Shown: positions 1 to 64,000 of the stretch, in pieces | Position numbering within the stretch: position 1 is the first letter of the stretch | Layout: each line of letters starts with the position of its first letter | Assembly (NCBI GenBank): GCA_036274315.1 | Contig: DASUFY010000243.1 | Span: 1,329 to 65,328, forward strand | DNA from: Planctomycetota bacterium | GTDB lineage: Bacteria; Planctomycetota; UBA1135; UBA2386 | Reading direction: 5' to 3' | Length of the DNA stretch: 64,000 bases | Made by a program: the position numbers and the translations under genes | The notes under the pieces: generated by a model | What the model saw: the letters and a program-made list of their open reading frames with translations, nothing else | Told to the model about the DNA's origin: nothing | Database searches by the model: none

Positions 1-319
1 AGGAGCGCGCAACCGGCACCGAGACCGTCGACCGACGCGGCGCCACGCCTGCGGCCATGCTGCTCGCGCTGGGTCGCGATGCCGCTGACTTGCTCGAGGG
101 CCTGGGCCCGCATCGTGGCGCCATGGCTGGCGGTCAACGTCGTCGTGCGCGGATGGTCGAGCAACCTCGAGCTTGCGGCTGCGTCGATCTCGCTGCGTCG
201 TTGATGCCGCGGATGCCCCGAGACGCCGGAGACCGATCGAGTCAGACCGATCGGGTGATGGCGCGGGCTAACGTCTTTGACCATCAGGCGCGAGCGGCGC
301 GCTCGAGGGCTCTGGCATT

Positions 320-370
320 CTCGGTTGCTCTTGAACCTCGGTTGCTCTTCCGACTCGGTTGCTTCAACGC
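320..370. repeat. 17-nt tandem repeat x3 (core TCGGTTGCT at 321, 338, 355)
   Basis: Direct reading gives tcggttgctcttgaacc / tcggttgctcttccgac / tcggttgcttcaacgcg. The core matches the 3' arm of the hairpins at 754-759 and 3363-3371. Confidence 0.7.
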
Positions 371-505
371 GCCGCTCGTCGCTTGCATGGTCTTGTTGGC
401 TGGCGAGCATGGTCAGTCGCACATCCGGCGCGCGACACAAGCCGCTGACCCCGGGCTCATCCGCTGAACTGGGCCCTGGCGAGTCAGTCGGAACGCCGCC
501 CTCAT

Positions 506-765
506 GCGGGCGTCGCGCAGCAGACAGTCCGTCGCGCGTCGCGCACCGGCGCAACTTGCCGGCATTGCGCACGCGCGCATCAACGACACCGGCAGGCGTC
601 GCGCATCGACGAGTCAGGCGGGCGTCGCGCGACCGCGCACCTTGGGGCATCGCGCATCCGCTGATCAACGGCGCCAACGGGCATCGCGCATCAACGAGTC
701 CGGAAGGCGTCGCGCATCCGCGCAACCGACGGGCGCCGCGTAACCGAGGTGCTTCGGTTGCTTTG
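506..765 (+). repeat. Intergenic repeat element, expanded copy, ending in a hairpin plus T-tract
   Basis: Starts with gcgggcgtcgcgca. It shares a block of about 47 nt (gcgcaacttgccggcat.gcgca...catcaacgacaccggc) with 3300-3346. Internally it carries degenerate G(C/G)(G/A)TCGCGCA(T/C)C units every 25-35 nt. It ends in the hairpin aaccga-ggtgct-tcggtt (742-759) followed by gcTTTg. Confidence 0.6.
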
Positions 766-1077
766 GAGCTTTGGAACAGATGTGCATGTGCACCGCGTCG
801 GCTATGCCCTGCATCTTCATCGACTTCAGGTGCTGCACGCCGTGGCGCAGAGAGCGCGTACATTCGCGCTGCCGTGGGTAGCCTCCAAACGAGTCGAGTC
901 TCCACCCCACAGGCATTCCGTGGTGGCCACAAATCCCATCATTCGTTGGTCCTTCGACCCAGGCGGGACGTATTGACCGCGACAACGGCGTCCTCGCACA
1001 CTTACAAGGCTCCTTGAGGAGGACTCGGCACAAGGCTGGATCCTCATCAAATCCCTACCTCAGAAAAGGACAGAACC

Positions 1078-1296
1078 ATGAAGATTGCCCTCTGCGTATC
1101 GAGTCTCTTGGTCTTCGGAGGCTTCGCCAGTGCTGCCGCGCCTCTGCCGTTCGAGCCGCCGGGCGCTGCGCCGGCGTGCCCAACCATCAACCCACCGGGA
1201 ACCAGTTGCATGCCCAACGAAGCGTGCATCCGGCGCGGGGGAGAGTGCGCCGTCACCGACGCCACCGTCCCGATCACGTGCAAGTGCGTGTACTGA
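1078..1296 (+). CDS. Small secreted cysteine-rich peptide (72 aa, 6 Cys in a mature part of about 50 aa)
   Basis: AAAGGA SD lies about 8 nt upstream of the ATG. The N-terminus MKIALCVSSLLVFGGFASAAA is signal-peptide-like. The mature part holds 6 Cys. The local sequence is less GC-rich than its flanks. Confidence 0.65.
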   Translation: MKIALCVSSLLVFGGFASAAAPLPFEPPGAAPACPTINPPGTSCMPNEACIRRGGECAVTDATVPITCKCVY

Positions 1297-1358
1297 TGAC
1301 GACCTGACCAGCGCCCGTACGGCGGGCGCAGGCTGCTGCCACAAACAGGACTGATCCG

Positions 1359-3194
1359 ATGACCGCTCGTGCCGATTCCAAGCGCCCCATTCTGGCGATT
1401 GGCTTGCTCGCAGTATTGGTTGCAACGGCGTGGATCGTGGTCGCCGATCCGTTGGCATGGCGCGATGCGCCGTCCGGTCGAACGACGGCGTCTGCACCGG
1501 ACGCAGCTCCGGTTGGGGGAGTTGTTTGGCCGGAGGTGCTGCCCTACCAGGAGGCGCGCCGGTCCCTCGTGCCCGTGCCATCGGAGGGCAGCCCTGGCAG
1601 CGAGTCTTCGCTCCTCGGCCATGTCCTGGATGAAGGGACTGGTCTTCCAGTTGCCGATGTCCGGGTGCGTCTCGACCTGCCGGCCTCCTCGGAGGCCAGC
1701 GGGGGTGTGGAGACGATCGAGGCCGCGACGACGCGCTCCGGTGAGTTCCGCGTCGATCTGCCTCGGCACGTCATCAGCGATAGTGTGTGTCGAGCAGTCG
1801 TTGTGGATGCCGTCAAGGAGGTCCTGTTTGCAGGACAAGTACAACTGACAAATGGGCTGGTTCTGCTGGTACCTCGTTCGCTAGCATTGCACGGCGCGGT
1901 CGACGGGGTTGCCGACGTTTGTGACCGCGGCGCTTCCTTCGTGCTGGTGCAGGAACTGGGAATGGGGCGTTCGCGCAATCTCGGCCAAGGAACCCTCGAT
2001 GCGCAGGGACGATTCCAGGTGCACTGTCGTACTGCGGATGCAACCCTGCCGGTCCGCGTCCGCGTAGGCTGCGGGTCCGCCATCCACGCGCTGACGACGG
2101 ATGTCGCGACGCTCAGCTCGTTGGAGGGCTTCCTCGGGACTCTCCAGACGCGCAGCTTAGTCGTACGGACAGTGGATGAGGCCGGGGCTTCGGTGATTGG
2201 AGCGGAAGTAGGCGTTGCCCCGCCGGAGATCAGCCGGAATGGTGCCGTCGTTCGGGCGACCACGGACGCGCAGGGCCTCGCGATCTTGCGGGTGAGCAGC
2301 GCACCAACTCTCCTTGTTGCTGCCGCGGCAACAGGTCGGCGCCAAGCCCACGCGGCCGTTGCCGAGGAGTCGTGGCCCAGCGAACTCCGACTCACGCTGG
2401 GAGCGTTGGGGCCGAGCGACGTGCTCGCTGGCTATGTGCGCAACGAACATGGCGCTCCGCATGCGAATGCCGTAGTCACCGCACTGCCTACATCTCGTGC
2501 TAGTCTGCTGAAGACACTGTTGCCCGCTCAGGCGCGGACGGCGGAGGACGGCAGCTTCTCGTTGCAGGTCGGTGGCGACGTCCAATTCGAGCTGACTGCG
2601 TTCTCGAAGCAGAGCGGCATGAGTGCCGTCGTGATCGGCTCGCCACCGGCGGAGAACTTGTTGATCCCGCTGCCGGAAGGCCGGGCCCTGCGGATCCACG
2701 CCGTGGCGCCCCAGACCGATGCCGTCTCGCGCGGCGGCGATGTCCAATGGTGTTTGATGCAGGTGGGGACGGCAGCGGAGATCGTCGGTGCGGATTCTCT
2801 GCCGTTCACAACGGAGCCCATTCCTGCGGGGGAGTACAACTTCGCAGTGTTCTGGCAGGAAGCCGGCCTCTTTGCCGAGGCCTCGGTATCGGTTACGAGT
2901 GCGTCCGAACCGCAGGAGATCCTGGTCTTCCTGAGCGAACCGAATTGGTTCGAGGGTCGCGTGGACGCGCAGCGATCGTCGGCTCTGCGCGTGCGTCACA
3001 AGCACCGCATGTGGACCGAGTCACCGGTGTGGCTTTGGTCCACCGCGCCTTGTGGCGCGGATGGGTCGTTCCGGGTGCTCGCGGGAAGGGAGCAAACCGG
3101 CGACCTCGAAGTGCTGGATGCGGGCGGCACCGTGGTTGGCCGCGGCAAAGGCCGATGCAACGAGCCGGTCCGGCTCGCGATATCGAGCCGGTGA
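1359..3194 (+). CDS. Membrane-anchored protein with carboxypeptidase-regulatory-like (CarboxypepD_reg-type) repeats
   Basis: N-terminal TM segment ILAIGLLAVLVATAWIVV. Repeated GxVxDExGxPxAxxxV...xDGxF motifs, e.g. GHVLDEGTGLPVADVRVRL...RSGEFRV and GYVRNEHGAPHANAVVTAL...EDGSFSL. Confidence 0.7.
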   Translation: MTARADSKRPILAIGLLAVLVATAWIVVADPLAWRDAPSGRTTASAPDAAPVGGVVWPEVLPYQEARRSLVPVPSEGSPGSESSLLGHVLDEGTGLPVADVRVRLDLPASSEASGGVETIEAATTRSGEFRVDLPRHVISDSVCRAVVVDAVKEVLFAGQVQLTNGLVLLVPRSLALHGAVDGVADVCDRGASFVLVQELGMGRSRNLGQGTLDAQGRFQVHCRTADATLPVRVRVGCGSAIHALTTDVATLSSLEGFLGTLQTRSLVVRTVDEAGASVIGAEVGVAPPEISRNGAVVRATTDAQGLAILRVSSAPTLLVAAAATGRRQAHAAVAEESWPSELRLTLGALGPSDVLAGYVRNEHGAPHANAVVTALPTSRASLLKTLLPAQARTAEDGSFSLQVGGDVQFELTAFSKQSGMSAVVIGSPPAENLLIPLPEGRALRIHAVAPQTDAVSRGGDVQWCLMQVGTAAEIVGADSLPFTTEPIPAGEYNFAVFWQEAGLFAEASVSVTSASEPQEILVFLSEPNWFEGRVDAQRSSALRVRHKHRMWTESPVWLWSTAPCGADGSFRVLAGREQTGDLEVLDAGGTVVGRGKGRCNEPVRLAISSR

Positions 3195-3282
3195 GTCGCA
3201 CGCTCAAGCCAGAGCGTGCTGACGGCAGCGGCGATCGCGGCAGGCTGTTCCATCGGCCTCAGGTCCGAACGACGGACCTCGT

Positions 3283-3375
3283 GCGGGCGTCGCGCACTTG
3301 CGCAACTTGCCGGCATCGCGCATCCGCCATCAACGACACCGGCGGGTCGCGCAACCGAGATGCTCGGTTGCTTTG
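3283..3375 (+). repeat. Intergenic repeat element, short copy, with a perfect 9-bp hairpin plus T-tract (terminator-like)
   Basis: Same 5' end (gcgggcgtcgcgca) and shared block as 506-765. Hairpin gcaaccgag-atg-ctcggttgc (3351-3371) is followed by TTTG. The element lies 89 nt after the stop of the 1359..3194 CDS. Confidence 0.6.
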
Positions 3376-3789
3376 TAAACACAAATGCCTCAGCCGAGTC
3401 CAGCCAACTCGTAGTCGATGGAAATGCCGACCTCCGGCACGTCCGTGTTCCAGGGGAGCCTACCGGCAACTCTCGACGACGCAACCGCCGCCGCTGATGT
3501 GAGGTGCGCCGGCCCGATGCGAGTCGGCGAGAACTGTCTATCCACGGCGCGGGGCTCCAGGCGCGGCAACCGTGGCAATCGGAGCTGATGCAGTCGCGGC
3601 CGGGACAGGAGCAAGCGCGGCAGATGGAACGTCTCAGCTGCCTTGCCGCACGACGAGCGCGATGCGGGCGACGACCAGCGCGGTGCCGATCGCGGGCGGC
3701 AGACCGACCCTGCAGTCGCCGACGAGCGCGGAGACAGCATCGCGAACACTGGCTTCAGATAGGAGATGAGCGCGACCCGCAACTCCGGC

Positions 3790-4010
3790 ACCACAACCCG
3801 CGGTCGCTCCCAAAGCACGCGAGCTTCGTCTCACCCACAGCACGGATCTCGCCATCACGTTCGCGGCGCGCTTCGTAGGCGAGCACGAGGGCGCGTTGCC
3901 CGCCTCGGCGTTGCGCACGCCGATGACCACCACCTCGTCGTAGCCGACACGCCTGTGGTAGCGACAGAGAACCCGCAGCTGGTCCGGGATTCTGGCAAGC
4001 TTGTCCTTGG
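3790..4010 (-). pseudogene. Frameshifted C-terminal fragment of a 4HBT/YbgC-type acyl-CoA thioesterase (diverged paralog of 15515..15922)
   Basis: Two minus frames give CRYHRRVGYDEVVVIGVRNAEAGNA and then LVLAYEARRERDGEIRAVGETKLAC. The intact gene has CRYLKPVDYDDVVAIAVRIAEAGKAAIVLAYEARRERDGEVCAVGTTKLAC. A 1-nt deletion sits near 3895 and the N-terminal half is missing. Confidence 0.6.
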
Positions 4011-4043
4011 TCCGAGGACAACTTGACCCGAGCTTGTCCTCGG

Positions 4044-4270
4044 ATGAAGGACAACCTGGACGAGGCAGTCGAGGGCCTGCTGGCTGACGCCGGGGCCGAG
4101 CCGGTCCCCGAACCCACTGCGCGCGACGCCACCCTGCCGGCCCCGCCCGGCAAGGTCGACGCCGTCGTCGGCATGCGCCGCGTCGGCAAATCATCGCTGC
4201 TGCTGCGCGCCACGCGCGACTTGCTCGACCGCGGCATCCCGCGGTCGCGCATCAGCGCCACCGTGCCCGG
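4044..4270 (+). pseudogene. N-terminal fragment of an AAA ATPase (COG1373/DUF4143-type)
   Basis: Walker-A context PGKVDAVVGMRRVGKSSLLLRATRDLLDRGIPRSRI. The rest of the long ORF 4023..5687 is antisense to yedE and is not a real continuation. Confidence 0.45.
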
Positions 4271-4424
4271 AGACGTGAACCTGCGCGGCTCGAAACCGCA
4301 CAGGGAGCAGCCGCCGCGGTCGCCGTTGCCGAGGCGCGCCTCGGCCGAGTACCGCCAAGCCATCGCACCGGCACCTCCACCTTGCCATCGGCATCGACCG
4401 CCATCTCCTCGAGGAAGCCTCTCT

Positions 4425-5507
4425 TCACCTACTCGCCGGCGCGCGCGTGACCACCAGACCGTAGACGAGCGCGAACGTGATGCCGACGCCGACGGCGACC
4501 TTGCCCGCCAGCGTGGCACCGCCGGGATCGGTCGCGGTCGCCACGATCGAGACCGGGCCGAGCGTGTGCGCCAGCGCGCCGCCGGCGACGAGGCCAGCGC
4601 AGCCGCAGAACGCATCGGCGTTGCCTTCGCCGGCCATCACGATCTGGCGCACGGGACAGCCGCCGGCGAGCGCTCCGGTCAGGCCAGCGAGGCCGAGCCC
4701 GAGCACGTTCCAGAGCCAATCGCTGTGCGCGATCGCCGGCGAACCGAACGCCGGCTTGCCCGTGAGCAGCACCACGAGCGCGTAGCCGGCCACCAACGCG
4801 GCGGCGCCGCCGAGCATCCATCGCGGGCCGCGAAACACCTGCCGCGCGGCGCTGACCGCGCAGAAGCCGGTCGCCGACAGCGCGACCCCGACCGCCAGCG
4901 CGATGCCGAGGGCGATGAGCCAGTTGGCGTGCGCGGGCGGGCCAACGTCGCCGGGGCCGGGTCCGACCAGCACGCCGGCGAGGAACAACGCCAGGAGCCC
5001 GAGCACCGCGAGCGGCGCCGCGAGCCCGACGATCCACGGCGCCGGCTGTGTCGTGCCGATCGTCTTGCCGCGCCGTTCGATCCACATGCCAGCACCGACG
5101 CCGGCCAGGAAGCCCGGCAGGGCGGCCCAGGCCGTCGGGTCGCCGCCACCCAGACGCTGCAGCATGCGGAACGGGCAGCCGAGGAACACCAGGGCGCCGA
5201 GCGACATGAACAGACAGAGCAGGAAGCGCATGCCGGCGTAGCCGCCCGAACGGCTGCCGCCGCGGCGGCTCGCGAGCGACCAGCCGAATGCGCCGAGCAC
5301 GACGCCCGCAATCTCGGGCCGGAAGATCGCCGGGCCCTTGGCCTGCAGGCCGAGCGCACCCGCGACGTCGCGCAGGAAGCAGGCGCCGCAGATGCCCATG
5401 TTCGCGGGATTGCCCAGCCAGACCAGGATCCCGGCCGCGGCGCCGACGCCTGCCGCGAGCAGGAGCCCGGCGAGGCGGCGGGAGCGCGTTGCTTCACCGC
5501 GCAGCAC
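4425..5507 (-). CDS. yedE: YedE/YeeE-family putative selenium/sulfur-compound transporter
   Basis: Polytopic membrane protein carrying GNPANMGICGACFLRD and GGCPVRQ motifs typical of the YedE selenium-metabolism subfamily. Confidence 0.8.
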   Translation of the reverse strand: MLRGEATRSRRLAGLLLAAGVGAAAGILVWLGNPANMGICGACFLRDVAGALGLQAKGPAIFRPEIAGVVLGAFGWSLASRRGGSRSGGYAGMRFLLCLFMSLGALVFLGCPFRMLQRLGGGDPTAWAALPGFLAGVGAGMWIERRGKTIGTTQPAPWIVGLAAPLAVLGLLALFLAGVLVGPGPGDVGPPAHANWLIALGIALAVGVALSATGFCAVSAARQVFRGPRWMLGGAAALVAGYALVVLLTGKPAFGSPAIAHSDWLWNVLGLGLAGLTGALAGGCPVRQIVMAGEGNADAFCGCAGLVAGGALAHTLGPVSIVATATDPGGATLAGKVAVGVGITFALVYGLVVTRAPASR

Positions 5508-5537
5508 GCGTCCTCTTCGTGCGGTCCGCGGATCGCA

Positions 5538-6590
5538 TCACTGGTCGTGGTAGGTCCAGGTCTTGCTGGTCGAGACCGGCTTGCCGTCGGCTTCGGCGTA
5601 CGGGTTCAGCAGGTAGTTGACCGGCGCGCCAGCCTGCGGCGGTTCGAGCACGAGGTCGCGGCCCGCCGACAGCGTGACGCGGTTTGAGGTGTGCGCGCCG
5701 AAGAAGTAGTCGGCGCGAGCCGGGTTGCGGCCGGCCTCCGAAGCATCGATGGGGACCCACGTCTTGCCGGGCGCGCGGAAGAACGACCAGCAGTGGTAGC
5801 CGCCGGGCGTCTCCTGCTTGCCGACTTCGTAGGGCAGATAGAGGCCGATCTCGAAGCCAGCCGGGATGTTGCTGGCGCGGGCGAGCGACATGAACAGGGC
5901 GTGGAAGTCCGTGCAGTTGCCCTTGCCGACGTCGCAGGCGTAGTTGGTGTCACCGCGCCCCCAGCCCTCGCCCGACTTGTCGTACTTCATGTGCCCGAGC
6001 ACGTAGTCGTAGATCGCACGCGCCTTCTCGACCGTGGTCGTCTTGCCCGCGGTGATCTCGCGCGCCATCGTGCGGATCCGGTCGTCGACGAACGTCAGCT
6101 TGTCGTTGCCCGTGAACACCGCCGGCACGGCCTGCGTCTCGCTGCCTTCCGGCGCCACGCGCGACAAGTCGGTGATCTGCTCGCGCCGCGTACAGGTGAA
6201 CGAGTACGTCGTCTCGACGCTGGCCGTCGGGTCGGCGATCTCCCAGTAGGCGATCCGGTTGCCGAACTTCTTCTCGGTCGTGAGCCGCGGCGCGCTGCCG
6301 GCGAACTTCAGGTCGCGGATCGTCTGCACCGGCGAATCCTGCGGGATCGGCACCCACAGCCGCAGCTGCTTGGTGCCCGCGGGGATGTCCTTGACCTGCG
6401 CCGTGTATTGGATCGCGAACGTGCGTGAGTCGCCGGGCTTCAGGTAGTCCGGATTGGCAGGCATGCGCGCGTACGCGGCTTCCGGACCCCCGGTCGAACC
6501 GCCCGCGGAACCCGCGTCCGCGGAGTGGCAGGCGACGAAGAACAAGACGGGGACGCTGATCGAGAGGCTGCGAACTCGGACGGGGCGCAT
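5538..6590 (-). CDS. Transglutaminase-like lipoprotein (Cys-His-Asp core)
   Basis: ATG at 6590 has a GGGAG SD 6 nt upstream. Lipobox-type signal MRPVRVRSLSISVPVLFFVAC. Transglutaminase core GKGNCTDFHALFMSLARASNIPA...GGYHCWSFF. Confidence 0.85.
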   Translation of the reverse strand: MRPVRVRSLSISVPVLFFVACHSADAGSAGGSTGGPEAAYARMPANPDYLKPGDSRTFAIQYTAQVKDIPAGTKQLRLWVPIPQDSPVQTIRDLKFAGSAPRLTTEKKFGNRIAYWEIADPTASVETTYSFTCTRREQITDLSRVAPEGSETQAVPAVFTGNDKLTFVDDRIRTMAREITAGKTTTVEKARAIYDYVLGHMKYDKSGEGWGRGDTNYACDVGKGNCTDFHALFMSLARASNIPAGFEIGLYLPYEVGKQETPGGYHCWSFFRAPGKTWVPIDASEAGRNPARADYFFGAHTSNRVTLSAGRDLVLEPPQAGAPVNYLLNPYAEADGKPVSTSKTWTYHDQ

Positions 6591-7033
6591 GACGGACTCC
6601 CTTCTTTCGGGTGAGACATTCTTTCTTGGCGACGCAGCGGCAAGCCATGGGCCGGCTCGCCGCACAGACCTGTGCGGGTGCGCGTCAGCGTCAAGTGAAG
6701 GGAAGGTCGGTCAGCAACGGACGCGCAGGGTAGACGCGTCGCACTCGGGTTGTCAAGTCTGGTGCGCTGCGCGCGCGGCTGCCGGCGCCGGGCCAGCTCG
6801 GCATCCGGCTCGGCCGCCGTTCCCCGCGTGCAGGGTCGGCCGCTGGGTTCTGCCATGCCCTTGAGCCTGCTTCCCTGAGCCGCTGCGGGGTGGACTTGGC
6901 GTCGGGACTTTCGGAGTTTGCCCGCCAGCTCGACAGATCCTGGCGAATTGCCTACTCTGTGCCTCGGGTGGTCCGTCCGGCTTCGGCGTCGATCACCGTT
7001 CGTTCTCCCACTCCCACAACTGAGGGTCGGAAC

Positions 7034-7999
7034 ATGAAGTCGCCATGCTTGCCGTCATGGATGCTGGCCGCCGCCACGCTGTCCCTATCCGCATCGGCGC
7101 AGGTCGTGCTGATAGATGGCCCGACGCAAGGCTTCTACAATGGCTCGGTACTGACGGTGCTGAATGGCACCAGCCCCGTGTTTCCTGTCGTTGGGGATCC
7201 CGTGATGCCAACCATCACGACGCCGCCCGACCTGACTCCGGCCAGCTCGATACTCGGTAACTGGCTCACGAACCCCGACAGCCTCAATTCCAACTGGTCG
7301 GCGCTGCAAGCGATCCCCACCGCATGGCCGATAGGAGCGGAGGACGCCATCATCTATCGGATCGAATCGCCGGCGCCGGGCGGCCTGCTCGGCCTGATGA
7401 TCGAGATCGGTGTCGACAATGGCGCTTTCGTATGGTTCGATGGTTCGTACATGACCGGGCAGTTGCTACCAGGGCCTGCCGTCCTTGGTGAAATCACGGT
7501 GACCGTTCCGACGGTGGCTCCAGGAACACACTGGCTGCAGATCCTTCGCGAGGATCATGGGATCACGAACGACTATGTGATCCGAGTCACGGCGTCCGGA
7601 ACCCCCGTGGCCGCAACCTACGGAACTGGGTGCCCAGGCGCCGGCGCCGTCACACCATCGGCCGGCGTGAACGGTCTGCCGCGGCTGGGGAATCCGACCT
7701 TCGGCTTGGTAGTGAGCCAGGCACTGCCCTCGACCATCGCGCTCCCGTTGGGCTCGTTGACGCAAGCGTCCGTGCCCATCGGCGGCAGCTGTCAGGCGTT
7801 GATCGCTCCCCCATTCCTGAACTTCGGCCTGCAGCTGACCGATTTGGCTGGCACCGCCACGTTGCCGCTCGGCCTGCCGATTTCCGCGCAGTTGCTTGGG
7901 GCCCAGTTCTTCTTTCAATGGGCCGTGGTCGACAGCGCCGGCGCGGCCCTTGGCTTCCTGTCGTTGAGCGATGGGATGGAGATCGTGCTCGGCACGTAG
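7034..7999 (+). CDS. Secreted protein with the shared C-terminal module (YGTGC...)
   Basis: Signal peptide MKSPCLPSWMLAAATLSLSASAQ. The last 128 aa or so (7613-7996) align with the C-termini of 47090..48454, 48451..51780 and 57900..59666. Confidence 0.75.
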   Translation: MKSPCLPSWMLAAATLSLSASAQVVLIDGPTQGFYNGSVLTVLNGTSPVFPVVGDPVMPTITTPPDLTPASSILGNWLTNPDSLNSNWSALQAIPTAWPIGAEDAIIYRIESPAPGGLLGLMIEIGVDNGAFVWFDGSYMTGQLLPGPAVLGEITVTVPTVAPGTHWLQILREDHGITNDYVIRVTASGTPVAATYGTGCPGAGAVTPSAGVNGLPRLGNPTFGLVVSQALPSTIALPLGSLTQASVPIGGSCQALIAPPFLNFGLQLTDLAGTATLPLGLPISAQLLGAQFFFQWAVVDSAGAALGFLSLSDGMEIVLGT

Positions 8000-8082
8000 A
8001 TGACTGCTGTTCGAGGGCACGGCGTATCCCGAATCGAGCTCTCCGGAAGGAACCTTTGGCCAGGCGGGCCGGTCGTCGCACG

Positions 8083-9345
8083 TCAGCGATCGTCCGCATT
8101 GTTGACGACGGCCATCTCGGCGCTCGTTGCCGCCGTCGCGCCGACGTTGCCGAGCAATGGATCAGCGGAACTCGCGAACGCGCCACAGCCGGGCAGGCCA
8201 CCGGAAGCGTCGATCACGTTGACTGAGATCGCCCCTGACCAGGGGGGATCGAACGTGGTGCAGCGGTCTGGCGAGTCGGCAACGAACGGACTGACTACGG
8301 CAACGGTCCGCTCCGTCGACTGCATGCGCGCAAAGTCGATGAATGCTCCTTCCCCGGAGTCCACCTGAGCTGTCGGGTCGGCGAATGAAAGCGAGCTGAG
8401 GTAGAGATGGCCCGGGACGAGGTTGCTGTAGTGGATCGACAACCGACCGGCTTCATACGAGGTGATCTCCACTGCTGGACAGGCTGCCAGTTCGAGCCTG
8501 CCCGCGCCGCCTGGTCCTTCACCGAGCGTCGTACCCAGTGCGGCAAACGTCGGCACTCGGAACGGCGTCGTGCGCAGCACCCAGGCGGAACAGTTGCGCT
8601 GGCTCGGCAACTCGACAGCGCCTCGCGTCTGATCGCGCAGGTACTGACCGTCGAGCGTGCCGATGACCGCGATCGGCTGACCACTGGAGCCAGGGGCTGA
8701 GTAGATCCTGGCAACCGCAACGCCATCGATGGTCACGTTGCCGTTCGACGGATCGAACAGCGTGTTGTTCAGGAGCACTCCATCGATGACGAGTTGCCGA
8801 GTGTAGGCGCGAAAGCGCAGCACGTCGGAGTTCGCATCGAGCACGGCCGAGCCGTTGCTGTTGCCGGTGAAGGTCCCGTAGGGCCCGGTTTCGGCACCGG
8901 TGCCGCAGGGGGCGTAGTAGTTGAGAACCAGCGTCTGCGAGGACGTGACTCCGCCTTGCAGCACCGAGACCAGCGCGTTACCGAATCCAGTGCCGGTCCA
9001 CACGCTGCGGGGGGCGAGGGCGGCGAGCGTCGACGAATCGACGAGAGTGGTCGTCAACCGGCGCGCGTTGATTCGCCCACGATCGAGCCAGACCTCGGCA
9101 CTGTTGTCGAAGTTCGAGCCGTGCACGGTCAAGGTCACCCCGAGGCCATCGATCGGATTCTCGGCCGGACTCAAAGAGGACAGCTGCACTTCAGGTGGCT
9201 TTGGTGGGGGCGGCGGCGGATTCCCGCTGTTGCCTTTCCTACCCCCGCAGGCCGACGCCACCACGACCAGCACCACCAGCGCCGTGAGCCCGCCGTGGGA
9301 AGCGCGACGAGCCGGGAACGATACACGTTGTTCATGTGCTTGCAT
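8083..9345 (-). CDS. Lipoprotein with an IPT/TIG-like domain
   Basis: Start is the ATG at 9345 (MQAHEQ...). Lipobox VVVASAC, a Pro-rich linker, then an IPT-like segment VQLSSLSPAENPIDGLGVTLTVHGSNFDNSAEVWL. Confidence 0.7.
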   Translation of the reverse strand: MQAHEQRVSFPARRASHGGLTALVVLVVVASACGGRKGNSGNPPPPPPKPPEVQLSSLSPAENPIDGLGVTLTVHGSNFDNSAEVWLDRGRINARRLTTTLVDSSTLAALAPRSVWTGTGFGNALVSVLQGGVTSSQTLVLNYYAPCGTGAETGPYGTFTGNSNGSAVLDANSDVLRFRAYTRQLVIDGVLLNNTLFDPSNGNVTIDGVAVARIYSAPGSSGQPIAVIGTLDGQYLRDQTRGAVELPSQRNCSAWVLRTTPFRVPTFAALGTTLGEGPGGAGRLELAACPAVEITSYEAGRLSIHYSNLVPGHLYLSSLSFADPTAQVDSGEGAFIDFARMQSTERTVAVVSPFVADSPDRCTTFDPPWSGAISVNVIDASGGLPGCGAFASSADPLLGNVGATAATSAEMAVVNNADDR

Positions 9346-9815
9346 CTTGGATCTCTGCTTGGATTCGCCTCCCGAAGAACCGAGGGGGTCGTGGGAAGTC
9401 CATGGAAGAAGTCGGCTGGCAGCGAACGGGCTTGCCGGCAGGCTTCGCATCGGAGCGAACGGAACGATGGACGACGCGCAGCCACCGCAGGAGGCAGAGC
9501 CAGCAAGCGTCGTCAACGTGGCCCGTCGCCACTCCTCGAGCTGCGCAGAATGCAGCCTTTCCTTGCGCAGCAGCTCGCCGATGCCCCCTCGGAAAGCGGC
9601 TCGGCGGCCACCACGACGCCGCAGCTTGTCCTGCGGCGTCCACGAAGCCTTCTTCGTCTCCTGCGACTGGCGCGGGGCATGTTCGAGAGCAGCACCTGTT
9701 CGGTTGGCCGCCTGATCTGCCATGAGGAGACTACCGCGGTTTTCCGCCTGCCGCGAATCCTCGGACTGTCGATAGAATCCGACGTCGATGGGACGACACA
9801 TCCTCGAGTTCCGAA

Positions 9816-10424
9816 ATGAGCGATGAATCCAAGCAAGGCCCTGCCGATGTCAGACGGGTCGAACAGGAGATCGCTGAGTTCCTGGCGCGCAATCGCGCCG
9901 CGCTGCTCGAGCACGCGCGATACTTGGTGCACACCCGACCCGGGATCGACCCCGACGACCTCGTGCAGGCTGCATCGCTGGCCTTCTACCGCTACTGGCG
10001 CGAGCGCGGCGAGGCGATCGTCGACCGTGGCCTACTGGCTCTCGCCAAGCAGTGTGTCGCCACGGCTCTCAACGACGTGGTCAAGTGGCATCAGGCGAAG
10101 AAGCGACCCAAAGCAGATGCGCTGCCATCGTCGAGCCTCGCCCCCGCGGCGCGGCAGACCGGGCCGGTCACTGCCGCGAACCGCAACGAACTGGCGGCGC
10201 GTGTTCGCGCGGCGATGCAGCTGGCGTTCCAGGAACTCGAACCGCTCGACCGTAGCATCATCGACTTGCGCATGGAGGACGAAGACATCCATACTTTCGC
10301 CGCGATCGGGAGCATGCTGGGCATGACCGCGGACGCCGTGCGCATGCGCTACCAACGCGCGATGAAGGCGATCAAGCCGCTGCTGCGCGACTACCTGCAG
10401 GTCGAGGGCCCCGATCAGTCATAG
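9816..10424 (+). CDS. ECF-type RNA polymerase sigma-70 family factor
   Basis: Sigma region 2 (DDLVQAASLAFYRYW) and region 4 HTH (FAAIGSMLGMTADAVRMRYQRAMKAIK). A long Ser/Ala/Pro linker separates them. Confidence 0.85.
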   Translation: MSDESKQGPADVRRVEQEIAEFLARNRAALLEHARYLVHTRPGIDPDDLVQAASLAFYRYWRERGEAIVDRGLLALAKQCVATALNDVVKWHQAKKRPKADALPSSSLAPAARQTGPVTAANRNELAARVRAAMQLAFQELEPLDRSIIDLRMEDEDIHTFAAIGSMLGMTADAVRMRYQRAMKAIKPLLRDYLQVEGPDQS

Positions 10425-10467
10425 GGTCGCCACCGGGCGCCGGACCTCGTGTGCCGCGGCGTCCGAC

Positions 10468-12870
10468 TCACTTGTGGGTGGACGACAACCACATCGCCGG
10501 CCTGACTCCCAAGGTGTTGCTCCTGTCGTCTATCCTCATCGTAGTCCGCGCCGTCACGCGTTGATCGACGACGCGCAACGTGAAGTCGCCACCGCGTGCC
10601 ACGCGGATGGGGTCTCCCGTTCGGACTGACGCGGCGGCGTCTTGCTCGTCGGGTGCGTACCAGGCGTGCTCGTCGTCGCAGAGTTCCAAAACGTTACCGA
10701 TGACGTCGCACAGACCGAAGGCGTTTGGTTGGTACGTGCCGACCCCGGCGTAGAGCGGACAGCGATCGTCGAGGAAGTCGTCGCAGGCAAAGGGCACAAA
10801 CGGCGCCGCGCTCTTGTCGGCTGTGTTGGCGTGGCCAGCGAGGCACTGGGGGTCGCGGCCCCAGGGGTACGGCGTATCGCTGCCCGCGCGCGCCGCATAC
10901 TCCCACTGCGCTTCGGTCGGGAACACCAGGCCGTGGCGCTTGAACAGGCTCTGGCACTGAAGCCAGGAGACATCGTTGACCGGAAAGAGCGGTGTGATCC
11001 CCTTTGTCCCGATCCTGTAGGAGCTCGGATCCGGGCCTTCGGACAACTGCATCCACTGGCTGCGCGTCATCTCGTACTTCGACAACAGGAACGGCCTGGC
11101 CGACATCGCGCGGACCGGGCTCTCGTCAAGGGCGGCGTCGGGGTCGTAGTTGGCGGCGGTGGGACTGCCCTTCTGCGCACCCATTTGGAACGTGCCACCC
11201 GGAATCAACACGAACACGAGTGCGAAGTCATCGGTCAGCTGCAACTCACCGCCGGCATCGCGCGCCGGGACCGTGCCGGAGCGCGCGAACGCGAACTCCG
11301 GCAGACCCGAGGTCGGGTCGCTACCCAGCGGCACGAGCCCGGGGATCGGCGAGAAGTCGACACCGGTGAGTGCGCGCGCTGCGTCGCATGCGCGTCGCCA
11401 AGCGGTGGCATGCTGCGTCACGGTTGCGTCTTCGACCATTCGCGCCCAGGCGGCGTCGCGCCTTGCGGCCTCCACGGCGCCGTTGGGTCCGCCGTGCAAC
11501 GTCAGAGCCTGCAGGAAGGTCGAGGCTGCGGCGTGGCCGCCGCCAGCACCGGCGTTGATCTCCGCGTTGGCGAGACTGCGCAACGGTGCGATCGCGGAGT
11601 CGTAGGTGCGCAGCAACTCGGCCACGTTCTCGATATTGCCAGCAGTGACCGGTTGCAGCTCTGCCAAGGATGCTGCGAGGTCGTCGAGCCGTCCCCTGGC
11701 GGCGAGCAGGCGATCAACTTTGCTGACGGTTGCGGCCTGCTGCCAGGCGATGGCCAATGCAGCCACGGCGAGAGTCTGGGCGACAACGAATGCCGTCAGC
11801 AGCCGATGGCGGTGCACCCATCGCAGGGCGCGCGTCGCGGTCGTGACCGGTCGCGCGCGCAGCGGTTCGTTGCGTAGCCAACGCGAGAGGTCGCGCGCCA
11901 TCTCGGCCGCCGAGCGGTAGCGCTGATCCGGCCGCTTGGCGGTTGCCGTCTCGAGCAGGGCCCGGAGATCGTCGTCGACGTGGCGATTGCGTTGGCGGGG
12001 GTTGGGCAGCGGGTGCCGGCAGATCTGCTCCGGGAGTTCGTAGTCGGTCGCAGCCTGGAACGGCAGATCCAACGTGAGCGCTTCGTAGAGGCTGATGCCG
12101 AGCGAGTAGACGTCGGTATGGGGACCGACACTCTCGCGCTTCGTCAACTGCTCGGGTGCCATGTACGGCAGCGTTCCAGGCGGGCCCCCCGATCCCGTCA
12201 ATTGCTCGTGGTCGTCCCGGTAGTCGCGTGCGATGCCGAAGTCGACGAGCACCGGCGTCACCTCGTTCGTCAGCATGATGTTGCTGGGCTTGACGTCGCG
12301 GTGTACCAGACCCACCGCGTGTGCGGCGTGCAGGGCGAGCGCCAACTGCTCGAACAGGGCAACGGTGTCGCGGCACGCGGTCTCGTCGACGGGCGCGCGC
12401 ATTGCCTTGCCCAAGGTGGCCGCGAAGGTGCGGCGGTCGGCAATCTGCGCCGCCAGCGACTGCCCCGGGAGCAGTTGCATCGCGATAAACGGCACGCCGC
12501 CGGAGTGCCCGGCCTCGTAGATCCGGCAGATGCCCGGATGGTCGAGCCGGGACGCTAGGCGGGCCTCGCGCTCGAAGCGCTGCACCGCAGCCGGCGACCA
12601 CCGCTGGTCGGTCCGCAGCGTCTTCAGTGCCACCTGTCGACCCAGCCGCTCGTCGGTCGCGACATAGACATCCCCCATGCCGCCGGAACCCAGCAAGCCG
12701 TCGATGCGGTAGTGCCCGATGGTCGTGGGTGGCTCGAACGGACCGATCTGGTCACGCGCCGTGCGGATCAGGCGCTCGAGCGATTCGATGCTGCTGGCGT
12801 CGCGGGTTGGCTCGGGGTCGGGTGAGGGTGTGGAGGCAACCATCGGCGCGGCCATCTCAAGAGAGTGCAT
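10468..12870 (-). CDS. Ser/Thr protein kinase with a TM segment and a C-terminal FGE-sulfatase (SUMF1-like) domain
   Basis: Kinase motifs GSGGMGDVYVA...VALK, HRDVKPSNIML, DFGIA. TM segment LLTAFVVAQTLAVAALAIAW. FGE-type motifs GGTFQMG, WEYAARAG, PNAFGLCDVIGNVLE, RVARGGDF. The start is ambiguous (12870 or 12855). Confidence 0.9.
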   Translation of the reverse strand: MHSLEMAAPMVASTPSPDPEPTRDASSIESLERLIRTARDQIGPFEPPTTIGHYRIDGLLGSGGMGDVYVATDERLGRQVALKTLRTDQRWSPAAVQRFEREARLASRLDHPGICRIYEAGHSGGVPFIAMQLLPGQSLAAQIADRRTFAATLGKAMRAPVDETACRDTVALFEQLALALHAAHAVGLVHRDVKPSNIMLTNEVTPVLVDFGIARDYRDDHEQLTGSGGPPGTLPYMAPEQLTKRESVGPHTDVYSLGISLYEALTLDLPFQAATDYELPEQICRHPLPNPRQRNRHVDDDLRALLETATAKRPDQRYRSAAEMARDLSRWLRNEPLRARPVTTATRALRWVHRHRLLTAFVVAQTLAVAALAIAWQQAATVSKVDRLLAARGRLDDLAASLAELQPVTAGNIENVAELLRTYDSAIAPLRSLANAEINAGAGGGHAAASTFLQALTLHGGPNGAVEAARRDAAWARMVEDATVTQHATAWRRACDAARALTGVDFSPIPGLVPLGSDPTSGLPEFAFARSGTVPARDAGGELQLTDDFALVFVLIPGGTFQMGAQKGSPTAANYDPDAALDESPVRAMSARPFLLSKYEMTRSQWMQLSEGPDPSSYRIGTKGITPLFPVNDVSWLQCQSLFKRHGLVFPTEAQWEYAARAGSDTPYPWGRDPQCLAGHANTADKSAAPFVPFACDDFLDDRCPLYAGVGTYQPNAFGLCDVIGNVLELCDDEHAWYAPDEQDAAASVRTGDPIRVARGGDFTLRVVDQRVTARTTMRIDDRSNTLGVRPAMWLSSTHK

Positions 12871-13144
12871 GCTACATCGCGAACGGCGTTGCCAGGAATG
12901 CCGCTGCCGATTGGGTTCGCCGATTCCGGTCGACAGCTGCTCCTCGTGCGCAAGCAACGATTCGTGGCGGTGTTGGATCGGGCATGGCCCGCGCCGGCGA
13001 ACAAGCGAGCCCTTCGCAACCATGCGCCGGCCCCGGCCTGAGTCCCCCTGAAGCCAGCCCAGTGACCGTGCGTTTCCCGCTCGAATCTGTTCGGTCACCG
13101 GGTGACACATCCATCAGAAGCGCGGACAGAACCGCGAGGTAAAG

Positions 13145-15235
13145 ATGAGATGCCATGTCGTGGCCGTATGCAGCTTTCTCACCGTGACGCATGGATGCAG
13201 CAACCGGGGCTCTGCCGCCCCTGCCGCCGAAGCTCAGCAGATCACGATCCAATCCCCGGCCGAAGACGTGCTGGCCGAGCCGGGGGATCGAATCCCGATC
13301 GTGGTGCTAGTCGACAGCCTGAGTCCCTCGTCTCGCCTCGATGTGCTGGCTGACGGCTACACCGCCCACCAGATCGTGATCGCGCGCGGCGAGCAACCGA
13401 AGCTGGAACCGGACGGCAGCGGTCTCGTGAGCATCGAGTGGAATACGCGCGGCGTGCCTAGCGGCAGCTACTCGATTCTCGCCCGCGCGTGCGACGCCAC
13501 TAGCACTAGCGAAACAGTTGTAGCGACAGGACGAGTCTGGTTGGACTACCGCCCGAACGTCCATGTGGACTTCGCCTCCGGATATACCCCGGCGTTCATC
13601 AGTCGCGGCCACCCTGCTTGGAGCGTTGTCGACGTCTACGATCCCGACGACGTCCCGACTCTGAAGCTGTTCTTCGACGCCGATGCCGATCTCACGACGA
13701 CCGCCGATCAGTTCGACGCCGAACTGATCGATCCGTCAGACCGGTTCTTGAAGAGGCTGAGGACGGTCGGATTGCCGATTGGCGAATACTCGCTGTTCGC
13801 GGTGGCCGACGACCGGGTCAACGAGCCGGTCGTGGCGACGAGCGGCACGCGCGTCGAGATCCGCAACTTGGCCGGCGCACTACCGATCGGCGGGCTCGAA
13901 GACGACGGTGTTCGCAGCACCTGCGCGCTGGCCGACGGCTGCCTGGCAACAGGGAGCTTCTCCGGCACGGCAAGCTTCGGTGTGGGGACCAACGGTTTCC
14001 CGGTCACGCGAACGGCCGCTGGCAACAAGGACCTGTTCGTTGCCCGCTACGCATTGGACGGCACCCTCGTCTGGCTGCGGACCGTCGGCGGCATCAACGA
14101 AGACGTGGGCTCCGCAGTCTGCGTCGCCGGTCCGTATTGCTACGTGACCGGTCACTTTTCGAGTCAGGTCACCGTCGGGGCGACAGCGCTCAACGCGCAG
14201 GGAAAAGACGGGATCGTATTGGCCTACGACCTCGACGGCGAGCTGAGGTGGGTGCAGGCCATCGGGGGTGTCGGCCACGATCGTGGGCTGGGAATCGCCT
14301 CGCTCTGGGATTCGCTGGGCGGCTGCGTGGTCGCCGGCAGTATTGCCGGCAGCGCCGTGTTCGGGGCAGGGCAAGCGAATCAGACCACCGTGCAGTCGCT
14401 CGGCAACGACGATGGTTTCGTTGCGCGCTACGACGACCGCGGCGAGTTCCAGTGGGTGCGCACGGTCAGCGGACCAGGCGCGGATGTGGCGACCGCGATC
14501 ACGGCCACCTGGCCCGGCCGACTGTATGTCGCCGGCACGATCGAAGACTCGGCAACATTCGCCGGCGGCGCGCAACCGAGCGCACTGGTTGGTTCGGTCG
14601 GCGGCAAGGATGCATTCGTCGCCGGATACTCTTCGCAAGGAGATCTCATGTGGACGAGGCGCGCCGGAGGGCCGTTCGACGACGATGCCGTTGGCGTCGT
14701 CGCTACCTATGGAATCGGCGTCGACATCGTCGGCAGCTTCACTGGCACGGCGATGTGGTCGGGCCCCTCCGCGTTCGAGGATCGCACGTCGCATGGCGGA
14801 ACCGATGCGTTTGTCGCGTCCTACACGGAAGACGGCGAACTGCTACAGGTGTTGCAGGCGGGAGGGCCGGGCGACGACGTGGCGACGGGGGTGTGGTTCA
14901 CATCCTGTGGCAGAGTCATCGTCGGCTCGTTCGAAGAGTCAGCGGAGTTCGGCGATTCTCCGGACCCGGTAACGTTGGTGTCGGCGGGTGCCAGCGACGT
15001 CTTCCTCGCTTGCTTCAACGGCGACGAACCGGTCTGGGTCGAACGGGCGGGTGGAGTCGGACGGGATGTCACCTACGGCTTGTCCAGCTCCTACAAGACC
15101 GGGTTCCTGACAATCGCGGGCTCGTTCGAAAACACCGCGAGTTTCGGCGTGGGATATCCGCGTCAAACGAGCCTGATCGCAGCCGGAGGCAAGGACGGAT
15201 TTATCGCGTTCGTCAATGCGGATGGTGGTTTTTGA
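13145..15235 (+). CDS. Lipoprotein with SBBP-type beta-propeller repeats
   Basis: Lipobox LTVTHGC. Repeated units of the form DxFVAxYxxDGxLxWxxxxGGxxxDxGxxV...G. Confidence 0.8.
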   Translation: MRCHVVAVCSFLTVTHGCSNRGSAAPAAEAQQITIQSPAEDVLAEPGDRIPIVVLVDSLSPSSRLDVLADGYTAHQIVIARGEQPKLEPDGSGLVSIEWNTRGVPSGSYSILARACDATSTSETVVATGRVWLDYRPNVHVDFASGYTPAFISRGHPAWSVVDVYDPDDVPTLKLFFDADADLTTTADQFDAELIDPSDRFLKRLRTVGLPIGEYSLFAVADDRVNEPVVATSGTRVEIRNLAGALPIGGLEDDGVRSTCALADGCLATGSFSGTASFGVGTNGFPVTRTAAGNKDLFVARYALDGTLVWLRTVGGINEDVGSAVCVAGPYCYVTGHFSSQVTVGATALNAQGKDGIVLAYDLDGELRWVQAIGGVGHDRGLGIASLWDSLGGCVVAGSIAGSAVFGAGQANQTTVQSLGNDDGFVARYDDRGEFQWVRTVSGPGADVATAITATWPGRLYVAGTIEDSATFAGGAQPSALVGSVGGKDAFVAGYSSQGDLMWTRRAGGPFDDDAVGVVATYGIGVDIVGSFTGTAMWSGPSAFEDRTSHGGTDAFVASYTEDGELLQVLQAGGPGDDVATGVWFTSCGRVIVGSFEESAEFGDSPDPVTLVSAGASDVFLACFNGDEPVWVERAGGVGRDVTYGLSSSYKTGFLTIAGSFENTASFGVGYPRQTSLIAAGGKDGFIAFVNADGGF

Positions 15236-15340
15236 CGGTGGCGGTCGGTACGCCGAGGGGTCATCGCGGCCATCGAGCAGTTGATGGTGCACGACACCGC
15301 AGGAGATCCGATGACCGGTTGGCGTCGACGCACAAGACGA

Positions 15341-15490
15341 CCGAGAAGGTTCGCGATCGAGATTCTCACGTGCCCTCGTTGCGGTGGAACGCGCCGACTG
15401 TTCGCGGCGATCTGGGATCCGGCGTCGATCGAGCGGGTGTTGCGAGCGATGGGGTTGCCGTGCGAGGCACGCCGCCACTTGGTGCGCGAA
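15341..15490 (+). mobile_element. Remnant of an IS91-family (Y2/rolling-circle) transposase C-terminus
   Basis: FAIEILTCPRCGGTRRLFAAIWDPASIERVLRAMGLPCEA matches the characteristic C-terminal pattern CPxCGGxMRxIAxIxDPxVIxRILxHLGL. No upstream catalytic part is present, and the rest of ORF 15281..16651 is antisense to real genes. Confidence 0.45.
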
Positions 15491-15514
15491 GCAGGGCGCG
15501 ATCGCGCCCGAGCC

Positions 15515-15922
15515 TCAACGGCCCGCGCCGGCGTCGAGCTCGGGCGGCAGCCGCCGCAGCTTGCCGTCGCGCCCGACGCACGCGAGCTTCGTCGTGCCCA
15601 CCGCACAGACCTCGCCGTCGCGTTCGCGCCGCGCTTCGTAGGCGAGCACGATGGCGGCCTTGCCGGCCTCGGCGATGCGCACGGCGATCGCGACGACGTC
15701 GTCGTAGTCGACGGGCTTGAGGTAGCGACACGAGAACTCGACGACCTGCAGCAGGTTGCCCTCGTCCTCCATCTGCTTGTAGGTCTTGCCGCGCGCGCGC
15801 AACCACTCGGTGCGCGCCTCCTCGAACCAGGCGACGTAGCTGCCGTGGTGCGCGACGGCCATGCGGTCCGTCTCGCAGTAGCGCACGCGCACCCGGTGCG
15901 GCGGTCCTTCGAAGCCGCTCAC
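15515..15922 (-). CDS. 4HBT/YbgC-family acyl-CoA thioesterase
   Basis: HRVRVRYCETDRMAVAHHGSYVAWFEEARTEWLR hotdog-fold signature. The GTG start overlaps the stop of the upstream dehydrogenase (GTGA). Confidence 0.85.
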   Translation of the reverse strand: MSGFEGPPHRVRVRYCETDRMAVAHHGSYVAWFEEARTEWLRARGKTYKQMEDEGNLLQVVEFSCRYLKPVDYDDVVAIAVRIAEAGKAAIVLAYEARRERDGEVCAVGTTKLACVGRDGKLRRLPPELDAGAGR

Positions 15923-16974
15923 GCCGGACCCACCTGGCCGGCGACGGGCCCGCGCGCGAGCCGCTCCTTCGCCAGCTGCAGCGCGAGCACCGACGGCGGC
16001 ACGAGCTCGGCTTCGGCGCGGTCGAGCAGTTCGCCGGCCGTGTCGGCGATGCGCGCCAACCTCTCGGCCCCGACGCGCACACCCTGCAGCCGCCACGTGG
16101 CGCCGACGATCAGCGCGCCCGCGTTGGCGACGAAGTCGGGCACGACGCGCACCGAGCGGCGGTGCAGCACGGTGGCGGCCTCCGCCTCGGCGAAGATGTT
16201 GTTGGCCGCACCGCAGACGCCGCGCGCGGGCAGCGCGGCCGCGACGGTCGCGGTCAACACGCCGCCGAGGGCGCACGGCGCGAAGACGTCGCACGGCGTC
16301 TGCACGATCTGTTCGGCCGGCACGACCGCCGCGCCGAACGAACTCGCAGCGGCGGCCGTGCGCGCGGGCACCACGTCGGCGACGGTGAGCCGCGCGCCGG
16401 CTGCGTGCAACTGGGCACAGAGCTGCATGCCGATGGCGCCCAGCCCCTGCACCGCGACGTGCAGGCCCTGCATCGGCAGCTCCAACCGGGCGGCGAGCGC
16501 GCCGAGCGCCGCCGCGACGCCCGTCGCCGTCGCCGCGGTCAGCTCACCGGGCGTGGGCCCCTCGCCGTCGCCGCCGGCGACGAACCGCGTCTCTTGCGCC
16601 ACGACACGCAGGTCGTCGTCGGTCGTACCGACGTCGGGGCCCGTGAAGTAGCGCCCCCCCAACTGCGCCACGGCGCGTCCGACCAGCCGGTAGGCCGCGG
16701 CGCGGTCGAGGCCGGGCCGGTCGAGGATCACGGCCTTGCCACCGCCCGCCGGCACTTCCGCCAGCGCGCACTTCCAGGTCATCGCCTCGGCGAGCGCGAC
16801 GACGTCGGCGAGCGCCGCCGCGAGCGAGGCATACGGCAGGCGCCGGATGCCGCCGTGCGCCGGGCCGAGGCGCGTGTCGTGCACGGCGACGACCGCGGTG
16901 ACGGCCGCAACCCGGTCTCGCAGCACGAGAACCTGCTCGCAGTCGCTGGCCGCCAGCACGTCGGACGAAGTCAT
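15919..16974 (-). CDS. Glu/Leu/Phe/Val dehydrogenase family enzyme (leucine/valine/phenylalanine dehydrogenase-like)
   Basis: GPAHGGIRRLPY, PAGGGKAVI (catalytic Lys) and the NAD-binding GLGAIG. Only the 3' 1056 nt of the 689-aa ORF are real. Confidence 0.9.
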   Translation of the reverse strand: MTSSDVLAASDCEQVLVLRDRVAAVTAVVAVHDTRLGPAHGGIRRLPYASLAAALADVVALAEAMTWKCALAEVPAGGGKAVILDRPGLDRAAAYRLVGRAVAQLGGRYFTGPDVGTTDDDLRVVAQETRFVAGGDGEGPTPGELTAATATGVAAALGALAARLELPMQGLHVAVQGLGAIGMQLCAQLHAAGARLTVADVVPARTAAAASSFGAAVVPAEQIVQTPCDVFAPCALGGVLTATVAAALPARGVCGAANNIFAEAEAATVLHRRSVRVVPDFVANAGALIVGATWRLQGVRVGAERLARIADTAGELLDRAEAELVPPSVLALQLAKERLARGPVAGQVGPA

Positions 16975-17043
16975 GTCGTTGATTCTGGCACCGGCACGGG
17001 AAAGCGGGAAGGATAGCGACGTTCCGGCTTCCAAACCCCGCCC

Positions 17044-17991
17044 ATGATGCGCCAGCTCGCCGTCCTGCCGTTCCTGTTCGCCGCCTGCGCCTCGTCGAGC
17101 GAACTCAACAAGGTCCCCGCTCCCGAAGCCGAGCAGCACGAGCTCGAGGTGCGCAAGGCCGAGGAGAGGCGGCGCGACATCAACTTCGTGCTCGTGCGGC
17201 TCGACCAGGCGATCGACAGCTACGTCCAGGCGCTGTCCAACCAGGGCGAGATCCGCGCCGACCGGCAGGCCGAGCGGCTCGAACGCTCGATCCAGGACAT
17301 GGTGATGGACCCGGCCGGGCCGGCGCCGGGCGAGAACTACCGCAAGCTGCAGGCCATCGCCACGGACGCCAGCGTGCCGAGCAACCAGGCGATCGCGCTG
17401 GCGGCGCTCGGCTTCTCGGGCCAGCTCGAGGTCATGCCGACGATCCTGCAGGGGGCGCAGCTCAGCGATCCGTTCCGCGTCGACCACGCGGTGCTCGGTC
17501 TCGCGATGCTGCAATCCCCGGCGACGCCGCCCGGCGTGCTCGCGGCGATCATCGAGCGCAAGGAGCATCCCGAGGACGGCCGCGTGCAGGCGGCCTGGGC
17601 GCTCTACCGGATCCAGACCGTCTGCGAACACCCCGAAGACATCGTCGCGATCTGGCGCCACCTGCTGACCGACGAACGCGACACGCTGCCGATCGGCGTG
17701 CTCGTCACGGCCGTGCGCGGCTTGGGCAGCTCGCGCGACGCGGCCAACAGCAGCCTCGTCGCCGGCTTCCTGCGCCACCCGACCCCGCGCCTGCGCATGG
17801 CGGCCGCGATCGCGCTCGCGCGCATGAACGCACAGGACAGGGTCGGCGACCTGATCGAGTTGTTGGGCCCGCAGGAGACCGTGCAGAACGTGCGGCTGCA
17901 CGCGCGCAAGGCCCTGGCGGACCTTGCCGGGGGCGCCGACTACGGCTACGACGTGCAGGCGTGGCGCAAGGCCTTCGACCGCGGGCAATAG
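17044..17991 (+). CDS. HEAT-repeat lipoprotein
   Basis: Lipobox LPFLFAAC. HEAT-like units, e.g. PRLRMAAAIALARMNAQDRVGDLIELL...VRLHARKALADL. Confidence 0.75.
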   Translation: MMRQLAVLPFLFAACASSSELNKVPAPEAEQHELEVRKAEERRRDINFVLVRLDQAIDSYVQALSNQGEIRADRQAERLERSIQDMVMDPAGPAPGENYRKLQAIATDASVPSNQAIALAALGFSGQLEVMPTILQGAQLSDPFRVDHAVLGLAMLQSPATPPGVLAAIIERKEHPEDGRVQAAWALYRIQTVCEHPEDIVAIWRHLLTDERDTLPIGVLVTAVRGLGSSRDAANSSLVAGFLRHPTPRLRMAAAIALARMNAQDRVGDLIELLGPQETVQNVRLHARKALADLAGGADYGYDVQAWRKAFDRGQ

Positions 17992-19262
17992 CCCGATCCG
18001 CCCCGGTCCTCGCGGATGCGGGGCCGTTCCCCCGGCGGCGCAGCGCGTGGCCGCGCGCGGCGCGGCTCGCCGCCATCACCGCCTTCGCCGCGCTCGCGTG
18101 CTGCGGCAGCAAGGCGCCGCCGCCGGCCGCTCCGCGCAAGGTCGACGTGCGCACGATCGCCGCGAACGATCTCGTCGAGGCCGTGCTCGACGAGTGCCAC
18201 AAGCCACTGCGCGGCCGCATGGACCGCATCGCCGCGGTCGTGCGGCCCGCCGGCGGCAGTGAGGTGCGCCTGTTCGCGCTGCTGCCCGACAGGCTGCGCA
18301 CCCAGGAAGCCGACCGCGCCTTCCTGCTGTGCGACGACCGCGTCGTGCGACTGCGCGACGACAGCGGCGCGAACGCGGGCGGACCCGCCACGCCGGCCGA
18401 ACGCACGCGCGTGCAGCGCCTGCGGCTGTTGCTCGACGTCGCGACGTTCGGCCCGCTGCACCGGGCGACGGGCTGCCGCCGCCTCGGCGACCTCGAGTTC
18501 GAGCTGAGCCAACCCGAGGGCCCGCCGTGGACCCTGCGCCTGCGCCCCGACAACCTGCTGCCCGCGGCCCTGGCCGGGCCCGACGGCGAGGTCCGCATCG
18601 TCGACTACCTGCGCACCTCGACGACCTGGATCGCCAAGCACCTCGAACTCGACGGCCTCGGCGTCTGCGACGTGCACCTCGAGCTCGGCGGGCTCGACTG
18701 GACACCCGACTTCTTCGCGCCGCCCGACGAGCCGAGGAACACCGCCGAGCCCGTGCTGCGCATCGCGGCGCCCGGCACGGCGGTCGCCGAGACGCGGTCG
18801 CCGACGCCGATCCTCGTCGAAGGGCGCGCGGCGCAATGGATCTGCGTGCCCGACGCGGGCACCTGGCCGCAGCGTGTCGCGGCGTACAAGCCGCTGCACG
18901 AAGAACTCGAGCGCCAGGACCAGCTCATCGCGGGCTTCCCGATCTTCTGGCAGGAGCACGGCAGACACTGGCTCGCGGCGCCGTTCCGCCAGCGGCCCGA
19001 CGGGCCCGCGTTCCAAGCACCCGACGGCTGGCAGATCCGCGCCGTGCCGGCCGGCAAGTGGCTCGTCGTCTATCCGAAGGACGGCGAACTCGCGGGCAAG
19101 CTGGCGGCCGGCGAACGGCTGCTGCGCGAAGCGTTGACGCAGCGGGGGCTCGAGCCGCAGGGCGCGATCCTCGCACAACCGTTCGTCCAGCTGCAGGAAG
19201 GCGAACCTTCGCCCGAGAAGCTGGCGGCGCCGGTCGTGCGCATGTCGGTCGCGCTGCGCTGA
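17961..19262 (+). CDS. Hypothetical lipoprotein, possibly with a C-terminal GyrI-like/SOUL-like fold
   Basis: Signal-like segment AAITAFAALACC. The coding frame is consistent. The start is uncertain because the N-terminal extension is long and overlaps the previous gene by 31 nt. Confidence 0.55.
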   Translation: MAQGLRPRAIARSAPVLADAGPFPRRRSAWPRAARLAAITAFAALACCGSKAPPPAAPRKVDVRTIAANDLVEAVLDECHKPLRGRMDRIAAVVRPAGGSEVRLFALLPDRLRTQEADRAFLLCDDRVVRLRDDSGANAGGPATPAERTRVQRLRLLLDVATFGPLHRATGCRRLGDLEFELSQPEGPPWTLRLRPDNLLPAALAGPDGEVRIVDYLRTSTTWIAKHLELDGLGVCDVHLELGGLDWTPDFFAPPDEPRNTAEPVLRIAAPGTAVAETRSPTPILVEGRAAQWICVPDAGTWPQRVAAYKPLHEELERQDQLIAGFPIFWQEHGRHWLAAPFRQRPDGPAFQAPDGWQIRAVPAGKWLVVYPKDGELAGKLAAGERLLREALTQRGLEPQGAILAQPFVQLQEGEPSPEKLAAPVVRMSVALR

Positions 19263-19383
19263 TCGCACGCCGCGCCGTGCGATCGGCCATCGCGCAACGC
19301 GTCCGCCCACTCGATGGAGGATGCCGCCGAGAGCAGAGTTGCTTGACGGAGCCGACGCCGATGATGATATGTGCCGAATCACA

Positions 19384-19629
19384 ATGGCCACCGGCGCTCG
19401 CCAGCAGAAGAAGCAACCGCCGCCGCAGCGCGTGCTGCCGTTCCGCCAGAACGGCGGCCGCCGCGCCGGTGCTGGCAGGAAGCCGAACGGCGACAAGGCC
19501 GGCGTCAGCCACGCGGCCGAAGGCCGCGAGGTCTCGGTTCCTCAGGCGATCGACACGTTCACTTCGGCGCCGTGGTTCGACGGGTTCCGGGAGACGGTGA
19601 CCGTGCACGATCTGCCAGCGACCGGTTGA
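19384..19629 (+). pseudogene. Truncated N-terminal fragment of an IS200/IS605-like (REP-associated tyrosine transposase-like) gene
   Basis: NGGRRAGAGRKPNGDKAGVSH matches the GG(K/R)RxGAGRKPxGxxAGVSH N-terminal motif of that family. The ORF stops after 81 aa with no catalytic HUH/Tyr region. Confidence 0.4.
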
Positions 19630-19693
19630 CGGGGCAGCGCAGCACAGCTGTTCTTCCCTGCGACCCTCGTGTTCTCATGGACACGCCCCTCGC

Positions 19694-20884
19694 ATGGACC
19701 GCCCCGCACCGTCGCCGTTCGCCGCGCACTGGGACCTCGATCCCGGCGTGGTGTTCCTGAACCACGGCAGCTTCGGCGCCTGCCCGCGCGTCGTGCTGGC
19801 GCAGCAACAGGAGCTGCGCGCGCGCATGGAAGCCGAACCCGTGCTGTTCCTGCACCGCCGGCTCGAAGGCCTGCTCGACGAGGCGCGCGGCGCTCTCGCG
19901 CGGTTCGTGGGCTGCAACGCGGACGACCTCGCGTTCGTGCCGAACGCGACGACGGGCGTCAACACCGTGCTGCGTTCGCTGTCGTTCGCGGCCGGCGACG
20001 AGCTGCTCGTCACGGACCACGAATACAACGCGTGCCGCAACGCGCTCGACTTCGTCGCGAACCGCGCCGGCGCGCGCATCGTCGTCGCGCCGATCCCGTT
20101 TCCGCTGCACGATGCACGCCAGGTCCAGGACGCCGTGCTGGCGCACGCCGGTGCGCGCACGCGCCTGTTGCTCATCGATCACGTCACGAGCCCGACCGGG
20201 CTCGTGCTGCCGATCGAACCGATCGTGCACGCGCTGCGCGAACGCGGCATCGACACGCTCGTCGACGGCGCCCACGCACCGGGCATGCTGCCGCTCGCGC
20301 TCGACCGGCTCGGCGCGGCCTACTACACGGGCAACTGCCACAAGTGGCTCTGCACGCCGAAGGGCTCGGCGCTGTTGCACGTGCGCGCCGACCGTCAGGC
20401 CTTCGTGCGGCCGCTGTCGATCAGCCACGGCGCCAACTCGACGCGCACCGACCGCTCGCGCTTCCGCCTCGAGTTCGACTTCACGGGCACCGCCGACTTC
20501 ACGCCGTTCCTGTGCATCCCGGCGGCGCTGCGTTGCCTCGGCTCGCTGCTGCCGGGCGGCATGCCGGCGCTGCAGGCGCACAACCGCGAACTCGCACTCG
20601 CGGGCCGCGACCTGCTGTGCCGCAGGCTGGGCTCGGCGCCGCCGGCACCGCCGGGCATGATCGGCTCGCTGGCTTCGGTCGTGCTGCCGGCCAGCGACAG
20701 CCCCCCGGTGCCGCCGCTCGGGCTCGATGCGTTGCAGGCGCGCCTGTTCGACGAGCACCGCATCGAGGTGCCCGTCATGCGCTGGCCGCAGCCGCCGTTG
20801 CGCCTGCTGCGCATCTCGCCGCAGATCTACAACTCGCTGGCCCAGTACGAGTACCTGGCGGCAGCGCTCGGTCGCGCACCGTGA
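19694..20884 (+). CDS. Class V aminotransferase (isopenicillin-N epimerase / cysteine desulfurase-like)
   Basis: FLNHGSFGACP, NATTGVN and the PLP-lysine context GNCHKWLCTPKGSALL. Confidence 0.85.
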   Translation: MDRPAPSPFAAHWDLDPGVVFLNHGSFGACPRVVLAQQQELRARMEAEPVLFLHRRLEGLLDEARGALARFVGCNADDLAFVPNATTGVNTVLRSLSFAAGDELLVTDHEYNACRNALDFVANRAGARIVVAPIPFPLHDARQVQDAVLAHAGARTRLLLIDHVTSPTGLVLPIEPIVHALRERGIDTLVDGAHAPGMLPLALDRLGAAYYTGNCHKWLCTPKGSALLHVRADRQAFVRPLSISHGANSTRTDRSRFRLEFDFTGTADFTPFLCIPAALRCLGSLLPGGMPALQAHNRELALAGRDLLCRRLGSAPPAPPGMIGSLASVVLPASDSPPVPPLGLDALQARLFDEHRIEVPVMRWPQPPLRLLRISPQIYNSLAQYEYLAAALGRAP

Positions 20885-20904
20885 TTCAAACGGTCGTTTG
20901 AATC
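20883..20904. promoter_or_regulatory. Putative TetR operator: palindrome with 10-bp arms, GATTCAAACG-GT-CGTTTGAATC
   Basis: AT-rich inverted repeat read directly, 30 nt upstream of the tetR start and overlapping the candidate -35 box. Confidence 0.6.
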
Positions 20905-20925
20905 GACGCGTTGGGCGGGTAGCGT
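20898..20925 (+). promoter_or_regulatory. Candidate sigma-70 promoter (TTGAAT - 16 nt - TAGCGT) giving a leaderless or near-leaderless tetR-efflux transcript
   Basis: The -10 box ends 9 nt before the ATG at 20935, and no SD is present. Confidence 0.4.
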
Positions 20926-20934
20926 GCCGCGCCC

Positions 20935-21618
20935 ATGTCGAGCACCGACACCCGGCTCCGGATCCTCGACGCCGCCGAGGGGCTCTTCGCCGAGCAGGGC
21001 TACGCCGCCACTTCGCTGCGGCAGATCACGGGCCGGGCCGGCGCCAACCTGGCCGCCGTCAACTACCACTTCGGTTCCAAGGAGGACCTGGCCAAGGCCG
21101 CGCTCGCGCGGCACCTGGAGCCGATCAACGGCGAACGGCTGCGGCGACTCGCGGCGCTGCCCGCGCGCGCGCCCGTCGAGGCGATCGTGCGCGCCTTCGT
21201 CGAACCGCCGCTGCGCGCGAGCCCAGCGCAGCGCGCGCGACAGGCCGGGCGCCCGGCCGAGCGCCTGTGTCGCCTGTTCGGCCGCATCAGCCTCGAGCAG
21301 CCGGCGTTCCTGCGCTCGTTCCTCGCGGGGCAATTCCGCGAAGTGGCGGATCGTTTCGAGCGCGCCCTGGTCGCGACGCTGCCCGGGCACGGCGCCGCGA
21401 CGATCTGGTGGCGCCTGCACTTCCTCGTCGGCGCCATGGCCCACACGCTGCAGAACTCGGCGACGCTGTCGCACCTGACCGGCAAGCTCTGCGACCCGGA
21501 CGACAAGGACGCGCTCGTCGAGCAGCTGGTCGCGTTCGCGACCGGCGGCCTGCGCGCGCCGGCCGTGACCGGCCCGCGTCGCCCGGGCCGGGTCCGCACG
21601 GAGGTCGGCCGCGCATGA
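20935..21618 (+). CDS. TetR/AcrR-family transcriptional regulator
   Basis: N-terminal HTH RILDAAEGLFAEQGYAATSLRQITGRAGANLAAVNYHFGSKEDL. Confidence 0.9.
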   Translation: MSSTDTRLRILDAAEGLFAEQGYAATSLRQITGRAGANLAAVNYHFGSKEDLAKAALARHLEPINGERLRRLAALPARAPVEAIVRAFVEPPLRASPAQRARQAGRPAERLCRLFGRISLEQPAFLRSFLAGQFREVADRFERALVATLPGHGAATIWWRLHFLVGAMAHTLQNSATLSHLTGKLCDPDDKDALVEQLVAFATGGLRAPAVTGPRRPGRVRTEVGRA

Positions 21619-23063
21619 CGTGCCGGACCCCAGGACGTCTGGGTGCTCTCGCGGCCGCGGCCTGGCTCGCGGCGTGCGCCGCCGCACCACCACCGAGCGA
21701 GCAGTCCGAGGTCGACGTCGACGTGCCACGGTCGTGGACCGCCGCCGACCCCGAGGCGGCCGTCGCACCGCACGCCGACATCGACGCCCGATGGTGGCGC
21801 GAGTTCGGCGATGCCGAGCTCGACCGCCTCGTCGAGCTGGCGCTGCAGAACAACCGCGACGTGCGCGCGGCGTTGGCGCGCCTCGACGCCGCGGCCGCCG
21901 ATCGCACGATCGCCGGCGCCGCGGGCTGGCCCGAGGCCGACGTCGGCCTCGACGCGTTGCGCGCGCGGCGCCTGTTCCTCGGCTTCCCGTTCGGCGGCGG
22001 CGGCGTGCCGAGCAGCACGACGACCACCTACGGCCTGTCGCTGAGCCTGCGCTGGGAGCTCGACCTGTGGGGACGCGTGCGCGCCGGTGAATCGGCCGCC
22101 ATCGCCGACCTGCAGGCGGCGGCCGCCGACGTCGCCGGCGCGCAGCTGAGCCTCGCGGCGCAGGTGTGCAAGGCGTGGTTCGCCGCCGTCGAAGCCAACC
22201 AGCAGGTGGCGCTCGCCGAGGCGACGGCCACCGCGCTGCGCGCCACCACCGACGACGTGCGCGATCGCTACCGGCGCGGCCTGCGCCCGGCGCTCGAAGT
22301 GCACCTCGCGGCGACCAACCTCGCCAACGCCGAAGCGGCGATCGCGCAGCGCCGCGACACGCTGCAGCGCGCGCGGCGCCAGATCGACCTGCTCGTCGGC
22401 CGCTACCCGCGCGGCCTCGCGGCCCCGGCCACCATGCCCGACCAGCTGCCGGACGTACCGGCGGGCCTGCCGAGCGAACTGCTGCAGCGCCGGCCCGACC
22501 TCGTCGCCGCCGAGCGCCGGTTGGCGGCGGCCGGCTGTCGCGTCGAAGAGGCCAAGGCGGCGCTCTACCCGCGCCTGAGCCTGACCGGCAGCGGCGGCAC
22601 CAGCAGCGAAGACCTCGCGGACCTCGTCGACAACGACTTCCGCATCTGGAGCATCGGCGCCAACCTGCTGCAGCCGCTGTTCCGCGGCGGTGCGCTGCGC
22701 GCCGAGGTCGTGCGCCGGCAGGCCGAACGCGCCGAGGCCATCGCGCTCTATGGCGGCGCCGTGTTGCGCGCCTGCGCCGAGGTCGAGGACACGCTCGCCG
22801 CCGACACGGAGATCCTGGCCAAACGCACGAGCCTGGCCGACGCCAGCGATCACGCGCGACAGTTCCGCGACCTCGCGCGCGATCGTTGGCAGCTCGGCCT
22901 CGCCGACTTCCTCGCGGTCGCCGATGGCCAGCGGCAGGCGTTCCTCGCCGAATCGGCGTTGATCGCCGCCGACCGGCAGCGGGTCGAGAACCGCATCGAT
23001 CTCTTCCTGGCCCTCGGCGGTGGCTACGGCGCCCCCGCACCGGCCGAGCCGGCCAAACCCTGA
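21615..23063 (+). CDS. RND efflux outer-membrane factor lipoprotein (NodT/OprM family)
   Basis: ATGA overlap with tetR. Lipobox AAWLAAC. Motifs WWREFGDAELDRLVELALQNNRDVRAA and C-terminal FLALGGG. Confidence 0.9.
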   Translation: MTCRTPGRLGALAAAAWLAACAAAPPPSEQSEVDVDVPRSWTAADPEAAVAPHADIDARWWREFGDAELDRLVELALQNNRDVRAALARLDAAAADRTIAGAAGWPEADVGLDALRARRLFLGFPFGGGGVPSSTTTTYGLSLSLRWELDLWGRVRAGESAAIADLQAAAADVAGAQLSLAAQVCKAWFAAVEANQQVALAEATATALRATTDDVRDRYRRGLRPALEVHLAATNLANAEAAIAQRRDTLQRARRQIDLLVGRYPRGLAAPATMPDQLPDVPAGLPSELLQRRPDLVAAERRLAAAGCRVEEAKAALYPRLSLTGSGGTSSEDLADLVDNDFRIWSIGANLLQPLFRGGALRAEVVRRQAERAEAIALYGGAVLRACAEVEDTLAADTEILAKRTSLADASDHARQFRDLARDRWQLGLADFLAVADGQRQAFLAESALIAADRQRVENRIDLFLALGGGYGAPAPAEPAKP

Positions 23064-23065
23064 CC

Positions 23066-24286
23066 GTGAAGGCAACAGAAGCCGTGAAGTACCTCCGCCT
23101 CTGCCTGCAGGTCCTGCTGCCCCTCGCGGTGTTGGTCGCGGGAGCGACGCTCGTCCGGGTGATCCAGGACAACCAGAAGGCCCCGGTCGTCGACCCACCG
23201 CCCGCGCGCGGCCCGCTCGTGCGCACGCAGTTGGCGACGGCGACCGACCTGCGCATCGACGTCGACACCCAGGGCACGGTCGAGCCGTTCCGCACGGTCG
23301 CGCTGAGTTCGTACGTGTCGGGCCGCGTCGTCGCCAAGAACGCGGTGCTGCGCGCGGGCGGCCACGTCGCCGCCGACGAGGTGCTGCTCGAGATCGACCC
23401 GGCCGACTTCGAGCTCGACATCGTGCAGCAGGAGGCCGCCGTGGCGCGGGCCGAACTCCACCTGCTGCAGGAGCGCGCCGAGGCCGACGCCGCGCTGCGG
23501 GTCTGGCAGCAGCTCGAAGGCGACCGGCCGGCCGATCCGCTGGTCCTGCGCGGGCCGCAGGTCGCCGACGCCGAGAAGGCGCTGGCCGCGGCCAAGGCCC
23601 AGCTCGAACGCAGCCGGCTCGACCTCGCGCGCACGAAGGTCAAGGCGCCGTTCGCCGGACGCGTACACAGCGCCAGCGCCGAGGTCGGGGAGTTCGTGCA
23701 GGCCGGCCAGTCGCTGGCCGTGCTGTTCGACACGACCTTCGTCGAGGCCCGGCTGCCGATCCCCGTCGCCGATGCAGCGTTCCTCGAGCTGCCCGCGCCG
23801 AGCGGTGCGGTGGCCGGCGGGCCCGAGGTGCAGCTGACCGCCCAGTTCGCGGGGCGGCGACACACCTGGACGGGCGTGGTCGTTCGCACCGAAGGCGAGA
23901 TCGATCGACGCACGCGCCAGATGACGCTCGTCGCGCGCGTCGCGGCCGGCGGCGAGCAGACCGGGGCCGGGACCGCGCCGCCGTTGCTCGTCGGCATGTT
24001 CGTGCAGGCCCGCGTGAGCGGCCGTTCGTTCGCCGGCGTGGTCACGGTGCCGCGCGCCGCGCTGCGCGACGGCACCTGCGTGTGGATCGTCGACGCCGAA
24101 CAGCGGCTGCGCCGCCGCGAGGTGCAGGTGCTGCGCGCCGAGGCCGACCGCGTCGTGCTCGGCGGCGGCCTCGCCGCCGGCGAACGGATCTGCATCACGT
24201 CCCTCGAGACCCCCACCGACGGCATGCCGGTGCGCATCGTCGAGGCCAAAGCGACCGTCGAGCCAGCACCGCACGAGGCGAGGTGA
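23066..24286 (+). CDS. RND efflux periplasmic adaptor (HlyD/MFP family)
   Basis: GTG start 2 nt after the OMF stop. TM anchor, then GTVEPFRTVALSSYVSGRV...LLEIDPADFEL...APFAGRV. Confidence 0.85.
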   Translation: MKATEAVKYLRLCLQVLLPLAVLVAGATLVRVIQDNQKAPVVDPPPARGPLVRTQLATATDLRIDVDTQGTVEPFRTVALSSYVSGRVVAKNAVLRAGGHVAADEVLLEIDPADFELDIVQQEAAVARAELHLLQERAEADAALRVWQQLEGDRPADPLVLRGPQVADAEKALAAAKAQLERSRLDLARTKVKAPFAGRVHSASAEVGEFVQAGQSLAVLFDTTFVEARLPIPVADAAFLELPAPSGAVAGGPEVQLTAQFAGRRHTWTGVVVRTEGEIDRRTRQMTLVARVAAGGEQTGAGTAPPLLVGMFVQARVSGRSFAGVVTVPRAALRDGTCVWIVDAEQRLRRREVQVLRAEADRVVLGGGLAAGERICITSLETPTDGMPVRIVEAKATVEPAPHEAR

Positions 24287-24288
24287 CC

Positions 24289-27200
24289 ATGCGCGACGAC
24301 CCCACGATCCCGCCCGACGAACGCGCCGGCTTCTTCGCCTGGTTCACGCAGAACCACGTCGCCGCGACGCTGATCGCCTTCACGTTCGTGGTCGCCGGCC
24401 TCGCGGCGCTGCTCGGCGGTCGCGTGCGGCGCGAGGTCTTCCCCGAGATCGCGCCGAACATCGTGACGGTGCAGGTCACCTATCCGGGCGCGACGCCGAC
24501 CGAGGTCGAGCACGGCGTCTGCCTGCGCATCGAGGAGGTCGTCGAGGGGGTCACCGGTGTCGACAAGATCACCTCGAGCGCCAACGAGGGCACCGGCCTG
24601 GTCGTCATCGAGACGCTGCAGGATGCCGACGTCGGGCGCGTGCTCGACGACGTCAAGAACCGCGTCGAGGCGATCACCAACCTGCCGGTCGAAGCCGAGA
24701 CGCCGATCGTCTCGCGGCTCGTCGTGCGCAAGGAGGTCGTCAACGTCTCGATCTACGGCGACGTGCCGGAGCTGACGCTCAAGCGCCTCGCCGAGCAGTC
24801 GCGCGAGGCCCTGGCCGCGTTGCCCGAGGTCTCGCAGGTCGAACTGGACGCCGTGCGCCCGTACGAGATCTCGATCGAGGTCAGCGAGGTGGCGATGCGC
24901 CGGCACGCGCTGACGTTCGACGACGTGGCGCGGGCCGTGCGCAGCGGCAGCCTCGACCTGCCGGCCGGCGCGATCAAGGCCGACGCCGGGCAGACGCTGC
25001 TGCGCGTGCAGGGGCAGGCCTACCGCGGTGAACAGTTCGCCGACCTCGTGCTGCTGTCGAAGCCCGACGGAACGCGCGTGCGGCTCGGCGACGTCGCGAC
25101 CGTCGTCGACGGCTTCGCCGAGGACGACCTCATGGCGCGCTTCGACGGCAAGCCGGCCGCGCTGCTGAAGGTGTTCCGCGTCGGCGAGCAGGATGCGATC
25201 GCGGTCACGGGCGCGGTGCGCGACTGGGTCAACGGCCCGGGCCGGCGCCTGCTGCCGCCCGGCGTGCGGATGACCACGTGGCGCGACGAATCGGTCATCC
25301 TCAAGGGCCGCATCGACCTGCTGTTCGGCAACGCGCTGCAGGGTCTCGTGCTCGTGTTCGTGATCCTCGCGCTGTTCCTGCAGCTGCGCGTGGCGGTCTG
25401 GGTCGCGGTCGGCATCCCGGTGGCGTTCCTCGGCGCCGTGGCGCTGATGCCGGCCTTCGGCGTGTCGATCAACATGATCTCGCTGTTCGCGTTCCTGCTC
25501 GTGCTCGGCATCGTCGTCGACGACGCGATCGTGGTCGGCGAGAACGTCGTGATGCACCGCACGATGGGCGAATCGCCGATGCTGGCGTCGCTGCGCGGCG
25601 GGCGCACCGTGCGCAGCCCCGTCTTCGCCTCGGTGATGACCACGATCGCCGCGTTCACGCCGATGCTGTTCTCGGTGCCCGGTGCCGACGCCCAGGTCTG
25701 GCGCGTGATCCCGCTGATCGTCATCCCCGTGCTGTTGATCAGCCTCGTGGAGTCGCAGCTGTGCCTGCCGGCGCACCTCGCCGGCATCGGCGTCGAGCCA
25801 CCCGGACATCGCCCGTGGCTGCCCGCGCGGCTGTGGACCGCCGTGCAGGGCCGCTTCCAGGCCGGACTCGACTGGTTCGTGCGCCGGGTCTACCAGCCGA
25901 GCCTCGAGTTCTGCCTGAGCTGGCGCTACCTCACGATCTCGTGCGCGATCGTCGTGCTGATGCTCGCGCTCGCGAGTGCCGGGGCCGGCTTCCCGCGCTT
26001 CGTGTTCTTCCCGACCGTCGACGGCGACAACATCGTCGTGACGCTGACGATGCCGCAGGGCACGCCGGTGTCGGTCACGGGCGGCATCCTCGGCCGCATC
26101 GAGACCGCGGCGCGCGACGTCTGCGCCGAGTTCGACGCGCGACAGCCCGGGCAACCGGCGCTGCTGCAGCACATGCTCGCCACGGTCGGCTCGCAGCCGT
26201 ACTCGGTCGAGCAGGCGCGCAACGGCGGCCAGCGGGACGCGCAGTTCCAATCGGGCTCGCACCTGGCCGAGCTCAACGTGCAGCTGCTCGCATCCGAGCT
26301 GCGAACGGTCGCGTCCAACGACATCATGAGCCGGCTGCGCGAGCGCGTCGGCGCCGTGCCGGATGCGGTCGACCTGCAGTTCACGACCTCGTTCTTCAGC
26401 ACCGGCAAGGACATCGACGTCGAGCTCTATCACGCGGACATGAACGAGCTGCGGGCCGCGGTCGACGATCTCGAACAGGAGCTGCGTTCGATGCCGGACA
26501 TCAAGGACGTCAGCAACTCGTTCCGCCTCGGCAAGCGCGAACTCGAACTGCGCATCCGGCCGAGCGCCGAACCGCTCGGCCTCAGCCAGCAGGACCTCGC
26601 GCGACAGGTGCGCCAGGCGTTCTACGGCGAGGAGGCGCAGCGCGTGCAGCGCGGCCGCGACGACGTCAAGGTGATGGTCCGCTATCCCGAAGCGGGCCGG
26701 CGCTCGCTGAGCGACCTCGATTCGCTGCGCATCCGCACGCCCTCGGGCGACGAGGTGCCCCTGCACGAGGTCGCCACGACGAGCACCGGGCGTTCGTTCT
26801 CGTCGATCAACCGCGTCAATCGCAAGCGCGCGCTGCGCGTCAGCGGCGACATCGACGAGAACGACCCGAATGCCAGCGCCGAGGCGATCAACGCGCGCCT
26901 CAGGAAGGAGGTGCTGCCAGCACTCATCGACCGGCATCCGGGCCTGGCCTGGGCGTTCGAGGGCGACCAGAAGAAGAAGTCCGACCTGCTGCGCTCGCTC
27001 GCCTCGGGCTTCGCCATCGCGCTGTTCATGATCTACGCGCTCATGGCCGTGCCGTTGAAGTCGTTCCTGCAGCCGCTGCTGATCATGACCGCCGTGCCGT
27101 TCGGGCTCGTCGGCGCGCTCGCGGGCCACATGCTGCTCGGCTTCGACCTCAGCATCCTGTCGATGTTCGGCGTGATCGCGCTGGCCGGCGTCGTCGTCAA

Positions 27201-27531
27201 CGACAACATCGTGCTCGTCGACTGGGTCAATCGACGCCGCGACGAACACGACACGCTGTTCGAGGCCGTGCGCACGGCCGGCGCCGCGCGCTTCCGTCCG
27301 ATCCTGCTCACCTCGCTGACCACGTTCGGCGGCCTGACACCGCTGCTGCTCGAGAAGAGCGTGCAGGCGCGCTTCCTGGTGCCGATGGGCATCTCGCTGG
27401 CGTTCGGCGTGATGTTCGCCACCGCGATCAGCCTCGTGCTCGTGCCGTCGCTGTATCTCGTGCTCGAAGACCTGCGCCGGGCCGCGGGCAGGGCCTGGCG
27501 CTGGCTCTACGGCCGCAACCGCGCGGCCTGA
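24289..27531 (+). CDS. RND inner-membrane efflux transporter (AcrB/HAE family)
   Basis: 1080 aa with 12-TM topology. Typical motifs [20 protein letters not shown] and [21 protein letters not shown]. Confidence 0.95.
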
Positions 27532-27726
27532 CGCCCGGCCGTCGGGATTCTCGACAGTCCTCGGACCGCTGTCGGCGGCTCGCACACAGGCGGAGTACAG
27601 GCGCAGGCCCGCGTGCGTCGATGCCTGTGACGAACCGAATGCAGGGGTCACAGCGGATCGACAGAAGGTGCGTGAGCGCGCCCCGGCACTTCACACTGCC
27701 GAGGGCCAAGCGCGGCGTCGCGCGCC

Positions 27727-27750
27727 GGTTGCGGCCATGGCTGCGATGGG
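27727..27750. repeat. 24-bp exact direct repeat, copy 1 (GGTTGCGGCCATGGCTGCGATGGG)
   Basis: Identical to 27868-27891. Contains an imperfect palindrome centred on CCATGG. Confidence 0.85.
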
Positions 27751-27867
27751 CACCGAGTGCCGAAAGGCCTCGCGCCGCGCGATGGTTTTCGGCGAGCGAG
27801 GTGCCCCGGCAAGCAAGCGGCCAGGGCCAAATTGCCGCGGGCTTGGACGCGGCGTGCAACCATGGTT

Positions 27868-27891
27868 GGTTGCGGCCATGGCTGCGATGGG
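27868..27891. repeat. 24-bp exact direct repeat, copy 2, ending 10 nt before the histidine kinase ATG
   Basis: Identical to 27727-27750. Confidence 0.85.
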
Positions 27892-27901
27892 TGCACGCCC
27901 G

Positions 27902-30202
27902 ATGAGCACCCGGCGCAAGTCGCTGCAGCGGCGTCTCACCGTGTCGTGCGCGGCGGTCATCGCCATCGCCCTGACGATCGCCGGGTTCGACTCGTACCGG
28001 CGCGAGAGCCTGGCGCTGTCGGCCGACCTGCGCGCCGATCTCGAACGCGTGGCGCACCTGCTGGCCGGTGGGGCGCAGCATCGCATGGCCGGCGATGCCC
28101 ACGAAGCGCTGGTGTCGTTCCTGGCCAGCGCGGTGCAGACGATCCCGCTCGAGGCCGCCGCGATCTACGCCCCGGACGGCAGTCGCGTGGCGGTCGCCGG
28201 CGATGCCTCGCGGTTGCCCGTGCGATCCAACGACATGCTGCCGGCGGCCGACGACCAGGTCGGTTCGGCGTCGATGGGAGCGGCCGGGAGCGCGGCGCGC
28301 GCCGGCCGGGTGCTCGTTCGCGCGTCGGGCGCGTCGGTGCAGGCCCGTCTGCGAGCGCATCTGGGCGGCACGCTGGCGGCGTCCGCGTTGATCCTGCTGT
28401 CGCTGCTGGCCGGCGTGCACCTGCTGCTCGCGCGCCTGCTCGGCCCGATCAGAGCGCTCGCCGACAGCGCCGGGCGCACGCGCACGGCCGCCGCCGCGAG
28501 CGGCGTCGACGACGAGATCGTGCTGCTGACGAAGTCGTTCGAGGAGATGATCACGTTGCTGCAGGCGCGCGAGGCACAGTTGGCCCGCGCCGAGGAACGT
28601 GTCGAGCAGAACGTGCGCGAGCGCACGGCGAACCTGACCCGCGCGCTCTCGGCCGCCGAGGCGGCGACGCAGGCCAAGTCCAGCTTCGTGGCGAACATGA
28701 GCCACGAGATCCGCACGCCCCTCAACGCGATGCTGGGCATGACCGAGCTCGCGCTCGAGACCGACGACCCGAGCGAGGTCCGTGAGTACCTGTCGGTGAT
28801 CCGCAGCGCCGGCTCGAGCCTGTTCGGCATCCTCTGCGACATCCTCGACCTCTCGAAGATCGAGTCCGAGAAGCTCGAGCTGTCACCGGTCGCCGCCGAC
28901 CTCGAGTCGCTCGTGCTCGAGGCGTTGCGCCCCCTGACGTCGCGCATCGAGAGCAAGGAGCTGGAGCTCGTGTTCGAACTGGCGCCCGAGCTCGCGCCGG
29001 CCTACTTCGTCGACGACGTGCGCCTGCGGCAGATCCTGACCAACCTCGTCGGCAACGCTCTGAAGTTCACCGAGAGGGGCCTCGTGCGCGTGCGGTTCTC
29101 GTTGCTGCAGGACCTCGGCGGCGTGCACGAGATCGAGATCGTCGTGCAGGACACCGGCGTCGGCATCCCCCAGGACCGGCTGCAGGCGGTCTTCGCGCCG
29201 TTCACGCAGGCGGATCCCTCGATCACGCGACGTTTCGCCGGCACCGGTCTCGGCCTGTCGATCACCGAACGCCTGATCCGCCTCATGAGCGGCTACATCA
29301 AGGTCGAGAGCACCGTCGGCGTCGGCACGACGTTCCACGTGCGCGTTCCACTCGAGATCGCGCAGAGCCCGCTGCCCGCATCGCCGCCCGCGCCGAGCGA
29401 CACGCGGCTGTGCATCGTCAGCAACTCGGAGTGCGTGCGCAACGCGATCGCGTCGGTCGCGCGCAGGCTGGAGGTCGCTTCGGTCGCGGTGCCCGACCAC
29501 AAGACGCTCGCCGGCGGGGCCCTGCTCCTGGCCACCGACGTGGTGCTGCTCGACGACCGGGATCCCGATCACGACGTCGAGGTCTGCGCCTTCGTGCCGC
29601 TCGCCGCGCACGGTGTGCGGCCGGTGCTGCTGCTCACGTCCTACCAGGGCCTGGCCAACGCGTCGGCACGCTGCCGCACGAACCGGTTCGCCGGCTACCT
29701 GGCCAAGCCGGTCTCGGCCCGGGAGCTGGCCCTGCGCCTCGCGGCGTTGCGGCGCCCGCTCGAACACGGCCCGGCCGCCGCGCCGATGGCGGCCGAGCCA
29801 TCGTCGGCGGTGCGCGTGCTCAGGATCCTCGTCGCCGACGACAACGCGGTGAACCAGAAGCTCATCGAGCGCATCCTCACGCGCGACGGGCACTCGGTCT
29901 CGCTCGCGGACAACGGGCGCCACTGCTGCGAACTCTTCGCCGCCGAGCCGTTCGACCTCGTCCTGATGGACATGCAGATGCCGATCATGAACGGCCTCGA
30001 GGCGACCGCGGCGATCCGGCAGCAGCAGCGCGCCGCGGACCGCCGCGTACCGATCATCGCGCTGACCGCGAACACTACGCCCGAGGACCGCGACGCGTGC
30101 CTGCGCGCGGGCATGGACGAGGTGCTCGCCAAGCCGGTGTCGTTGCCGAGGCTGCGCGCCATGCTCGCCCGCTACGGCAGCGGTTCGGCCGTGTTGCCGT
30201 AG
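27902..30202 (+). CDS. Hybrid sensor histidine kinase / response regulator
   Basis: Two TM segments flank a periplasmic region. HAMP-like linker, HisKA H-box [11 protein letters not shown], HATPase (GTGLGLSI), a degenerate receiver-like region, then a canonical REC ([13 protein letters not shown]...[14 protein letters not shown]). Confidence 0.9.
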
Positions 30203-30303
30203 CCGGCCGCGGCCCGCGAGCGACCGCGAGCTCGCGCGCGCCGGTTCGCGGAACTCGCGGCTCGTGCGGCGGAACCGCAACCGGCGACGGCTATGCTGCG
30301 GCG

Positions 30304-33300
30304 ATGAGGTGCCGAGCCGTTCCGATTCTCGTCTCCCTGCTCGCGCTGAGCCCGGCCCAGGGGCCGCCGGCCAACGGGCCGCGCGCGGTCGATCCGGGCT
30401 GGTTCGCGCTGCGGAACGCGCGCGTGGTGACCGCGCCCGGCCAGGTGCTCGACGTCGCCACCGTCGTCGTGCGCGACGGTCGCATCGTCTCCGTGGGCAA
30501 GCTCACCCCGCCCGCGGGCGCCACCGTCGTCGACTACACCGGGCTCGTGATCTACCCGGGCCTCATCGAACCGTTCCTGCCGACGGACGTGCCCGCACTC
30601 GACCCGACGGCTGCGGACCAGCACTGGAATCCGTCGATCCAGCCGCAGCGCAGCGCCCTCGACGGCGCGCTCGTGCCCGCCGCGGACCGCACGGCGCTGC
30701 GTAGCCTCGGCTTCACGGCCGCCGCGATCGCGCCCTCGGGCGGCATCCTGAAGGGTTCGAGCAGCGTCGTGCAGCTCGACGAACCCGAACCGACCGCGCC
30801 GACGCGCATCGTGCGCCGGCTCGCCTACCAGCTGGCCAGCCTGCAGACGCGGGCCGACGGCTACCCCAACAGCGAGATGGGCGCCATCGCGCTGCTGCGC
30901 CAGACGCTCGAGGACGGGCTCTGGTACGAACGCTGTCTGCAGACGATCGCCGCACAACCGGGCCTCGCGCCGCTCGCGCCGCGTCCGTCGGCGGCGCTGC
31001 AGGCGATGGTCGACCAACGCGCGCTGCCGCTGTGGTTCGACGTGCAGGACGAACTCGAAGCGCTGCGCGTCCTGCGCATCGGCAAGGAGTTCGATCGCAC
31101 CGCGGTGATCGTCGGCAGCGGCATGGAGTTCCGCCGGCTCGCCGCGCTGGCGGCGAAGAAGGTCCCGATCGTCGTGCCCGTGCACTTCCCCGACCCGCCC
31201 GACGTCTCGACCGCGGCCGCAGCCGAGGCCGTGTCGCTGCGCCAGCTGCAATCGTGGGAGCAGGCGCCGACCAACAGCAAGCGCCTGCTCGATGCCGGCC
31301 TGCCGATCGCGTGGACCACGGCGCGGCTGCGCGACCGCAAGGACTTCACCAAGAACGTGCAGAAGGCGATGGCCTGCGGCATCACCGCGGACCAGGCGCT
31401 CGCCGCGGTGACGACGGTGCCCGCGGAGCTGCTCGGTGTGCAGGATCGGCTCGGCACGATCGCACCCGGCAAGCTCGCCAACCTCACGGTCGTCGCCGGC
31501 GAACTGTTCGGCGAGAAGGCCACGGTGCGCGACGTCTGGGTCGGCGGCGTGCGCCACGCCGTCGACACGAGCGCGGACGAAGGCCTCGACGGCTCGTGGG
31601 CCTGGTCGCGCGGCTGGCCCGGCACGGCCCCCGACGCAGAGCCTCGCCTCGAGATCGACGGCGAGCACGTGCGGTGCAAGGTCGGTGACGTGCCGCTCAC
31701 GGTCGCCGGCGTCGTGCGCGAGCCGATGCAGTTCGCCTGCCGCCTGCAGGGTCCGCCGCTCGCACAGGACGGCACCTACTGGTTGCGCTGCCACCGCGAG
31801 GGCGCCGATCTCGCCGGCACCTGCACCGCGCCCGATGGCCGCACGTCCGCCGTGCGCGCGACGCGCACGGTGGGCGAGACCAAGGCGCCCGACGACAAGC
31901 CCGGCAAGACCGACAAGCAGGACACCGCGCCGTCGCTGGACCCGTTGCCGACGCCGCTCGGCGGCTACGGGTTCCTCGCGGTACCGGCGGCGACCGAGTT
32001 CGCGCTCGTCGGCGCCACGCTGTGGCCCAGCGACGGCCGCGGCGTCGTGCGCGACGGGGCCGTGATCGTGCGCGACGGGCGCATCACGTTCGCGGGTGCA
32101 CGCAGCGACATGCCGGCCCTGCGCGACGGGGTCAAGGTCATCGACGCGACCGGCAAGCACGTGACGCCCGGCATCATCGACTGCCACTCGCACACCGGCA
32201 TCTCGCGCGGCGTCAACGAGAGCGGACAGGCCGTGACGGCCGAGGTGCGCGTGCAGGACGTCATCGATGCCGACGACGTCAACTGGTATCGCGAGCTGGC
32301 CGGCGGCGTGACCGCCGTCAACCAGCTGCACGGTTCGGCCAATGCGATCGGCGGCCAGAGCTGCACGGTCAAGGTGCGCTACGGCGTGCCGGACCCCGAC
32401 GACATGCGCTTGGCCGGCGCACCGGCGGGCATCAAGTGGGCGCTCGGCGAGAACCCGCGGCGCGCCAACGGCAGCGAAACGAACCCGCGCTACCCGAACA
32501 CGCGCATGGGCGTCGAGGCGCTGCTGCGCGACCGCCTGGCCGCGGCCGCCGCCTACCAGCGCGAGCGCGCCGACTACGAACGGCTGGCGCCGGCGGCGCG
32601 GGCCAAGGTGCTGCCGCCGCGTCGCGACCTCGAACTCGACGCGCTGGCCGAGGTGCTCGCCGGCACGCGGCGCGTGCACTGCCACAGCTACCGCCAGGAC
32701 GAGATCTTCATGCTGTGTCACCTGGCCCAGGAACACGGCTTCGAGATCGGCACGTTCCAGCACGTGCTCGAGGGCTACAAGGTGGCCGACGCGATCGCGG
32801 CGGCCGCGATCGGCGCCTCGTCGTTCAGCGACTGGTGGGGCTACAAGTTCGAGGTCTACGACGCGATCCCCGAGAACGGCGCGATCCTGCACGAGGCGGG
32901 CGTGCTGGTCTCCTACAACAGCGACAGCAACGAGCACGCGCGGCGGCTCAACACGGAGGCCGGCAAGGCCGTCAAGTACGGCGGGGTCGAGCCGGCGGAG
33001 GCGCTGTGCTTCGTGACGCGCAACCCGGCGATGCAGCTCGGCATCTTCGAGCGCACGGGTTCGCTGACGGCCGGCAAGGACGCCGACATCGCGCTCTGGT
33101 CGGCCGATCCGCTCGGCTACGCGGCGCGCTGCGAGGCGACCTGGGTCGACGGCCGGCTGCTGTTCTCGCTCGCCGGCGACGCGCAAGCACGCGCATCGAT
33201 CGCGAGCGAACGGCAGCGCCTGCTGCAGAAGGCCATCAACGCGGGCAACAAGGGGCGCACGGCGAAGGAAGGTGATCCCAAGGACGCCTACTGGGCGGCG

Positions 33301-33348
33301 CAGGACCTGACGAGCAGCTACTGCTGCCGCAACGAGGGAGGGCGCTGA
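30304..33348 (+). CDS. Large secreted amidohydrolase-family protein
   Basis: Signal peptide MRCRAVPILVSLLALSPAQG. Metal-dependent hydrolase motif GIIDCHSHTG. A second amidohydrolase-like N-terminal half is present. Confidence 0.85.
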   Translation: MRCRAVPILVSLLALSPAQGPPANGPRAVDPGWFALRNARVVTAPGQVLDVATVVVRDGRIVSVGKLTPPAGATVVDYTGLVIYPGLIEPFLPTDVPALDPTAADQHWNPSIQPQRSALDGALVPAADRTALRSLGFTAAAIAPSGGILKGSSSVVQLDEPEPTAPTRIVRRLAYQLASLQTRADGYPNSEMGAIALLRQTLEDGLWYERCLQTIAAQPGLAPLAPRPSAALQAMVDQRALPLWFDVQDELEALRVLRIGKEFDRTAVIVGSGMEFRRLAALAAKKVPIVVPVHFPDPPDVSTAAAAEAVSLRQLQSWEQAPTNSKRLLDAGLPIAWTTARLRDRKDFTKNVQKAMACGITADQALAAVTTVPAELLGVQDRLGTIAPGKLANLTVVAGELFGEKATVRDVWVGGVRHAVDTSADEGLDGSWAWSRGWPGTAPDAEPRLEIDGEHVRCKVGDVPLTVAGVVREPMQFACRLQGPPLAQDGTYWLRCHREGADLAGTCTAPDGRTSAVRATRTVGETKAPDDKPGKTDKQDTAPSLDPLPTPLGGYGFLAVPAATEFALVGATLWPSDGRGVVRDGAVIVRDGRITFAGARSDMPALRDGVKVIDATGKHVTPGIIDCHSHTGISRGVNESGQAVTAEVRVQDVIDADDVNWYRELAGGVTAVNQLHGSANAIGGQSCTVKVRYGVPDPDDMRLAGAPAGIKWALGENPRRANGSETNPRYPNTRMGVEALLRDRLAAAAAYQRERADYERLAPAARAKVLPPRRDLELDALAEVLAGTRRVHCHSYRQDEIFMLCHLAQEHGFEIGTFQHVLEGYKVADAIAAAAIGASSFSDWWGYKFEVYDAIPENGAILHEAGVLVSYNSDSNEHARRLNTEAGKAVKYGGVEPAEALCFVTRNPAMQLGIFERTGSLTAGKDADIALWSADPLGYAARCEATWVDGRLLFSLAGDAQARASIASERQRLLQKAINAGNKGRTAKEGDPKDAYWAAQDLTSSYCCRNEGGR

Positions 33349-34694
33349 TGGCCGCGTGCTCGCGCCGCGTTCGCCTCGCCTGCCTCGCGCTCGCCGCCGC
33401 ATCGACGCCGGCGCAGGATCTGCTGCCCAAGGCGCCGCCACAGGCAGCACCCGTCGTGCTGAAGAACGCCGTGCTGCACACGGTGTCGGACGGCATCGTG
33501 CTCGGCGGCACGCTGTGGTTCCAGGACGGCGTGATCCGCGGCGTGCTGCCCGCCGGCAGCGAGCCGAACCTGCCCGCCGGCGTGCAACCGGTCGTGTTCG
33601 ACCTCGCCGGCAAACACGTCTTCCCGGGCATGATCTCCGCACACACGTCGCTCGGCCTGGTCGAGATCGGCTCCGTGCGCCAGACCGTCGACACCGACGA
33701 GCTCGGCGAACTGTCGCCCGAAGCGCTGGCCATCGTCGCCGTCAACCCGGACTCGGCGGCGATCCCGGTCGCGCGCAGCAACGGCGTGCTCGCGGCGGCG
33801 GTGTTCCCGAGCGGCGGCCTGCTGCCGGGTCGCGTCTCGGTGATGCAACTCGACGGCTGGACGAACGCCGACATGACCGTGCAGGCCGACGCGGGCCCGG
33901 TCGTCGACTGGCCCCAGCAGCGCCGCAACGACGGCCGGCGCGGACGGCGCGGCCCGCGCCCCGACGCCGACAGCGAGCGCAACGGCGAGGCGACGGCCCG
34001 CGCGCGCCAGCGCATCGACGATGCGTTCGAAGCGGCGCGCGCCTGGCTCGACGCGCATGCCGCCGACGCGAGCGTGCCGCTCGACATCCGCCACGCGGCG
34101 CTGGCCCCGGCCCTGCGCGGCGAGGTGCCGGTGTTCGTGCTCGCCGAGGAACTCGAGCAGATCGAGTCCGCGGTGCTGTGGGCGACGGGCAGGAAGCTGC
34201 GGCCCGTCATCGTCGGCGGCCGCGACGCGCCGCTCTGCGCCGAGCTGCTGCACGAACGGCACGTGCCGGTGGTGATCGACGGCGTGCATCGACTGCCGCG
34301 CCGCGACGACAGCGCCTACGACGAGGCCTTCACGCTGCCCAAGCAGCTGGCCGACCTCGGCGTCGCGTTCTGCATCGCGACGGGCTCGGACTTCAGCCAG
34401 GATCGCAACCTGCCCTACCACGCCGCGACCGCCGCCGCCTTCGGGCTGGACCGCCAACAGGCGTTCGCGGCGATCACGCTGCGCGCCGCCGAGATCCTCG
34501 GCGTGCAGGCCCACCTCGGTTCGCTGACCGCCGGCAAGGACGCGACGCTGTTCGTCGCCGACGGGCATCCGTTCGATCTGCCGACGCGCATCGAACTCGC
34601 GTTCGTCGAGGGTCGCCAGGTCGACCTGCGCAACAAGCAGACGGAGCTCGCGCGCAAGTACCGCGAGCGCTACCGGCAGCAGCGCGGCAAGTGA
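33348..34694 (+). CDS. Secreted amidohydrolase-family protein
   Basis: TGATG overlap with the previous gene. Signal peptide, then VFPGMISAHTSLGLVEIG and C-terminal GSLTAGKDATLFV. Confidence 0.85.
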   Translation: MAACSRRVRLACLALAAASTPAQDLLPKAPPQAAPVVLKNAVLHTVSDGIVLGGTLWFQDGVIRGVLPAGSEPNLPAGVQPVVFDLAGKHVFPGMISAHTSLGLVEIGSVRQTVDTDELGELSPEALAIVAVNPDSAAIPVARSNGVLAAAVFPSGGLLPGRVSVMQLDGWTNADMTVQADAGPVVDWPQQRRNDGRRGRRGPRPDADSERNGEATARARQRIDDAFEAARAWLDAHAADASVPLDIRHAALAPALRGEVPVFVLAEELEQIESAVLWATGRKLRPVIVGGRDAPLCAELLHERHVPVVIDGVHRLPRRDDSAYDEAFTLPKQLADLGVAFCIATGSDFSQDRNLPYHAATAAAFGLDRQQAFAAITLRAAEILGVQAHLGSLTAGKDATLFVADGHPFDLPTRIELAFVEGRQVDLRNKQTELARKYRERYRQQRGK

Positions 34695-34771
34695 GTTGCC
34701 TGCGTTGCCGCGCCCCCGTGACGCGGCAACGCGCGTCACGCAGGGCATCGCTGCGTCGTCGCTCCGTCGGG

Positions 34772-35659
34772 TCAGTGCAGCGGTGCGGGCACCGCCGGCA
34801 CGCCGCGGTGCTGCGCTTCGTCGAGCCGAGCCGCCGCGGTGGTCAGGCCCTGTTCCGCCGACAGCCGCAGCCAGTGTGCGGCCATCTCGGGATCCGCCGC
34901 GACGCCGCGCCCCTTCGCGAGCAGCAGACCGAGGTCGTGCTGCGCCGCGGCATGGCCCTGCACGGCGGCCAGGCGCAACCAACGAACGGCCTCGGCGTCG
35001 TCCTGCGCGACGCCGTACCCACGCAGGTAGGACAGGCCGAGCCGATACTGCGCCGTCGCCATGCCGTGCGCTGCCGCGAGGCCGTACCAGCGCGCCGCCT
35101 CGTCGGGGTCGCGCGGCGTTCCGGCTGCACCCTCGTAGTAGCACGAACCCAACAGGCACTCGGCGCGCACGGAGCCCCGCGCCGCCGCCGCAGCGAACAG
35201 TTCCCGCGCCCGTTCGCCGTCCCGCGGCACGTCCTGGCCGTACAGATGCATCACGCCGAGGTTGCAGGTCGCCGCGGCGAAGCCCTGCCGGTCGGCGGCC
35301 TCGAACCAACGGCGCGCCTCGGCGAACGAGCGTTCGACTGCCCTGCCCTCGTAGTACATGACGCCGAGGTTGCACTGCGCCGCGGGCTCGCCCGCCTGCG
35401 CCGCGAGCGTGTACCAGCGCCGCGCCTGGCCGGCATCGGCCGGCACTCCGCAACCCGTTTCGTACATGAGCCCGACGAGGAACCGGGCCCCCGCGTCGCC
35501 GGTCGTCGCAAGCGGCAGCAGTTCGGCGAGCGCCGTGGCGGGCTCGCCGCGATCGAGCGCCGCCTTGCCGCGCGCCGTCGACGGCACGGCGCAGGCCCCC
35601 AACACGGCGAGCAGCACGGGCCACGAACGGACACGATCCCCAAGATGCGAGCGACTCAT
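34772..35659 (-). CDS. Sel1-repeat (TPR-like) protein
   Basis: Seven or more units of A.RWy..AA.qG...AQ..LG.mY..G.GV. It is the 3' part of a spurious 2093-aa ORF. Confidence 0.85.
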   Translation of the reverse strand: MSRSHLGDRVRSWPVLLAVLGACAVPSTARGKAALDRGEPATALAELLPLATTGDAGARFLVGLMYETGCGVPADAGQARRWYTLAAQAGEPAAQCNLGVMYYEGRAVERSFAEARRWFEAADRQGFAAATCNLGVMHLYGQDVPRDGERARELFAAAAARGSVRAECLLGSCYYEGAAGTPRDPDEAARWYGLAAAHGMATAQYRLGLSYLRGYGVAQDDAEAVRWLRLAAVQGHAAAQHDLGLLLAKGRGVAADPEMAAHWLRLSAEQGLTTAAARLDEAQHRGVPAVPAPLH

Positions 35660-35887
35660 GCGGGACGCTATCGGGGCCGTGCCGCGGCCGGGTTGACGGC
35701 ATCCGCGTGAAGAATCGGCGCGGCGCGTGAAGGAACCTTCACGCAGCGGCCCGGTCGGACGAGCCATGGACAAGGGACCTGTGGCGTTACGCCGCACCGT
35801 CGCGCGCACCACCGCCGAGCCAAAGGCCCTGTCCCCCTGCCGGATCGGCGCCACAATCACGCGCGCCCGGTTCCCCGGATCCCAACC

Positions 35888-37384
35888 ATGCGCCACCTCA
35901 GAGGCCTCGCGTCCCTTCTCGCCACCACGCTGCCGCTCTTCGCCCAAGGCGACTTCGACCTCGACAAGGTCACGTCGGGCACGCTGGGCGGCACGCTGAC
36001 CCTGCAGGTGGCCAATGCGGCACCGAGCTTCCCGCTGCTGTGGATGGTCAGCCAGACCGCGGGGCCGACGCCGGTGGCGCTGCTCGATCCGCTCGACCCG
36101 CGCTCGGTGGCGGTCGGCCTCGACCTGCTCGGCAACTGGGGGCTGCAGCTGACGAGCCCGACCGGCGGCGCGGTCTACAGCGTCGGTCTGCCGAACGACG
36201 CGGCCTTCAACGGCTACGTGTTCCACTGGCAGGCCGCGACGTTCCCGGGCGCCACCACGTTCCTCGACGGCATCGCCAACGCCGCGACCACGCACCACGG
36301 CCAGGCGTCGACGAGCGCTGCGCTGCCGAACGCGCTGCTCGCACCGCGCGCCGCCGCGACGTTGTGCTGGGCGCGCAACCGCAACGCGGGTCAGGGCGAC
36401 TTCCTGCTCGTCAGCGGCGCGTCGACCGAGTTCTTCCAGTTCCGCACGCTCGATTCGGCGGCCGGTCCGGCGATGAACACGCCGCGCGCGCTGTACGCTT
36501 CGGCCACGCTCAACGACGGTCGCGTGCTGTTCGCGGGCGGCGTCGACGGCAGCGGCGCCGTCACCTCGTCGTGCGAGATCTACGATCCGATCGCCAACAC
36601 GTTCACCGCGGTCGCGAGCCTGCTCGGCCCGCGCGCGGGCCACGCCGCGGCGACGCTCGCCGACGGTCGTGTGATGGTCGCGGGTGGCACGACGAACTTC
36701 ACCGACCTGACGACGGCGATCACGGCCGCACTCAACACGGTCGAGATCTACAACCCGGTCACCAACACCTGGACCGCTGGACCGAACATCGGCGGCAACC
36801 GGTTGGTGCCGGCGCTGACGCGCCTCAACACGGGTCGCATCATGATCTCGGGCGGCATCGAGGTGACGCTGTTCCTCGGCATCCCGCTCGCGCTGACGTC
36901 GACCAACAAGGTCCAGCTCTACAACCCGGCGACCAACACCTGGTCGAACGGCGCGAACATGCCGATCGGACGCGCCTACCACCACGACAGCCAGGTCACG
37001 CTCGCCGACGGCCGCGTGCTGCTGACGGGCGGCGTGCTCGTGCCGGACCTGCTCAACGCGGCGAACGCGGCGTCGATCGCCAACGCGGACCTCTACAACC
37101 CGGCGACCAACACCTGGGCGGCGGGCACGATGTCGCACGCGCGCACGGGCCATTCGGCGACGCGGCTCGCAAACGGCAACGTGATCGTCTGCGGCGGCGC
37201 CGAGGGCCTGCTGTCGGCCGCCGTGACGCTCGACGCCGTGGCGCGCTTCGATCCGACGACCAACACCTGGACGGACCTCGCGCCGATGACGACGGCCCGG
37301 CTCGGCCACACGGCCGCGGCGCTGCCCGACGGCCTGCTCGTGATCCTCGGCCCCGACGCGTCGGGTGAGGCACTGCACTTCTGA
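35888..37384 (+). CDS. Secreted Kelch-repeat beta-propeller protein
   Basis: Signal peptide LASLLATTLPLFAQG. Kelch units PRAGHAAATLADGRVMVAGG, GRAYHHDSQVTLADGRVLLTGG, ARTGHSATRLANGNVIVCGG. Confidence 0.85.
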   Translation: MRHLRGLASLLATTLPLFAQGDFDLDKVTSGTLGGTLTLQVANAAPSFPLLWMVSQTAGPTPVALLDPLDPRSVAVGLDLLGNWGLQLTSPTGGAVYSVGLPNDAAFNGYVFHWQAATFPGATTFLDGIANAATTHHGQASTSAALPNALLAPRAAATLCWARNRNAGQGDFLLVSGASTEFFQFRTLDSAAGPAMNTPRALYASATLNDGRVLFAGGVDGSGAVTSSCEIYDPIANTFTAVASLLGPRAGHAAATLADGRVMVAGGTTNFTDLTTAITAALNTVEIYNPVTNTWTAGPNIGGNRLVPALTRLNTGRIMISGGIEVTLFLGIPLALTSTNKVQLYNPATNTWSNGANMPIGRAYHHDSQVTLADGRVLLTGGVLVPDLLNAANAASIANADLYNPATNTWAAGTMSHARTGHSATRLANGNVIVCGGAEGLLSAAVTLDAVARFDPTTNTWTDLAPMTTARLGHTAAALPDGLLVILGPDASGEALHF

Positions 37385-37495
37385 GCTGGGTTGCCCAGCG
37401 GCGCTCCGCGCCGCTGGGCAAACCAGCTCAGGACCTCCTACCGCTCCTGCGGGCGCCTGACGGCGCCCTGGGGAGCGGGAGAGACCGGTTCTCAG
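37382..37495 (+). repeat. Structured 3'-flank element, copy A (20-bp hairpin plus a conserved tail of about 65 nt)
   Basis: Starts at the TGA of 35888..37384. Hairpin gctgggttgcccagcggcgc-tcc-gcgccgctgggcaaaccagc pairs 19/20. The tail ctcaggacctcctaccgctcctgcgggcgcctgacggcgccct is identical (43 nt) to the reverse complement of 57810-57852. Confidence 0.8.
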
Positions 37496-39351
37496 TCCGG
37501 GTTGGCCATGCGCTCGGGCGCGAGGATCGCGGCGATGGGCTCGGTGAACAGGCCGCGCCCGCGCAGCACGTCGGCGACGCTGCGCCGCGTCGCGAGCGCG
37601 TCGGCGGCCACCTGGGTCGCCACCTCGTAGCCGAGCACGGGCACGAGCGCGGTGACGAGGCCGATGCTGTTCTCGACGAAGTGGCGGCACTGTTCGACGT
37701 TGGCCTCGATGCCTTCGACGCAGTTGTGGCGCAGCGTCTGCACCGCGTTGGCGAGGATCTTCAGCGACTCGAGGATGCACGACGCGATCACGGGCTCCAT
37801 CACGTTGAGCTGCAGCTGGCCGGCCTCGGCCGCGAGCGCGACGGTCAGGTCGTTGCCGATCACGCGGAACGCGACCTGGTTGACGACCTCGGGGATCACG
37901 GGGTTGACCTTGCCGGGCATGATCGACGAACCGGGCTGCCGCGGCGGCAGGTTGATCTCGCCGAGACCCGCTCGCGGACCCGACGACAGGAGCCGCAGGT
38001 CGTTGCAGATCTTCGAGAGCTTGATCGCGAGGCTCTTGAGCGACGACGAGAACATCACGAACGCCTGCGTGTCGGCCGTCGCCTCGATCAGGTCCACGGC
38101 CAGCGTCAGGTCGATGCCCGTGACCTGGCGCAGGTGCTGCATGGCCCGGTCGCGGTAGCCCTTCGGCGTGTTGAGGCCGGTGCCGATCGCGGTGCCGCCG
38201 AGGTTCAGCACGCGCAGCTCGTTGCGCGTCTGCTGCAGCCCGGCGAGCTCCTGCCGCAGGCTGGCGGCGAAGGCGCCGAACTCCTGGCCCAGCGTCATCG
38301 GCACCGCGTCCTGCAGCTGCGTGCGGCCCATCTTGACCACCGCGCCGAACTGCTGCGCCTTCTGCACGAACGCGGCGGCCAGGCCCTCGACGCTGTCGAT
38401 CAGGCGCTGGCTGCTGAGGATCATGCTCAGCTTGAGGGCGCTCGGGTAGACGTCGTTGGTCGACTGCGAGCAGTTGACGTGGTTGTTGGGGTGCAGCCGT
38501 TCGTAGTCGCCCTTGTCGTGGCCGAGCAGCTCGAGCGCGCGGTTGGCCAGCACCTCGTTGGCGTTCATGTTGGTCGAGGTGCCCGCACCCCCTTGCAGCA
38601 CGTCGACGACGAAGTAGTCGTGCAGCTTGCCGGCGATCACCTCGTCGGCCGCGTCGGCGATCGCCGCGGCGAGCTCGGGCCGGATGGCGCCGCAGTCGCG
38701 GTTGGCGAGCGCGCAGGCCTTCTTGATCATGGCCAGCGCCTTGATCAGGTTGGGATAGGCGTTGAGCCGCACGCCGCCGATGTCGAAGTTGCTCAGCGCG
38801 CGCATCGTCTGCAGACCGAAGTACGCCTCGGCCTGCACCGGGCCGTCGCCGAGCAGGTCGTGCTCGGTGCGCGTCCGCCCGGTCGAGAACGCGTGCGTGA
38901 CGCCGCTCGTGCGGAAGAGCAGCTGGTCGACGCGGCCGACGACCTCCGCGAGCAGGCTCGACAGCATGCGCTTCTCGAGCGCATGGTCGTTGCCGACGAA
39001 CGCACGCAGCTTGTCGGCGTGCAGGAACGCGACCTCGACCTCGTCGATCGCCGTCGCCGTCGTCGAGTGCACCGAACCCTCGATGAGCATGCCCTCGCCG
39101 AGCAGGTCGCCGCGCACGAGCGTCACGACCGGGCGCGCGACGCCGTAGGGATCGACGCGCGTGAGCTGCACGGCCCCGCGGCGGATCAGCAGCAGCCGCG
39201 CGCGGCGGTCGCCCTCGACGAACAACGTCTCGCCTTCGCGATAGACGCGGCGCTCGATCTGCGCGAGCAGCCGGGCGCTCTCTTCGGGCGTTAGCTTGGT
39301 GAAGATGTGAACCTGGCGGAAGGCGCTGGCCAGGTCGTCGTTGTGTGGCAT
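37492..39351 (-). CDS. aspA: Cyclic-nucleotide-binding domain fused to aspartate ammonia-lyase (class II fumarase/aspartase family)
   Basis: The N-terminal 135 aa or so show the CAP_ED pattern (YREGETLFVEGDRRARLLLIRRGAVQL...GDLLGEGML). The rest is aspartase (GAGTSTNMNANEV, signature GSSIMPGKVNPVIPE). An alternative GTG start exists at 39402. Confidence 0.9.
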   Translation of the reverse strand: MPHNDDLASAFRQVHIFTKLTPEESARLLAQIERRVYREGETLFVEGDRRARLLLIRRGAVQLTRVDPYGVARPVVTLVRGDLLGEGMLIEGSVHSTTATAIDEVEVAFLHADKLRAFVGNDHALEKRMLSSLLAEVVGRVDQLLFRTSGVTHAFSTGRTRTEHDLLGDGPVQAEAYFGLQTMRALSNFDIGGVRLNAYPNLIKALAMIKKACALANRDCGAIRPELAAAIADAADEVIAGKLHDYFVVDVLQGGAGTSTNMNANEVLANRALELLGHDKGDYERLHPNNHVNCSQSTNDVYPSALKLSMILSSQRLIDSVEGLAAAFVQKAQQFGAVVKMGRTQLQDAVPMTLGQEFGAFAASLRQELAGLQQTRNELRVLNLGGTAIGTGLNTPKGYRDRAMQHLRQVTGIDLTLAVDLIEATADTQAFVMFSSSLKSLAIKLSKICNDLRLLSSGPRAGLGEINLPPRQPGSSIMPGKVNPVIPEVVNQVAFRVIGNDLTVALAAEAGQLQLNVMEPVIASCILESLKILANAVQTLRHNCVEGIEANVEQCRHFVENSIGLVTALVPVLGYEVATQVAADALATRRSVADVLRGRGLFTEPIAAILAPERMANPD

Positions 39352-39474
39352 CGGGAGGGTCCGCTTGGGCAGCGCGGCGTCGCGCGCGCGGCATCGGACC
39401 ACCGCCCCGCCGCGCCGTCCACTCTTCCATGCCGCTCCGGGTGCGCCGCGCCGCGAAGCCGCCGTGCGAACGGG

Positions 39475-42400
39475 CTATCGCGCGCCGCCGCCCGCCTTCG
39501 CCTGCTCGCGCCGCTTCGCCGCCGCCGGCACCGGCTCGGGCCGGCCGCGCGCGCGTTCCGCGGCGACGTCCTCGGCCAGCGCCGAGATCGCCGCCGCGAG
39601 CTGCTGGTCGCCGCCGCCGGGCAGGTTCCACAGCGCGATGTCGGGCATGCAGCCGTTGAGCTCCATGTCCGCACCGGTCGTGACGAGGTACCAGCCGCGC
39701 GTCGGCATGCGCACGGTGCTGCCGTCGACGAGGCTCTGCGAACCCGTGCTGATGACGCCGCCGCCGGTGCGCATGCCGACGAGCCGGCCGCGCCCGAGCT
39801 GCTTGATGGCGTGCGAGAGGATCTCCGCGTTGGAGAACGAGTACTCGTTGCACATGAGCACGACCGGCTTGCTCCAGGTCGCATAGACCTTGCGATCGAC
39901 GGGGTAGCCGTCGCCGCTGCCGCGCGAGCGCGTGATCGCGTGCACGGGCTGGGTCAGGATCGTCAGCACGTGGTCGGCCGTGCTGCCGCCGCCGTTCCAA
40001 CGAATGTCGACGATGAGGCCGTCCTTGCCCGCGCCCGCGGCATAGAGGTCCTCCTCCATCTGCTGCAAGCTGCGCATGTCCATGCTGCGGATGTGCAGGT
40101 AGCCGAGCTTGCCGCCCGAGGCCTTCTCGACGGCCGCGCGCGTGTTCTCGACCCACTCGTCGTAGAGCAGCGCGCGCAGCGACGCGATCGGGCGCACGCT
40201 GACCTTGCGCTCGGCGCCGGCCGCATCGCGCACCGTCAACTCGACGTCGCGCAGTTCGTCCATGGTCAGCAGCGTGTCGATGTCGACGCCGGCGTCGAGC
40301 GCCGTGCCGTCGACGGCCATCACGGTCTCGCCGGGTTCGACGCGACTGCGCGCCTGTGCACACGGACCGCCGCGCACGACGCTGCGCACGCGCAGGCCCG
40401 GCGCCGCCGCGCCGGGCGCGTGCTCGAAGCGCAGGCCGAGCTGGTAGGTCACGGGGTTCCACGCCTGGCCGTTGGCGACCTGCGGCATCGGTTCGCTGCC
40501 GCCGCTGTGACCCATGTGCGAGGCGTTGAGTTCGCCGAGCATCATGTTCATGAGATCCGAGAACTCCTCGCGGCCGAGGCACTCGGCAGCCACCGTGCGG
40601 TACTTGCCGCGCACCTGGTTCCAGTCGCGGTTGTTCATCGCCTCGTCGTAGAAGCGGTCGCGCATCGCGCGCCAACCCTGGTCGAACGCGAGCTCGCGCA
40701 GCCTGGCCCAGTCGCGCACCTGCCGCGCCGAGAAGTCGAAGCGTTCGATGTCGCCGCGCGCGTTCATCGCGGCCGGGCTGCCGCTGCCGCCGCCGAAGCC
40801 GGCGAAGCCGCGCAGACGGCGCGGCGGGAAGCCCGGCGGCAGCCCCGGCGGAACCGCCGGATCGGCGCCCGCGGCCGGCGCGCCCGAAACGAGCCCGACG
40901 ATCTCGGCGCCGGGCTCGAGCCAACGTGCGCTCGACAGACCCTGTCGGGCCAGACGCTTCGGCTTGCCGACCTCGGGGAACTCGACCGTGTAGAAGCCCG
41001 GCTCGTTGTCGACGGTCGCCGAGAACGCGAGCTTCTTGCCGTCGGGGGACCACAACAGGCCCGACTCCGCGGAGTCCGGCACGCTGATGCGATGCCGGCG
41101 TTCGAGCAGGCCGTCGAAGTCGACGGTGACGACGACGGGCGCCTTGTCGGCCTTCTTCTCGGGCTCCGCGGCGGCTTCGCCCTCGCCCTTCTCGCCGGCC
41201 GCGACGGCCGGTTCGCCCGCGGGTGCCGGTTCGGCGCGCGCACCGCGGCGACCGCCGCGGCCGGGCTCACCGGCCGCACCAGCGCCGCCGCGGCCCGGCT
41301 TCTTCTTCATCGCCTCGAGCGCCTCTTCGAGCTTGCGGTCGCGGCCCGTCTTCTCCTCGACGTCCTTCGTGAGGTTGACGTAGAAGACGTCGCGCTCGTT
41401 GTCCTCGCGCTGGCCGACGAACGCGATGCGCGTGCCGTCGGGCGACCACCTGGGCGTGCTGTCGCGCCCCGGATGCCGCGACAGGTTGAACGGCGCCCGG
41501 CTGCCGTCGAGCGGCGCGATCCACACGTCGCTGTTGTAGTCGTCGTCCTGCGTCGCCCAGGTGATCCACTTGCCGTCGGGCGACCAGTCGAACTCGGGGC
41601 CCGACCACGTCGAGAGCACCTTGTGCGCGCCGGTGCCGTCGATGTTCATGACGAAGAGGTCGCCGTCGCGCGAGTAGGCGAGCTGGTCGCCCTTCGGGCT
41701 CAGCGCGAGGTCGCCCTCGACGGCGCGGTCGTCGGTCACCTGGGCGAGCTCGAACGACTTGCCGAGCCACCAGATGCCGTCCTCGCGCGGGCACGTCGCC
41801 CGCCAGACGTCCATCTCGCCGCCGGCGTCGCTGACGAACCACAGCGTCTTGCCGTCCGCCGAGAAGACGAGGTCGGTCTCGCGACTCGGCGTGTGCGTGA
41901 CGCGCACCGGCTCCCTGAGCACACGGTCCATCACGTAGACGTCCTCGCCGGCCATGAAGGCCATCTGCTTGCCGTCGTTCGTGAACGCGACGGCGTTGGC
42001 GCGCGACTCGGTGCGCCGCTCCTCGAACGTCGCGAGCTGGTCGCCGCTCGCCAGCAGGCGCACCTCCTTCGCCTGCGCCGATGCCAGCTCGACGTTCTGC
42101 AGCGTGAAGCGCCGCCGCACGAGCAGCGTCTTGCCGTCCGCCGACAGGCTCGGGAACGCGACGCCGTCGTCGGAGCCATCGGCCTCGCCGACGTGCGTGA
42201 TGCGACGCGCGGCACCGCCGTCGAGCGCGCGTTGGTACACGTCGAACGTTCCGTCGGGATCGCTGACGAAGTAGTACGCGTCGCCGCCGGGCGCCCACAT
42301 CGGCGCCATCTCGCTCACGTTCTGGAACTCGGGCCGGTCGTGCGACAGCCGCGTCAGTGCCGGCGGATCCTGCGCGAGGTCCGCGAGCCAGATCTGCTCG

Positions 42401-42984
42401 GCCGCGGCGCCGACGTAGCCCTTGCGCCACCACGACGCGCGCCCGCGCGTGAACAGCACCTTGCGGCCGTCGGGCGACAGCGTCGCCGACCCGAAGCCGA
42501 CGTCGAGCAGCAGCCGCTTCGGCTGCCTGCCGGCCGCGTCGAGGCGATAGAGCCGGCGCGACTCGCCGCCGTGGAAGTGCTCGTCGCCGTCCATCGCGAC
42601 GACGAGGCCGGCGCCGTCGGCGGTGTACTCGATGAGGCTCTTGCCCTCGGAGTCGAACGTGACCTGCCGCGGCGCATCCGCCGGCAGCGCACCGTCCGGC
42701 AGCGTCACGACGAAGATCTGGTTGCCGCCGGCGCGGTTGCTCGTGAACGCGAGGTGTTTGCCGTCGGGGCTCCAGACGGGGTTGTCGTCTTCGCCGGGAT
42801 GCGTCGTCGCGCGCACGGCGTGGCCGCCGGCCGACGGTGCGACCCAGACGTCGCCGCGCCACGCGAACGCGACCCGCGCTCCGTCGGGGGAGACGCGCGG
42901 TGCACGCGGCAGCAGGATCTCGCGGTCCTGGGCGAGCGCGGGAGCGACGGTGCAGAGAGCGAGCAGCAGGGCGTGGGTTCGCAT
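39475..42984 (-). CDS. Tricorn-protease-like peptidase (beta-propellers, PDZ, S41-type peptidase core)
   Basis: Signal peptide MRTHALLLALCTVAPALAQ. Repeated SPDG..vAF units, a PDZ-like segment, and a C-terminal S41-like core (IDIRWNGGG...CNEYSFSNAE). A low-complexity Gly/Ala/Glu/Pro insert lies at about 41141-41310. Confidence 0.9.
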   Translation of the reverse strand: MRTHALLLALCTVAPALAQDREILLPRAPRVSPDGARVAFAWRGDVWVAPSAGGHAVRATTHPGEDDNPVWSPDGKHLAFTSNRAGGNQIFVVTLPDGALPADAPRQVTFDSEGKSLIEYTADGAGLVVAMDGDEHFHGGESRRLYRLDAAGRQPKRLLLDVGFGSATLSPDGRKVLFTRGRASWWRKGYVGAAAEQIWLADLAQDPPALTRLSHDRPEFQNVSEMAPMWAPGGDAYYFVSDPDGTFDVYQRALDGGAARRITHVGEADGSDDGVAFPSLSADGKTLLVRRRFTLQNVELASAQAKEVRLLASGDQLATFEERRTESRANAVAFTNDGKQMAFMAGEDVYVMDRVLREPVRVTHTPSRETDLVFSADGKTLWFVSDAGGEMDVWRATCPREDGIWWLGKSFELAQVTDDRAVEGDLALSPKGDQLAYSRDGDLFVMNIDGTGAHKVLSTWSGPEFDWSPDGKWITWATQDDDYNSDVWIAPLDGSRAPFNLSRHPGRDSTPRWSPDGTRIAFVGQREDNERDVFYVNLTKDVEEKTGRDRKLEEALEAMKKKPGRGGAGAAGEPGRGGRRGARAEPAPAGEPAVAAGEKGEGEAAAEPEKKADKAPVVVTVDFDGLLERRHRISVPDSAESGLLWSPDGKKLAFSATVDNEPGFYTVEFPEVGKPKRLARQGLSSARWLEPGAEIVGLVSGAPAAGADPAVPPGLPPGFPPRRLRGFAGFGGGSGSPAAMNARGDIERFDFSARQVRDWARLRELAFDQGWRAMRDRFYDEAMNNRDWNQVRGKYRTVAAECLGREEFSDLMNMMLGELNASHMGHSGGSEPMPQVANGQAWNPVTYQLGLRFEHAPGAAAPGLRVRSVVRGGPCAQARSRVEPGETVMAVDGTALDAGVDIDTLLTMDELRDVELTVRDAAGAERKVSVRPIASLRALLYDEWVENTRAAVEKASGGKLGYLHIRSMDMRSLQQMEEDLYAAGAGKDGLIVDIRWNGGGSTADHVLTILTQPVHAITRSRGSGDGYPVDRKVYATWSKPVVLMCNEYSFSNAEILSHAIKQLGRGRLVGMRTGGGVISTGSQSLVDGSTVRMPTRGWYLVTTGADMELNGCMPDIALWNLPGGGDQQLAAAISALAEDVAAERARGRPEPVPAAAKRREQAKAGGGAR

Positions 42985-43211
42985 GGTCGGGGCTCTTCGG
43001 GAGGTTCGAAGGAACGCGCAGGATAGGCGGGCCCTCGCCAGCGCGACACCGGTCGGCGCGCCCGCGGGTGCACGACCGGGGTCATTCGCCCGCATCGCGC
43101 GTGCCTCTCGATCGAGCCCGGGGACCGCGCGACCGCGCGCGGCCCGTTCGAGTTATCCTCGTTCTCCGCCCCCGATCGCCAGCCCACCGCTCTCCAGGAC
43201 ATCTCCCCGAC

Positions 43212-44009
43212 ATGCGACTGCCCGTGTTTCGCTGCTCGTTCGCCGCCGTGCTCACCGCCGGCCTGCTCCCGGCCCAGATCGCGGGCCAGATCCCGTCGAC
43301 GCCGCAGATGCGCTACGTCGACTTCAGCCGCGACCTCGACCGCCCCGGCGTCGCCGTCGTCGTCGGCACGCTCGGCAAGTTCAAGGAAGGCAAACGCGAA
43401 CGCCTCGCCGACGGCAGCCTCGGCAGCAACACCGCGAAGGTGTCGGTCAGCGGCACGCAGTACTTCAAGGTGCCGGTGCAGGCGACGATCACGCCGCGCG
43501 CGACGTTCGCCGGCGACGCCGACAAACCGTCGATCGCGTTCGACGTGCAGCTCGCGCGCCTGCCCGACGGCAAGGAACAGCGCCAGTCGATGACGGGCAA
43601 CGGCGCCAGCATCGAAGAGGGCACGCTGGCCCTGTTCGTCATCGCGAGCAAGCCGAAGGGCAAGCGGCTCGAGCTGCTGGCGGTGATCCCGTTCGACGCC
43701 ACGGTCGACAAGGGGCCCGACGCGGAGCCCGAGTTCGTCGACACCATGCACGATTTCTGGGCCGTCAACCAGCGTGTGCACGACCTGCAGCAGCAGCTCG
43801 ACGCCGCCGACAAGGCCACGGACGCCGCGGCGAAGGACAAGGCGCTCGCCGCGCTGCGCGAACTCACGAAGCACGACCTCGAGCTGCGCAAGAGCCAGAA
43901 CGACCCGCTGGTGTCGCAGTACGTCGCCCCGCTGCTCGCGCGCGCCAGGAAGCGCATCGACGAGCCTGCGGCCCCGGCCGGGGGCGAGGCTCCGGGCAGC
44001 GGCAAGTAG
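43212..44009 (+). CDS. Hypothetical secreted protein
   Basis: Signal-like MRLPVFRCSFAAVLTAGLLPAQ. Coherent frame, with no recognisable domain. Confidence 0.6.
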   Translation: MRLPVFRCSFAAVLTAGLLPAQIAGQIPSTPQMRYVDFSRDLDRPGVAVVVGTLGKFKEGKRERLADGSLGSNTAKVSVSGTQYFKVPVQATITPRATFAGDADKPSIAFDVQLARLPDGKEQRQSMTGNGASIEEGTLALFVIASKPKGKRLELLAVIPFDATVDKGPDAEPEFVDTMHDFWAVNQRVHDLQQQLDAADKATDAAAKDKALAALRELTKHDLELRKSQNDPLVSQYVAPLLARARKRIDEPAAPAGGEAPGSGK

Positions 44010-44060
44010 AAGCCCGGCACGCATGCTGGACAGCACCGTGCGACCGCGTAGCGTTCCCGC

Positions 44061-45035
44061 GTGACCGCGATGCAAGCTCTGGCGGCCTCGATCCGCGCCG
44101 GCGACCGCCCAGCGCTCGCGCGCGGCATCACGCTGGTCGAGAGCCGGCGGGCGAACGACACGGCCGCCGCCGAGGAACTGCTGCAAGAACTGCTGCCGCA
44201 CACGGGCGGATCGGTGCGCATCGGCATCACGGGCGCACCCGGCGTCGGCAAGAGCACGTTCATCGAAGCACTGGGCCTGCGGCTGTGCACCGCCGGGCAC
44301 CGCGTCGCCGTGCTCGCCGTCGACCCGAGTTCGACGGTGTCGGGCGGCAGCATCCTCGGCGACAAGACGCGCATGAACGAGCTGAGCCGGCAGCCGAACG
44401 CGTTCATCCGGCCGTCGCCGGGCGGCGGCACGCTCGGCGGCGTCGCGGCGCGCACGCGCGAGGCCATGCTGCTCTGCGAGGCGGCCGGGCACGACACCGT
44501 GCTCGTCGAGACCATCGGCACCGGGCAATCCGAGGTCGCCGTGCACGGCATGGTCGACTTCTTCCTGCTCCTGCTGTCGCCGGCCGCCGGCGACGAGCTG
44601 CAGGGCATCAAACGCGGCGTCATGGAACTCGCCGACGGCGTACTCGTGCACAAGGCCGACGGCGACCTCGCCGCGGCGGCCGATCGCGCGGCGCAGCAGT
44701 GCCTGCTCGCGATGCGCGTGCTGCACGCGGGTGACGGGGAACCGCCACCCGTGCTGCTCGGCTCGTCGGTGACGGGCCGCGGCCTCGACGAGCTGTGGCA
44801 GGCGATCGACCGCTGGGTCGCCGCGCGGCGCGGCAGCGGCGCGTTCGCGGCGCGGCGCGCGGATCAGGCCGGCGACTGGCTCGACGAGACCGTGCGCGAG
44901 CAGCTGCTCGCCGAGTTCCTCGGTGAACCTGCGGTCGCCCGGGCCATGGCCGAAGCCCGCGAACGGGTCGCGCGCGGCGAACTGCTGCCCGGGGCGGCGG
45001 CGCGGCGACTACTGGCCCTGCGCCATCGCCCATGA
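44061..45035 (+). CDS. meaB: MeaB/ArgK-type G3E GTPase (methylmalonyl-CoA mutase accessory protein)
   Basis: P-loop GITGAPGVGKSTF, DPSSTVSGGSILGDKTRM, LVETIGTGQSE, VHKADGD. Confidence 0.9.
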   Translation: MTAMQALAASIRAGDRPALARGITLVESRRANDTAAAEELLQELLPHTGGSVRIGITGAPGVGKSTFIEALGLRLCTAGHRVAVLAVDPSSTVSGGSILGDKTRMNELSRQPNAFIRPSPGGGTLGGVAARTREAMLLCEAAGHDTVLVETIGTGQSEVAVHGMVDFFLLLLSPAAGDELQGIKRGVMELADGVLVHKADGDLAAAADRAAQQCLLAMRVLHAGDGEPPPVLLGSSVTGRGLDELWQAIDRWVAARRGSGAFAARRADQAGDWLDETVREQLLAEFLGEPAVARAMAEARERVARGELLPGAAARRLLALRHRP

Positions 45036-45595
45036 ACGCGGCCGCCATCCGTCTCGCCGAGGCCGAGGACTTCGCCGCGATCGCCGCGATCACCAACCAC
45101 TACATCAAGACGACGGCGATCCACTTCAACTACGTGCAGGTCACGGCCGAGGAGCTGCGCTCGCTGTGGCGCGAACACCTCGACGTCTACCCGTGGCTCG
45201 TGCGCGAGGTCGGCGGCACCGTCGCCGCCTACGCGAAGGCCGGCGTGTATCGCGCCCGCCGCGCCTACCACTGGACCACCGAGACCGGCATCTACGTCGC
45301 CGCCGAACACTGCGGGCGCGGCATCGGCCGGCCGCTCTACGAACGCCTGCTCGCCGTGCTGCGCGCGCAGGGCTTCCATTCGGTGATCGGCGGCATCGCG
45401 TTGCCCAACGACGCCTCGGTGCGCCTGCACGAGCGGCTCGGCTTCGTGCACTGCGGCACGATGCCGCGCGTGGGCCGCAAGTTCGACCGCTGGCACGACG
45501 TCGGCTTCTGGCAGCTCGCGCTGCAACCCGACGACCACAACCCCACCGAGCTCGTGCCGCCGGCACTCGCGTTCGCCGCGACGGGTCGGGGCTGA
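45032..45595 (+). CDS. GNAT N-acetyltransferase (phosphinothricin acetyltransferase-like)
   Basis: ATGA overlap with meaB. Motifs IRLAEAEDFAAIAAITNHYI and GRGIGRPLYERLLAVLRAQGFHSVIGGIALPNDASVRLHERLGF. Confidence 0.85.
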   Translation: MNAAAIRLAEAEDFAAIAAITNHYIKTTAIHFNYVQVTAEELRSLWREHLDVYPWLVREVGGTVAAYAKAGVYRARRAYHWTTETGIYVAAEHCGRGIGRPLYERLLAVLRAQGFHSVIGGIALPNDASVRLHERLGFVHCGTMPRVGRKFDRWHDVGFWQLALQPDDHNPTELVPPALAFAATGRG

Positions 45596-45605
45596 GCGCG
45601 GCGGC

Positions 45606-46868
45606 TCAGTGGCCCGGCCGGACCCGCTGCCGCACGTCCGCCACGAGCGGCTCCCACTCGGGCAACAGCGACCAGCGTTCGAGCTGGGCCAGGTCCTTCT
45701 CGGCGTTGTCGCGATCGCCGCGGTCGAGCAGGAACTCGAGGTTGCGCAGCTTGCCGCGCAGCCACTGTTCGCCGTCGATGAGCATCTGCTCGCGCTCGCG
45801 GCGCACGGTCCCGGTCTCGCCATGGGCCTGGAGGAACGCATCGAGCCGCTGCATGGCGGCTTTGTAGTCGCGCCAGACGAAGCGCAGCCGCGACCGCGCG
45901 GCGAAGATCACGTCCTCGGCGCTCTCGGGCTGGTCCATCGCCGCGAGCCCGACGAAGCGCGACCGCTGGCTCTCGATGGCCGCGAGCAGCGGCTTGCCGT
46001 CCGAGTTCCGCGTGCACAGCGCGCGGTAGCGTTCGAGCCAGTGGTCGCAGAGCCGCACGAACTCGCGCGCGGCCGGGCGGGTCACGTCGGTCTGCAGGTA
46101 GGTGCCGACGAACGACTGCAGCAGGTCGTGTTCCTGGCGCGCCTGCAGCACCATCGGCAGCTCGTCGCGTTCGAGCAGCATGCGGCGGATCTCCGCCTCG
46201 AGCGCGAGCGCCTCCTCGCGCGTCTTGCCCGTCGCCTCGGGCAGCGCGAAGGCCAGCGTGTCGAGCGCGCGCTGGGGCTGCTGGTTGCCGAGCTGCTCGC
46301 GCGCGAGGTCGACGTAGTGCTGCGGCGAACTGGGCCACGTCGAATCGGCGAACGAGCGCAGCACGAGAACGGCGACGATCACGATGACGCAGAAGATCGT
46401 CGACGCCGGCACCCAGGTCGGCACGCCGCGGCGCCGGGCCGGCCGCACGCGTTCGGCGCGCGCGCTCCCGGCCTCGCGATTGCGTGCGGGCACCTGCGTC
46501 CTGGCGCGCGAGCGCGGCGCGGCTGGGGCGGCGGCCGGCTTGCCGGACCGGGCCGGCTGCGGCACGAGCGGCGCCTTCTTCGGCGCGCACCAGCGCAGCC
46601 GCAGGCGGCCGACCTCGATCGTGTCGTCGGGCTCGAGGTCCTTGCAGAAGAGGGATTCGCCGTTGACGGTGACCGTGCCGCCGGGCCGGACCGGTTCGAC
46701 GCGCACGCGATCCCCGGCGCGCACGAAGCGCAGATGGTGCGCATCGAGGCCGGCATCGGCCACGCACACGTCCGCGTCGCGAGCGCTGCCAAGCAGGAGC
46801 CGGTCGCCGTGCACCGGCACGATGCGGGTCCCCCCATTGGCGTCTGTGATCTCGATCTGTTCCGACAC
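45606..46868 (-). CDS. FHA-domain protein with a single TM segment and a helical extracytoplasmic region
   Basis: GTG start with a GGAG SD. The FHA domain begins at residue 1 (IVPVHGDRLLLGSARDADVCV...VTVNGESL...IEVGRLRLRW). TM segment WVPASTIFCVIVIVAVLVL. Confidence 0.8.
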   Translation of the reverse strand: MSEQIEITDANGGTRIVPVHGDRLLLGSARDADVCVADAGLDAHHLRFVRAGDRVRVEPVRPGGTVTVNGESLFCKDLEPDDTIEVGRLRLRWCAPKKAPLVPQPARSGKPAAAPAAPRSRARTQVPARNREAGSARAERVRPARRRGVPTWVPASTIFCVIVIVAVLVLRSFADSTWPSSPQHYVDLAREQLGNQQPQRALDTLAFALPEATGKTREEALALEAEIRRMLLERDELPMVLQARQEHDLLQSFVGTYLQTDVTRPAAREFVRLCDHWLERYRALCTRNSDGKPLLAAIESQRSRFVGLAAMDQPESAEDVIFAARSRLRFVWRDYKAAMQRLDAFLQAHGETGTVRREREQMLIDGEQWLRGKLRNLEFLLDRGDRDNAEKDLAQLERWSLLPEWEPLVADVRQRVRPGH

Positions 46869-46901
46869 TTGCTCCAGGCCGTTGCGGGCGGGCGAAGCGT
46901 A

Positions 46902-46926
46902 GCGGCGCGGCGCGCGATCGCCTAGC
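46902..46926. repeat. 25-nt exact repeat, copy 1 (GCGGCGCGGCGCGCGATCGCCTAGC)
   Basis: Identical to 51922-51946. It lies 34-58 nt upstream of the FHA gene start on the minus strand. Confidence 0.85.
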
Positions 46927-47089
46927 CCGGTCGGTTCGTGGGGTTCGTGGTCGACGCCGACGCCTTCGTGTCTGTCAAGGGCCGCGGGTGCGTCCCGGTC
47001 AAGAGTGACAACCTCTTGGGTCGCACGGCGTCGCGGACGGCACGGGGAACCCGCCTGCGATCAGGCGCCGTGCCGCAGGGTGACACGCG

Positions 47090-48450
47090 TCACCGCAGCC
47101 ACCCGATCGATGCCCGCATCGAGTTGCTGACCAAGATCCCCGCGGCGTTGGCGCCAGGCGCGAGCACGAGTGCCTGCTGGTAGAACGGCGTGCCGACCAC
47201 CGCGGGATCGGCCGGGATGGGCTGTTCGAACGTGACGCGGGTGTGGGTGCCGACGCCGAGCTGCAACAACTCGGGAGCAACCCGCAGGTCGCACGACGGC
47301 ATACCGAGCATCGACAGATCGAGCGGCAGCGGCGTCGCGCCGAAGGACTGGTCGCTGAGCCCGGTGATCAGCACGGCAACCGACAGCGGCGCGAGCGAGA
47401 CGGTGACGCCCAACGTGCCGCCGAGCCAGGCGCGGGTCCAGGACTCGGTCAAGCCGAGCACGGGCGCGTTCGCGACCGTGCAGCCAGCACCGTGTGGCGC
47501 GTACATCGCTGGATAGAGGTCGGTCAGGTAGGCGACGCTGCTCGTGGCGCTCTGGTACGAGTAGAAGCGGTTGCGCACGGGGTCGTGGCAGCCGGCGTAG
47601 ACGACGGGATTGAGTCCGTTGAGCACGTAGTTCATCGGCAACCACGCGGCGCCTTCGCGCATGCGCAGGCTCGGCGGGCTGAGACCCTCGGAGTAACGAA
47701 TCATCTTGCCCCGATGCGCGTCGAACCACATGAAGGTGTTGCCGAGCGGGCTGCCAATCGGGCCACTTGGAGGGTACTCGACCCAACCGTCGGACTCGTT
47801 CCAATCCCAAGTCAGCGCCTCCACGGCGATGATATTCCCCGACGAACTCGACGACTCCGTTCGTCCGAACAGGACGAGCTTCTTCTGTGCCGCATCGTAC
47901 CCGAACGCGTGGTACCGATAGGCGCGATGCACCATTGGGCTGATCGGTGGGCCACCGGTCGTCGATACTGGAGACCAGTTTGCTCCATCCCACTCATGCA
48001 GTTCGGCTCCGCCTGCTCCAGCAACGAAGACGACCACTCGCTTCCTGCCGCGATGGTACGTGAGATGGTAACCGAAGTAGGGTGGGTAGACGTACGGCGG
48101 AACCGCCCACGTGAAGAACGGGACGGCGCCGGCATTCGTCCAATTGACACCGTCCCATTCCCACACGCTTTGATAGTAGTCGCTGATGGCCACCGTCACG
48201 CCGCGCCGCTCGTCGAACGCGAATTGCCACCCTGCATTGGGTGGCATGTTGGCGCTTGGCACCTGTTGCCACGACGATCCGTCGAACTCCCATGTCGCGT
48301 TGACGTTGTACCCGATGAGACGGTCTCTATGGGAATCGTAGGCGGCAGCATCACACAGGGGCGCCGGCGTCGTCATCCATATCGTCTGACCGACCGCTCG
48401 ATCCACGCCTGCCAGCAGTACCGCGATCCCAACCCACAGCGTCGGAACTT

Positions 48451-48454
<4 letters not shown>
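47090..48454 (-). CDS. Secreted Kelch-like beta-propeller protein with the shared C-terminal module
   Basis: The GTG start overlaps the S8 protease stop (GTGA). Signal-like VKVPTLWVGIAVLLAGV. W-x-(F/W)DG-x-x-W repeats (WEFDGSSWQQV, WEWDGVNWTNA, HEWDGANWSPV). C-terminal module HGAGC...PLPLDLSMLGMPSCDL...PIPADPAVVGTPFYQQAL. Confidence 0.8.
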
Positions 48455-51780
<3,326 letters not shown>

Positions 51781-51869
51781 GATCTCCACCTTCTCCACGG
51801 CCCGCGATGGGTGCGCGGCCCCAAACCGCACAGCATACCCCGGAACGCGGTGACCGGCTACCCGCGGCC

Positions 51870-51904
51870 TTGAAGCTCTTGAAGCTCTGAAGCTCCAAAG
51901 CTCC
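51870..51904. repeat. Short tandem repeat (T)GAAGCTC x4 (periods 9, 8, 8) in the S8 protease upstream region
   Basis: gaagctc at 51872, 51881 and 51889; aaagctc at 51897. The repeat sits 90-125 nt upstream of the protease ATG. Confidence 0.7.
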
Positions 51905-51921
51905 AGTGCCCCGGTGGATTC

Positions 51922-51946
51922 GCGGCGCGGCGCGCGATCGCCTAGC
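51922..51946. repeat. 25-nt exact repeat, copy 2, overlapping the TAG stop of the FHA-CAP gene
   Basis: Identical to 46902-46926. Confidence 0.85.
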
Positions 51947-54854
51947 GGTGGCCCGCCTCGCCGGCGGCCGCCCACGCCGGATCGTCGCGGTGCACGAGGC
52001 CCGAACCGAAGTTCTGCACCCAGTAGCGCCCGTCGGCGCCGATGCCGACCTCGTGGTGGTTCGGATCGAGCAGGTTGCGGTGGTGGCCCGACGACTGGCA
52101 CCACGCGTTGTGCGAGGCCAGGGCCGAGTCGGAGAGTGCGATGTTCTCGCTGACGCCGAACTTGTAGCCGGCGAGCCGCATGCGGTCGTACGGCGTCGTG
52201 CGACCCGGCGTCGGCGACATGTGCGCGAAGTAGCCGAGCTTGGACATCTCCTCGGCGTGACCCTGGGCCGCCTCGCACAGCGAGGCGACGATCGCCAGCG
52301 GCCGGTGCCGGAACATCGCGCGGTAGTCGTTCGTGATGCGCAGTTGCTCGCGCACCGCGGCGCCGAGCTTCTTGCCGACGATCGTGTTGTAGGCCTCGAT
52401 GCGCCGCCACTCCTCGAGTTCCGTGCGCTCGGCGACCGTGGCGCAGTAGTCGCGGATGCCGACGCTGTCGCCGGCCGGCAGCGCGCGCGCCCAGTCGACG
52501 CGCGCGAGGCGGTCCTGGTCGAGTTCGCCGAGGTCGCCGAGCACCTTGGCCACCCACTGCAGCCGGTCGAGGTCGGCGCGCAGGCTGGCGGGCACACGCA
52601 CGACGACGCGGTCGTCGCGCCACAGCACGCGCAGCGCCGCCACGCGGCGGTCGACCTCGGCCTGCACCTCGTTGTACTCGGCGAAGCGCTGGCCCGAGAC
52701 GGCCGGCGGCTTGTAGGGGTAGAAGTACTTGACCTCGTCGTAGATCAGGTCGCGCGCGTTCTTGCGCGCCGCGTCGAGCATGACCCGCTGTTGGGCCAGG
52801 CGGTCGACCTGCTTCTTGAGGTTGCCCGACTCGAGCTTCTCCAGCTGGCGGCCGAACTCCTTCTGGAAGGCCGCCACCATGACGTCCAACGCCTCGGGCC
52901 CCGAGGAGAGCACGTCGGTCACGAAGGCGTCGCGCGCGTTCGGGTTCTTGTCGCGCAGCACCGTGTCGAGGCGCGCACCGAGCTTCTTGGCCTGCTTCTG
53001 CACCTCGATCGAACGCGCCGACACGAAGCCGTCCTTGCCGAGCGTGTAGCCGAGCGCGTCGATCGGCTCGCCGCGCCCGTGCGCGATCACCTCGTCGACG
53101 AGCGGCTTCTGCGTCGCGTCGGCGCGCAGCGCCTTGGCGAGCAGGGCCTCGGCGCGTTCGCTCTCGCCCTGCTTGTAGAGCAGCGTCGCCGCGCCGAGCA
53201 GGGATCTGCCGGTCGGCTGCACCTGCTCCGTGAGCGCCTGCAGACCCGGCGCGCCGATGTCGTGCCAGCAGAGGCGCAGATCGCCGTCGACCGACGAACC
53301 GAGCAGCGCCGGGCCCTCGACGGCCCGCAGCTGCACCCCCTGTCCGGCCGCCGTCGTCGTGTTCAGCACGCGGCCTGTGCGCAACGTCTCCGCGATGCAC
53401 TCGTGCCAGGCCGCGAGCAGGCCCGCTTCGTCGGCGCGCACCTCGAGACGGCGCGCGAAGTCCGCGTCCCGATCGCGCACGAGGTCGGCCGCCGCACGCA
53501 GCAGGCCGGCGGCCTCGCCGAACGCGGCCCGCTCCTCGGCGGCCCGGACCTGGTCCATCTGGGCGCGCAGGCCGGCCAGCGTGGCCGTGCGCACCGCGGG
53601 ATCGACGCCGTCGGGCCGGGCCACGGGACTCGCGGGTTGCGCCGCGGTCGCCGCGGCGGCGGCCAGCGCTTCGCACTTCGCCAGCTGGGCCGGCAACTCG
53701 GCGAACTCCGGCGTCGCGGGGAAGCGATGGCGCAGGCCCGCCAGGAGTCGCGCCGCTGCCTCGGGCTTGCCGGCCTCGACCAAACGCTGCGCCTGCTCGA
53801 GCGCGGTCGCCATCTTGCGCTTCGCCTCGGCGCGCACGTCGTCGATGCGACGCTGCACGACGACGAGCCCGGCTTCGCCGGTCGCGTTCGCGAGCTCGCC
53901 CTGCAGCAGCGACAGCGCCGGCGTGAACAGGTCCTGGTCGACGAGGCGTTGGGCCTCGACGAACACCTGCTCGGCCGACGAACGCGCCGGCGGCTCGGCG
54001 GCGGTCGGCGATGCGGTGGTCGGCGATCCGGCGGTGGTCGGCGGCGGCGCCGCCGCGGCGACGGCGTCGGGCGGCGTCGAGGTCGCGGGCCTCTGGCTCA
54101 GCGTCTCGCGGAGCGAGGAGCGCACGCGTCGCGCCGCCACGCGTTCGGCGGGGGTGCCTTCCGCTTCGAGCCGCTGCAGCTCGCGGTTCCACTCGGCATA
54201 CGAGCGCGACAGTGCCGGATCCAACACCTGCGCGGTCAGCTCGGTCGTCGCGGTCTCGACCGCGAGCACGGCCTGCCGTTCGGCGTCGAGCCGGTCGAGG
54301 CGATCGTCGGTCGCATCGCTCCAGTCGCGATGCAGTCGTTCGATCGCGGCGGTGGCCTGCTCGAGCTGGCCGGCCTGGCGCAGCCTCGCGACGCCGGCGA
54401 GCTCGCCGCTCACGCGCCCCGTGTCGTCACCGGAGAACACGAACGCGAGCCCGACGGCGACGATGATCCCGGCCGCGGTGATGGCCCACCAGCGCGCTCG
54501 CCCCTGCGTGCGGGTCCGGCTCGCGCGCGTGCGCGGCAGGCCGTCGGCGAGCACGTCCTCGGGACCCGCGGCGCGGTGCACCGCGCGGCCGACGACGAGC
54601 ACCGCCTTGCCGATCTCGATGCGATCGCCGAGCGCGAGCACGGTCGCGCGCACGGCCTGCCCGTTGACGAGCACCGGGCCGATGGCGACCAACCGCACGC
54701 CGTGGTCGATCGGTTCGATGCGCGCGTGCACGGGTTGCACGCCGGCTTCGCCGAGTTGCACGTCCGCTTCGCCCGCCCGGCCGAGCACCACCGGAGCACC
54801 ATCGAGGGAATGCAGGAAGGTCTGGCCGCGGTCGAGAATCTGCAGCGTGAACAT
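51942..54854 (-). CDS. FHA domain - TM - long helical region - C-terminal CAP/SCP (PR-1-like) domain protein
   Basis: FHA domain begins at residue 1 (APVVLGRAGEADVQL...VLVNGQAV...IEIGKAVLVV). TM segment WWAITAAGIIVAVGLAFVF. C-terminal CAP signature YFAHMSPTPGRTTPYDRM...HNAWCQSSGHHRNLLDPNHHEVGIG. Confidence 0.85.
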   Translation of the reverse strand: MFTLQILDRGQTFLHSLDGAPVVLGRAGEADVQLGEAGVQPVHARIEPIDHGVRLVAIGPVLVNGQAVRATVLALGDRIEIGKAVLVVGRAVHRAAGPEDVLADGLPRTRASRTRTQGRARWWAITAAGIIVAVGLAFVFSGDDTGRVSGELAGVARLRQAGQLEQATAAIERLHRDWSDATDDRLDRLDAERQAVLAVETATTELTAQVLDPALSRSYAEWNRELQRLEAEGTPAERVAARRVRSSLRETLSQRPATSTPPDAVAAAAPPPTTAGSPTTASPTAAEPPARSSAEQVFVEAQRLVDQDLFTPALSLLQGELANATGEAGLVVVQRRIDDVRAEAKRKMATALEQAQRLVEAGKPEAAARLLAGLRHRFPATPEFAELPAQLAKCEALAAAAATAAQPASPVARPDGVDPAVRTATLAGLRAQMDQVRAAEERAAFGEAAGLLRAAADLVRDRDADFARRLEVRADEAGLLAAWHECIAETLRTGRVLNTTTAAGQGVQLRAVEGPALLGSSVDGDLRLCWHDIGAPGLQALTEQVQPTGRSLLGAATLLYKQGESERAEALLAKALRADATQKPLVDEVIAHGRGEPIDALGYTLGKDGFVSARSIEVQKQAKKLGARLDTVLRDKNPNARDAFVTDVLSSGPEALDVMVAAFQKEFGRQLEKLESGNLKKQVDRLAQQRVMLDAARKNARDLIYDEVKYFYPYKPPAVSGQRFAEYNEVQAEVDRRVAALRVLWRDDRVVVRVPASLRADLDRLQWVAKVLGDLGELDQDRLARVDWARALPAGDSVGIRDYCATVAERTELEEWRRIEAYNTIVGKKLGAAVREQLRITNDYRAMFRHRPLAIVASLCEAAQGHAEEMSKLGYFAHMSPTPGRTTPYDRMRLAGYKFGVSENIALSDSALASHNAWCQSSGHHRNLLDPNHHEVGIGADGRYWVQNFGSGLVHRDDPAWAAAGEAGHR

Positions 54855-54915
54855 CGGGCGTGGTCAGGCAGCCCGGCGAGAGCAGGCTGAGCGATCGGGC
54901 GGGGCAACAGGGATC

Positions 54916-55860
54916 CTAACCGCCGCCGCCCGGCTGCCGCAATGCATCGAGCCGCCGCCACAGGGATCCGACGCGATCCAGCGTGTGTTCGCGGTCGGGC
55001 ACCAGGTCCGAGGCCCAGGAAGTGCGGGCCTCGAGTGCCACGGGCTCGCTGCGCAGAAGGTGCTGCAGACGCGCGGACTCGGCCCCGGTCTGGTTGGCGA
55101 CGACGAGCCATCCGCCCGGTCGCAGCGCCGCCACGGCCCGGCTGACGAGGCGCCGCGGCCGCAGCTTCGACAGCGGCAGACCCCAGCGCAGCAGCGCATG
55201 GGCCGACAGGAACGGGAACAGCATCACGACGACGTCCTGGGCCGGCAGGCAGAGCCGCGTGAAGTCGGCGACTTCGTAGCTGACCACGCTGCGGCCGGCC
55301 GCCGACCGCGCGGCGAGCCGCGCGTGGGCGCGCGCGTGGTCGGTGCGCGAGTGCCCGTCGCGGTAGACGCCGAAGCCGTCGACCTCGAACCCGCGCAGCA
55401 CGACCTCGCGGCCCGCCGCGGCGCCGCCGGCGAGCCAGCGATGCAGCGCCGTGGCGTAGTGGAAGTCGCCGCTGCCGACGTCGACCGCGCGGACCACGCC
55501 ATCGGGCCCGGCCGGTGCGCTGTCCCCCGGCGCGAGGCGCGCGAGGCACTCGAGCAGAGCGAGGTTCGCGGCATGCACGCTGCGCGTCGAACACGCGCGC
55601 AGGTCGCCGAGCCCATGCTCGCGCTCGAGCCGGGCCGCCGCCGCCTGCAGCGCACGTCGCGACGCGGCGGGCGCGAAGTCGAAGAGGCCGCGCTTGTCCT
55701 CGTGCGGCAGGCGCGCTTCGCCGCGGCTCCAGCCGACGCGCGAGCGCAGCGCGAACGCGAGTTCGTTGCCGGGCACGCGCAGCAGGGTCACGCAATGGCG
55801 CAGCAGCGAAGCCATGCCCAGGACATCGGCTTGCCGTCGTGCTCGGCGTGAGGCGAGCAA
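54916..55860 (-). CDS. Class I SAM-dependent methyltransferase-like protein
   Basis: Motif I-like AVDVGSGDF and post-motif LRPGGWLVVAN. An alternative start exists at 55815. Confidence 0.65.
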   Translation of the reverse strand: MLASRRARRQADVLGMASLLRHCVTLLRVPGNELAFALRSRVGWSRGEARLPHEDKRGLFDFAPAASRRALQAAAARLEREHGLGDLRACSTRSVHAANLALLECLARLAPGDSAPAGPDGVVRAVDVGSGDFHYATALHRWLAGGAAAGREVVLRGFEVDGFGVYRDGHSRTDHARAHARLAARSAAGRSVVSYEVADFTRLCLPAQDVVVMLFPFLSAHALLRWGLPLSKLRPRRLVSRAVAALRPGGWLVVANQTGAESARLQHLLRSEPVALEARTSWASDLVPDREHTLDRVGSLWRRLDALRQPGGGG

Positions 55861-55874
55861 CGTTCGACCGCGTG

Positions 55875-56330
55875 ATGGCCGGAGCCCCGACGAACGCTAG
55901 ACTGCCGCGCGTGCCCTCGTCGCGGTGGTCTCTGGGCCTGTTGGCCTTGGTCTCGGTCCACGTGTGCTGGGGGCTCGCGCGCGTGCCCACGAAGGTGCTC
56001 GCGCGGCGCCTCACCTACATCGAAGCCTTCCGCCGCGACGGCGACGCGGCGTTCCTGTTCGGCGACGCCAGGATCCAGGGTGCCGACGCGGTGCTCTGGT
56101 TGCGCGAGCACACGGCGAACGACAGCGTGCTGCTCTGGCGCGGCACCGAGACGGGCCCGATCGAGTTCGCCGCGGCGCTGCTGTGGCCTCGCCTGCTGGT
56201 CGCCGCAGGTGCGGTCGACGGCGCGACGAGCTTCGCCGGCCGCAGCTTCGCGACGGGCACGATCGCGGGCCGGACCGGCCGCATCGTGCTCGTGGCCGAG
56301 CGCGCGGCGCTGCACGTCGAGGTGCCATGA
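55875..56330 (+). CDS. Hypothetical membrane-anchored protein
   Basis: N-terminal TM segment WSLGLLALVSVHVCWGL. ATGA overlap with the downstream membrane protein. Confidence 0.55.
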   Translation: MAGAPTNARLPRVPSSRWSLGLLALVSVHVCWGLARVPTKVLARRLTYIEAFRRDGDAAFLFGDARIQGADAVLWLREHTANDSVLLWRGTETGPIEFAAALLWPRLLVAAGAVDGATSFAGRSFATGTIAGRTGRIVLVAERAALHVEVP

Positions 56331-57730
56331 GCCGCGCCGGGTCGGCCGAACGTGTGCTCGTCGGCTGCCTCGGCGCCTACGCGGCGATCGGCGGCCTCGG
56401 GTCGTGTTGGCTGCTCGCGCACCGCACCGTGCCCGACTGGATCCTGCCCGTCGCCTGCCTGCTCGGTGCACTGCTCGCGGCCACGCATCGCACCGGCCCG
56501 GCGCCGGACCCGGCGCCCGCGCGCCCGTTCCTGGTCTGGCTCGCGCTCGCGACCGTCGTGACCCTGACCGCCGTGCTCGCCTACGGCTCGCTGGCCACGC
56601 CGTCGCGCGAATGGGACGGAGCGGTCGCCTGGGATCTCAAGACCGCGGTGCTGCGCGCCGACCCGTCGCTCGAGCAGCCGTTCTTCCGCGAACCCGCGGT
56701 CTATTGCCACAGCCGCGACTACCCGCTGCTGCAGCCGCTCGCGATCGCGCTCGTCGAACGCGCCGGGCTGCCGGGCCGGCTGCTGTTCCCGCTCGCCCAT
56801 CTGCTGCTCGTGGCCGCGGTGCTGGCCGCCGCGCGCCGCGCCGGGGCCGGCGGCAACCGGGCGCTCCTGTTCGCGACCGCGTGTGCCGTGACGCCGATGC
56901 TGGTCAATCCGACCGGCGGCGGCTTCGACTCGGGCTATGGCGACGCCGTGCTCGCCGCGGTGCTCGCTGCCGCCGCGCTCGGCGTCGCGGGGCGCATTCC
57001 GCTGCTGGTCGCGCTCGCGGTCTTCGTCGCGGCGCTGCAGAAACCCGAAGGGCTGCCCTACGCCGCGCTGCTGGTCGCCGCGTGTGCGCTCGCCGGCGAC
57101 TCGAAGCTGCTGCGTCCGGCGACCGGGGCACTGTGCGTCGCGGGCGCGCTCGCGCTGTCGATGCAGCACGACCTGCTCGACCTGGGCCGGACCTCGACGT
57201 GGTGGCGCTGCGCCGGCGCATCGGCCGGGCTCGGCGCGGCCGTGCTCGGTCTCGACGCCTGGCTCACGCGCCGCCGCGCCGCGCTGCCCACGCGCCTCGT
57301 CGTGCTGCTGCTCGCGCTGCCGCTCGCCGTCGTGTGCCTGGCCTGGCTCACGGGCCAACACGGCAGCCTCGGCGTGCACGTCGCCGACGGAGCCCGCCCG
57401 CTGCATCGCATCGGTCGCCTGCCGGCGATCCTGCTCGCCATCGCCGATTGGGGCTGGCTGCAGGGCCGCTTCGGCCTGACCTTCGTGCTGCCGCTCGTGA
57501 TCGCGGTGGCACAACGACGCCAGCGCGCCGCCGGCACGGCGCCGGCGCTGCGCAACTGGCTCCTGCTCGCCGTGCCGCTGTGGTGCGCGGCATTCCTGCT
57601 CTCGCCGATCGACGACCTCGAACACCACCTGCGATCGACGCTGCCGCGCCTCCTGCTCCACTGGTGCGGCGTCGCGTGGTGCTGGAGCGCCACGCAGCCC
57701 CTCACCCGCGACGGCCCCCAGGCAACCTGA
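56327..57730 (+). CDS. Polytopic membrane protein, GT-C-fold glycosyltransferase-like (tentative)
   Basis: At least 10 predicted TM helices. The first loop carries acidic/aromatic residues (SREWDGAVAWD), reminiscent of ArnT/PMT-type enzymes. The functional assignment is weak. Confidence 0.6.
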   Translation: MSRAGSAERVLVGCLGAYAAIGGLGSCWLLAHRTVPDWILPVACLLGALLAATHRTGPAPDPAPARPFLVWLALATVVTLTAVLAYGSLATPSREWDGAVAWDLKTAVLRADPSLEQPFFREPAVYCHSRDYPLLQPLAIALVERAGLPGRLLFPLAHLLLVAAVLAAARRAGAGGNRALLFATACAVTPMLVNPTGGGFDSGYGDAVLAAVLAAAALGVAGRIPLLVALAVFVAALQKPEGLPYAALLVAACALAGDSKLLRPATGALCVAGALALSMQHDLLDLGRTSTWWRCAGASAGLGAAVLGLDAWLTRRRAALPTRLVVLLLALPLAVVCLAWLTGQHGSLGVHVADGARPLHRIGRLPAILLAIADWGWLQGRFGLTFVLPLVIAVAQRRQRAAGTAPALRNWLLLAVPLWCAAFLLSPIDDLEHHLRSTLPRLLLHWCGVAWCWSATQPLTRDGPQAT

Positions 57731-57790
57731 CCCACGCCCCCTCGCGGGCGGGGCGCTTGCAAGGAAACGACGCAGCCGCGCCAAGCAGCA

Positions 57791-57902
57791 TCAGAACCGG
57801 TCTCTCCCGCGCCAAGGGCGCCGTCAGGCGCCCGCAGGAGCGGTAGGAGGTCCTGAGCGAGTTCGACCAGCGGTGCTTTGCGCCGCTGGTCGACCTCGTT
57901 CA
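57791..57902 (-). repeat. Structured 3'-flank element, copy B
   Basis: Starts at the TGA of 57900..59666 on the minus strand. Hairpin acgaggtcgaccagcggcgc-aaa-gcaccgctggtcgaactcgc pairs 17/20. The tail is nearly identical to copy A. Confidence 0.8.
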
Positions 57903-59666
57903 GAAGCCGACCGTGATCTCGGTGCCGTTCGACGTGACGAGGTTCAGCGGCGTCGCGAGCGAGAAGGCCACCGCCTGCACGCGCAACTGGGTGCCGGCGA
58001 ACATCGCGTTGTTCGGGATCGGCAGCAGCTGGTTGCCGCTCCACGTCATCGACGAGACCGGGAACGACAGCGAACCGATGTTCGCGTTCGTGTAGCCGAA
58101 GCAGCCCGGCATGCCGAGGAACGTCAGGTCGAGCCCGGGCAGGATCTTGGTGTCGCCGACGAACAGGAACGCGAGCGGCACGATCGGCGGCACGTTCGTC
58201 GCAGTGGTCGAGAACGACGAGTTGCCGATCGTCGGCAGGCCGTTGGCCGTCAGCGCCAGGCCCAGGAGCTGCGCATCGGCGATGTTGATCGCACCGAACG
58301 CCGAGGACAGGTCCGTGGCGCCCGGATCACCCGAGGGCCCGGCCACCGAGTAGCCGACGACGATGTTGTCGACGCTGGCCGGACCGGACATCGCCCCGAT
58401 CACGAGCGTCAGGTCGCCCGTGGCGAGGTTGAACTGGAACTGCATCGTGTTGGGCGTGGTCGTCGTGTAGCTGTAGACGCCGTTCCAGGTCACGTAGGCG
58501 AAGCCCGAGATCTCCTCGAACGTGATCATGCCGCTGCCCGCCTGGGTCTGGTCGTAGTCGTGCCAGCAGGCGAACACCGTCGACGCGTCGGCCAGCAGCT
58601 CCGCGGCCGACGGTGTGTAGTCGATCGTCGCGCTGCCCGGCCCGCCGACCTCGACCTGACCCTTCGTCGTCACGTTGAGCGTCGTCGTGGTGCCACCCGC
58701 GACCGGCATCGCCGAGGACAGCGTGAACTGCTGCTGGCCGTCGAGCAGCCCCATCGCGACCGGCTGGGCCGCGGCCGTCGGCGGCACGAACGTGCCCGGC
58801 AGGCTGTTGAGCACGATGTAGCCGTTGCCCGTGCGCAGCATGGTGATGACCGTGTTCGACAGATCGAACGCCGCCATCGCCGAGAACTCGTAGAACGAGT
58901 CGCTCTGGGTGATGCACCCGGTGCCGTAGTTCGACGTGGATGCACAGTTGACGCTGGGGGCGGAGAAGAACGTCCAACCGGGATTGGTCGGGATCATGTC
59001 GAGGCCCGCGGAAGCCATGTCGAACGTGGCGGGCGTCAGCCACTGCTCGAACAGCGTGTTGTCGGTCGTGGCACCACCCGCCGACAGATCGCTCGCCGCC
59101 GGCAGCGTCACGCCACCGCCCACCGAGACACCCGTGATCCCGACCTGCCATGTCGGCTGGCTCGCGATCGAGTTGTTGGTCGTGCCGGGGCCGTAGGTGC
59201 AGTGGATCGCGCCGGACGGAGAGAGCGTCATCTGCATGTCGAACAGCGGCCCACCCGCGAGACCATTGTTGTAGATCTGCGCGTTCTTCCACGTGATCGT
59301 GCACTGCGTGGTGGTGCTGCTCAGGAAGCACGCTCCGCTGTTCCCGGAGAGGCACTGGATGTCGGACCACAGGGCGCAGATGCGCGGCGGCCCCGATGCG
59401 AGTTCGGCGGCGGTGGCGGTGAAGTCCGCGCCGCCCGGCGCCGGGATGCCCGCATTCGACAGGTAGACATAGCCCTTGTCGCAGACGTGGATGTTCGTGA
59501 ACGTCTGGCCCGCGAGCGGGAACGCGAAGCCGATCGGCTGGATCGGGTAGACGACGTCGCCGCCGGCACCCAACGAGACTCCGGGAGTGCCGATCACGCA
59601 GTTTTGTGCGAACGCCGGGAGGGCCAGCACACCGACCGCAAGACCGCCGAGGAACTTGTGCATCAT
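57900..59666 (-). CDS. Secreted protein with two NIDO-like regions and the shared C-terminal module
   Basis: Signal peptide MMHKFLGGLAVGVLALPAFAQ. PIGFAFPLAGQTFTNIHVCDKGYVYL...ICALWSDI, then a second similar unit ending ACWHDYD. C-terminal LDLTFLGMPGCFGY...LPIPNNAMFAGTQLRVQAV. Confidence 0.8.
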   Translation of the reverse strand: MMHKFLGGLAVGVLALPAFAQNCVIGTPGVSLGAGGDVVYPIQPIGFAFPLAGQTFTNIHVCDKGYVYLSNAGIPAPGGADFTATAAELASGPPRICALWSDIQCLSGNSGACFLSSTTTQCTITWKNAQIYNNGLAGGPLFDMQMTLSPSGAIHCTYGPGTTNNSIASQPTWQVGITGVSVGGGVTLPAASDLSAGGATTDNTLFEQWLTPATFDMASAGLDMIPTNPGWTFFSAPSVNCASTSNYGTGCITQSDSFYEFSAMAAFDLSNTVITMLRTGNGYIVLNSLPGTFVPPTAAAQPVAMGLLDGQQQFTLSSAMPVAGGTTTTLNVTTKGQVEVGGPGSATIDYTPSAAELLADASTVFACWHDYDQTQAGSGMITFEEISGFAYVTWNGVYSYTTTTPNTMQFQFNLATGDLTLVIGAMSGPASVDNIVVGYSVAGPSGDPGATDLSSAFGAINIADAQLLGLALTANGLPTIGNSSFSTTATNVPPIVPLAFLFVGDTKILPGLDLTFLGMPGCFGYTNANIGSLSFPVSSMTWSGNQLLPIPNNAMFAGTQLRVQAVAFSLATPLNLVTSNGTEITVGF

Positions 59667-59963
59667 GGGATCACTGAGACAGGGGGAAGGTGGTCGCGGC
59701 GCACGGTCCGCCGCGGGATCGCGCGGAGTCTAACAGCTGGTCGCACGCCCGGAACCCGTCGCGTCCGAGGTGTGGAAGAAGCGACAAACGCCCCCGAGCC
59801 AGGGGCGCCGGCCAATCGCCGCACCGCAAGGCACGGTGCGGGGGCGCGGCGCGCGCCCGATCGTCACCGGTGCAACGCCGGGTCCCCAGGCGGCGACGCA
59901 GCGGCGCCGGTTCCGTGCTTCGTCGGTCGGTGGGGACGCCGCTGTTGCGGGCGCCATGGGATC

Positions 59964-61778
59964 TCAGCGCGGCGTCTGCGGGAACTTCAGGTACGGCAGG
60001 CGCACGCCCAGGAACGAGAAGTTGTCGATGCGCAGTTCGGGCGGCGGCTCGAAGCCGCGGCCGCCCTCGAACGCGATGAGGTCGTTCTGCTCGACGCCAT
60101 CGCCCGACACGCCGAGCGCTCCGACGAGCTGGCCAGCCTTGTAGAGCGGCACGGTGCCTGGGAAGAACGTCAGGCCGTTCTGGTAGCCGGGGTCCGGCGG
60201 CTCGCGGCCCCAGCGGTCGGCCTGGGCCGGCAGCTGGTTCAGTTGCGCGAGGGCGAACAGGGGGCCGGGCGTGCCGAAGTTCTCGTCGATGCCGGGCGGA
60301 TAGAACGGCTGCGACAGGAAGCCGAGCGCGCGCGTCGTGATCGCGACGCCGCGGTTCTGGCCGGTCGGATCGACCGGGAAGCCGGGCCACTGGTCGGCCG
60401 GGGCCGGACCGCCGGGCCGACTGTAGTAGACGACGCTGCGCGCCTTGGCCGGCACGACGTCGATGGCATCGCACAGCGTGTCCTCCATGCGGAAGTGCGC
60501 GAGGATCAGCCCGCGCGTGTCGACGACGGTGGCGATCACCTTGGCGCCGCTGCCGAGCGGCAGGCGGACCTGGCCGCGCGTGATGTTGGCGCTCGCGACG
60601 ACCTGGTTGATGATCGTCGTGACGTCGGTCTGCGTCAGCAGCTGGCCGCCGAAGCCGCTGACGCCGGGGCGCGGCCCGATCAGGTAGCCGAAGGGATCGG
60701 GGCGGCCGTCGGTCGGCACGACGAGCCAGTTCGTGTCCTGCGGCGGATTCGGCGGCGGTGCCGCGGGCGGCGGCAACGGCGCCGTGCCCGGACCGAAGCC
60801 GGTGGGGCGCGTCGTCTGCTTGACGTACGGCAGCAGGATGCCCGCGATCGTGATCGCACCCTCGGTCGGGATGCTCAGGAAGAAGTTCTCGTCGCCGGGC
60901 GCGCCGCTGCCCGAAGCGCCCGTGATCGCAGCGAACTCCGCGGCCAGCTCGTCGGGCACGGCGGCCGGATTGGCCGCGAGGCTCCGCCGCACGAAGACGC
61001 CGATGCCGCCGACGAGGCGCGGCACGCCGGTGCTGTTGGCCTTGTAGAGCGGCACCGCGCCGGGCAGCGAGACGATGCCGGGGCTCGGGAACGTACCGCC
61101 GTTGAAGCCGCCGACGCCGTTGAACGCCGCACCGTTGATGTTGCGCGACGGGAAGAAGATCTTGTTCGGATCGAAGTCCGGGGCGACGTTCGTGTTGAAC
61201 GCGGTCGGCGGGACCGTCAGGTTCGTCGCGATGTCGGCGCCGCGGTTCGTCGCCTGGATCTGCCAGAGCGGCCCCTGCGGCGTGCCCGCGATGCCGGTCG
61301 TCGTGCGGTTGGGCGCGAGCACCGTGTCCGGGAACGGGCCGGCGCCGCTGCTCTGGGGCAGCTGCGAGGCGATGAAGGGCAGACCGAAGGTCGGCGGGAA
61401 GTGGAACGTCGACAGCGTCTCGACCGTGCGCGACGACAGCGGCGCCTGGCTGTTGCTGAAGAAGCCCGTCGTACGGCCGAGGTTGACGGCGATGTTGTCC
61501 TCGTCGGCGATCGTGATGCCCGGCACGCTGTACGCGCCGAGGATGTCGCCCGTGCGCGAGACCACGGCCACGTGCAGGTCCGGGCTGTCGATCGAGGCGA
61601 CCGCGCGGCTGATGATGAGCTGCACGTCGGCCGCCGTCAGCGGCAGGACGTCGCCGAACACCGGCAGGTTCGGCGCCGAAGTGCCGCGCACGGTGCCGCT
61701 GCACGAGGAGAACGCGACGCCCGCAGCCGCGAGACTGGCGAGCACGCAGAACGTCAGACGACTGGGTGTGACGGTCAT
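59964..61778 (-). CDS. Lipoprotein with two expanded GlcG/DUF336 (HbpS-like) halves
   Basis: Lipobox GVAFSSC. Half 1: LTAADVQLIISRAVA...HVAVVSRTGDILGAY...GAVPLYK...LVGGIGV. Half 2: LTQTDVTTIINQVVA...VIATVVDTRGLILAHFRM...GTVPLYKAGQLVGALGVSGDGVEQNDLIAFEG. Confidence 0.75.
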   Translation of the reverse strand: MTVTPSRLTFCVLASLAAAGVAFSSCSGTVRGTSAPNLPVFGDVLPLTAADVQLIISRAVASIDSPDLHVAVVSRTGDILGAYSVPGITIADEDNIAVNLGRTTGFFSNSQAPLSSRTVETLSTFHFPPTFGLPFIASQLPQSSGAGPFPDTVLAPNRTTTGIAGTPQGPLWQIQATNRGADIATNLTVPPTAFNTNVAPDFDPNKIFFPSRNINGAAFNGVGGFNGGTFPSPGIVSLPGAVPLYKANSTGVPRLVGGIGVFVRRSLAANPAAVPDELAAEFAAITGASGSGAPGDENFFLSIPTEGAITIAGILLPYVKQTTRPTGFGPGTAPLPPPAAPPPNPPQDTNWLVVPTDGRPDPFGYLIGPRPGVSGFGGQLLTQTDVTTIINQVVASANITRGQVRLPLGSGAKVIATVVDTRGLILAHFRMEDTLCDAIDVVPAKARSVVYYSRPGGPAPADQWPGFPVDPTGQNRGVAITTRALGFLSQPFYPPGIDENFGTPGPLFALAQLNQLPAQADRWGREPPDPGYQNGLTFFPGTVPLYKAGQLVGALGVSGDGVEQNDLIAFEGGRGFEPPPELRIDNFSFLGVRLPYLKFPQTPR

Positions 61779-61780
61779 GG

Positions 61781-63508
61781 TTACCAGGTCGTGATCAGGG
61801 CCGTGAAGAAGGAGTAGCGCATGTCGTTCGAGTCGTAGATGCGCGCAAAGCCCTCGTCGGGGATCAGCGCCGAGGCACCGAACTGCACGATGACGTTGTT
61901 GGTCAAGAGCGGCCGGTATTGCGTGCCGAAGAAGACCTCGGTGCCGATCGACTTGCTGATGTCGGCAGCCTGCAGCAGGAACTCGAGCGACTCGGTCTTG
62001 TCGAAGCGCAGATAGGTCGCGCCGACCTGCGCGCGCCACTTCGGGGCCAGCTCGGCGTCGACCGCACCGCCGATCAGCAGCACGCCCGGATTGACGAAGT
62101 TCGACTGGCCCTGGGTCTTCGAGGTCTTGAGGTCGGCGAGCGGGCTGCCGGGATTGGTCAGGTTGGTGCCGACGAACTTGAGTCCCTGCGAGTTCCAGAA
62201 CGAGAACGAACCGCCGCCGAAGTTCGGGTTGTCGACGATCGAGTCGAAGCCCTTGCCCTTGCCGTCGCGCGGATCGCTGTCGCCCGACGCATAGAGCGCG
62301 AAGACGCGCGGCCGCCACCAGTCGATGTCGTAGGACAGCTCCGCCGCGGCGAAGCGCGCCTCGATGTCGATCGGCCGCGCCGCGATCGCATTCTGCTCCT
62401 CGCTGCCGAACGCGCGGTAGAGCTGGTGCGTGATGTTCCAGCGGCCCAGGTGGCCCTCGCCGGCCCAGCCGAAGTAGTAGGCGTCCAGCTTGTTCGGCGT
62501 GAAGTTGCCGATCGGCGCCGGCGCGACGAGGAAGCCGTTGTCGTCGAACTCGACGGCACGGCGATCGCGGTTGTAGTGGAACGACAGCGAGGTCGTGTAG
62601 CCCTTGACCGGCCAGTCCTGGCGATAGATGTTGGCGATGAACACGTTCTGGTCGCGATCCTCGTAGCGGTTGAGCTGCGAGTTGGTGTCCTTGTCGAGCT
62701 CGTCGAACGCCGCCAGGTTGAACTGCCACTTGTTCTGATCGGCGTTGCCGAAGAACCGGATGCCGAGGTTGGTGTCCTCGAACAGGAAGCCGCGGAAGTC
62801 GCTGCGGAACGGCAGCACACCGGCCTCGACGCTGGCGAAGTCGTAGCGGTCGCTGAGGTCGAACAGGTGGTACTCGACGAACGCCTCCTGCAGCGTGACG
62901 TCGCCGCGGTTGCGCGTCGTGCCCTGCGCCGGGTCGATGACCACGACGCCGACCTCGTTGACGTCGAGCCTCGTGTAGTTGAACACGGGCGTGATCCGGA
63001 TGCGCCAGTCGACGGGGCGGAACGCCTGCTGGCCGCGGAACAGGTCGAACGTCAGCGCGAAGTCGTCCTGGATGAACGTCTGCCGGCCGTCGCCGAAGTT
63101 GTTCGGGTTGACCGGGCCGGGCCCCGTGATGCCGCTCGGCGTCGGCACGTCGCGGCGTTCGTAGAACAGGCGGTTCGTCGCAGTCAGCGAGAAGAACAGG
63201 TCCTCCGTGCCGAGGATCGGGAAGTCGCCCTTGAGTTCGTTCTGGCGGTACGGATTCCACCACGCCGCGGGCTCGTTGACGATGTAGTCGGGCGGCTCTA
63301 CGCCGCCGACCGGGCGACCGGGCGCGAACCAACGCGATGGGAACGGCTCGAAGTCGCGCAGCGCCGGCGGCTGCGCCGCCGGTCGACCCTGCGGCTCCCC
63401 ACCCTGCGGTTCCTGACCCTTCGGCTCCTGAGCCTGCGGTTCCTGTGCGACGCTTGCGACCGCGAGGCAGCCGAACCCCACCATCAGCGGAAAGACCCAG
63501 CGTGTCAT
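61781..63508 (-). CDS. Outer-membrane beta-barrel protein (uncharacterised family)
   Basis: GAGGA SD, signal peptide MTRWVFPLMVGFGCLAVASVAQ, amphipathic beta-strand pattern throughout, C-terminal aromatic end SFFTALITTW. Its stop lies 2 nt before the lipoprotein start. Confidence 0.8.
   Translation of the reverse strand: MTRWVFPLMVGFGCLAVASVAQEPQAQEPKGQEPQGGEPQGRPAAQPPALRDFEPFPSRWFAPGRPVGGVEPPDYIVNEPAAWWNPYRQNELKGDFPILGTEDLFFSLTATNRLFYERRDVPTPSGITGPGPVNPNNFGDGRQTFIQDDFALTFDLFRGQQAFRPVDWRIRITPVFNYTRLDVNEVGVVVIDPAQGTTRNRGDVTLQEAFVEYHLFDLSDRYDFASVEAGVLPFRSDFRGFLFEDTNLGIRFFGNADQNKWQFNLAAFDELDKDTNSQLNRYEDRDQNVFIANIYRQDWPVKGYTTSLSFHYNRDRRAVEFDDNGFLVAPAPIGNFTPNKLDAYYFGWAGEGHLGRWNITHQLYRAFGSEEQNAIAARPIDIEARFAAAELSYDIDWWRPRVFALYASGDSDPRDGKGKGFDSIVDNPNFGGGSFSFWNSQGLKFVGTNLTNPGSPLADLKTSKTQGQSNFVNPGVLLIGGAVDAELAPKWRAQVGATYLRFDKTESLEFLLQAADISKSIGTEVFFGTQYRPLLTNNVIVQFGASALIPDEGFARIYDSNDMRYSFFTALITTW
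63387..63446. repeat. 15-nt tandem repeat x4 encoding (Q/G)EP(Q/K)(A/G) units after the OMP signal peptide
   Basis: ccctgcggctcccca / ccctgcggttcctga / cccttcggctcctga / gcctgcggttcctgt. Confidence 0.75.
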
Positions 63509-63671
63509 GCGGTTCCTCACGAGACTCGTTCGACCAGAAAGCCCGGGCGATTGGAGCGCGATGGCCCGGCCCATGGAAGAAGAACTTGCGAGGCAGGGGC
63601 CACCTCGTTCGACTCTTTCCTGCGGGCCCTCGCATCGCGAAGAACTCCGATCTAGCATCGCGCCCGCTGAC

Positions 63672-64000
63672 GATGCCGAGCTTCCAGCTGATCATTCGCG
63701 AACCCGGCAAGGAGCCGCGATCCGTGCCGCTGTCCTCCGCGGTGGTCGTGGGCCGTTCGCGGCGCGCGAACGTGACGATCGAGGATCAGGAAGTCGGGCG
63801 CGAACAGTTCCGCATCGAGATCCAGGGCACCACCGTCTACGTCGAGAGCCTCGGGCGCACGAACCGCACCCGCATCGACGAGTCGACGCTCGACGCGGGC
63901 ACGCGCATCGCGCTGCCGGCGAGCGCGACGCTGTATGCGGGCCGCACGACGTTCCAGGTCGTCGCCGCGGGCGCGACCCCCGGCGAGTCGCCGCCGGCCG
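63672..64000 (+). CDS. FHA-domain protein (5' part only; continues beyond the window)
   Basis: I translated this myself: MPSFQLIIREPGKEPRSVPLSSAVVVGRSRRANVTIEDQEVGREQFRIEIQGTTVYVESLGRTNRTRIDES...GRTTFQVV. There is no stop before position 64000. Confidence 0.75.

Follow-up and report, generated by a model that had tools for sequence, protein, structure and literature searches.

Two copies of a structured element were found in the window (the whole 64-kb stretch of DNA analysed here), where they lie 20 kb apart in inverted orientation and form its longest inverted repeat. Copy A (37379-37492, + strand, 114 nt) is located at the end of a Kelch gene (35888-37384) and consists, in this order, of the left box TTCTGA, hairpin 1, the central box TCAGGACC, hairpin 2 and the right box GGTTCT. 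The left box (37379-37384, +) comprises the Phe and stop codons of the Kelch gene, and its pairing partner is TCAGGA at 37428-37433. Hairpin 1 (37379-37433, +) is built of an 11-bp lower stem, a G37390.A37422 mismatch, a variable upper stem and a 3-nt loop. The central box (37428-37435, +) is complementary, with one G.U, both to the 5' UUCUGA and to the 3' GGUUCU. In hairpin 2 (37430-37492, +), a 5' arm (AGGACC / TCCTA / CCGCTCC) and a 3' arm (GGAGCGG / GAGAGACC / GGTTCT) enclose a variable hairpin at the top, GGGCGCC-TGAC-GGCGCCC. As noted earlier in a reading of the sequence alone, copy A overlaps the stop codon of the convergent aspartase fusion (a cNMP-binding/aspartase-class lyase gene, 37492-39402, - strand): the last T of the element is the first base of TCA at 37492-37494, i.e. 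of the TGA of the - strand gene.

Copy B (57793-57905, - strand, 113 nt) has the architecture of copy A. Its left box TTC TGA (57900-57905, -) is the end of the gene of a 588-aa signal-peptide protein (57900-59666), followed by hairpin 1 (57851-57905, -), the central box TCAGGACC (57849-57856, -) and hairpin 2 (57793-57854, -), which ends with GGTTCT and then GA; TTCTGA is recreated at this 3' junction (57796-57791). The true downstream gene of copy B encodes a membrane protein on the + strand and ends at 57730; both gaps are convergent, as previously described. TTCTGA occurs six times in the 64-kb window, and both of its in-frame gene-end sites are filled.

The two copies share a 43-nt identical run which occurs exactly twice (37427-37469, +, and 57815-57857, -), against an expectation of zero in shuffles. 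Their alignment spans CTTCTGA to CCGGTTCT, with an abrupt loss of similarity at both edges. Comparison of the sequences confirmed that the stems of hairpin 1 differ by four compensatory double changes (T-A/G-C, G-C/A-T, T-A/C-G and C-G/A-T) and that the G.A mismatch is common to both copies (G57894.A57862 in copy B). The two copies fold much more stably than shuffles (z = -8.9 and -6.2).

Both upstream ORFs encode an N-terminal signal peptide and end in frame at TTC TGA, in line with the description of two secreted-protein genes. The start of the element had been placed at their stop codons; its real start is the Phe codon (37379 and 57905), where UUCUGA, paired with UCAGGA, makes up the 5' side of the hairpin 1 base. 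Similarly, the stretch GGACCUCCUACC, thought to be single-stranded, is paired with GGGAGAGACCGGUU in the consensus fold, forming the outer helix of hairpin 2, and the anti-SD-like stretch lies in a base-paired segment.

On the basis of sequence comparison, copies A and B are members of a small dispersed repeat family of a clade of uncultured soil Planctomycetota. Seven further copies came from soil metagenome contigs and from MAGs of Planctomycetota: L002 and L003 (metagenomes) as well as L005a/b and L006 (MAGs) were retrieved by exact-pattern scans, and L007/L008 and L014 by ortholog look-ups. A 20-mer scan of species-representative genomes returned no match, and a relaxed two-anchor pattern returned two MAG matches. 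Covariance model R1 scored the six type-1 copies at 95-108 bits (97.5 for copy A and 97.0 for copy B) and found nothing else in the loci scanned. Three scans of viral contigs gave 0, 0 and 52 matches; none of the 52 scores with the covariance model, and they are therefore considered chance matches, while plasmid and phage collections contained no match to the element. A 20-mer match (L004), in a low-GC contig without hairpins, was likewise discarded as a chance match.

The layout common to the copies is TTCTRA, hairpin 1, YCAGGACC, hairpin 2 and GGTTCT, i.e. three conserved boxes with two GC-rich hairpins between them, over a length of ~75-115 nt (long type 1 and short type 2). TTCTRA is present at the left junction in 9/9 copies. 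Hairpin 1 always has the 11-bp base, then a purine-purine mismatch (position 12 in all nine copies) and a variable top. TTCT stands at both junctions of every full copy, and since it is the same everywhere, a duplication cannot be distinguished from a conserved end. In L005, a type-1 and a type-2 unit are arranged in tandem with one TTCTGA in common. There are two copies per 64 kb in the window and none in most of the fetched flanks (up to 22 kb from relatives).

In all eight independent loci the element starts at an in-frame TTC-TRA, in sense orientation, after host ORFs of 222-609 codons with high GC3, and seven of the eight independent copies occupy convergent gaps. The host genes are unrelated, encoding Kelch, an unknown secreted protein, PNPase, an AlgX-like protein, GroEL and one more unknown protein. 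A link to localisation or secretion is unsupported. The element is found at genes for both secreted and cytoplasmic proteins, including groEL and PNPase. In each of the three families checked, the host protein carries its terminal Phe natively. Kelch proteins (120 homologues) end with ...HF or ...RF down to 47% identity, GroEL proteins of the clade end with MDF or MGF, and the protein upstream of copy B and its closest ortholog end with GF, the remaining members of that family ending with N, L or Y.

The same gene ends are differently occupied in relatives. The Kelch gene is followed by type 1 in the window, by type 2 in L007 and by a hairpin remnant in L009, and its end is empty in L010, L068 and L071. 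In the case of groEL, type 1 is present in L006 and a truncated type 2 in L014, with empty ends in L011, L013 and L070; the site in the family of copy B's protein is filled in the window and empty in L067. Deletion in silico of the segment from after the left TTCT through the right GGTTCT restored TGA or TAG in 5/7 loci, where the chance rate is ~0.13 per locus (binomial P ~5e-4); no stop codon was restored in copy A (TCA) and L003 (TGC). Insertion is deduced from these patterns and not seen directly, because the nearest relatives share only ~80% protein identity and did not provide a filled/empty pair with otherwise identical flanks. Neither a locus-specific extension of the target beyond TTCT nor templating of hairpin 1 from the right flank was significant (permutation P = 0.07).

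The boxes are invariant and the hairpin sequences drift while their pairing persists. In the alignment, paired cells amount to 96.8% and double changes occur in 12 of 37 pairs, a level reached by 0/500 shuffles. Conservation resides in the junction boxes, and loops and bulges are unconserved. The wobble G of the central box is invariant in 9/9 copies, and in L006 the stop codon TGA is changed to TAA together with a compensating change of TCAGGA to CTAGGA. Predicted folds switch between two alternative pairings of the central box. Strict sense orientation, the stem-buried stop codon and the invariant G.U of the central box with both ends are features also compatible with RNA selection.

According to the sequence-only reading, a plain dispersed repeat would show random orientation and position and no covariation. 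The copies show strictly non-random orientation and position together with strong covariation, which by this criterion would speak against a plain repeat, yet we favour a repeat. That opposition is misleading, because positional bias, orientation bias and covariation are also expected of a repeat with a 6-nt target, given that such a target is tolerable almost only at TTC-TGA gene ends and that the hairpins are kept as structure. Three options had been offered, of which a REP/MITE-like element with orientation bias fits best, whereas a 3'-UTR-derived sRNA and an mRNA stability or localisation element fit less well. The REP/MITE-like option is backed by the unrelated secreted and cytoplasmic hosts, the presence, absence and subtype swaps at ortholog ends and the tandem locus. 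Judging from these sequence patterns, the element behaves like a mobile REP-like element, and a regulator of particular genes would be a less apt description.

We therefore suggest, with reasonable though far from full confidence, that the element is a non-autonomous, target-specific REP/PATE-like repeat, which targets the rare hexamer TTCTRA, leaves a stop codon in place and forms 3' hairpins in the transcript of the upstream gene. It would be mobile now, or would have been recently, and would insert in an orientation-specific manner at TTCT(RA). TTCTRA is very rare in these 70% GC genomes and, outside gene interiors and 5' regions, it should occur almost only at genes ending with TTC-TGA; the apparent homing to stop codons would be explained by this rarity and near-confinement. 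As the element starts with RA and ends with TTCT, insertion would keep the host stop codon and recreate the element's own target. By analogy with REP/RAYT and IS200/IS605 systems, we speculate that the folded single-stranded DNA may be handled by an HUH-type enzyme, which would cleave each end 3' of the CT in TTCT, with base-pairing to the central AGGA(CC) box holding the two ends in position. After insertion, the element might be transcribed with the upstream gene to give two very stable 3' hairpins, and protection or termination of the mRNA may be a by-product of these hairpins. A secondary role of such putative transcribed hairpins at mRNA 3' ends is possible.

REP, REPIN and BIME elements (mobilized by RAYT) are likewise short imperfect palindromes, rich in GC and scattered over the 3' ends of genes, mostly in convergent or unidirectional gaps, which REPs favour, and their termini often provide the stop codon of the flanking ORF (PMC3733652). 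Compensatory changes are common in REPIN hairpins, which drift in this way while short tags stay invariant, as in our element (PMC3116915). The element also has a conserved stem mismatch, and its junctions end with CT, the dinucleotide at which TnpA-REP cleaves (PMC8266576). Conserved pairing with a stem irregularity, as in REPs, was found here too, and tandem clusters exist in both. However, a GTAG or CGTC tag is absent from any conserved position (6-9 copies aligned), GTAG appearing only in L005a through a compensatory substitution. Moreover, the element consists of two different adjacent hairpins and three boxes instead of a single REP or symmetric doublet, every copy found here is fixed to TTC-TRA in one orientation, copy number is apparently low, and no RAYT gene was seen in the loci examined. 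REPs come in tens to hundreds of extragenic copies per genome and flank a RAYT gene.

With IS200/IS605 ends and their gene-less derivatives, the palindrome-associated transposable elements (PATEs), the element shares the lack of terminal inverted repeats, one hairpin near each end and orientation-specific insertion next to a fixed short target, which lies 5' of the element and persists at the left junction. Its central AGGA(CC) is complementary to the TTCT of either end, which recalls the pairing with an internal guide that sets the IS200/IS605 cleavage sites (PMC8266576). The PATE layout is seen throughout: hairpin 1 on the left, hairpin 2 on the right, no terminal inverted repeats and TTCTRA at the left junction in every one of the nine copies. 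In IS608 the guides are separate, one lying 5' of the hairpin at each end, and the hairpins resemble each other, whereas in our element a single central box would guide the two ends and the hairpins are unrelated. Terminal inverted repeats of the classical MITE kind are absent, the 5' end GAGCTGGG... being unrelated to the reverse complement of the 3' end ...CCGGTCTC; the inverted repeats of the element are its internal hairpins.

No transposase (including Y1), integrase or reverse transcriptase was detected among the ~40 ORFs of the window, and neither a full-length parent element nor an IS with tnpA/tnpB and matching ends was found in the loci examined. We know of no cognate tnpA/tnpB-bearing element for this repeat. 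A composite transposon bounded by the inverted copies was also considered and rejected, as the 20 kb between them contain ordinary genes, syntenic with another MAG.

Among the intergenic repeats with ends overlapping a stop or start codon of the flanking genes, mycobacterial interspersed repetitive units (MIRUs) are small oriented repeats as well, with ends coinciding with the upstream stop codon and a capacity for tandem arrangement, features that our element shares. Unlike MIRUs, which lie within operons, contain short coupled ORFs and are not built on hairpins, it is found mostly in convergent gaps and lacks a conserved reading frame (copy A and L002 differ). The boxes of copy A and L002 fall in different frames, and a protein-coding extension was rejected for this reason; a bacterial SECIS with selenocysteine recoding was rejected on the same ground and also because L006 uses UAA.

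As a target-specific repeat, the element adds to the REP/PATE-like elements a family from an uncultured and poorly studied Planctomycetota clade, distinctive in its three boxes, two unrelated hairpins and single central box complementary to both ends, and unusually clean in its choice of target. It also gives a warning for RNA-motif discovery: stop-codon position, single orientation and covariation can all come from a DNA repeat with target specificity and hairpin maintenance. The conserved boxes constitute a handle for finding the enzyme that recognises them.

The best-surviving alternative, which we regard as unlikely but worth serious attention, is that the element functions mainly as a cis-acting RNA module of the 3' UTR (a stabiliser, a bidirectional terminator without a U-tract or a termination-coupled switch), maintained by RNA selection, with duplication or recombination accounting for its spread. 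If it were a switch, a ribosome at UGA would melt hairpin 1, leaving UCAGGACC free to pair with the 3' GGUUCUGA. It can draw on the sense orientation of all copies, the stop codon within the stem, the strong covariation, the alternating central-box pairings, the coupled changes in L006 and the invariant wobble G, and a terminator would be useful in the convergent gaps where 7/8 copies lie. Against such a module, no function is common to the host genes, orthologs exist without the element, and groEL of L006 retains an ordinary hairpin and T-run terminator after it. The strand-asymmetry test for RNA is not in its favour either: variable G.U mismatches are no more frequent than A.C ones (4 vs 4), which means no RNA-type strand bias, and the top and bottom strands fold about equally, with no consistent difference. 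Loops and bulges, usually the functional parts of RNAs, are unconserved, and conservation is seen in the junction boxes instead. Rfam 15 gave no matches at gathering thresholds over the whole window, and for the element itself, in E-value mode, it returned just generic hairpin (miRNA precursor) models, far below threshold. Nor is an intrinsic terminator apparent: as had been observed, there is no U-tract at either copy, no terminator-like site overlaps them, and the tails directly after hairpin 2 read TCTCA, TCTGA and similar.

A bolder version of the mobile-repeat reading, for which we see a rather slim chance, is that of a self-guided unit, in which the single internal box UCAGGACC pairs with the element's own junctions, UUCUGA on the left and GGUUCUGA on the right, and thereby sets both the excision and the landing sites. 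Such a unit would home to Phe-stop ends and rebuild the stop codon, moving as single-stranded DNA via an undescribed HUH-type or other enzyme or, alternatively, at the RNA level by reverse-splicing or retro-insertion. Signatures of the guide would be the wobble G of the central box, which never varies, and the change at three places in L006 (TAA / CTAGGA / TTCTAG). If the central box does guide both cleavages, this could be a compact programmable system.

Far less probable is a structure-specific recombination site like the integron attC, i.e. folded DNA recognised by a tyrosine recombinase. Such sites are imperfect hairpins of 57-141 nt directly 3' of an ORF, often over its stop codon, with conserved outer boxes around a variable top, and folded single strands are, or plausibly are, recognised in both cases. 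Type-1 hairpin 2 can indeed be read as R-box / spacer / L-box / variable top / L-box / spacer / R-box (AGGACC, 5 nt, CCGCTCC, variable hairpin, GGAGCGG, 8 nt, GGTTCT), the element lies directly 3' of ORFs, overlapping the stop codon, and the hairpin top is conserved in structure and not in sequence. The attC core consensus is RYYYAAC / GTTRRRY, whereas the boxes here (TTCTGA / TCAGGACC / GGTTCT) represent another one, and the typical extrahelical bases were not identified. Furthermore, copies are solitary, stand after housekeeping genes (e.g. groEL) with a convergent gene opposite and do not form co-oriented cassette arrays, no integrase was found in the window, hairpin 1 is an additional part, and type 2 lacks the L boxes.

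We give equally little credence to an independent small RNA gene or a 3'-UTR-derived sRNA acting in trans via its CCUCCU or GGGAGAG stretch. The element is conserved, strongly structured and ~100 nt long, and it contains the anti-SD-like ACCUCCU and the SD-like GGGAGAG; however, these two stretches pair together in the consensus fold, no promoter-like site is present, no Rfam family matches, and each lineage has many copies, at unrelated genes and with variable presence.

Chance similarity, a remnant of gene duplication and an artefact of assembly can practically be dismissed, as nothing beyond generally GC-rich, hairpin-prone sequence speaks for them, shuffles predict no match, the upstream proteins are unrelated, as already pointed out for their C-termini in the sequence-only reading, and the element occurs in independent assemblies from JGI, NCBI and ENA/Logan. 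With regard to annotation, the element explains short-read assembly breaks just after certain genes in these genomes.

The sequence-only reading had described two related, structured segments at the ends of two genes, and this observation is confirmed. Copy A (window 37379-37492, + strand) follows a Kelch gene (35888-37384) and copy B (57793-57905, - strand) follows the gene of a 588-aa protein. In keeping with the earlier description of secreted proteins, both upstream proteins bear a signal peptide, and the downstream gene is convergent in both cases, as had been claimed; beyond copy B, a polytopic membrane protein is read from the + strand, the opposite frame giving Arg/Glu-rich nonsense. 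Pairwise alignment of the two sites showed that the copies are alike from CTTCTGA through CCGGTTCT, with no relationship beyond these limits. The identical 43-nt run noted earlier occurs exactly twice in the window, where shuffles are expected to contain none, and the two copies form the longest inverted repeat of the window. Both fold far better than their own shuffles (z = -8.9 and -6.2). Four compensatory double changes and a common G.A mismatch in hairpin 1 were recovered when the coordinates were checked, and a terminator scan agreed that no U-tract terminator overlaps either copy. Two details had to be corrected: the element starts at the Phe codon instead of the stop codon, since the base of hairpin 1 is formed by UUCUGA and UCAGGA, and GGACCUCCUACC, described as single-stranded, is paired with GGGAGAGACCGGUU in the consensus fold.

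All copies of this dispersed repeat (about 75-115 nt; type 1 long, type 2 short) show the same order of parts, i.e. TTCTRA, hairpin 1, YCAGGACC, hairpin 2 and GGTTCT (R, purine; Y, pyrimidine). The lower stem of hairpin 1 comprises 11 bp, TTCTRA included; position 12 is a purine-purine mismatch in nine of nine copies, and the upper stem varies in both length and sequence. In hairpin 2 of type 1, a variable inner hairpin sits within an invariant outer helix (UCCUACCGCUCC with GGAGCGGGAGAGACC); type 2 lacks this outer helix. As AGGACC pairs with GGUUCU, the central box has complements at both ends, 5' UUCUGA and 3' GGUUCU(GA), and in the predicted minimum-energy folds its pairing alternates between the two partners, copy by copy. 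Structural covariation, one of the checks proposed earlier, is strong: pairing holds in 96.8% of cells, double changes occur in 12 of 37 pairs, none of 500 shuffles scored as high, and slid controls collapse. Since G.U and A.C are equally frequent among the variable mismatches (four each) and the top and bottom strands fold about equally well, there is no RNA-type strand bias, except for the invariant wobble G of the central box.

The second proposed check concerned position relative to stop codons. The element begins, in sense orientation, at the in-frame TTC-TRA that ends a long, high-GC3 ORF in each of the eight independent loci; six of these were found by DNA similarity only, with genes not consulted. 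The gap is convergent in seven; the exception is the soil-metagenome contig L003, where a co-directional Uma2 gene lies about 230 nt downstream. Uma2-family endonuclease genes were observed near element-bearing or target gene ends at L003 (about 1430-2002) and L068 (7664-9145), a proximity that is probably coincidental. The host genes are unrelated to one another, encoding the Kelch protein (copy A), the 588-aa protein of no known family (copy B), a PNPase (at its KH+S1 end), an AlgX-like SGNH hydrolase, a second unknown protein and GroEL (L006). Comparison of three families indicates that the terminal Phe is native to the host proteins: the C-terminus is HF or RF in 120 Kelch homologues with identities as low as 47%, GroEL of the clade ends in MDF or MGF, and in the copy B family, where the final residue may be N, L, F or Y, the copy B protein and its nearest ortholog both end in GF. 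The fuller C-terminal motif of the secreted Kelch family (P0001-P0120), E-A-[LM]-H-F or L-R-F in more than 100 homologues over the same identity range, hints at a functional C-terminal signal.

Rfam gave nothing, either under gathering thresholds or with relaxed settings, and a 20-mer of the conserved run was absent from 185,579 representative genomes. The 20-mer matched soil-metagenome contigs L002 and L003, both with the whole element; a third metagenome match (L004) was rejected as a chance match. A relaxed two-anchor pattern scan yielded two Planctomycetota MAG contigs, L006, with the element 3' of groEL, and L005, with two tandem units to which TTCTGA is common. A short type 2 copy (L007/L008) and a copy truncated at its 3' end (L014, type-2 hairpin 1 plus CCAGGACC) emerged when the sequence 3' of host-gene orthologs was inspected. 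A covariance model built from six copies scored these at 95-108 bits and found no others within the loci on which it was run, nor did box-motif scans of the loci available at each stage. Two Kelch-bearing short-read (Logan) contigs terminate within hairpin 1, 37 and 42 nt past the stop codon (L001, end at 2801; L008, end at 9760), and it appears that the element breaks assemblies.

The Kelch gene end is filled in the window (type 1) and L007 (type 2), carries a remnant in L009 and is empty in L010, L068 and L071. At groEL, L006 (type 1, stop TAA) and L014 (partial type 2) are filled and L011, L013 and L070 empty; in the copy B family the window is filled (type 1) and L067 empty, with no remnant at either gene. 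The same gene end has thus been occupied independently by two subtypes in different lineages, others remaining unoccupied. The L009 remnant is a 58-nt hairpin spacer (3490-3547) in the orthologous Kelch/aspartase-fusion gap of another MAG, where the aspartase-fusion gene is syntenic; its 5' arm GCCAGGTCGCCC resembles the family hairpin 1, AGGACC and GGTTCT are missing, and it may be a decayed copy. In one MAG (GCA_039921435.1) units stand in tandem after one gene, the Kelch gene has a remnant and a third site is empty. This pattern is that of a dispersed repeat, gained and lost, rather than that of a cis-regulator belonging to specific genes, and the comparisons establish the family, its boxes, structure, target association and patchy occurrence. 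The gene adjoining the Kelch gene, a cyclic-nucleotide-binding domain fused to an aspartase/fumarase-class lyase (window 37492-39402, - strand), adjoins it in L009 too (3548-5407).

TTCTGA is very rare in this DNA, of about 70% GC. Its six occurrences in the window are the two filled gene ends, one created by copy B itself, one within a gene, one at the meeting point of two divergent ORFs near 13119, and one in the 5' leader of a small ORF. Given purifying selection as well, a 6-nt target suffices to account for the restriction to Phe-stop sites and for the single orientation. When the segment that follows the left TTCT and runs to the end of the right GGTTCT is removed, TGA or TAG is restored in five of seven loci by our own count (chance about 0.13 per locus; binomial P ~5e-4), the exceptions being copy A (TCA) and L003 (TGC). 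This suggests that the element inserted after TTCT, supplying its own RA and displacing the native stop to its 3' side. The L005 tandem is accounted for by regeneration of TTCT(GA) at the right end; no significant locus-specific duplication beyond TTCT was found. We infer mobility with orientation-specific insertion at TTCT(RA).

A primary RNA role, as a stabiliser, U-less terminator or termination-coupled switch, would fit the sense orientation, the stop codon within a stem, the alternative pairings of the central box and the three-way change TAA / CTAGGA / TTCTAG in L006. However, the hosts are unrelated, orthologs manage without the element, junction boxes are conserved and loops are not, and there is no G.U bias. 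At groEL, moreover, an ordinary hairpin and T-run terminator (L006 3446-3513) lies between the element and the convergent phosphodiesterase gene, so the element is not the sole 3' structure there. An RNA role is more likely a by-product. The sRNA proposed earlier fails on the behaviour of the copies and on the promoter, no sigma-70-like one overlapping copy A or B; an attC-like recombination site fails on core sites and genomic context, and chance similarity is excluded.

Among the earlier options, a REP/MITE-like element is the best supported. It has neither the tags that define REPs nor the terminal inverted repeats of MITEs; we therefore class it with the REP/PATE kind, outside any named family. 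REPs favour convergent or unidirectional gaps and their termini often supply the stop codon of the flanking ORF (PMC3733652), and REPIN hairpins often show compensatory changes (PMC3116915). TnpA-REP cleaves at CT beside a hairpin and requires a conserved stem irregularity (PMC8266576); both junctions of our element end in CT, and it keeps a conserved mismatch. IS200/IS605 cleavage sites are fixed by pairing with an internal guide (PMC8266576), and here one central box could splint both ends. By analogy only, the element might be handled as folded single-stranded DNA by an HUH/Y1-type enzyme; among about 40 ORFs of the window, none was found to encode a transposase, integrase or reverse transcriptase. 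Clean Phe-stop targeting and one box that complements both ends are unusual features open to testing, but small structured repeats at gene ends are already well known.

Other repeats were observed in the window. A non-coding stretch of about 750 nt (~300-1077), upstream of a small ORF (1078-1296) for a Cys-rich protein with a signal peptide, is dense with short repeats, including CTCGGTTGCTCTTC three times (320-363) and about ten GCGTCGCGCA-type boxes (507-726) arrayed with 26/85-nt periodicity. Segments 3791-3950 and 15554-15714, 11.8 kb apart, share about 160 nt of direct similarity (~83% identity) and probably represent segments of paralogous genes. A perfect (TG)14.5 dinucleotide repeat (51749-51777) is unusual for a bacterial genome of 70% GC, and a 15-nt unit repeated in tandem about four times (63385-63445), within the minus-strand ORF 61781-63691, would encode a repeated pentapeptide.

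Follow-up and report, generated by a model that had tools for sequence, protein, structure and literature searches.

Background

The 64-kb stretch of DNA analysed here (the window) encodes FHA-domain proteins on either side of an S8 protease gene and its partner gene, together with a transmembrane (TM) Ser/Thr kinase, which raises the question of whether these genes form one module. The original prediction was that the kinase would generate phosphothreonine to be read by the FHA domains, which would in turn control a periplasmic CAP domain, the protease and the partner. We favor, at slightly better than even confidence, a reading in which a Planctomycetota-specific pair of FHA proteins with degenerate FHA domains serves as a membrane scaffold and the S8 cassette is a later insertion.

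FHA proteins and their membrane topology

A local FHA HMM recovered exactly three FHA-containing proteins in the window, and Pfam confirmed that all three begin with an FHA domain, as had been predicted. These proteins and the kinase are located as follows.

45606..46868, minus strand: FHA1, a 420-aa paralogous FHA-TM-helical protein with an FHA fold (aa 4-94), a disordered Arg-rich linker (aa 107-148), a TM helix (aa 152-175) and an all-alpha periplasmic domain (aa 182-416) (Pfam, AlphaFold, Foldseek, hhalign)
51942..54854, minus strand: FHA-TM-helical-CAP protein (FHA-CAP protein), 970 aa, in which aa 144-830 form periplasmic TPR-like helices with a small beta insertion (aa 497-528) (Pfam, AlphaFold, Foldseek, hydropathy, 25-sequence alignment)
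54594-54791, minus strand: FHA fold of the FHA-CAP protein, aa 22-87 (Pfam)
54426-54497, minus strand: TM helix of the FHA-CAP protein, aa ~120-143 (hydropathy)
52011-52343, minus strand: CAP domain of the FHA-CAP protein, aa 838-948 (Pfam)
63673..64000, plus strand: 5' end of FHA3, 109 codons from an ATG start at 63673 (Pfam)
10468..13110, minus strand: Ser/Thr kinase with Pkinase, TM (aa ~437-455) and FGE-sulfatase segments (Pfam)

Pfam, AlphaFold, Foldseek and hydropathy bore out the predicted order of an FHA domain, one TM helix and a helical extracytoplasmic region in the two complete proteins, the larger of which ends in CAP. The FHA assignments pass the Pfam cut-off of 20.7 bits (FHA1, 22.3; FHA-CAP protein, 27.7); FHA1 also scores 41.1 with Yop-YscD_cpl (cut-off 33.2), and the CAP domain scores 46.3 (cut-off 21.1). 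AlphaFold models reached pLDDT values of 88.6 for FHA1 and 84.6 for the FHA-CAP protein. Foldseek searches of the PDB confirmed both FHA folds (GarA, OdhI, FhaA) and the CAP fold (4ifa, 4h0a, 4d53), the latter being carried at the C-terminus of an all-alpha periplasmic arm of ~690 residues. CAP residues H866, E869, E903, N904, H924 and H925 are invariant across the alignment of 25 FHA-CAP orthologues. Paralogy of the two proteins was evident from hhalign, which aligned FHA1 with the FHA-CAP family's N-terminal ~400 residues over 372 columns (98.6% probability, E 5.5e-16), and FHA-CAP N-termini are matched by the FHA1 HMM. For many FHA1 homologues, Pfam lists no precomputed FHA match.

FHA1 and the FHA-CAP protein each contain a single hydrophobic segment (aa 152-175 and aa 122-143, respectively) with five Arg/Lys within the 15 preceding residues, and hydropathy and Lys/Arg bias gave no N-terminal signal in either. 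Because of this positive flank and the missing signal, the FHA domains are placed in the cytoplasm, where the original prediction had put them, and the C-termini outside. Both are single-pass inner-membrane proteins that extend a TPR-like, all-alpha arm into the periplasm.

The third FHA protein was originally thought to begin at 63672, one nucleotide before its ATG. Its FHA domain is genuine (FHA, 33.8 bits; YscD_cpl, 34.9), but full-length relatives (~496 aa) consist of an N-terminal FHA domain, a Pro-rich linker and a second, canonical FHA domain with no TM helix, so the FHA-TM-helical architecture is not shared by FHA3. In these relatives it is a separate, soluble two-FHA protein. The position of FHA3, divergent from an outer-membrane-like gene, is kept in 21 loci, and in a relative the TagH model picks up FHA3 only at its second FHA domain.

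The protease cassette and its borders

The segment between the FHA-CAP and FHA1 genes contains the following features.

48451..51780, minus strand: S8 subtilase, 1109 aa with a signal peptide (Pfam Peptidase_S8, 48 bits)
47090..48454, minus strand: secreted partner of the S8 protease, 454 aa (junction and homologues)
51749..51777: (AC)14 dinucleotide tract directly after the S8 start codon, encoding THTHTHTHT
46902..46926: first copy (A) of the direct repeat at the borders, GCGGCGCGGCGCGCGATCGCCTAGC, located 34 nt ahead of the FHA1 start codon
51922..51946: second copy (B) of this repeat, overlapping the stop codon of the FHA-CAP gene (51942-51944)
46927..51921: the insert itself, 4,995 bp (GC 0.668) with the S8 gene, the partner gene and their upstream region

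The subtilase has its Asp, His and Ser motifs at aa 214, 292 and 541. Its stop codon and the GTG start of the partner overlap as GTGA behind a GGAGG, which fixes the partner at 47090-48454 and upholds the predicted coupling of the two genes; the accompanying label of Kelch-like was not confirmed, since the partner matched nothing in Pfam or NCBIfam.

The 25-nt border repeat is perfect, with no copy in the window beyond these two (expectation from shuffles, 0) and none in 83 loci. When the insert and one repeat copy are removed, a spacer of ~57 nt is left that aligns with locus L004, the GCTACGCTT motif included. The genes of the insert have a GC3 of 0.80-0.83, as against 0.91-0.95 for flanking genes, and no recombinase gene was detected in 46927..51921. 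None of 78 related loci has an S8 match or carries the protease pair. Homologues of the protease form only 17 clusters; together with the partner, it was found in three other, unrelated contexts and never adjoining FHA genes. At loci L079-L081, partner homologues (35-39% identity) directly follow S8 homologues, and in assembly JAGQRB01 the contig with the S8 and partner genes is not the one with the FHA-CAP gene. These comparisons indicate that the S8 gene and its partner form an unrelated cassette of two genes, inserted into the FHA-CAP/FHA1 spacer with duplication of 25 nt at its borders. The proposed link between the FHA proteins and the protease is not supported by the same data.

After such an insertion, the four genes could have become one operon in this genome, with the protease acting with or on the periplasmic scaffold. 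The insert genes are co-oriented with the FHA-CAP and FHA1 genes, no terminator-like site was found on their strand, and the 5 kb that now separate FHA1 from the conserved promoter element described below would make it dependent on read-through. Co-expression of the four genes is possible in this genome. Co-option of the protease is nonetheless quite improbable: the arrangement is seen in a single genome, with no conservation to support selection, and the cassette functions in unrelated settings elsewhere and carries ~140 nt of upstream sequence of its own, with tandem repeats and the (AC)14 tract.

The conserved gene pair and its upstream region

Conservation of the gene neighborhood extends to the FHA genes and not to the S8 cassette. 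An FHA1 homologue lies directly downstream of the FHA-CAP gene in 28/66 loci, with an intergenic gap of 22-147 nt in 25 loci, and the pairing persists down to 35% identity (L076, L050, L061). The conserved unit is a paralogous two-gene pair, FHA-TM-helical-CAP followed by FHA-TM-helical. FHA1 is missing from this position in the other 38 loci, which argues that the large FHA-CAP protein can work alone. Two features were identified upstream of the pair.

54913..54918, minus strand: -10-like hexamer TAGGAT, preceding the FHA-CAP start codon by 64 nt
54916..55815, minus strand: upstream gene, 299 aa, possible class I SAM methyltransferase (sub-threshold profile matches)

The upstream gene's stop codon overlaps the hexamer, which was not detected by a consensus promoter scan. 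A TANNNT hexamer nevertheless precedes the FHA-CAP gene by 46-93 nt in 47/49 loci, against 7.7 expected in shuffles, and is taken as the pair's own promoter element. The upstream gene had been called a methyltransferase, for which it is a candidate: neither Pfam nor NCBIfam gives a match, and its profile matches to the PDB, all of them to SAM methyltransferases, are sub-threshold (E 0.04-0.56). It occupies this upstream position in 27/46 loci, and its synteny is confined to the sub-clade of the window.

Phosphothreonine contacts and the kinase

The FHA domains share their fold with GarA/OdhI, FhaA, Rv1747 and T6SS Fha(TagH)/PpkA (Foldseek TM-scores to target 0.6-0.88), and no T6SS genes are present. 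Unlike these phosphothreonine readers, the clade of the window does not conserve the contacting Arg and Ser, and its Asn-bearing loop is shortened. At the Arg position, the 25 FHA-CAP orthologues have Ser in 20 and Arg in one; none of them has Ser at the Ser position. Alignment of the window's FHA-CAP protein with GarA showed that R26 and H43 are kept, that Ser is replaced by Gln and that three residues are deleted from the Asn-bearing loop, in substance as the original motif reading had it. FHA1 reads GS and (A/D)xxH, with neither Arg nor Ser. The phosphothreonine-binding residues are therefore not conserved in this clade. Since R26 and the His are retained, the window's FHA-CAP protein may still have residual phosphopeptide binding.

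The predicted TM Ser/Thr kinase is present, with an open reading frame that spans 10468-13110 and not 10468-12870. It is the only kinase in the window and lies ~33 kb from the FHA genes. Parts of the originally proposed module stand: the FHA domains are predicted to be cytoplasmic and the CAP domain and protease extracytoplasmic, the four genes lie on one strand with no predicted terminator between them, and the window does contain a TM kinase. As a single kinase-FHA-protease chain, it is already largely refuted by comparative genomics and seems hardly credible, given the distance of the kinase, the loss of the contacting Arg and Ser from both FHA families of the clade and a protease pair that is a lineage-specific insertion bordered by repeats.

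Family breadth and deeper branches

The FHA-TM-helical-CAP architecture was found in 79 clusters at 43-66% identity, and the family comprises 631 cluster representatives at E<=1e-30, all in Planctomycetota. The original failure to recognize it among characterized systems is matched by our literature search, which found no paper describing it; it is an uncharacterized family built of known domains. Its N-termini are a degenerate FHA domain, a canonical FHA domain or a lipoprotein signal. Among 121 near-full-length representatives, 84 begin with FHA, 26 with a lipobox and 11 with other sequences.

Distant branches resemble the phosphothreonine-reading proteins in their canonical residues and in having a kinase nearby. 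Canonical GR/SxxH/NG FHA domains occur in distant members (18/88). At <=45% identity, nearly every locus has a short sigma54-type AAA+ gene directly upstream, and L082 and L083 share the order FHA-GAF-sigma54 activator, FHA-TM-helical, small FHA-TM. In L082, 1.5 kb from the canonical-FHA cluster, there is a Pkinase+FGE-sulfatase kinase with 34% full-length identity to the window kinase. Because distant members combine canonical FHA domains, an activator ahead of them and, in one case, a nearby kinase, phospho-control may be ancestral to the family.

These branches, and the syntenic FHA3 with its canonical second FHA domain, would fit a relay in which the FHA-TM pair, a membrane kinase and an FHA-sigma54 activator communicate by phosphothreonine-FHA contacts and couple a periplasmic cue, sensed by the helical-CAP part, to transcription, and which the clade of the window still uses through its retained residues or through FHA3. 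We consider this unlikely. No sigma54 activator was found in the window or upstream of the pair in its sub-clade, where the possible methyltransferase occupies the activator's place; the conserved upstream hexamer is sigma70-like, and a search for sigma54-type patterns found nothing. Lipoprotein-anchored relatives also keep the activator as a neighbor yet cannot signal across the membrane, and the phosphothreonine-binding residues are lost in the clade of the window.

Proposed role and comparison with known systems

For the pair in the window, we infer the function of the family to be that of a scaffold: anchored in the membrane, FHA-CAP and FHA1 would make up a periplasmic scaffold or tether by which the CAP domain is held in position in that compartment. 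Such a complex is suggested solely by their adjacency and paralogy. The FHA domains would most likely be phospho-independent docking modules, like those of T3SS YscD and MxiG, the latter being a precedent for an FHA fold without phosphothreonine binding (PMC3162421).

YscD/MxiG/SctD resemble the window proteins in having an N-terminal cytoplasmic FHA fold, which likewise lacks functional phosphothreonine binding (PMC3162421), one TM helix and a periplasmic domain. Two of the three FHA domains, those of FHA1 and FHA3, score best with the Pfam model Yop-YscD_cpl. The paralogous single-pass inner-membrane pair GltG/GltJ of the Myxococcus xanthus Agl-Glt system (PMC11761067), for which TolA is a wider analogue, also combines a cytoplasmic interaction domain, which is FHA in GltG, with a long periplasmic part and a globular domain at the C-terminus. 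The FHA-TM proteins might by analogy be inner-membrane parts of an envelope-spanning machine for secretion, pilus assembly or gliding, which we judge very improbable. The conserved neighborhood contains no secretion, pilus, Tol/Exb or Agl/Glt genes, and the all-alpha periplasmic part is without a TonB-C domain or the ring-building alpha/beta motifs of SctD, whose gene lies in T3SS clusters. GltG differs further in its TonB-C-like end, second FHA domain, disordered periplasmic linkers and AglRQS motor, whereas the periplasmic part of the FHA-CAP protein folds as a TPR-like solenoid that ends in CAP, and motor genes are lacking nearby; the NCBIfam match to GltG is weak, at 16 bits against a 650-bit cut-off.

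Within the favored scaffold, the CAP domain could possibly be held on peptidoglycan. It matches the YkwD family (65 bits; model cut-off 171), B. anthracis 4ifa, S. aureus SAV1118, Borrelia BB0689 and Rhodobacter DalA. DalA is an envelope lipoprotein reported to bind peptidoglycan non-covalently (PMC10470522). Its NCBIfam model matches the CAP region far below the cut-off (E 3e-6; 27 bits against 200), and no CAP domain is mentioned in the paper on DalA (PMC10470522), so peptidoglycan binding is to be taken as a lead. Known CAP proteins differ from the window protein in being small secreted proteins or lipoproteins without an FHA-TM anchor or a helical arm of ~690 residues. Since many relatives of the FHA-CAP protein are, like DalA, lipoproteins that carry a lipoprotein signal in place of the FHA-TM part, the latter would be an exchangeable anchor.

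Gene order and the conserved FHA pair

Genes in this part of the window (GC ~70%) were mapped from codon-position GC and inspection of open reading frames (ORFs).

Genes of the region, with coordinates, strand and product (basis for all: codon-position GC and ORFs)
44061-45035, +, MeaB GTPase
45032-45595, +, GNAT acetyltransferase
45606-46868, -, FHA1 (short FHA protein)
47090-48454, -, protease partner
48451-51780, -, S8 protease
51942-54854, -, FHA-CAP (FHA-TM-CAP protein)
54916-55815, -, 299-aa protein
about 56330-57730, +, polytopic membrane protein
57900-59666, -, secreted protein
59964-61778, -, HbpS-like lipoprotein
61781-63508, -, outer-membrane-like protein
63673, +, start of FHA3 (third FHA protein)

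FHA-CAP has 100% identity with a protein annotated in a Planctomycetota metagenome-assembled genome (MAG). To assess synteny, proteins encoded next to it in the window were searched by tblastn in 78 loci, 75 from species-representative genomes and three from metagenomes; the 75 loci, found as relatives of FHA-CAP, all belong to Planctomycetota MAGs by name or context. Closer relatives share the order FHA3, outer-membrane-like protein, HbpS-like lipoprotein, secreted protein, 299-aa protein, FHA-CAP, FHA1, GNAT, MeaB. Using an FHA1 HMM, a homologue was found directly downstream of FHA-CAP in 28 of the 66 loci with enough sequence, with a gap of 22-147 nt in 25 of these 28, and the pair is kept down to ~35% identity (L076, L050, L061). 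FHA1 and the N-terminal 40% of FHA-CAP are paralogous: the FHA1 HMM matches FHA-CAP N-termini, and profile-profile alignment of the two gives 98.6% probability across the FHA domain, the TM helix and the first periplasmic helices.

Within the stretch 59964-63508(-), the lipoprotein has two HbpS-like (haem-degrading/GlcG-type) domains, and the outer-membrane-like protein (61781-63508) ends in ...ALITTW and has a weak porin match. These two proteins retain 75-85% identity among relatives, versus 45-65% for the FHA genes, and in one relative (L020) their genes are adjacent on the same strand with 3 nt between them. A large tricorn-type protease (39475-42987, minus strand; PD40 repeats, Tricorn_C1, PDZ, S41) lies 2.6 kb from FHA1, outside the conserved synteny in the 10-kb flanks examined.

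A gene for the 299-aa protein stands upstream of FHA-CAP only within the sub-clade of the window (27 of 46 loci). The label of methyltransferase given to this protein was not confirmed. It has no Pfam or NCBIfam match, a single-sequence PDB search returned no meaningful match, and an 11-sequence profile produced only sub-threshold PDB matches (E 0.04-0.56), all of them SAM methyltransferases, with alignments centred on vDvGcGd and RpGGwLvv.

In 47 of 49 loci, compared with 7.7 in shuffles, a TANNNT hexamer precedes the FHA-CAP start codon by 46-93 nt. The window copy, TAGGAT (54913-54918), overlaps the stop codon of the 299-aa gene, and the position of the hexamer is also retained in loci that lack this gene. 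We read TANNNT as a probable conserved -10 element, which would give the FHA-CAP gene its own promoter. The argument is made from conservation, because a consensus sigma70 promoter scan of 45500-56000 found no site and did not call TAGGAT. No sigma54-type promoter pattern was found upstream of the FHA-CAP gene in 50 upstream regions.

Insertion of the protease genes

The original prediction joined the FHA proteins, the CAP domain and the S8 protease in one kinase-controlled, inside-out module. The protease is assigned to the S8 subtilases by its Peptidase_S8 HMM score (48.1 versus 21.8 bits) and its catalytic Asp, His and Ser motifs (FDTGI, aa 214; HGTAM, aa 292; GTSEAA, aa 541). As noted originally, it is translationally coupled to its partner, with a GTGA overlap preceded by GGAGG. 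The description of the partner as Kelch-like found no backing in HMM searches, which returned neither Kelch nor any other Pfam/NCBIfam match at E<=1; a W-x-(F/W)-DG-x-x-W motif recurs in its sequence.

The protease matched none of the 78 loci by tblastn, and partner matches in the same loci were limited to a C-terminal segment common to other secreted proteins. FHA-CAP and FHA1 are 5,073 nt apart in the window, and the additional DNA has a copy of a perfect 25-nt direct repeat at either border (46902-46926 and 51922-51946); the second copy overlaps the FHA-CAP stop codon. No further copy of this 25-mer occurs in the window, and none in 83 loci; the longest exact repeats in shuffled sequence are 16 nt. 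In-silico removal of the insert and one repeat copy leaves a spacer of ~57 nt that aligns with that of the closest relative, L004. The insert has a GC content of 0.668, and its two genes have GC3 values of 0.80-0.83 versus 0.91-0.95 for flanking genes. The protease family is small (17 clusters). The surroundings of three homologues were examined and are unrelated to one another; a partner homologue directly follows the protease gene in all three, never with FHA genes nearby, and in one assembly the protease and FHA-CAP genes are on separate contigs.

Ancestral presence of the protease pair with later loss was rejected: the FHA genes are adjacent in the closest relatives, L004 (63%) and L036 (64%), the insert is atypical in composition, and the repeats are still perfect. 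The comparative evidence thus indicates that the protease genes arrived between the FHA genes by insertion, in an event that the 25-nt duplication cleanly delimits and precisely marks. A transposon or insertion sequence was considered as the vehicle, given the perfect 25-nt direct repeats; however, the 4,995-bp insert contains only the protease and partner genes, with no recombinase, transposase or integrase and no inverted repeats at its ends. Comparable flanking direct repeats were not found around the three other S8 cassettes, which leaves a general mobile-element signature without support. With S8 absent from all the compared loci and the repeats at the borders, the proposed FHA/protease module is refuted: the order of FHA-CAP and FHA1 is conserved among relatives, but the protease pair is never there. 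A false functional link is thereby removed, and this locus illustrates how the gene neighbourhood of a single genome can mislead.

Two repeat tracts occur at or near the 5' end of the protease gene. An (AC)14 tract (51749-51777), right after the start codon, encodes THTHTHTHT, and an 8-9-nt unit, GAGCTTCA, is repeated three to four times at 51869-51903, ~100 nt upstream. Repeats of this sort at gene 5' ends are typical of slipped-strand on/off switching. Three secreted proteins, namely the protease (48451-48800), its partner (47090-47450) and the product of 57900-59666 (57900-58250), end in a similar segment of ~110 aa with an LGMPxC-like motif; pairwise similarity is weak (E 0.013-0.075). The partner C-terminus also matches C-termini of other secreted proteins in L001, L047, L060 and L077. 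The segment may be a common sorting or anchoring domain.

Domains, fold and topology

The three predicted N-terminal FHA domains and the CAP domain all pass their Pfam thresholds, and structure comparison agrees. FHA (PF00498) scores are 22.3 for FHA1, 27.7 for FHA-CAP and 33.8 for FHA3, against a gathering cut-off of 20.7. YscD_cpl (PF16697, cut-off 33.2) scores 41.1 for FHA1 and 34.9 for FHA3, and is the top-scoring Pfam model for both; FHA-CAP falls below the cut-off at 31.4. AlphaFold models built on homologue alignments reached a pLDDT of 84.6 for FHA-CAP (970 aa) and 88.6 for FHA1. The models have the eleven-strand beta-sandwich of FHA domains, and Foldseek searches of the PDB retrieved the FHA folds of GarA, OdhI, FhaA and Ki67 (E 1e-4 to 1e-6). 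The C-terminal domain of FHA-CAP belongs to the CAP/SCP/PR-1 superfamily: it scores 46.3 bits with PF00188 (threshold 21.1), has the alpha-beta-alpha fold (Foldseek match to 4ifa, E 2.5e-5; also 4h0a and 4d53), and has residues H866, E869, E903, N904, H924 and H925 invariant in an alignment of 25 sequences.

FHA-CAP and FHA1 each have only one hydrophobic helix, which follows an Arg-rich stretch, and no N-terminal signal; this places the FHA domain in the cytoplasm and the remainder in the periplasm, as had been proposed. The periplasmic parts are helical; in FHA-CAP, TPR-like helices with a small beta insertion extend from aa 144 to ~830 and are followed by the CAP domain.

The FHA3 gene runs past the window end, and its full length is known from relatives. 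The homologue in L020 (496 aa, 76% identity over the part visible in the window) consists of an N-terminal FHA domain, a Pro-rich linker and a second FHA domain with canonical GR, SESH and STN, and has no TM helix. The third FHA gene of the original prediction thus has the FHA fold, but judging from this homologue it falls outside the FHA-TM architecture. FHA3 adjoins the outer-membrane-like gene divergently in 21 loci. In L001 (1-4455, minus strand), 3' of the FHA3 homologue and on the same strand, in the region beyond the window end, are three genes: one for a 368-aa protein, one for a cNMP-binding protein that has 4Fe-4S domains, and one for a protein of 733 aa with an N-terminal FHA domain and multihaem cytochrome domains.

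State of the phosphothreonine site

FHA domains contact phosphopeptides through a GR dipeptide, SxxH and NG, and the FHA folds of MxiG and YscD are known not to bind phosphothreonine (PMC3162421). When aligned to GarA, the window FHA-CAP keeps Arg26 and His43, has Gln for Ser, and has an Asn-bearing loop shorter by three residues. Of 25 FHA-CAP orthologues, 20 have Ser at the Arg position, and the window protein alone has Arg there (1/25); at the SxxH positions, Ser occurs in 0/25 and His in 24/25. FHA1 homologues have GS for GR and (A/D)xxH for SxxH, and many of them are not recognized as FHA in precomputed Pfam annotation. The N-terminal FHA domain of FHA3 retains GR, with GREQ replacing SxxH.

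By these alignments, these FHA domains do not carry the full motif pattern of the phosphothreonine-binding class. Phospho-dependent reading by both of its membrane FHA proteins is unlikely, and the postulated kinase control is unsupported in this clade; for the window FHA-CAP itself, with R26, phospho-dependent reading is conceivable.

The wider family

When 1.84 billion cluster representatives were searched with a profile, 631 proteins matched at E<=1e-30, and all family members for which a source is named come from Planctomycetota. Among the 121 near-full-length proteins of the best 150, the N-terminus is an FHA domain in 84, a lipoprotein signal in 26 and other in 11. Because the N-terminus varies in this way, we regard the periplasmic helical-CAP module as the constant part and the anchor as exchangeable. 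The canonical Arg, Ser and His occur together in 18 of 88 FHA-bearing members, all 18 among the most distant matches.

Two members of this canonical branch share the gene order FHA-GAF-sigma54 activator, FHA-TM-helical protein, small FHA-TM protein. In one of the two clusters, a Pkinase+FGE-sulfatase kinase lies 1.5 kb away and shows 34% full-length identity with the window kinase, which is a TM Ser/Thr kinase as predicted (Pkinase, TM and FGE-sulfatase by Pfam). Kinase control is plausible in these distant relatives. Nearly all loci at <=45% identity, those of lipoprotein type included, have a short sigma54-type AAA+ gene directly upstream of the helical-CAP gene and in the same orientation; no sigma54 activator was found in the 64-kb window. 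The family may have been tied ancestrally to phospho-signalling and sigma54 regulation, though no such tie is visible at the window locus.

The short AAA+ protein has ~300 aa and a GSFTGA loop, with no recognizable DNA-binding domain (for example, L003 8949-9860). Most deeper-branching relatives carry the gene; it is likewise present in L040, L043, L046-L048, L054, L056, L058, L062, L065, L069, L075 and L076.

Comparison with known systems and proposed function

A literature search found no paper describing FHA combined with CAP in bacteria. A T3SS ring protein of the SctD/YscD type was considered for its shared cytoplasmic fold, and rejected on an all-alpha periplasmic region and the absence of T3SS genes from the window neighbourhood and syntenic loci. 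For a T6SS Fha/TagH-PpkA module, neither FHA-CAP nor FHA1 matched TagH, and no T6SS genes occur among the called neighbours. The YkwD family (TIGR02909) scores 65.4 bits, below its cut-off of 171. The CAP region is also matched by the NCBIfam DalA model (NF052539; E 3e-6), with a score far under the cut-off (27.1 versus 200 bits); DalA, a lipoprotein of the Rhodobacter envelope, associates with division proteins and attaches to peptidoglycan non-covalently (PMC10470522). FHA-CAP is not GltG (NF033760, 16.1 versus 650 bits), and its C-terminus is CAP where GltG has a TonB-C-like domain. The nearest architectural analogue of the FHA-CAP/FHA1 pair is nevertheless GltG/GltJ of Myxococcus, a paralogous single-pass pair likened by their authors to TolA; these proteins combine interaction domains in the cytoplasm with extended periplasmic regions and a globular domain at the C-terminus (PMC11761067).

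We infer each step of the following mechanism. FHA-CAP would be a membrane-anchored periplasmic scaffold that positions its CAP domain within the envelope and possibly at the wall, with the short paralogue FHA1 as its partner and the FHA folds as phospho-independent cytoplasmic docking sites. A far broader reading, to which we give little credence, is that the FHA-TM-helical-CAP protein, the short paralogue and, in deeper branches, the sigma54 activator and Ser/Thr kinase might form an undescribed, Planctomycetota-specific envelope system, in which a long arm in the periplasm would position a CAP domain that binds peptidoglycan and, through FHA contacts, connect the state of the wall or envelope with the cytoplasm, perhaps as part of the growth or division apparatus. 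Many Planctomycetota lack FtsZ, and their envelope and division machinery are little understood.

These results define a sizeable, uncharacterised and phylum-restricted family in which known domains are combined in a new way, with a cytoplasmic FHA fold and a periplasmic CAP domain in one protein. Its series of anchors (canonical FHA, degenerate FHA, lipoprotein signal) amounts to a natural experiment that bears on the conditions under which a protein of the envelope requires a link to the cytoplasm. Bacterial CAP domains have, to our knowledge, almost no known function, and if the idea of peptidoglycan binding were true, the family could be a starting point for the study of CAP function and of the planctomycetal envelope and division.

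The first 15 residues of FHA-CAP (MFTLQILDRGQTFLH) are almost invariant among 25 orthologues, yet the model is of low confidence here, with a pLDDT of 29 for the first ten. Conservation of aa 1-15 exceeds that of the canonical phosphopeptide site, which hints at a different binding surface.
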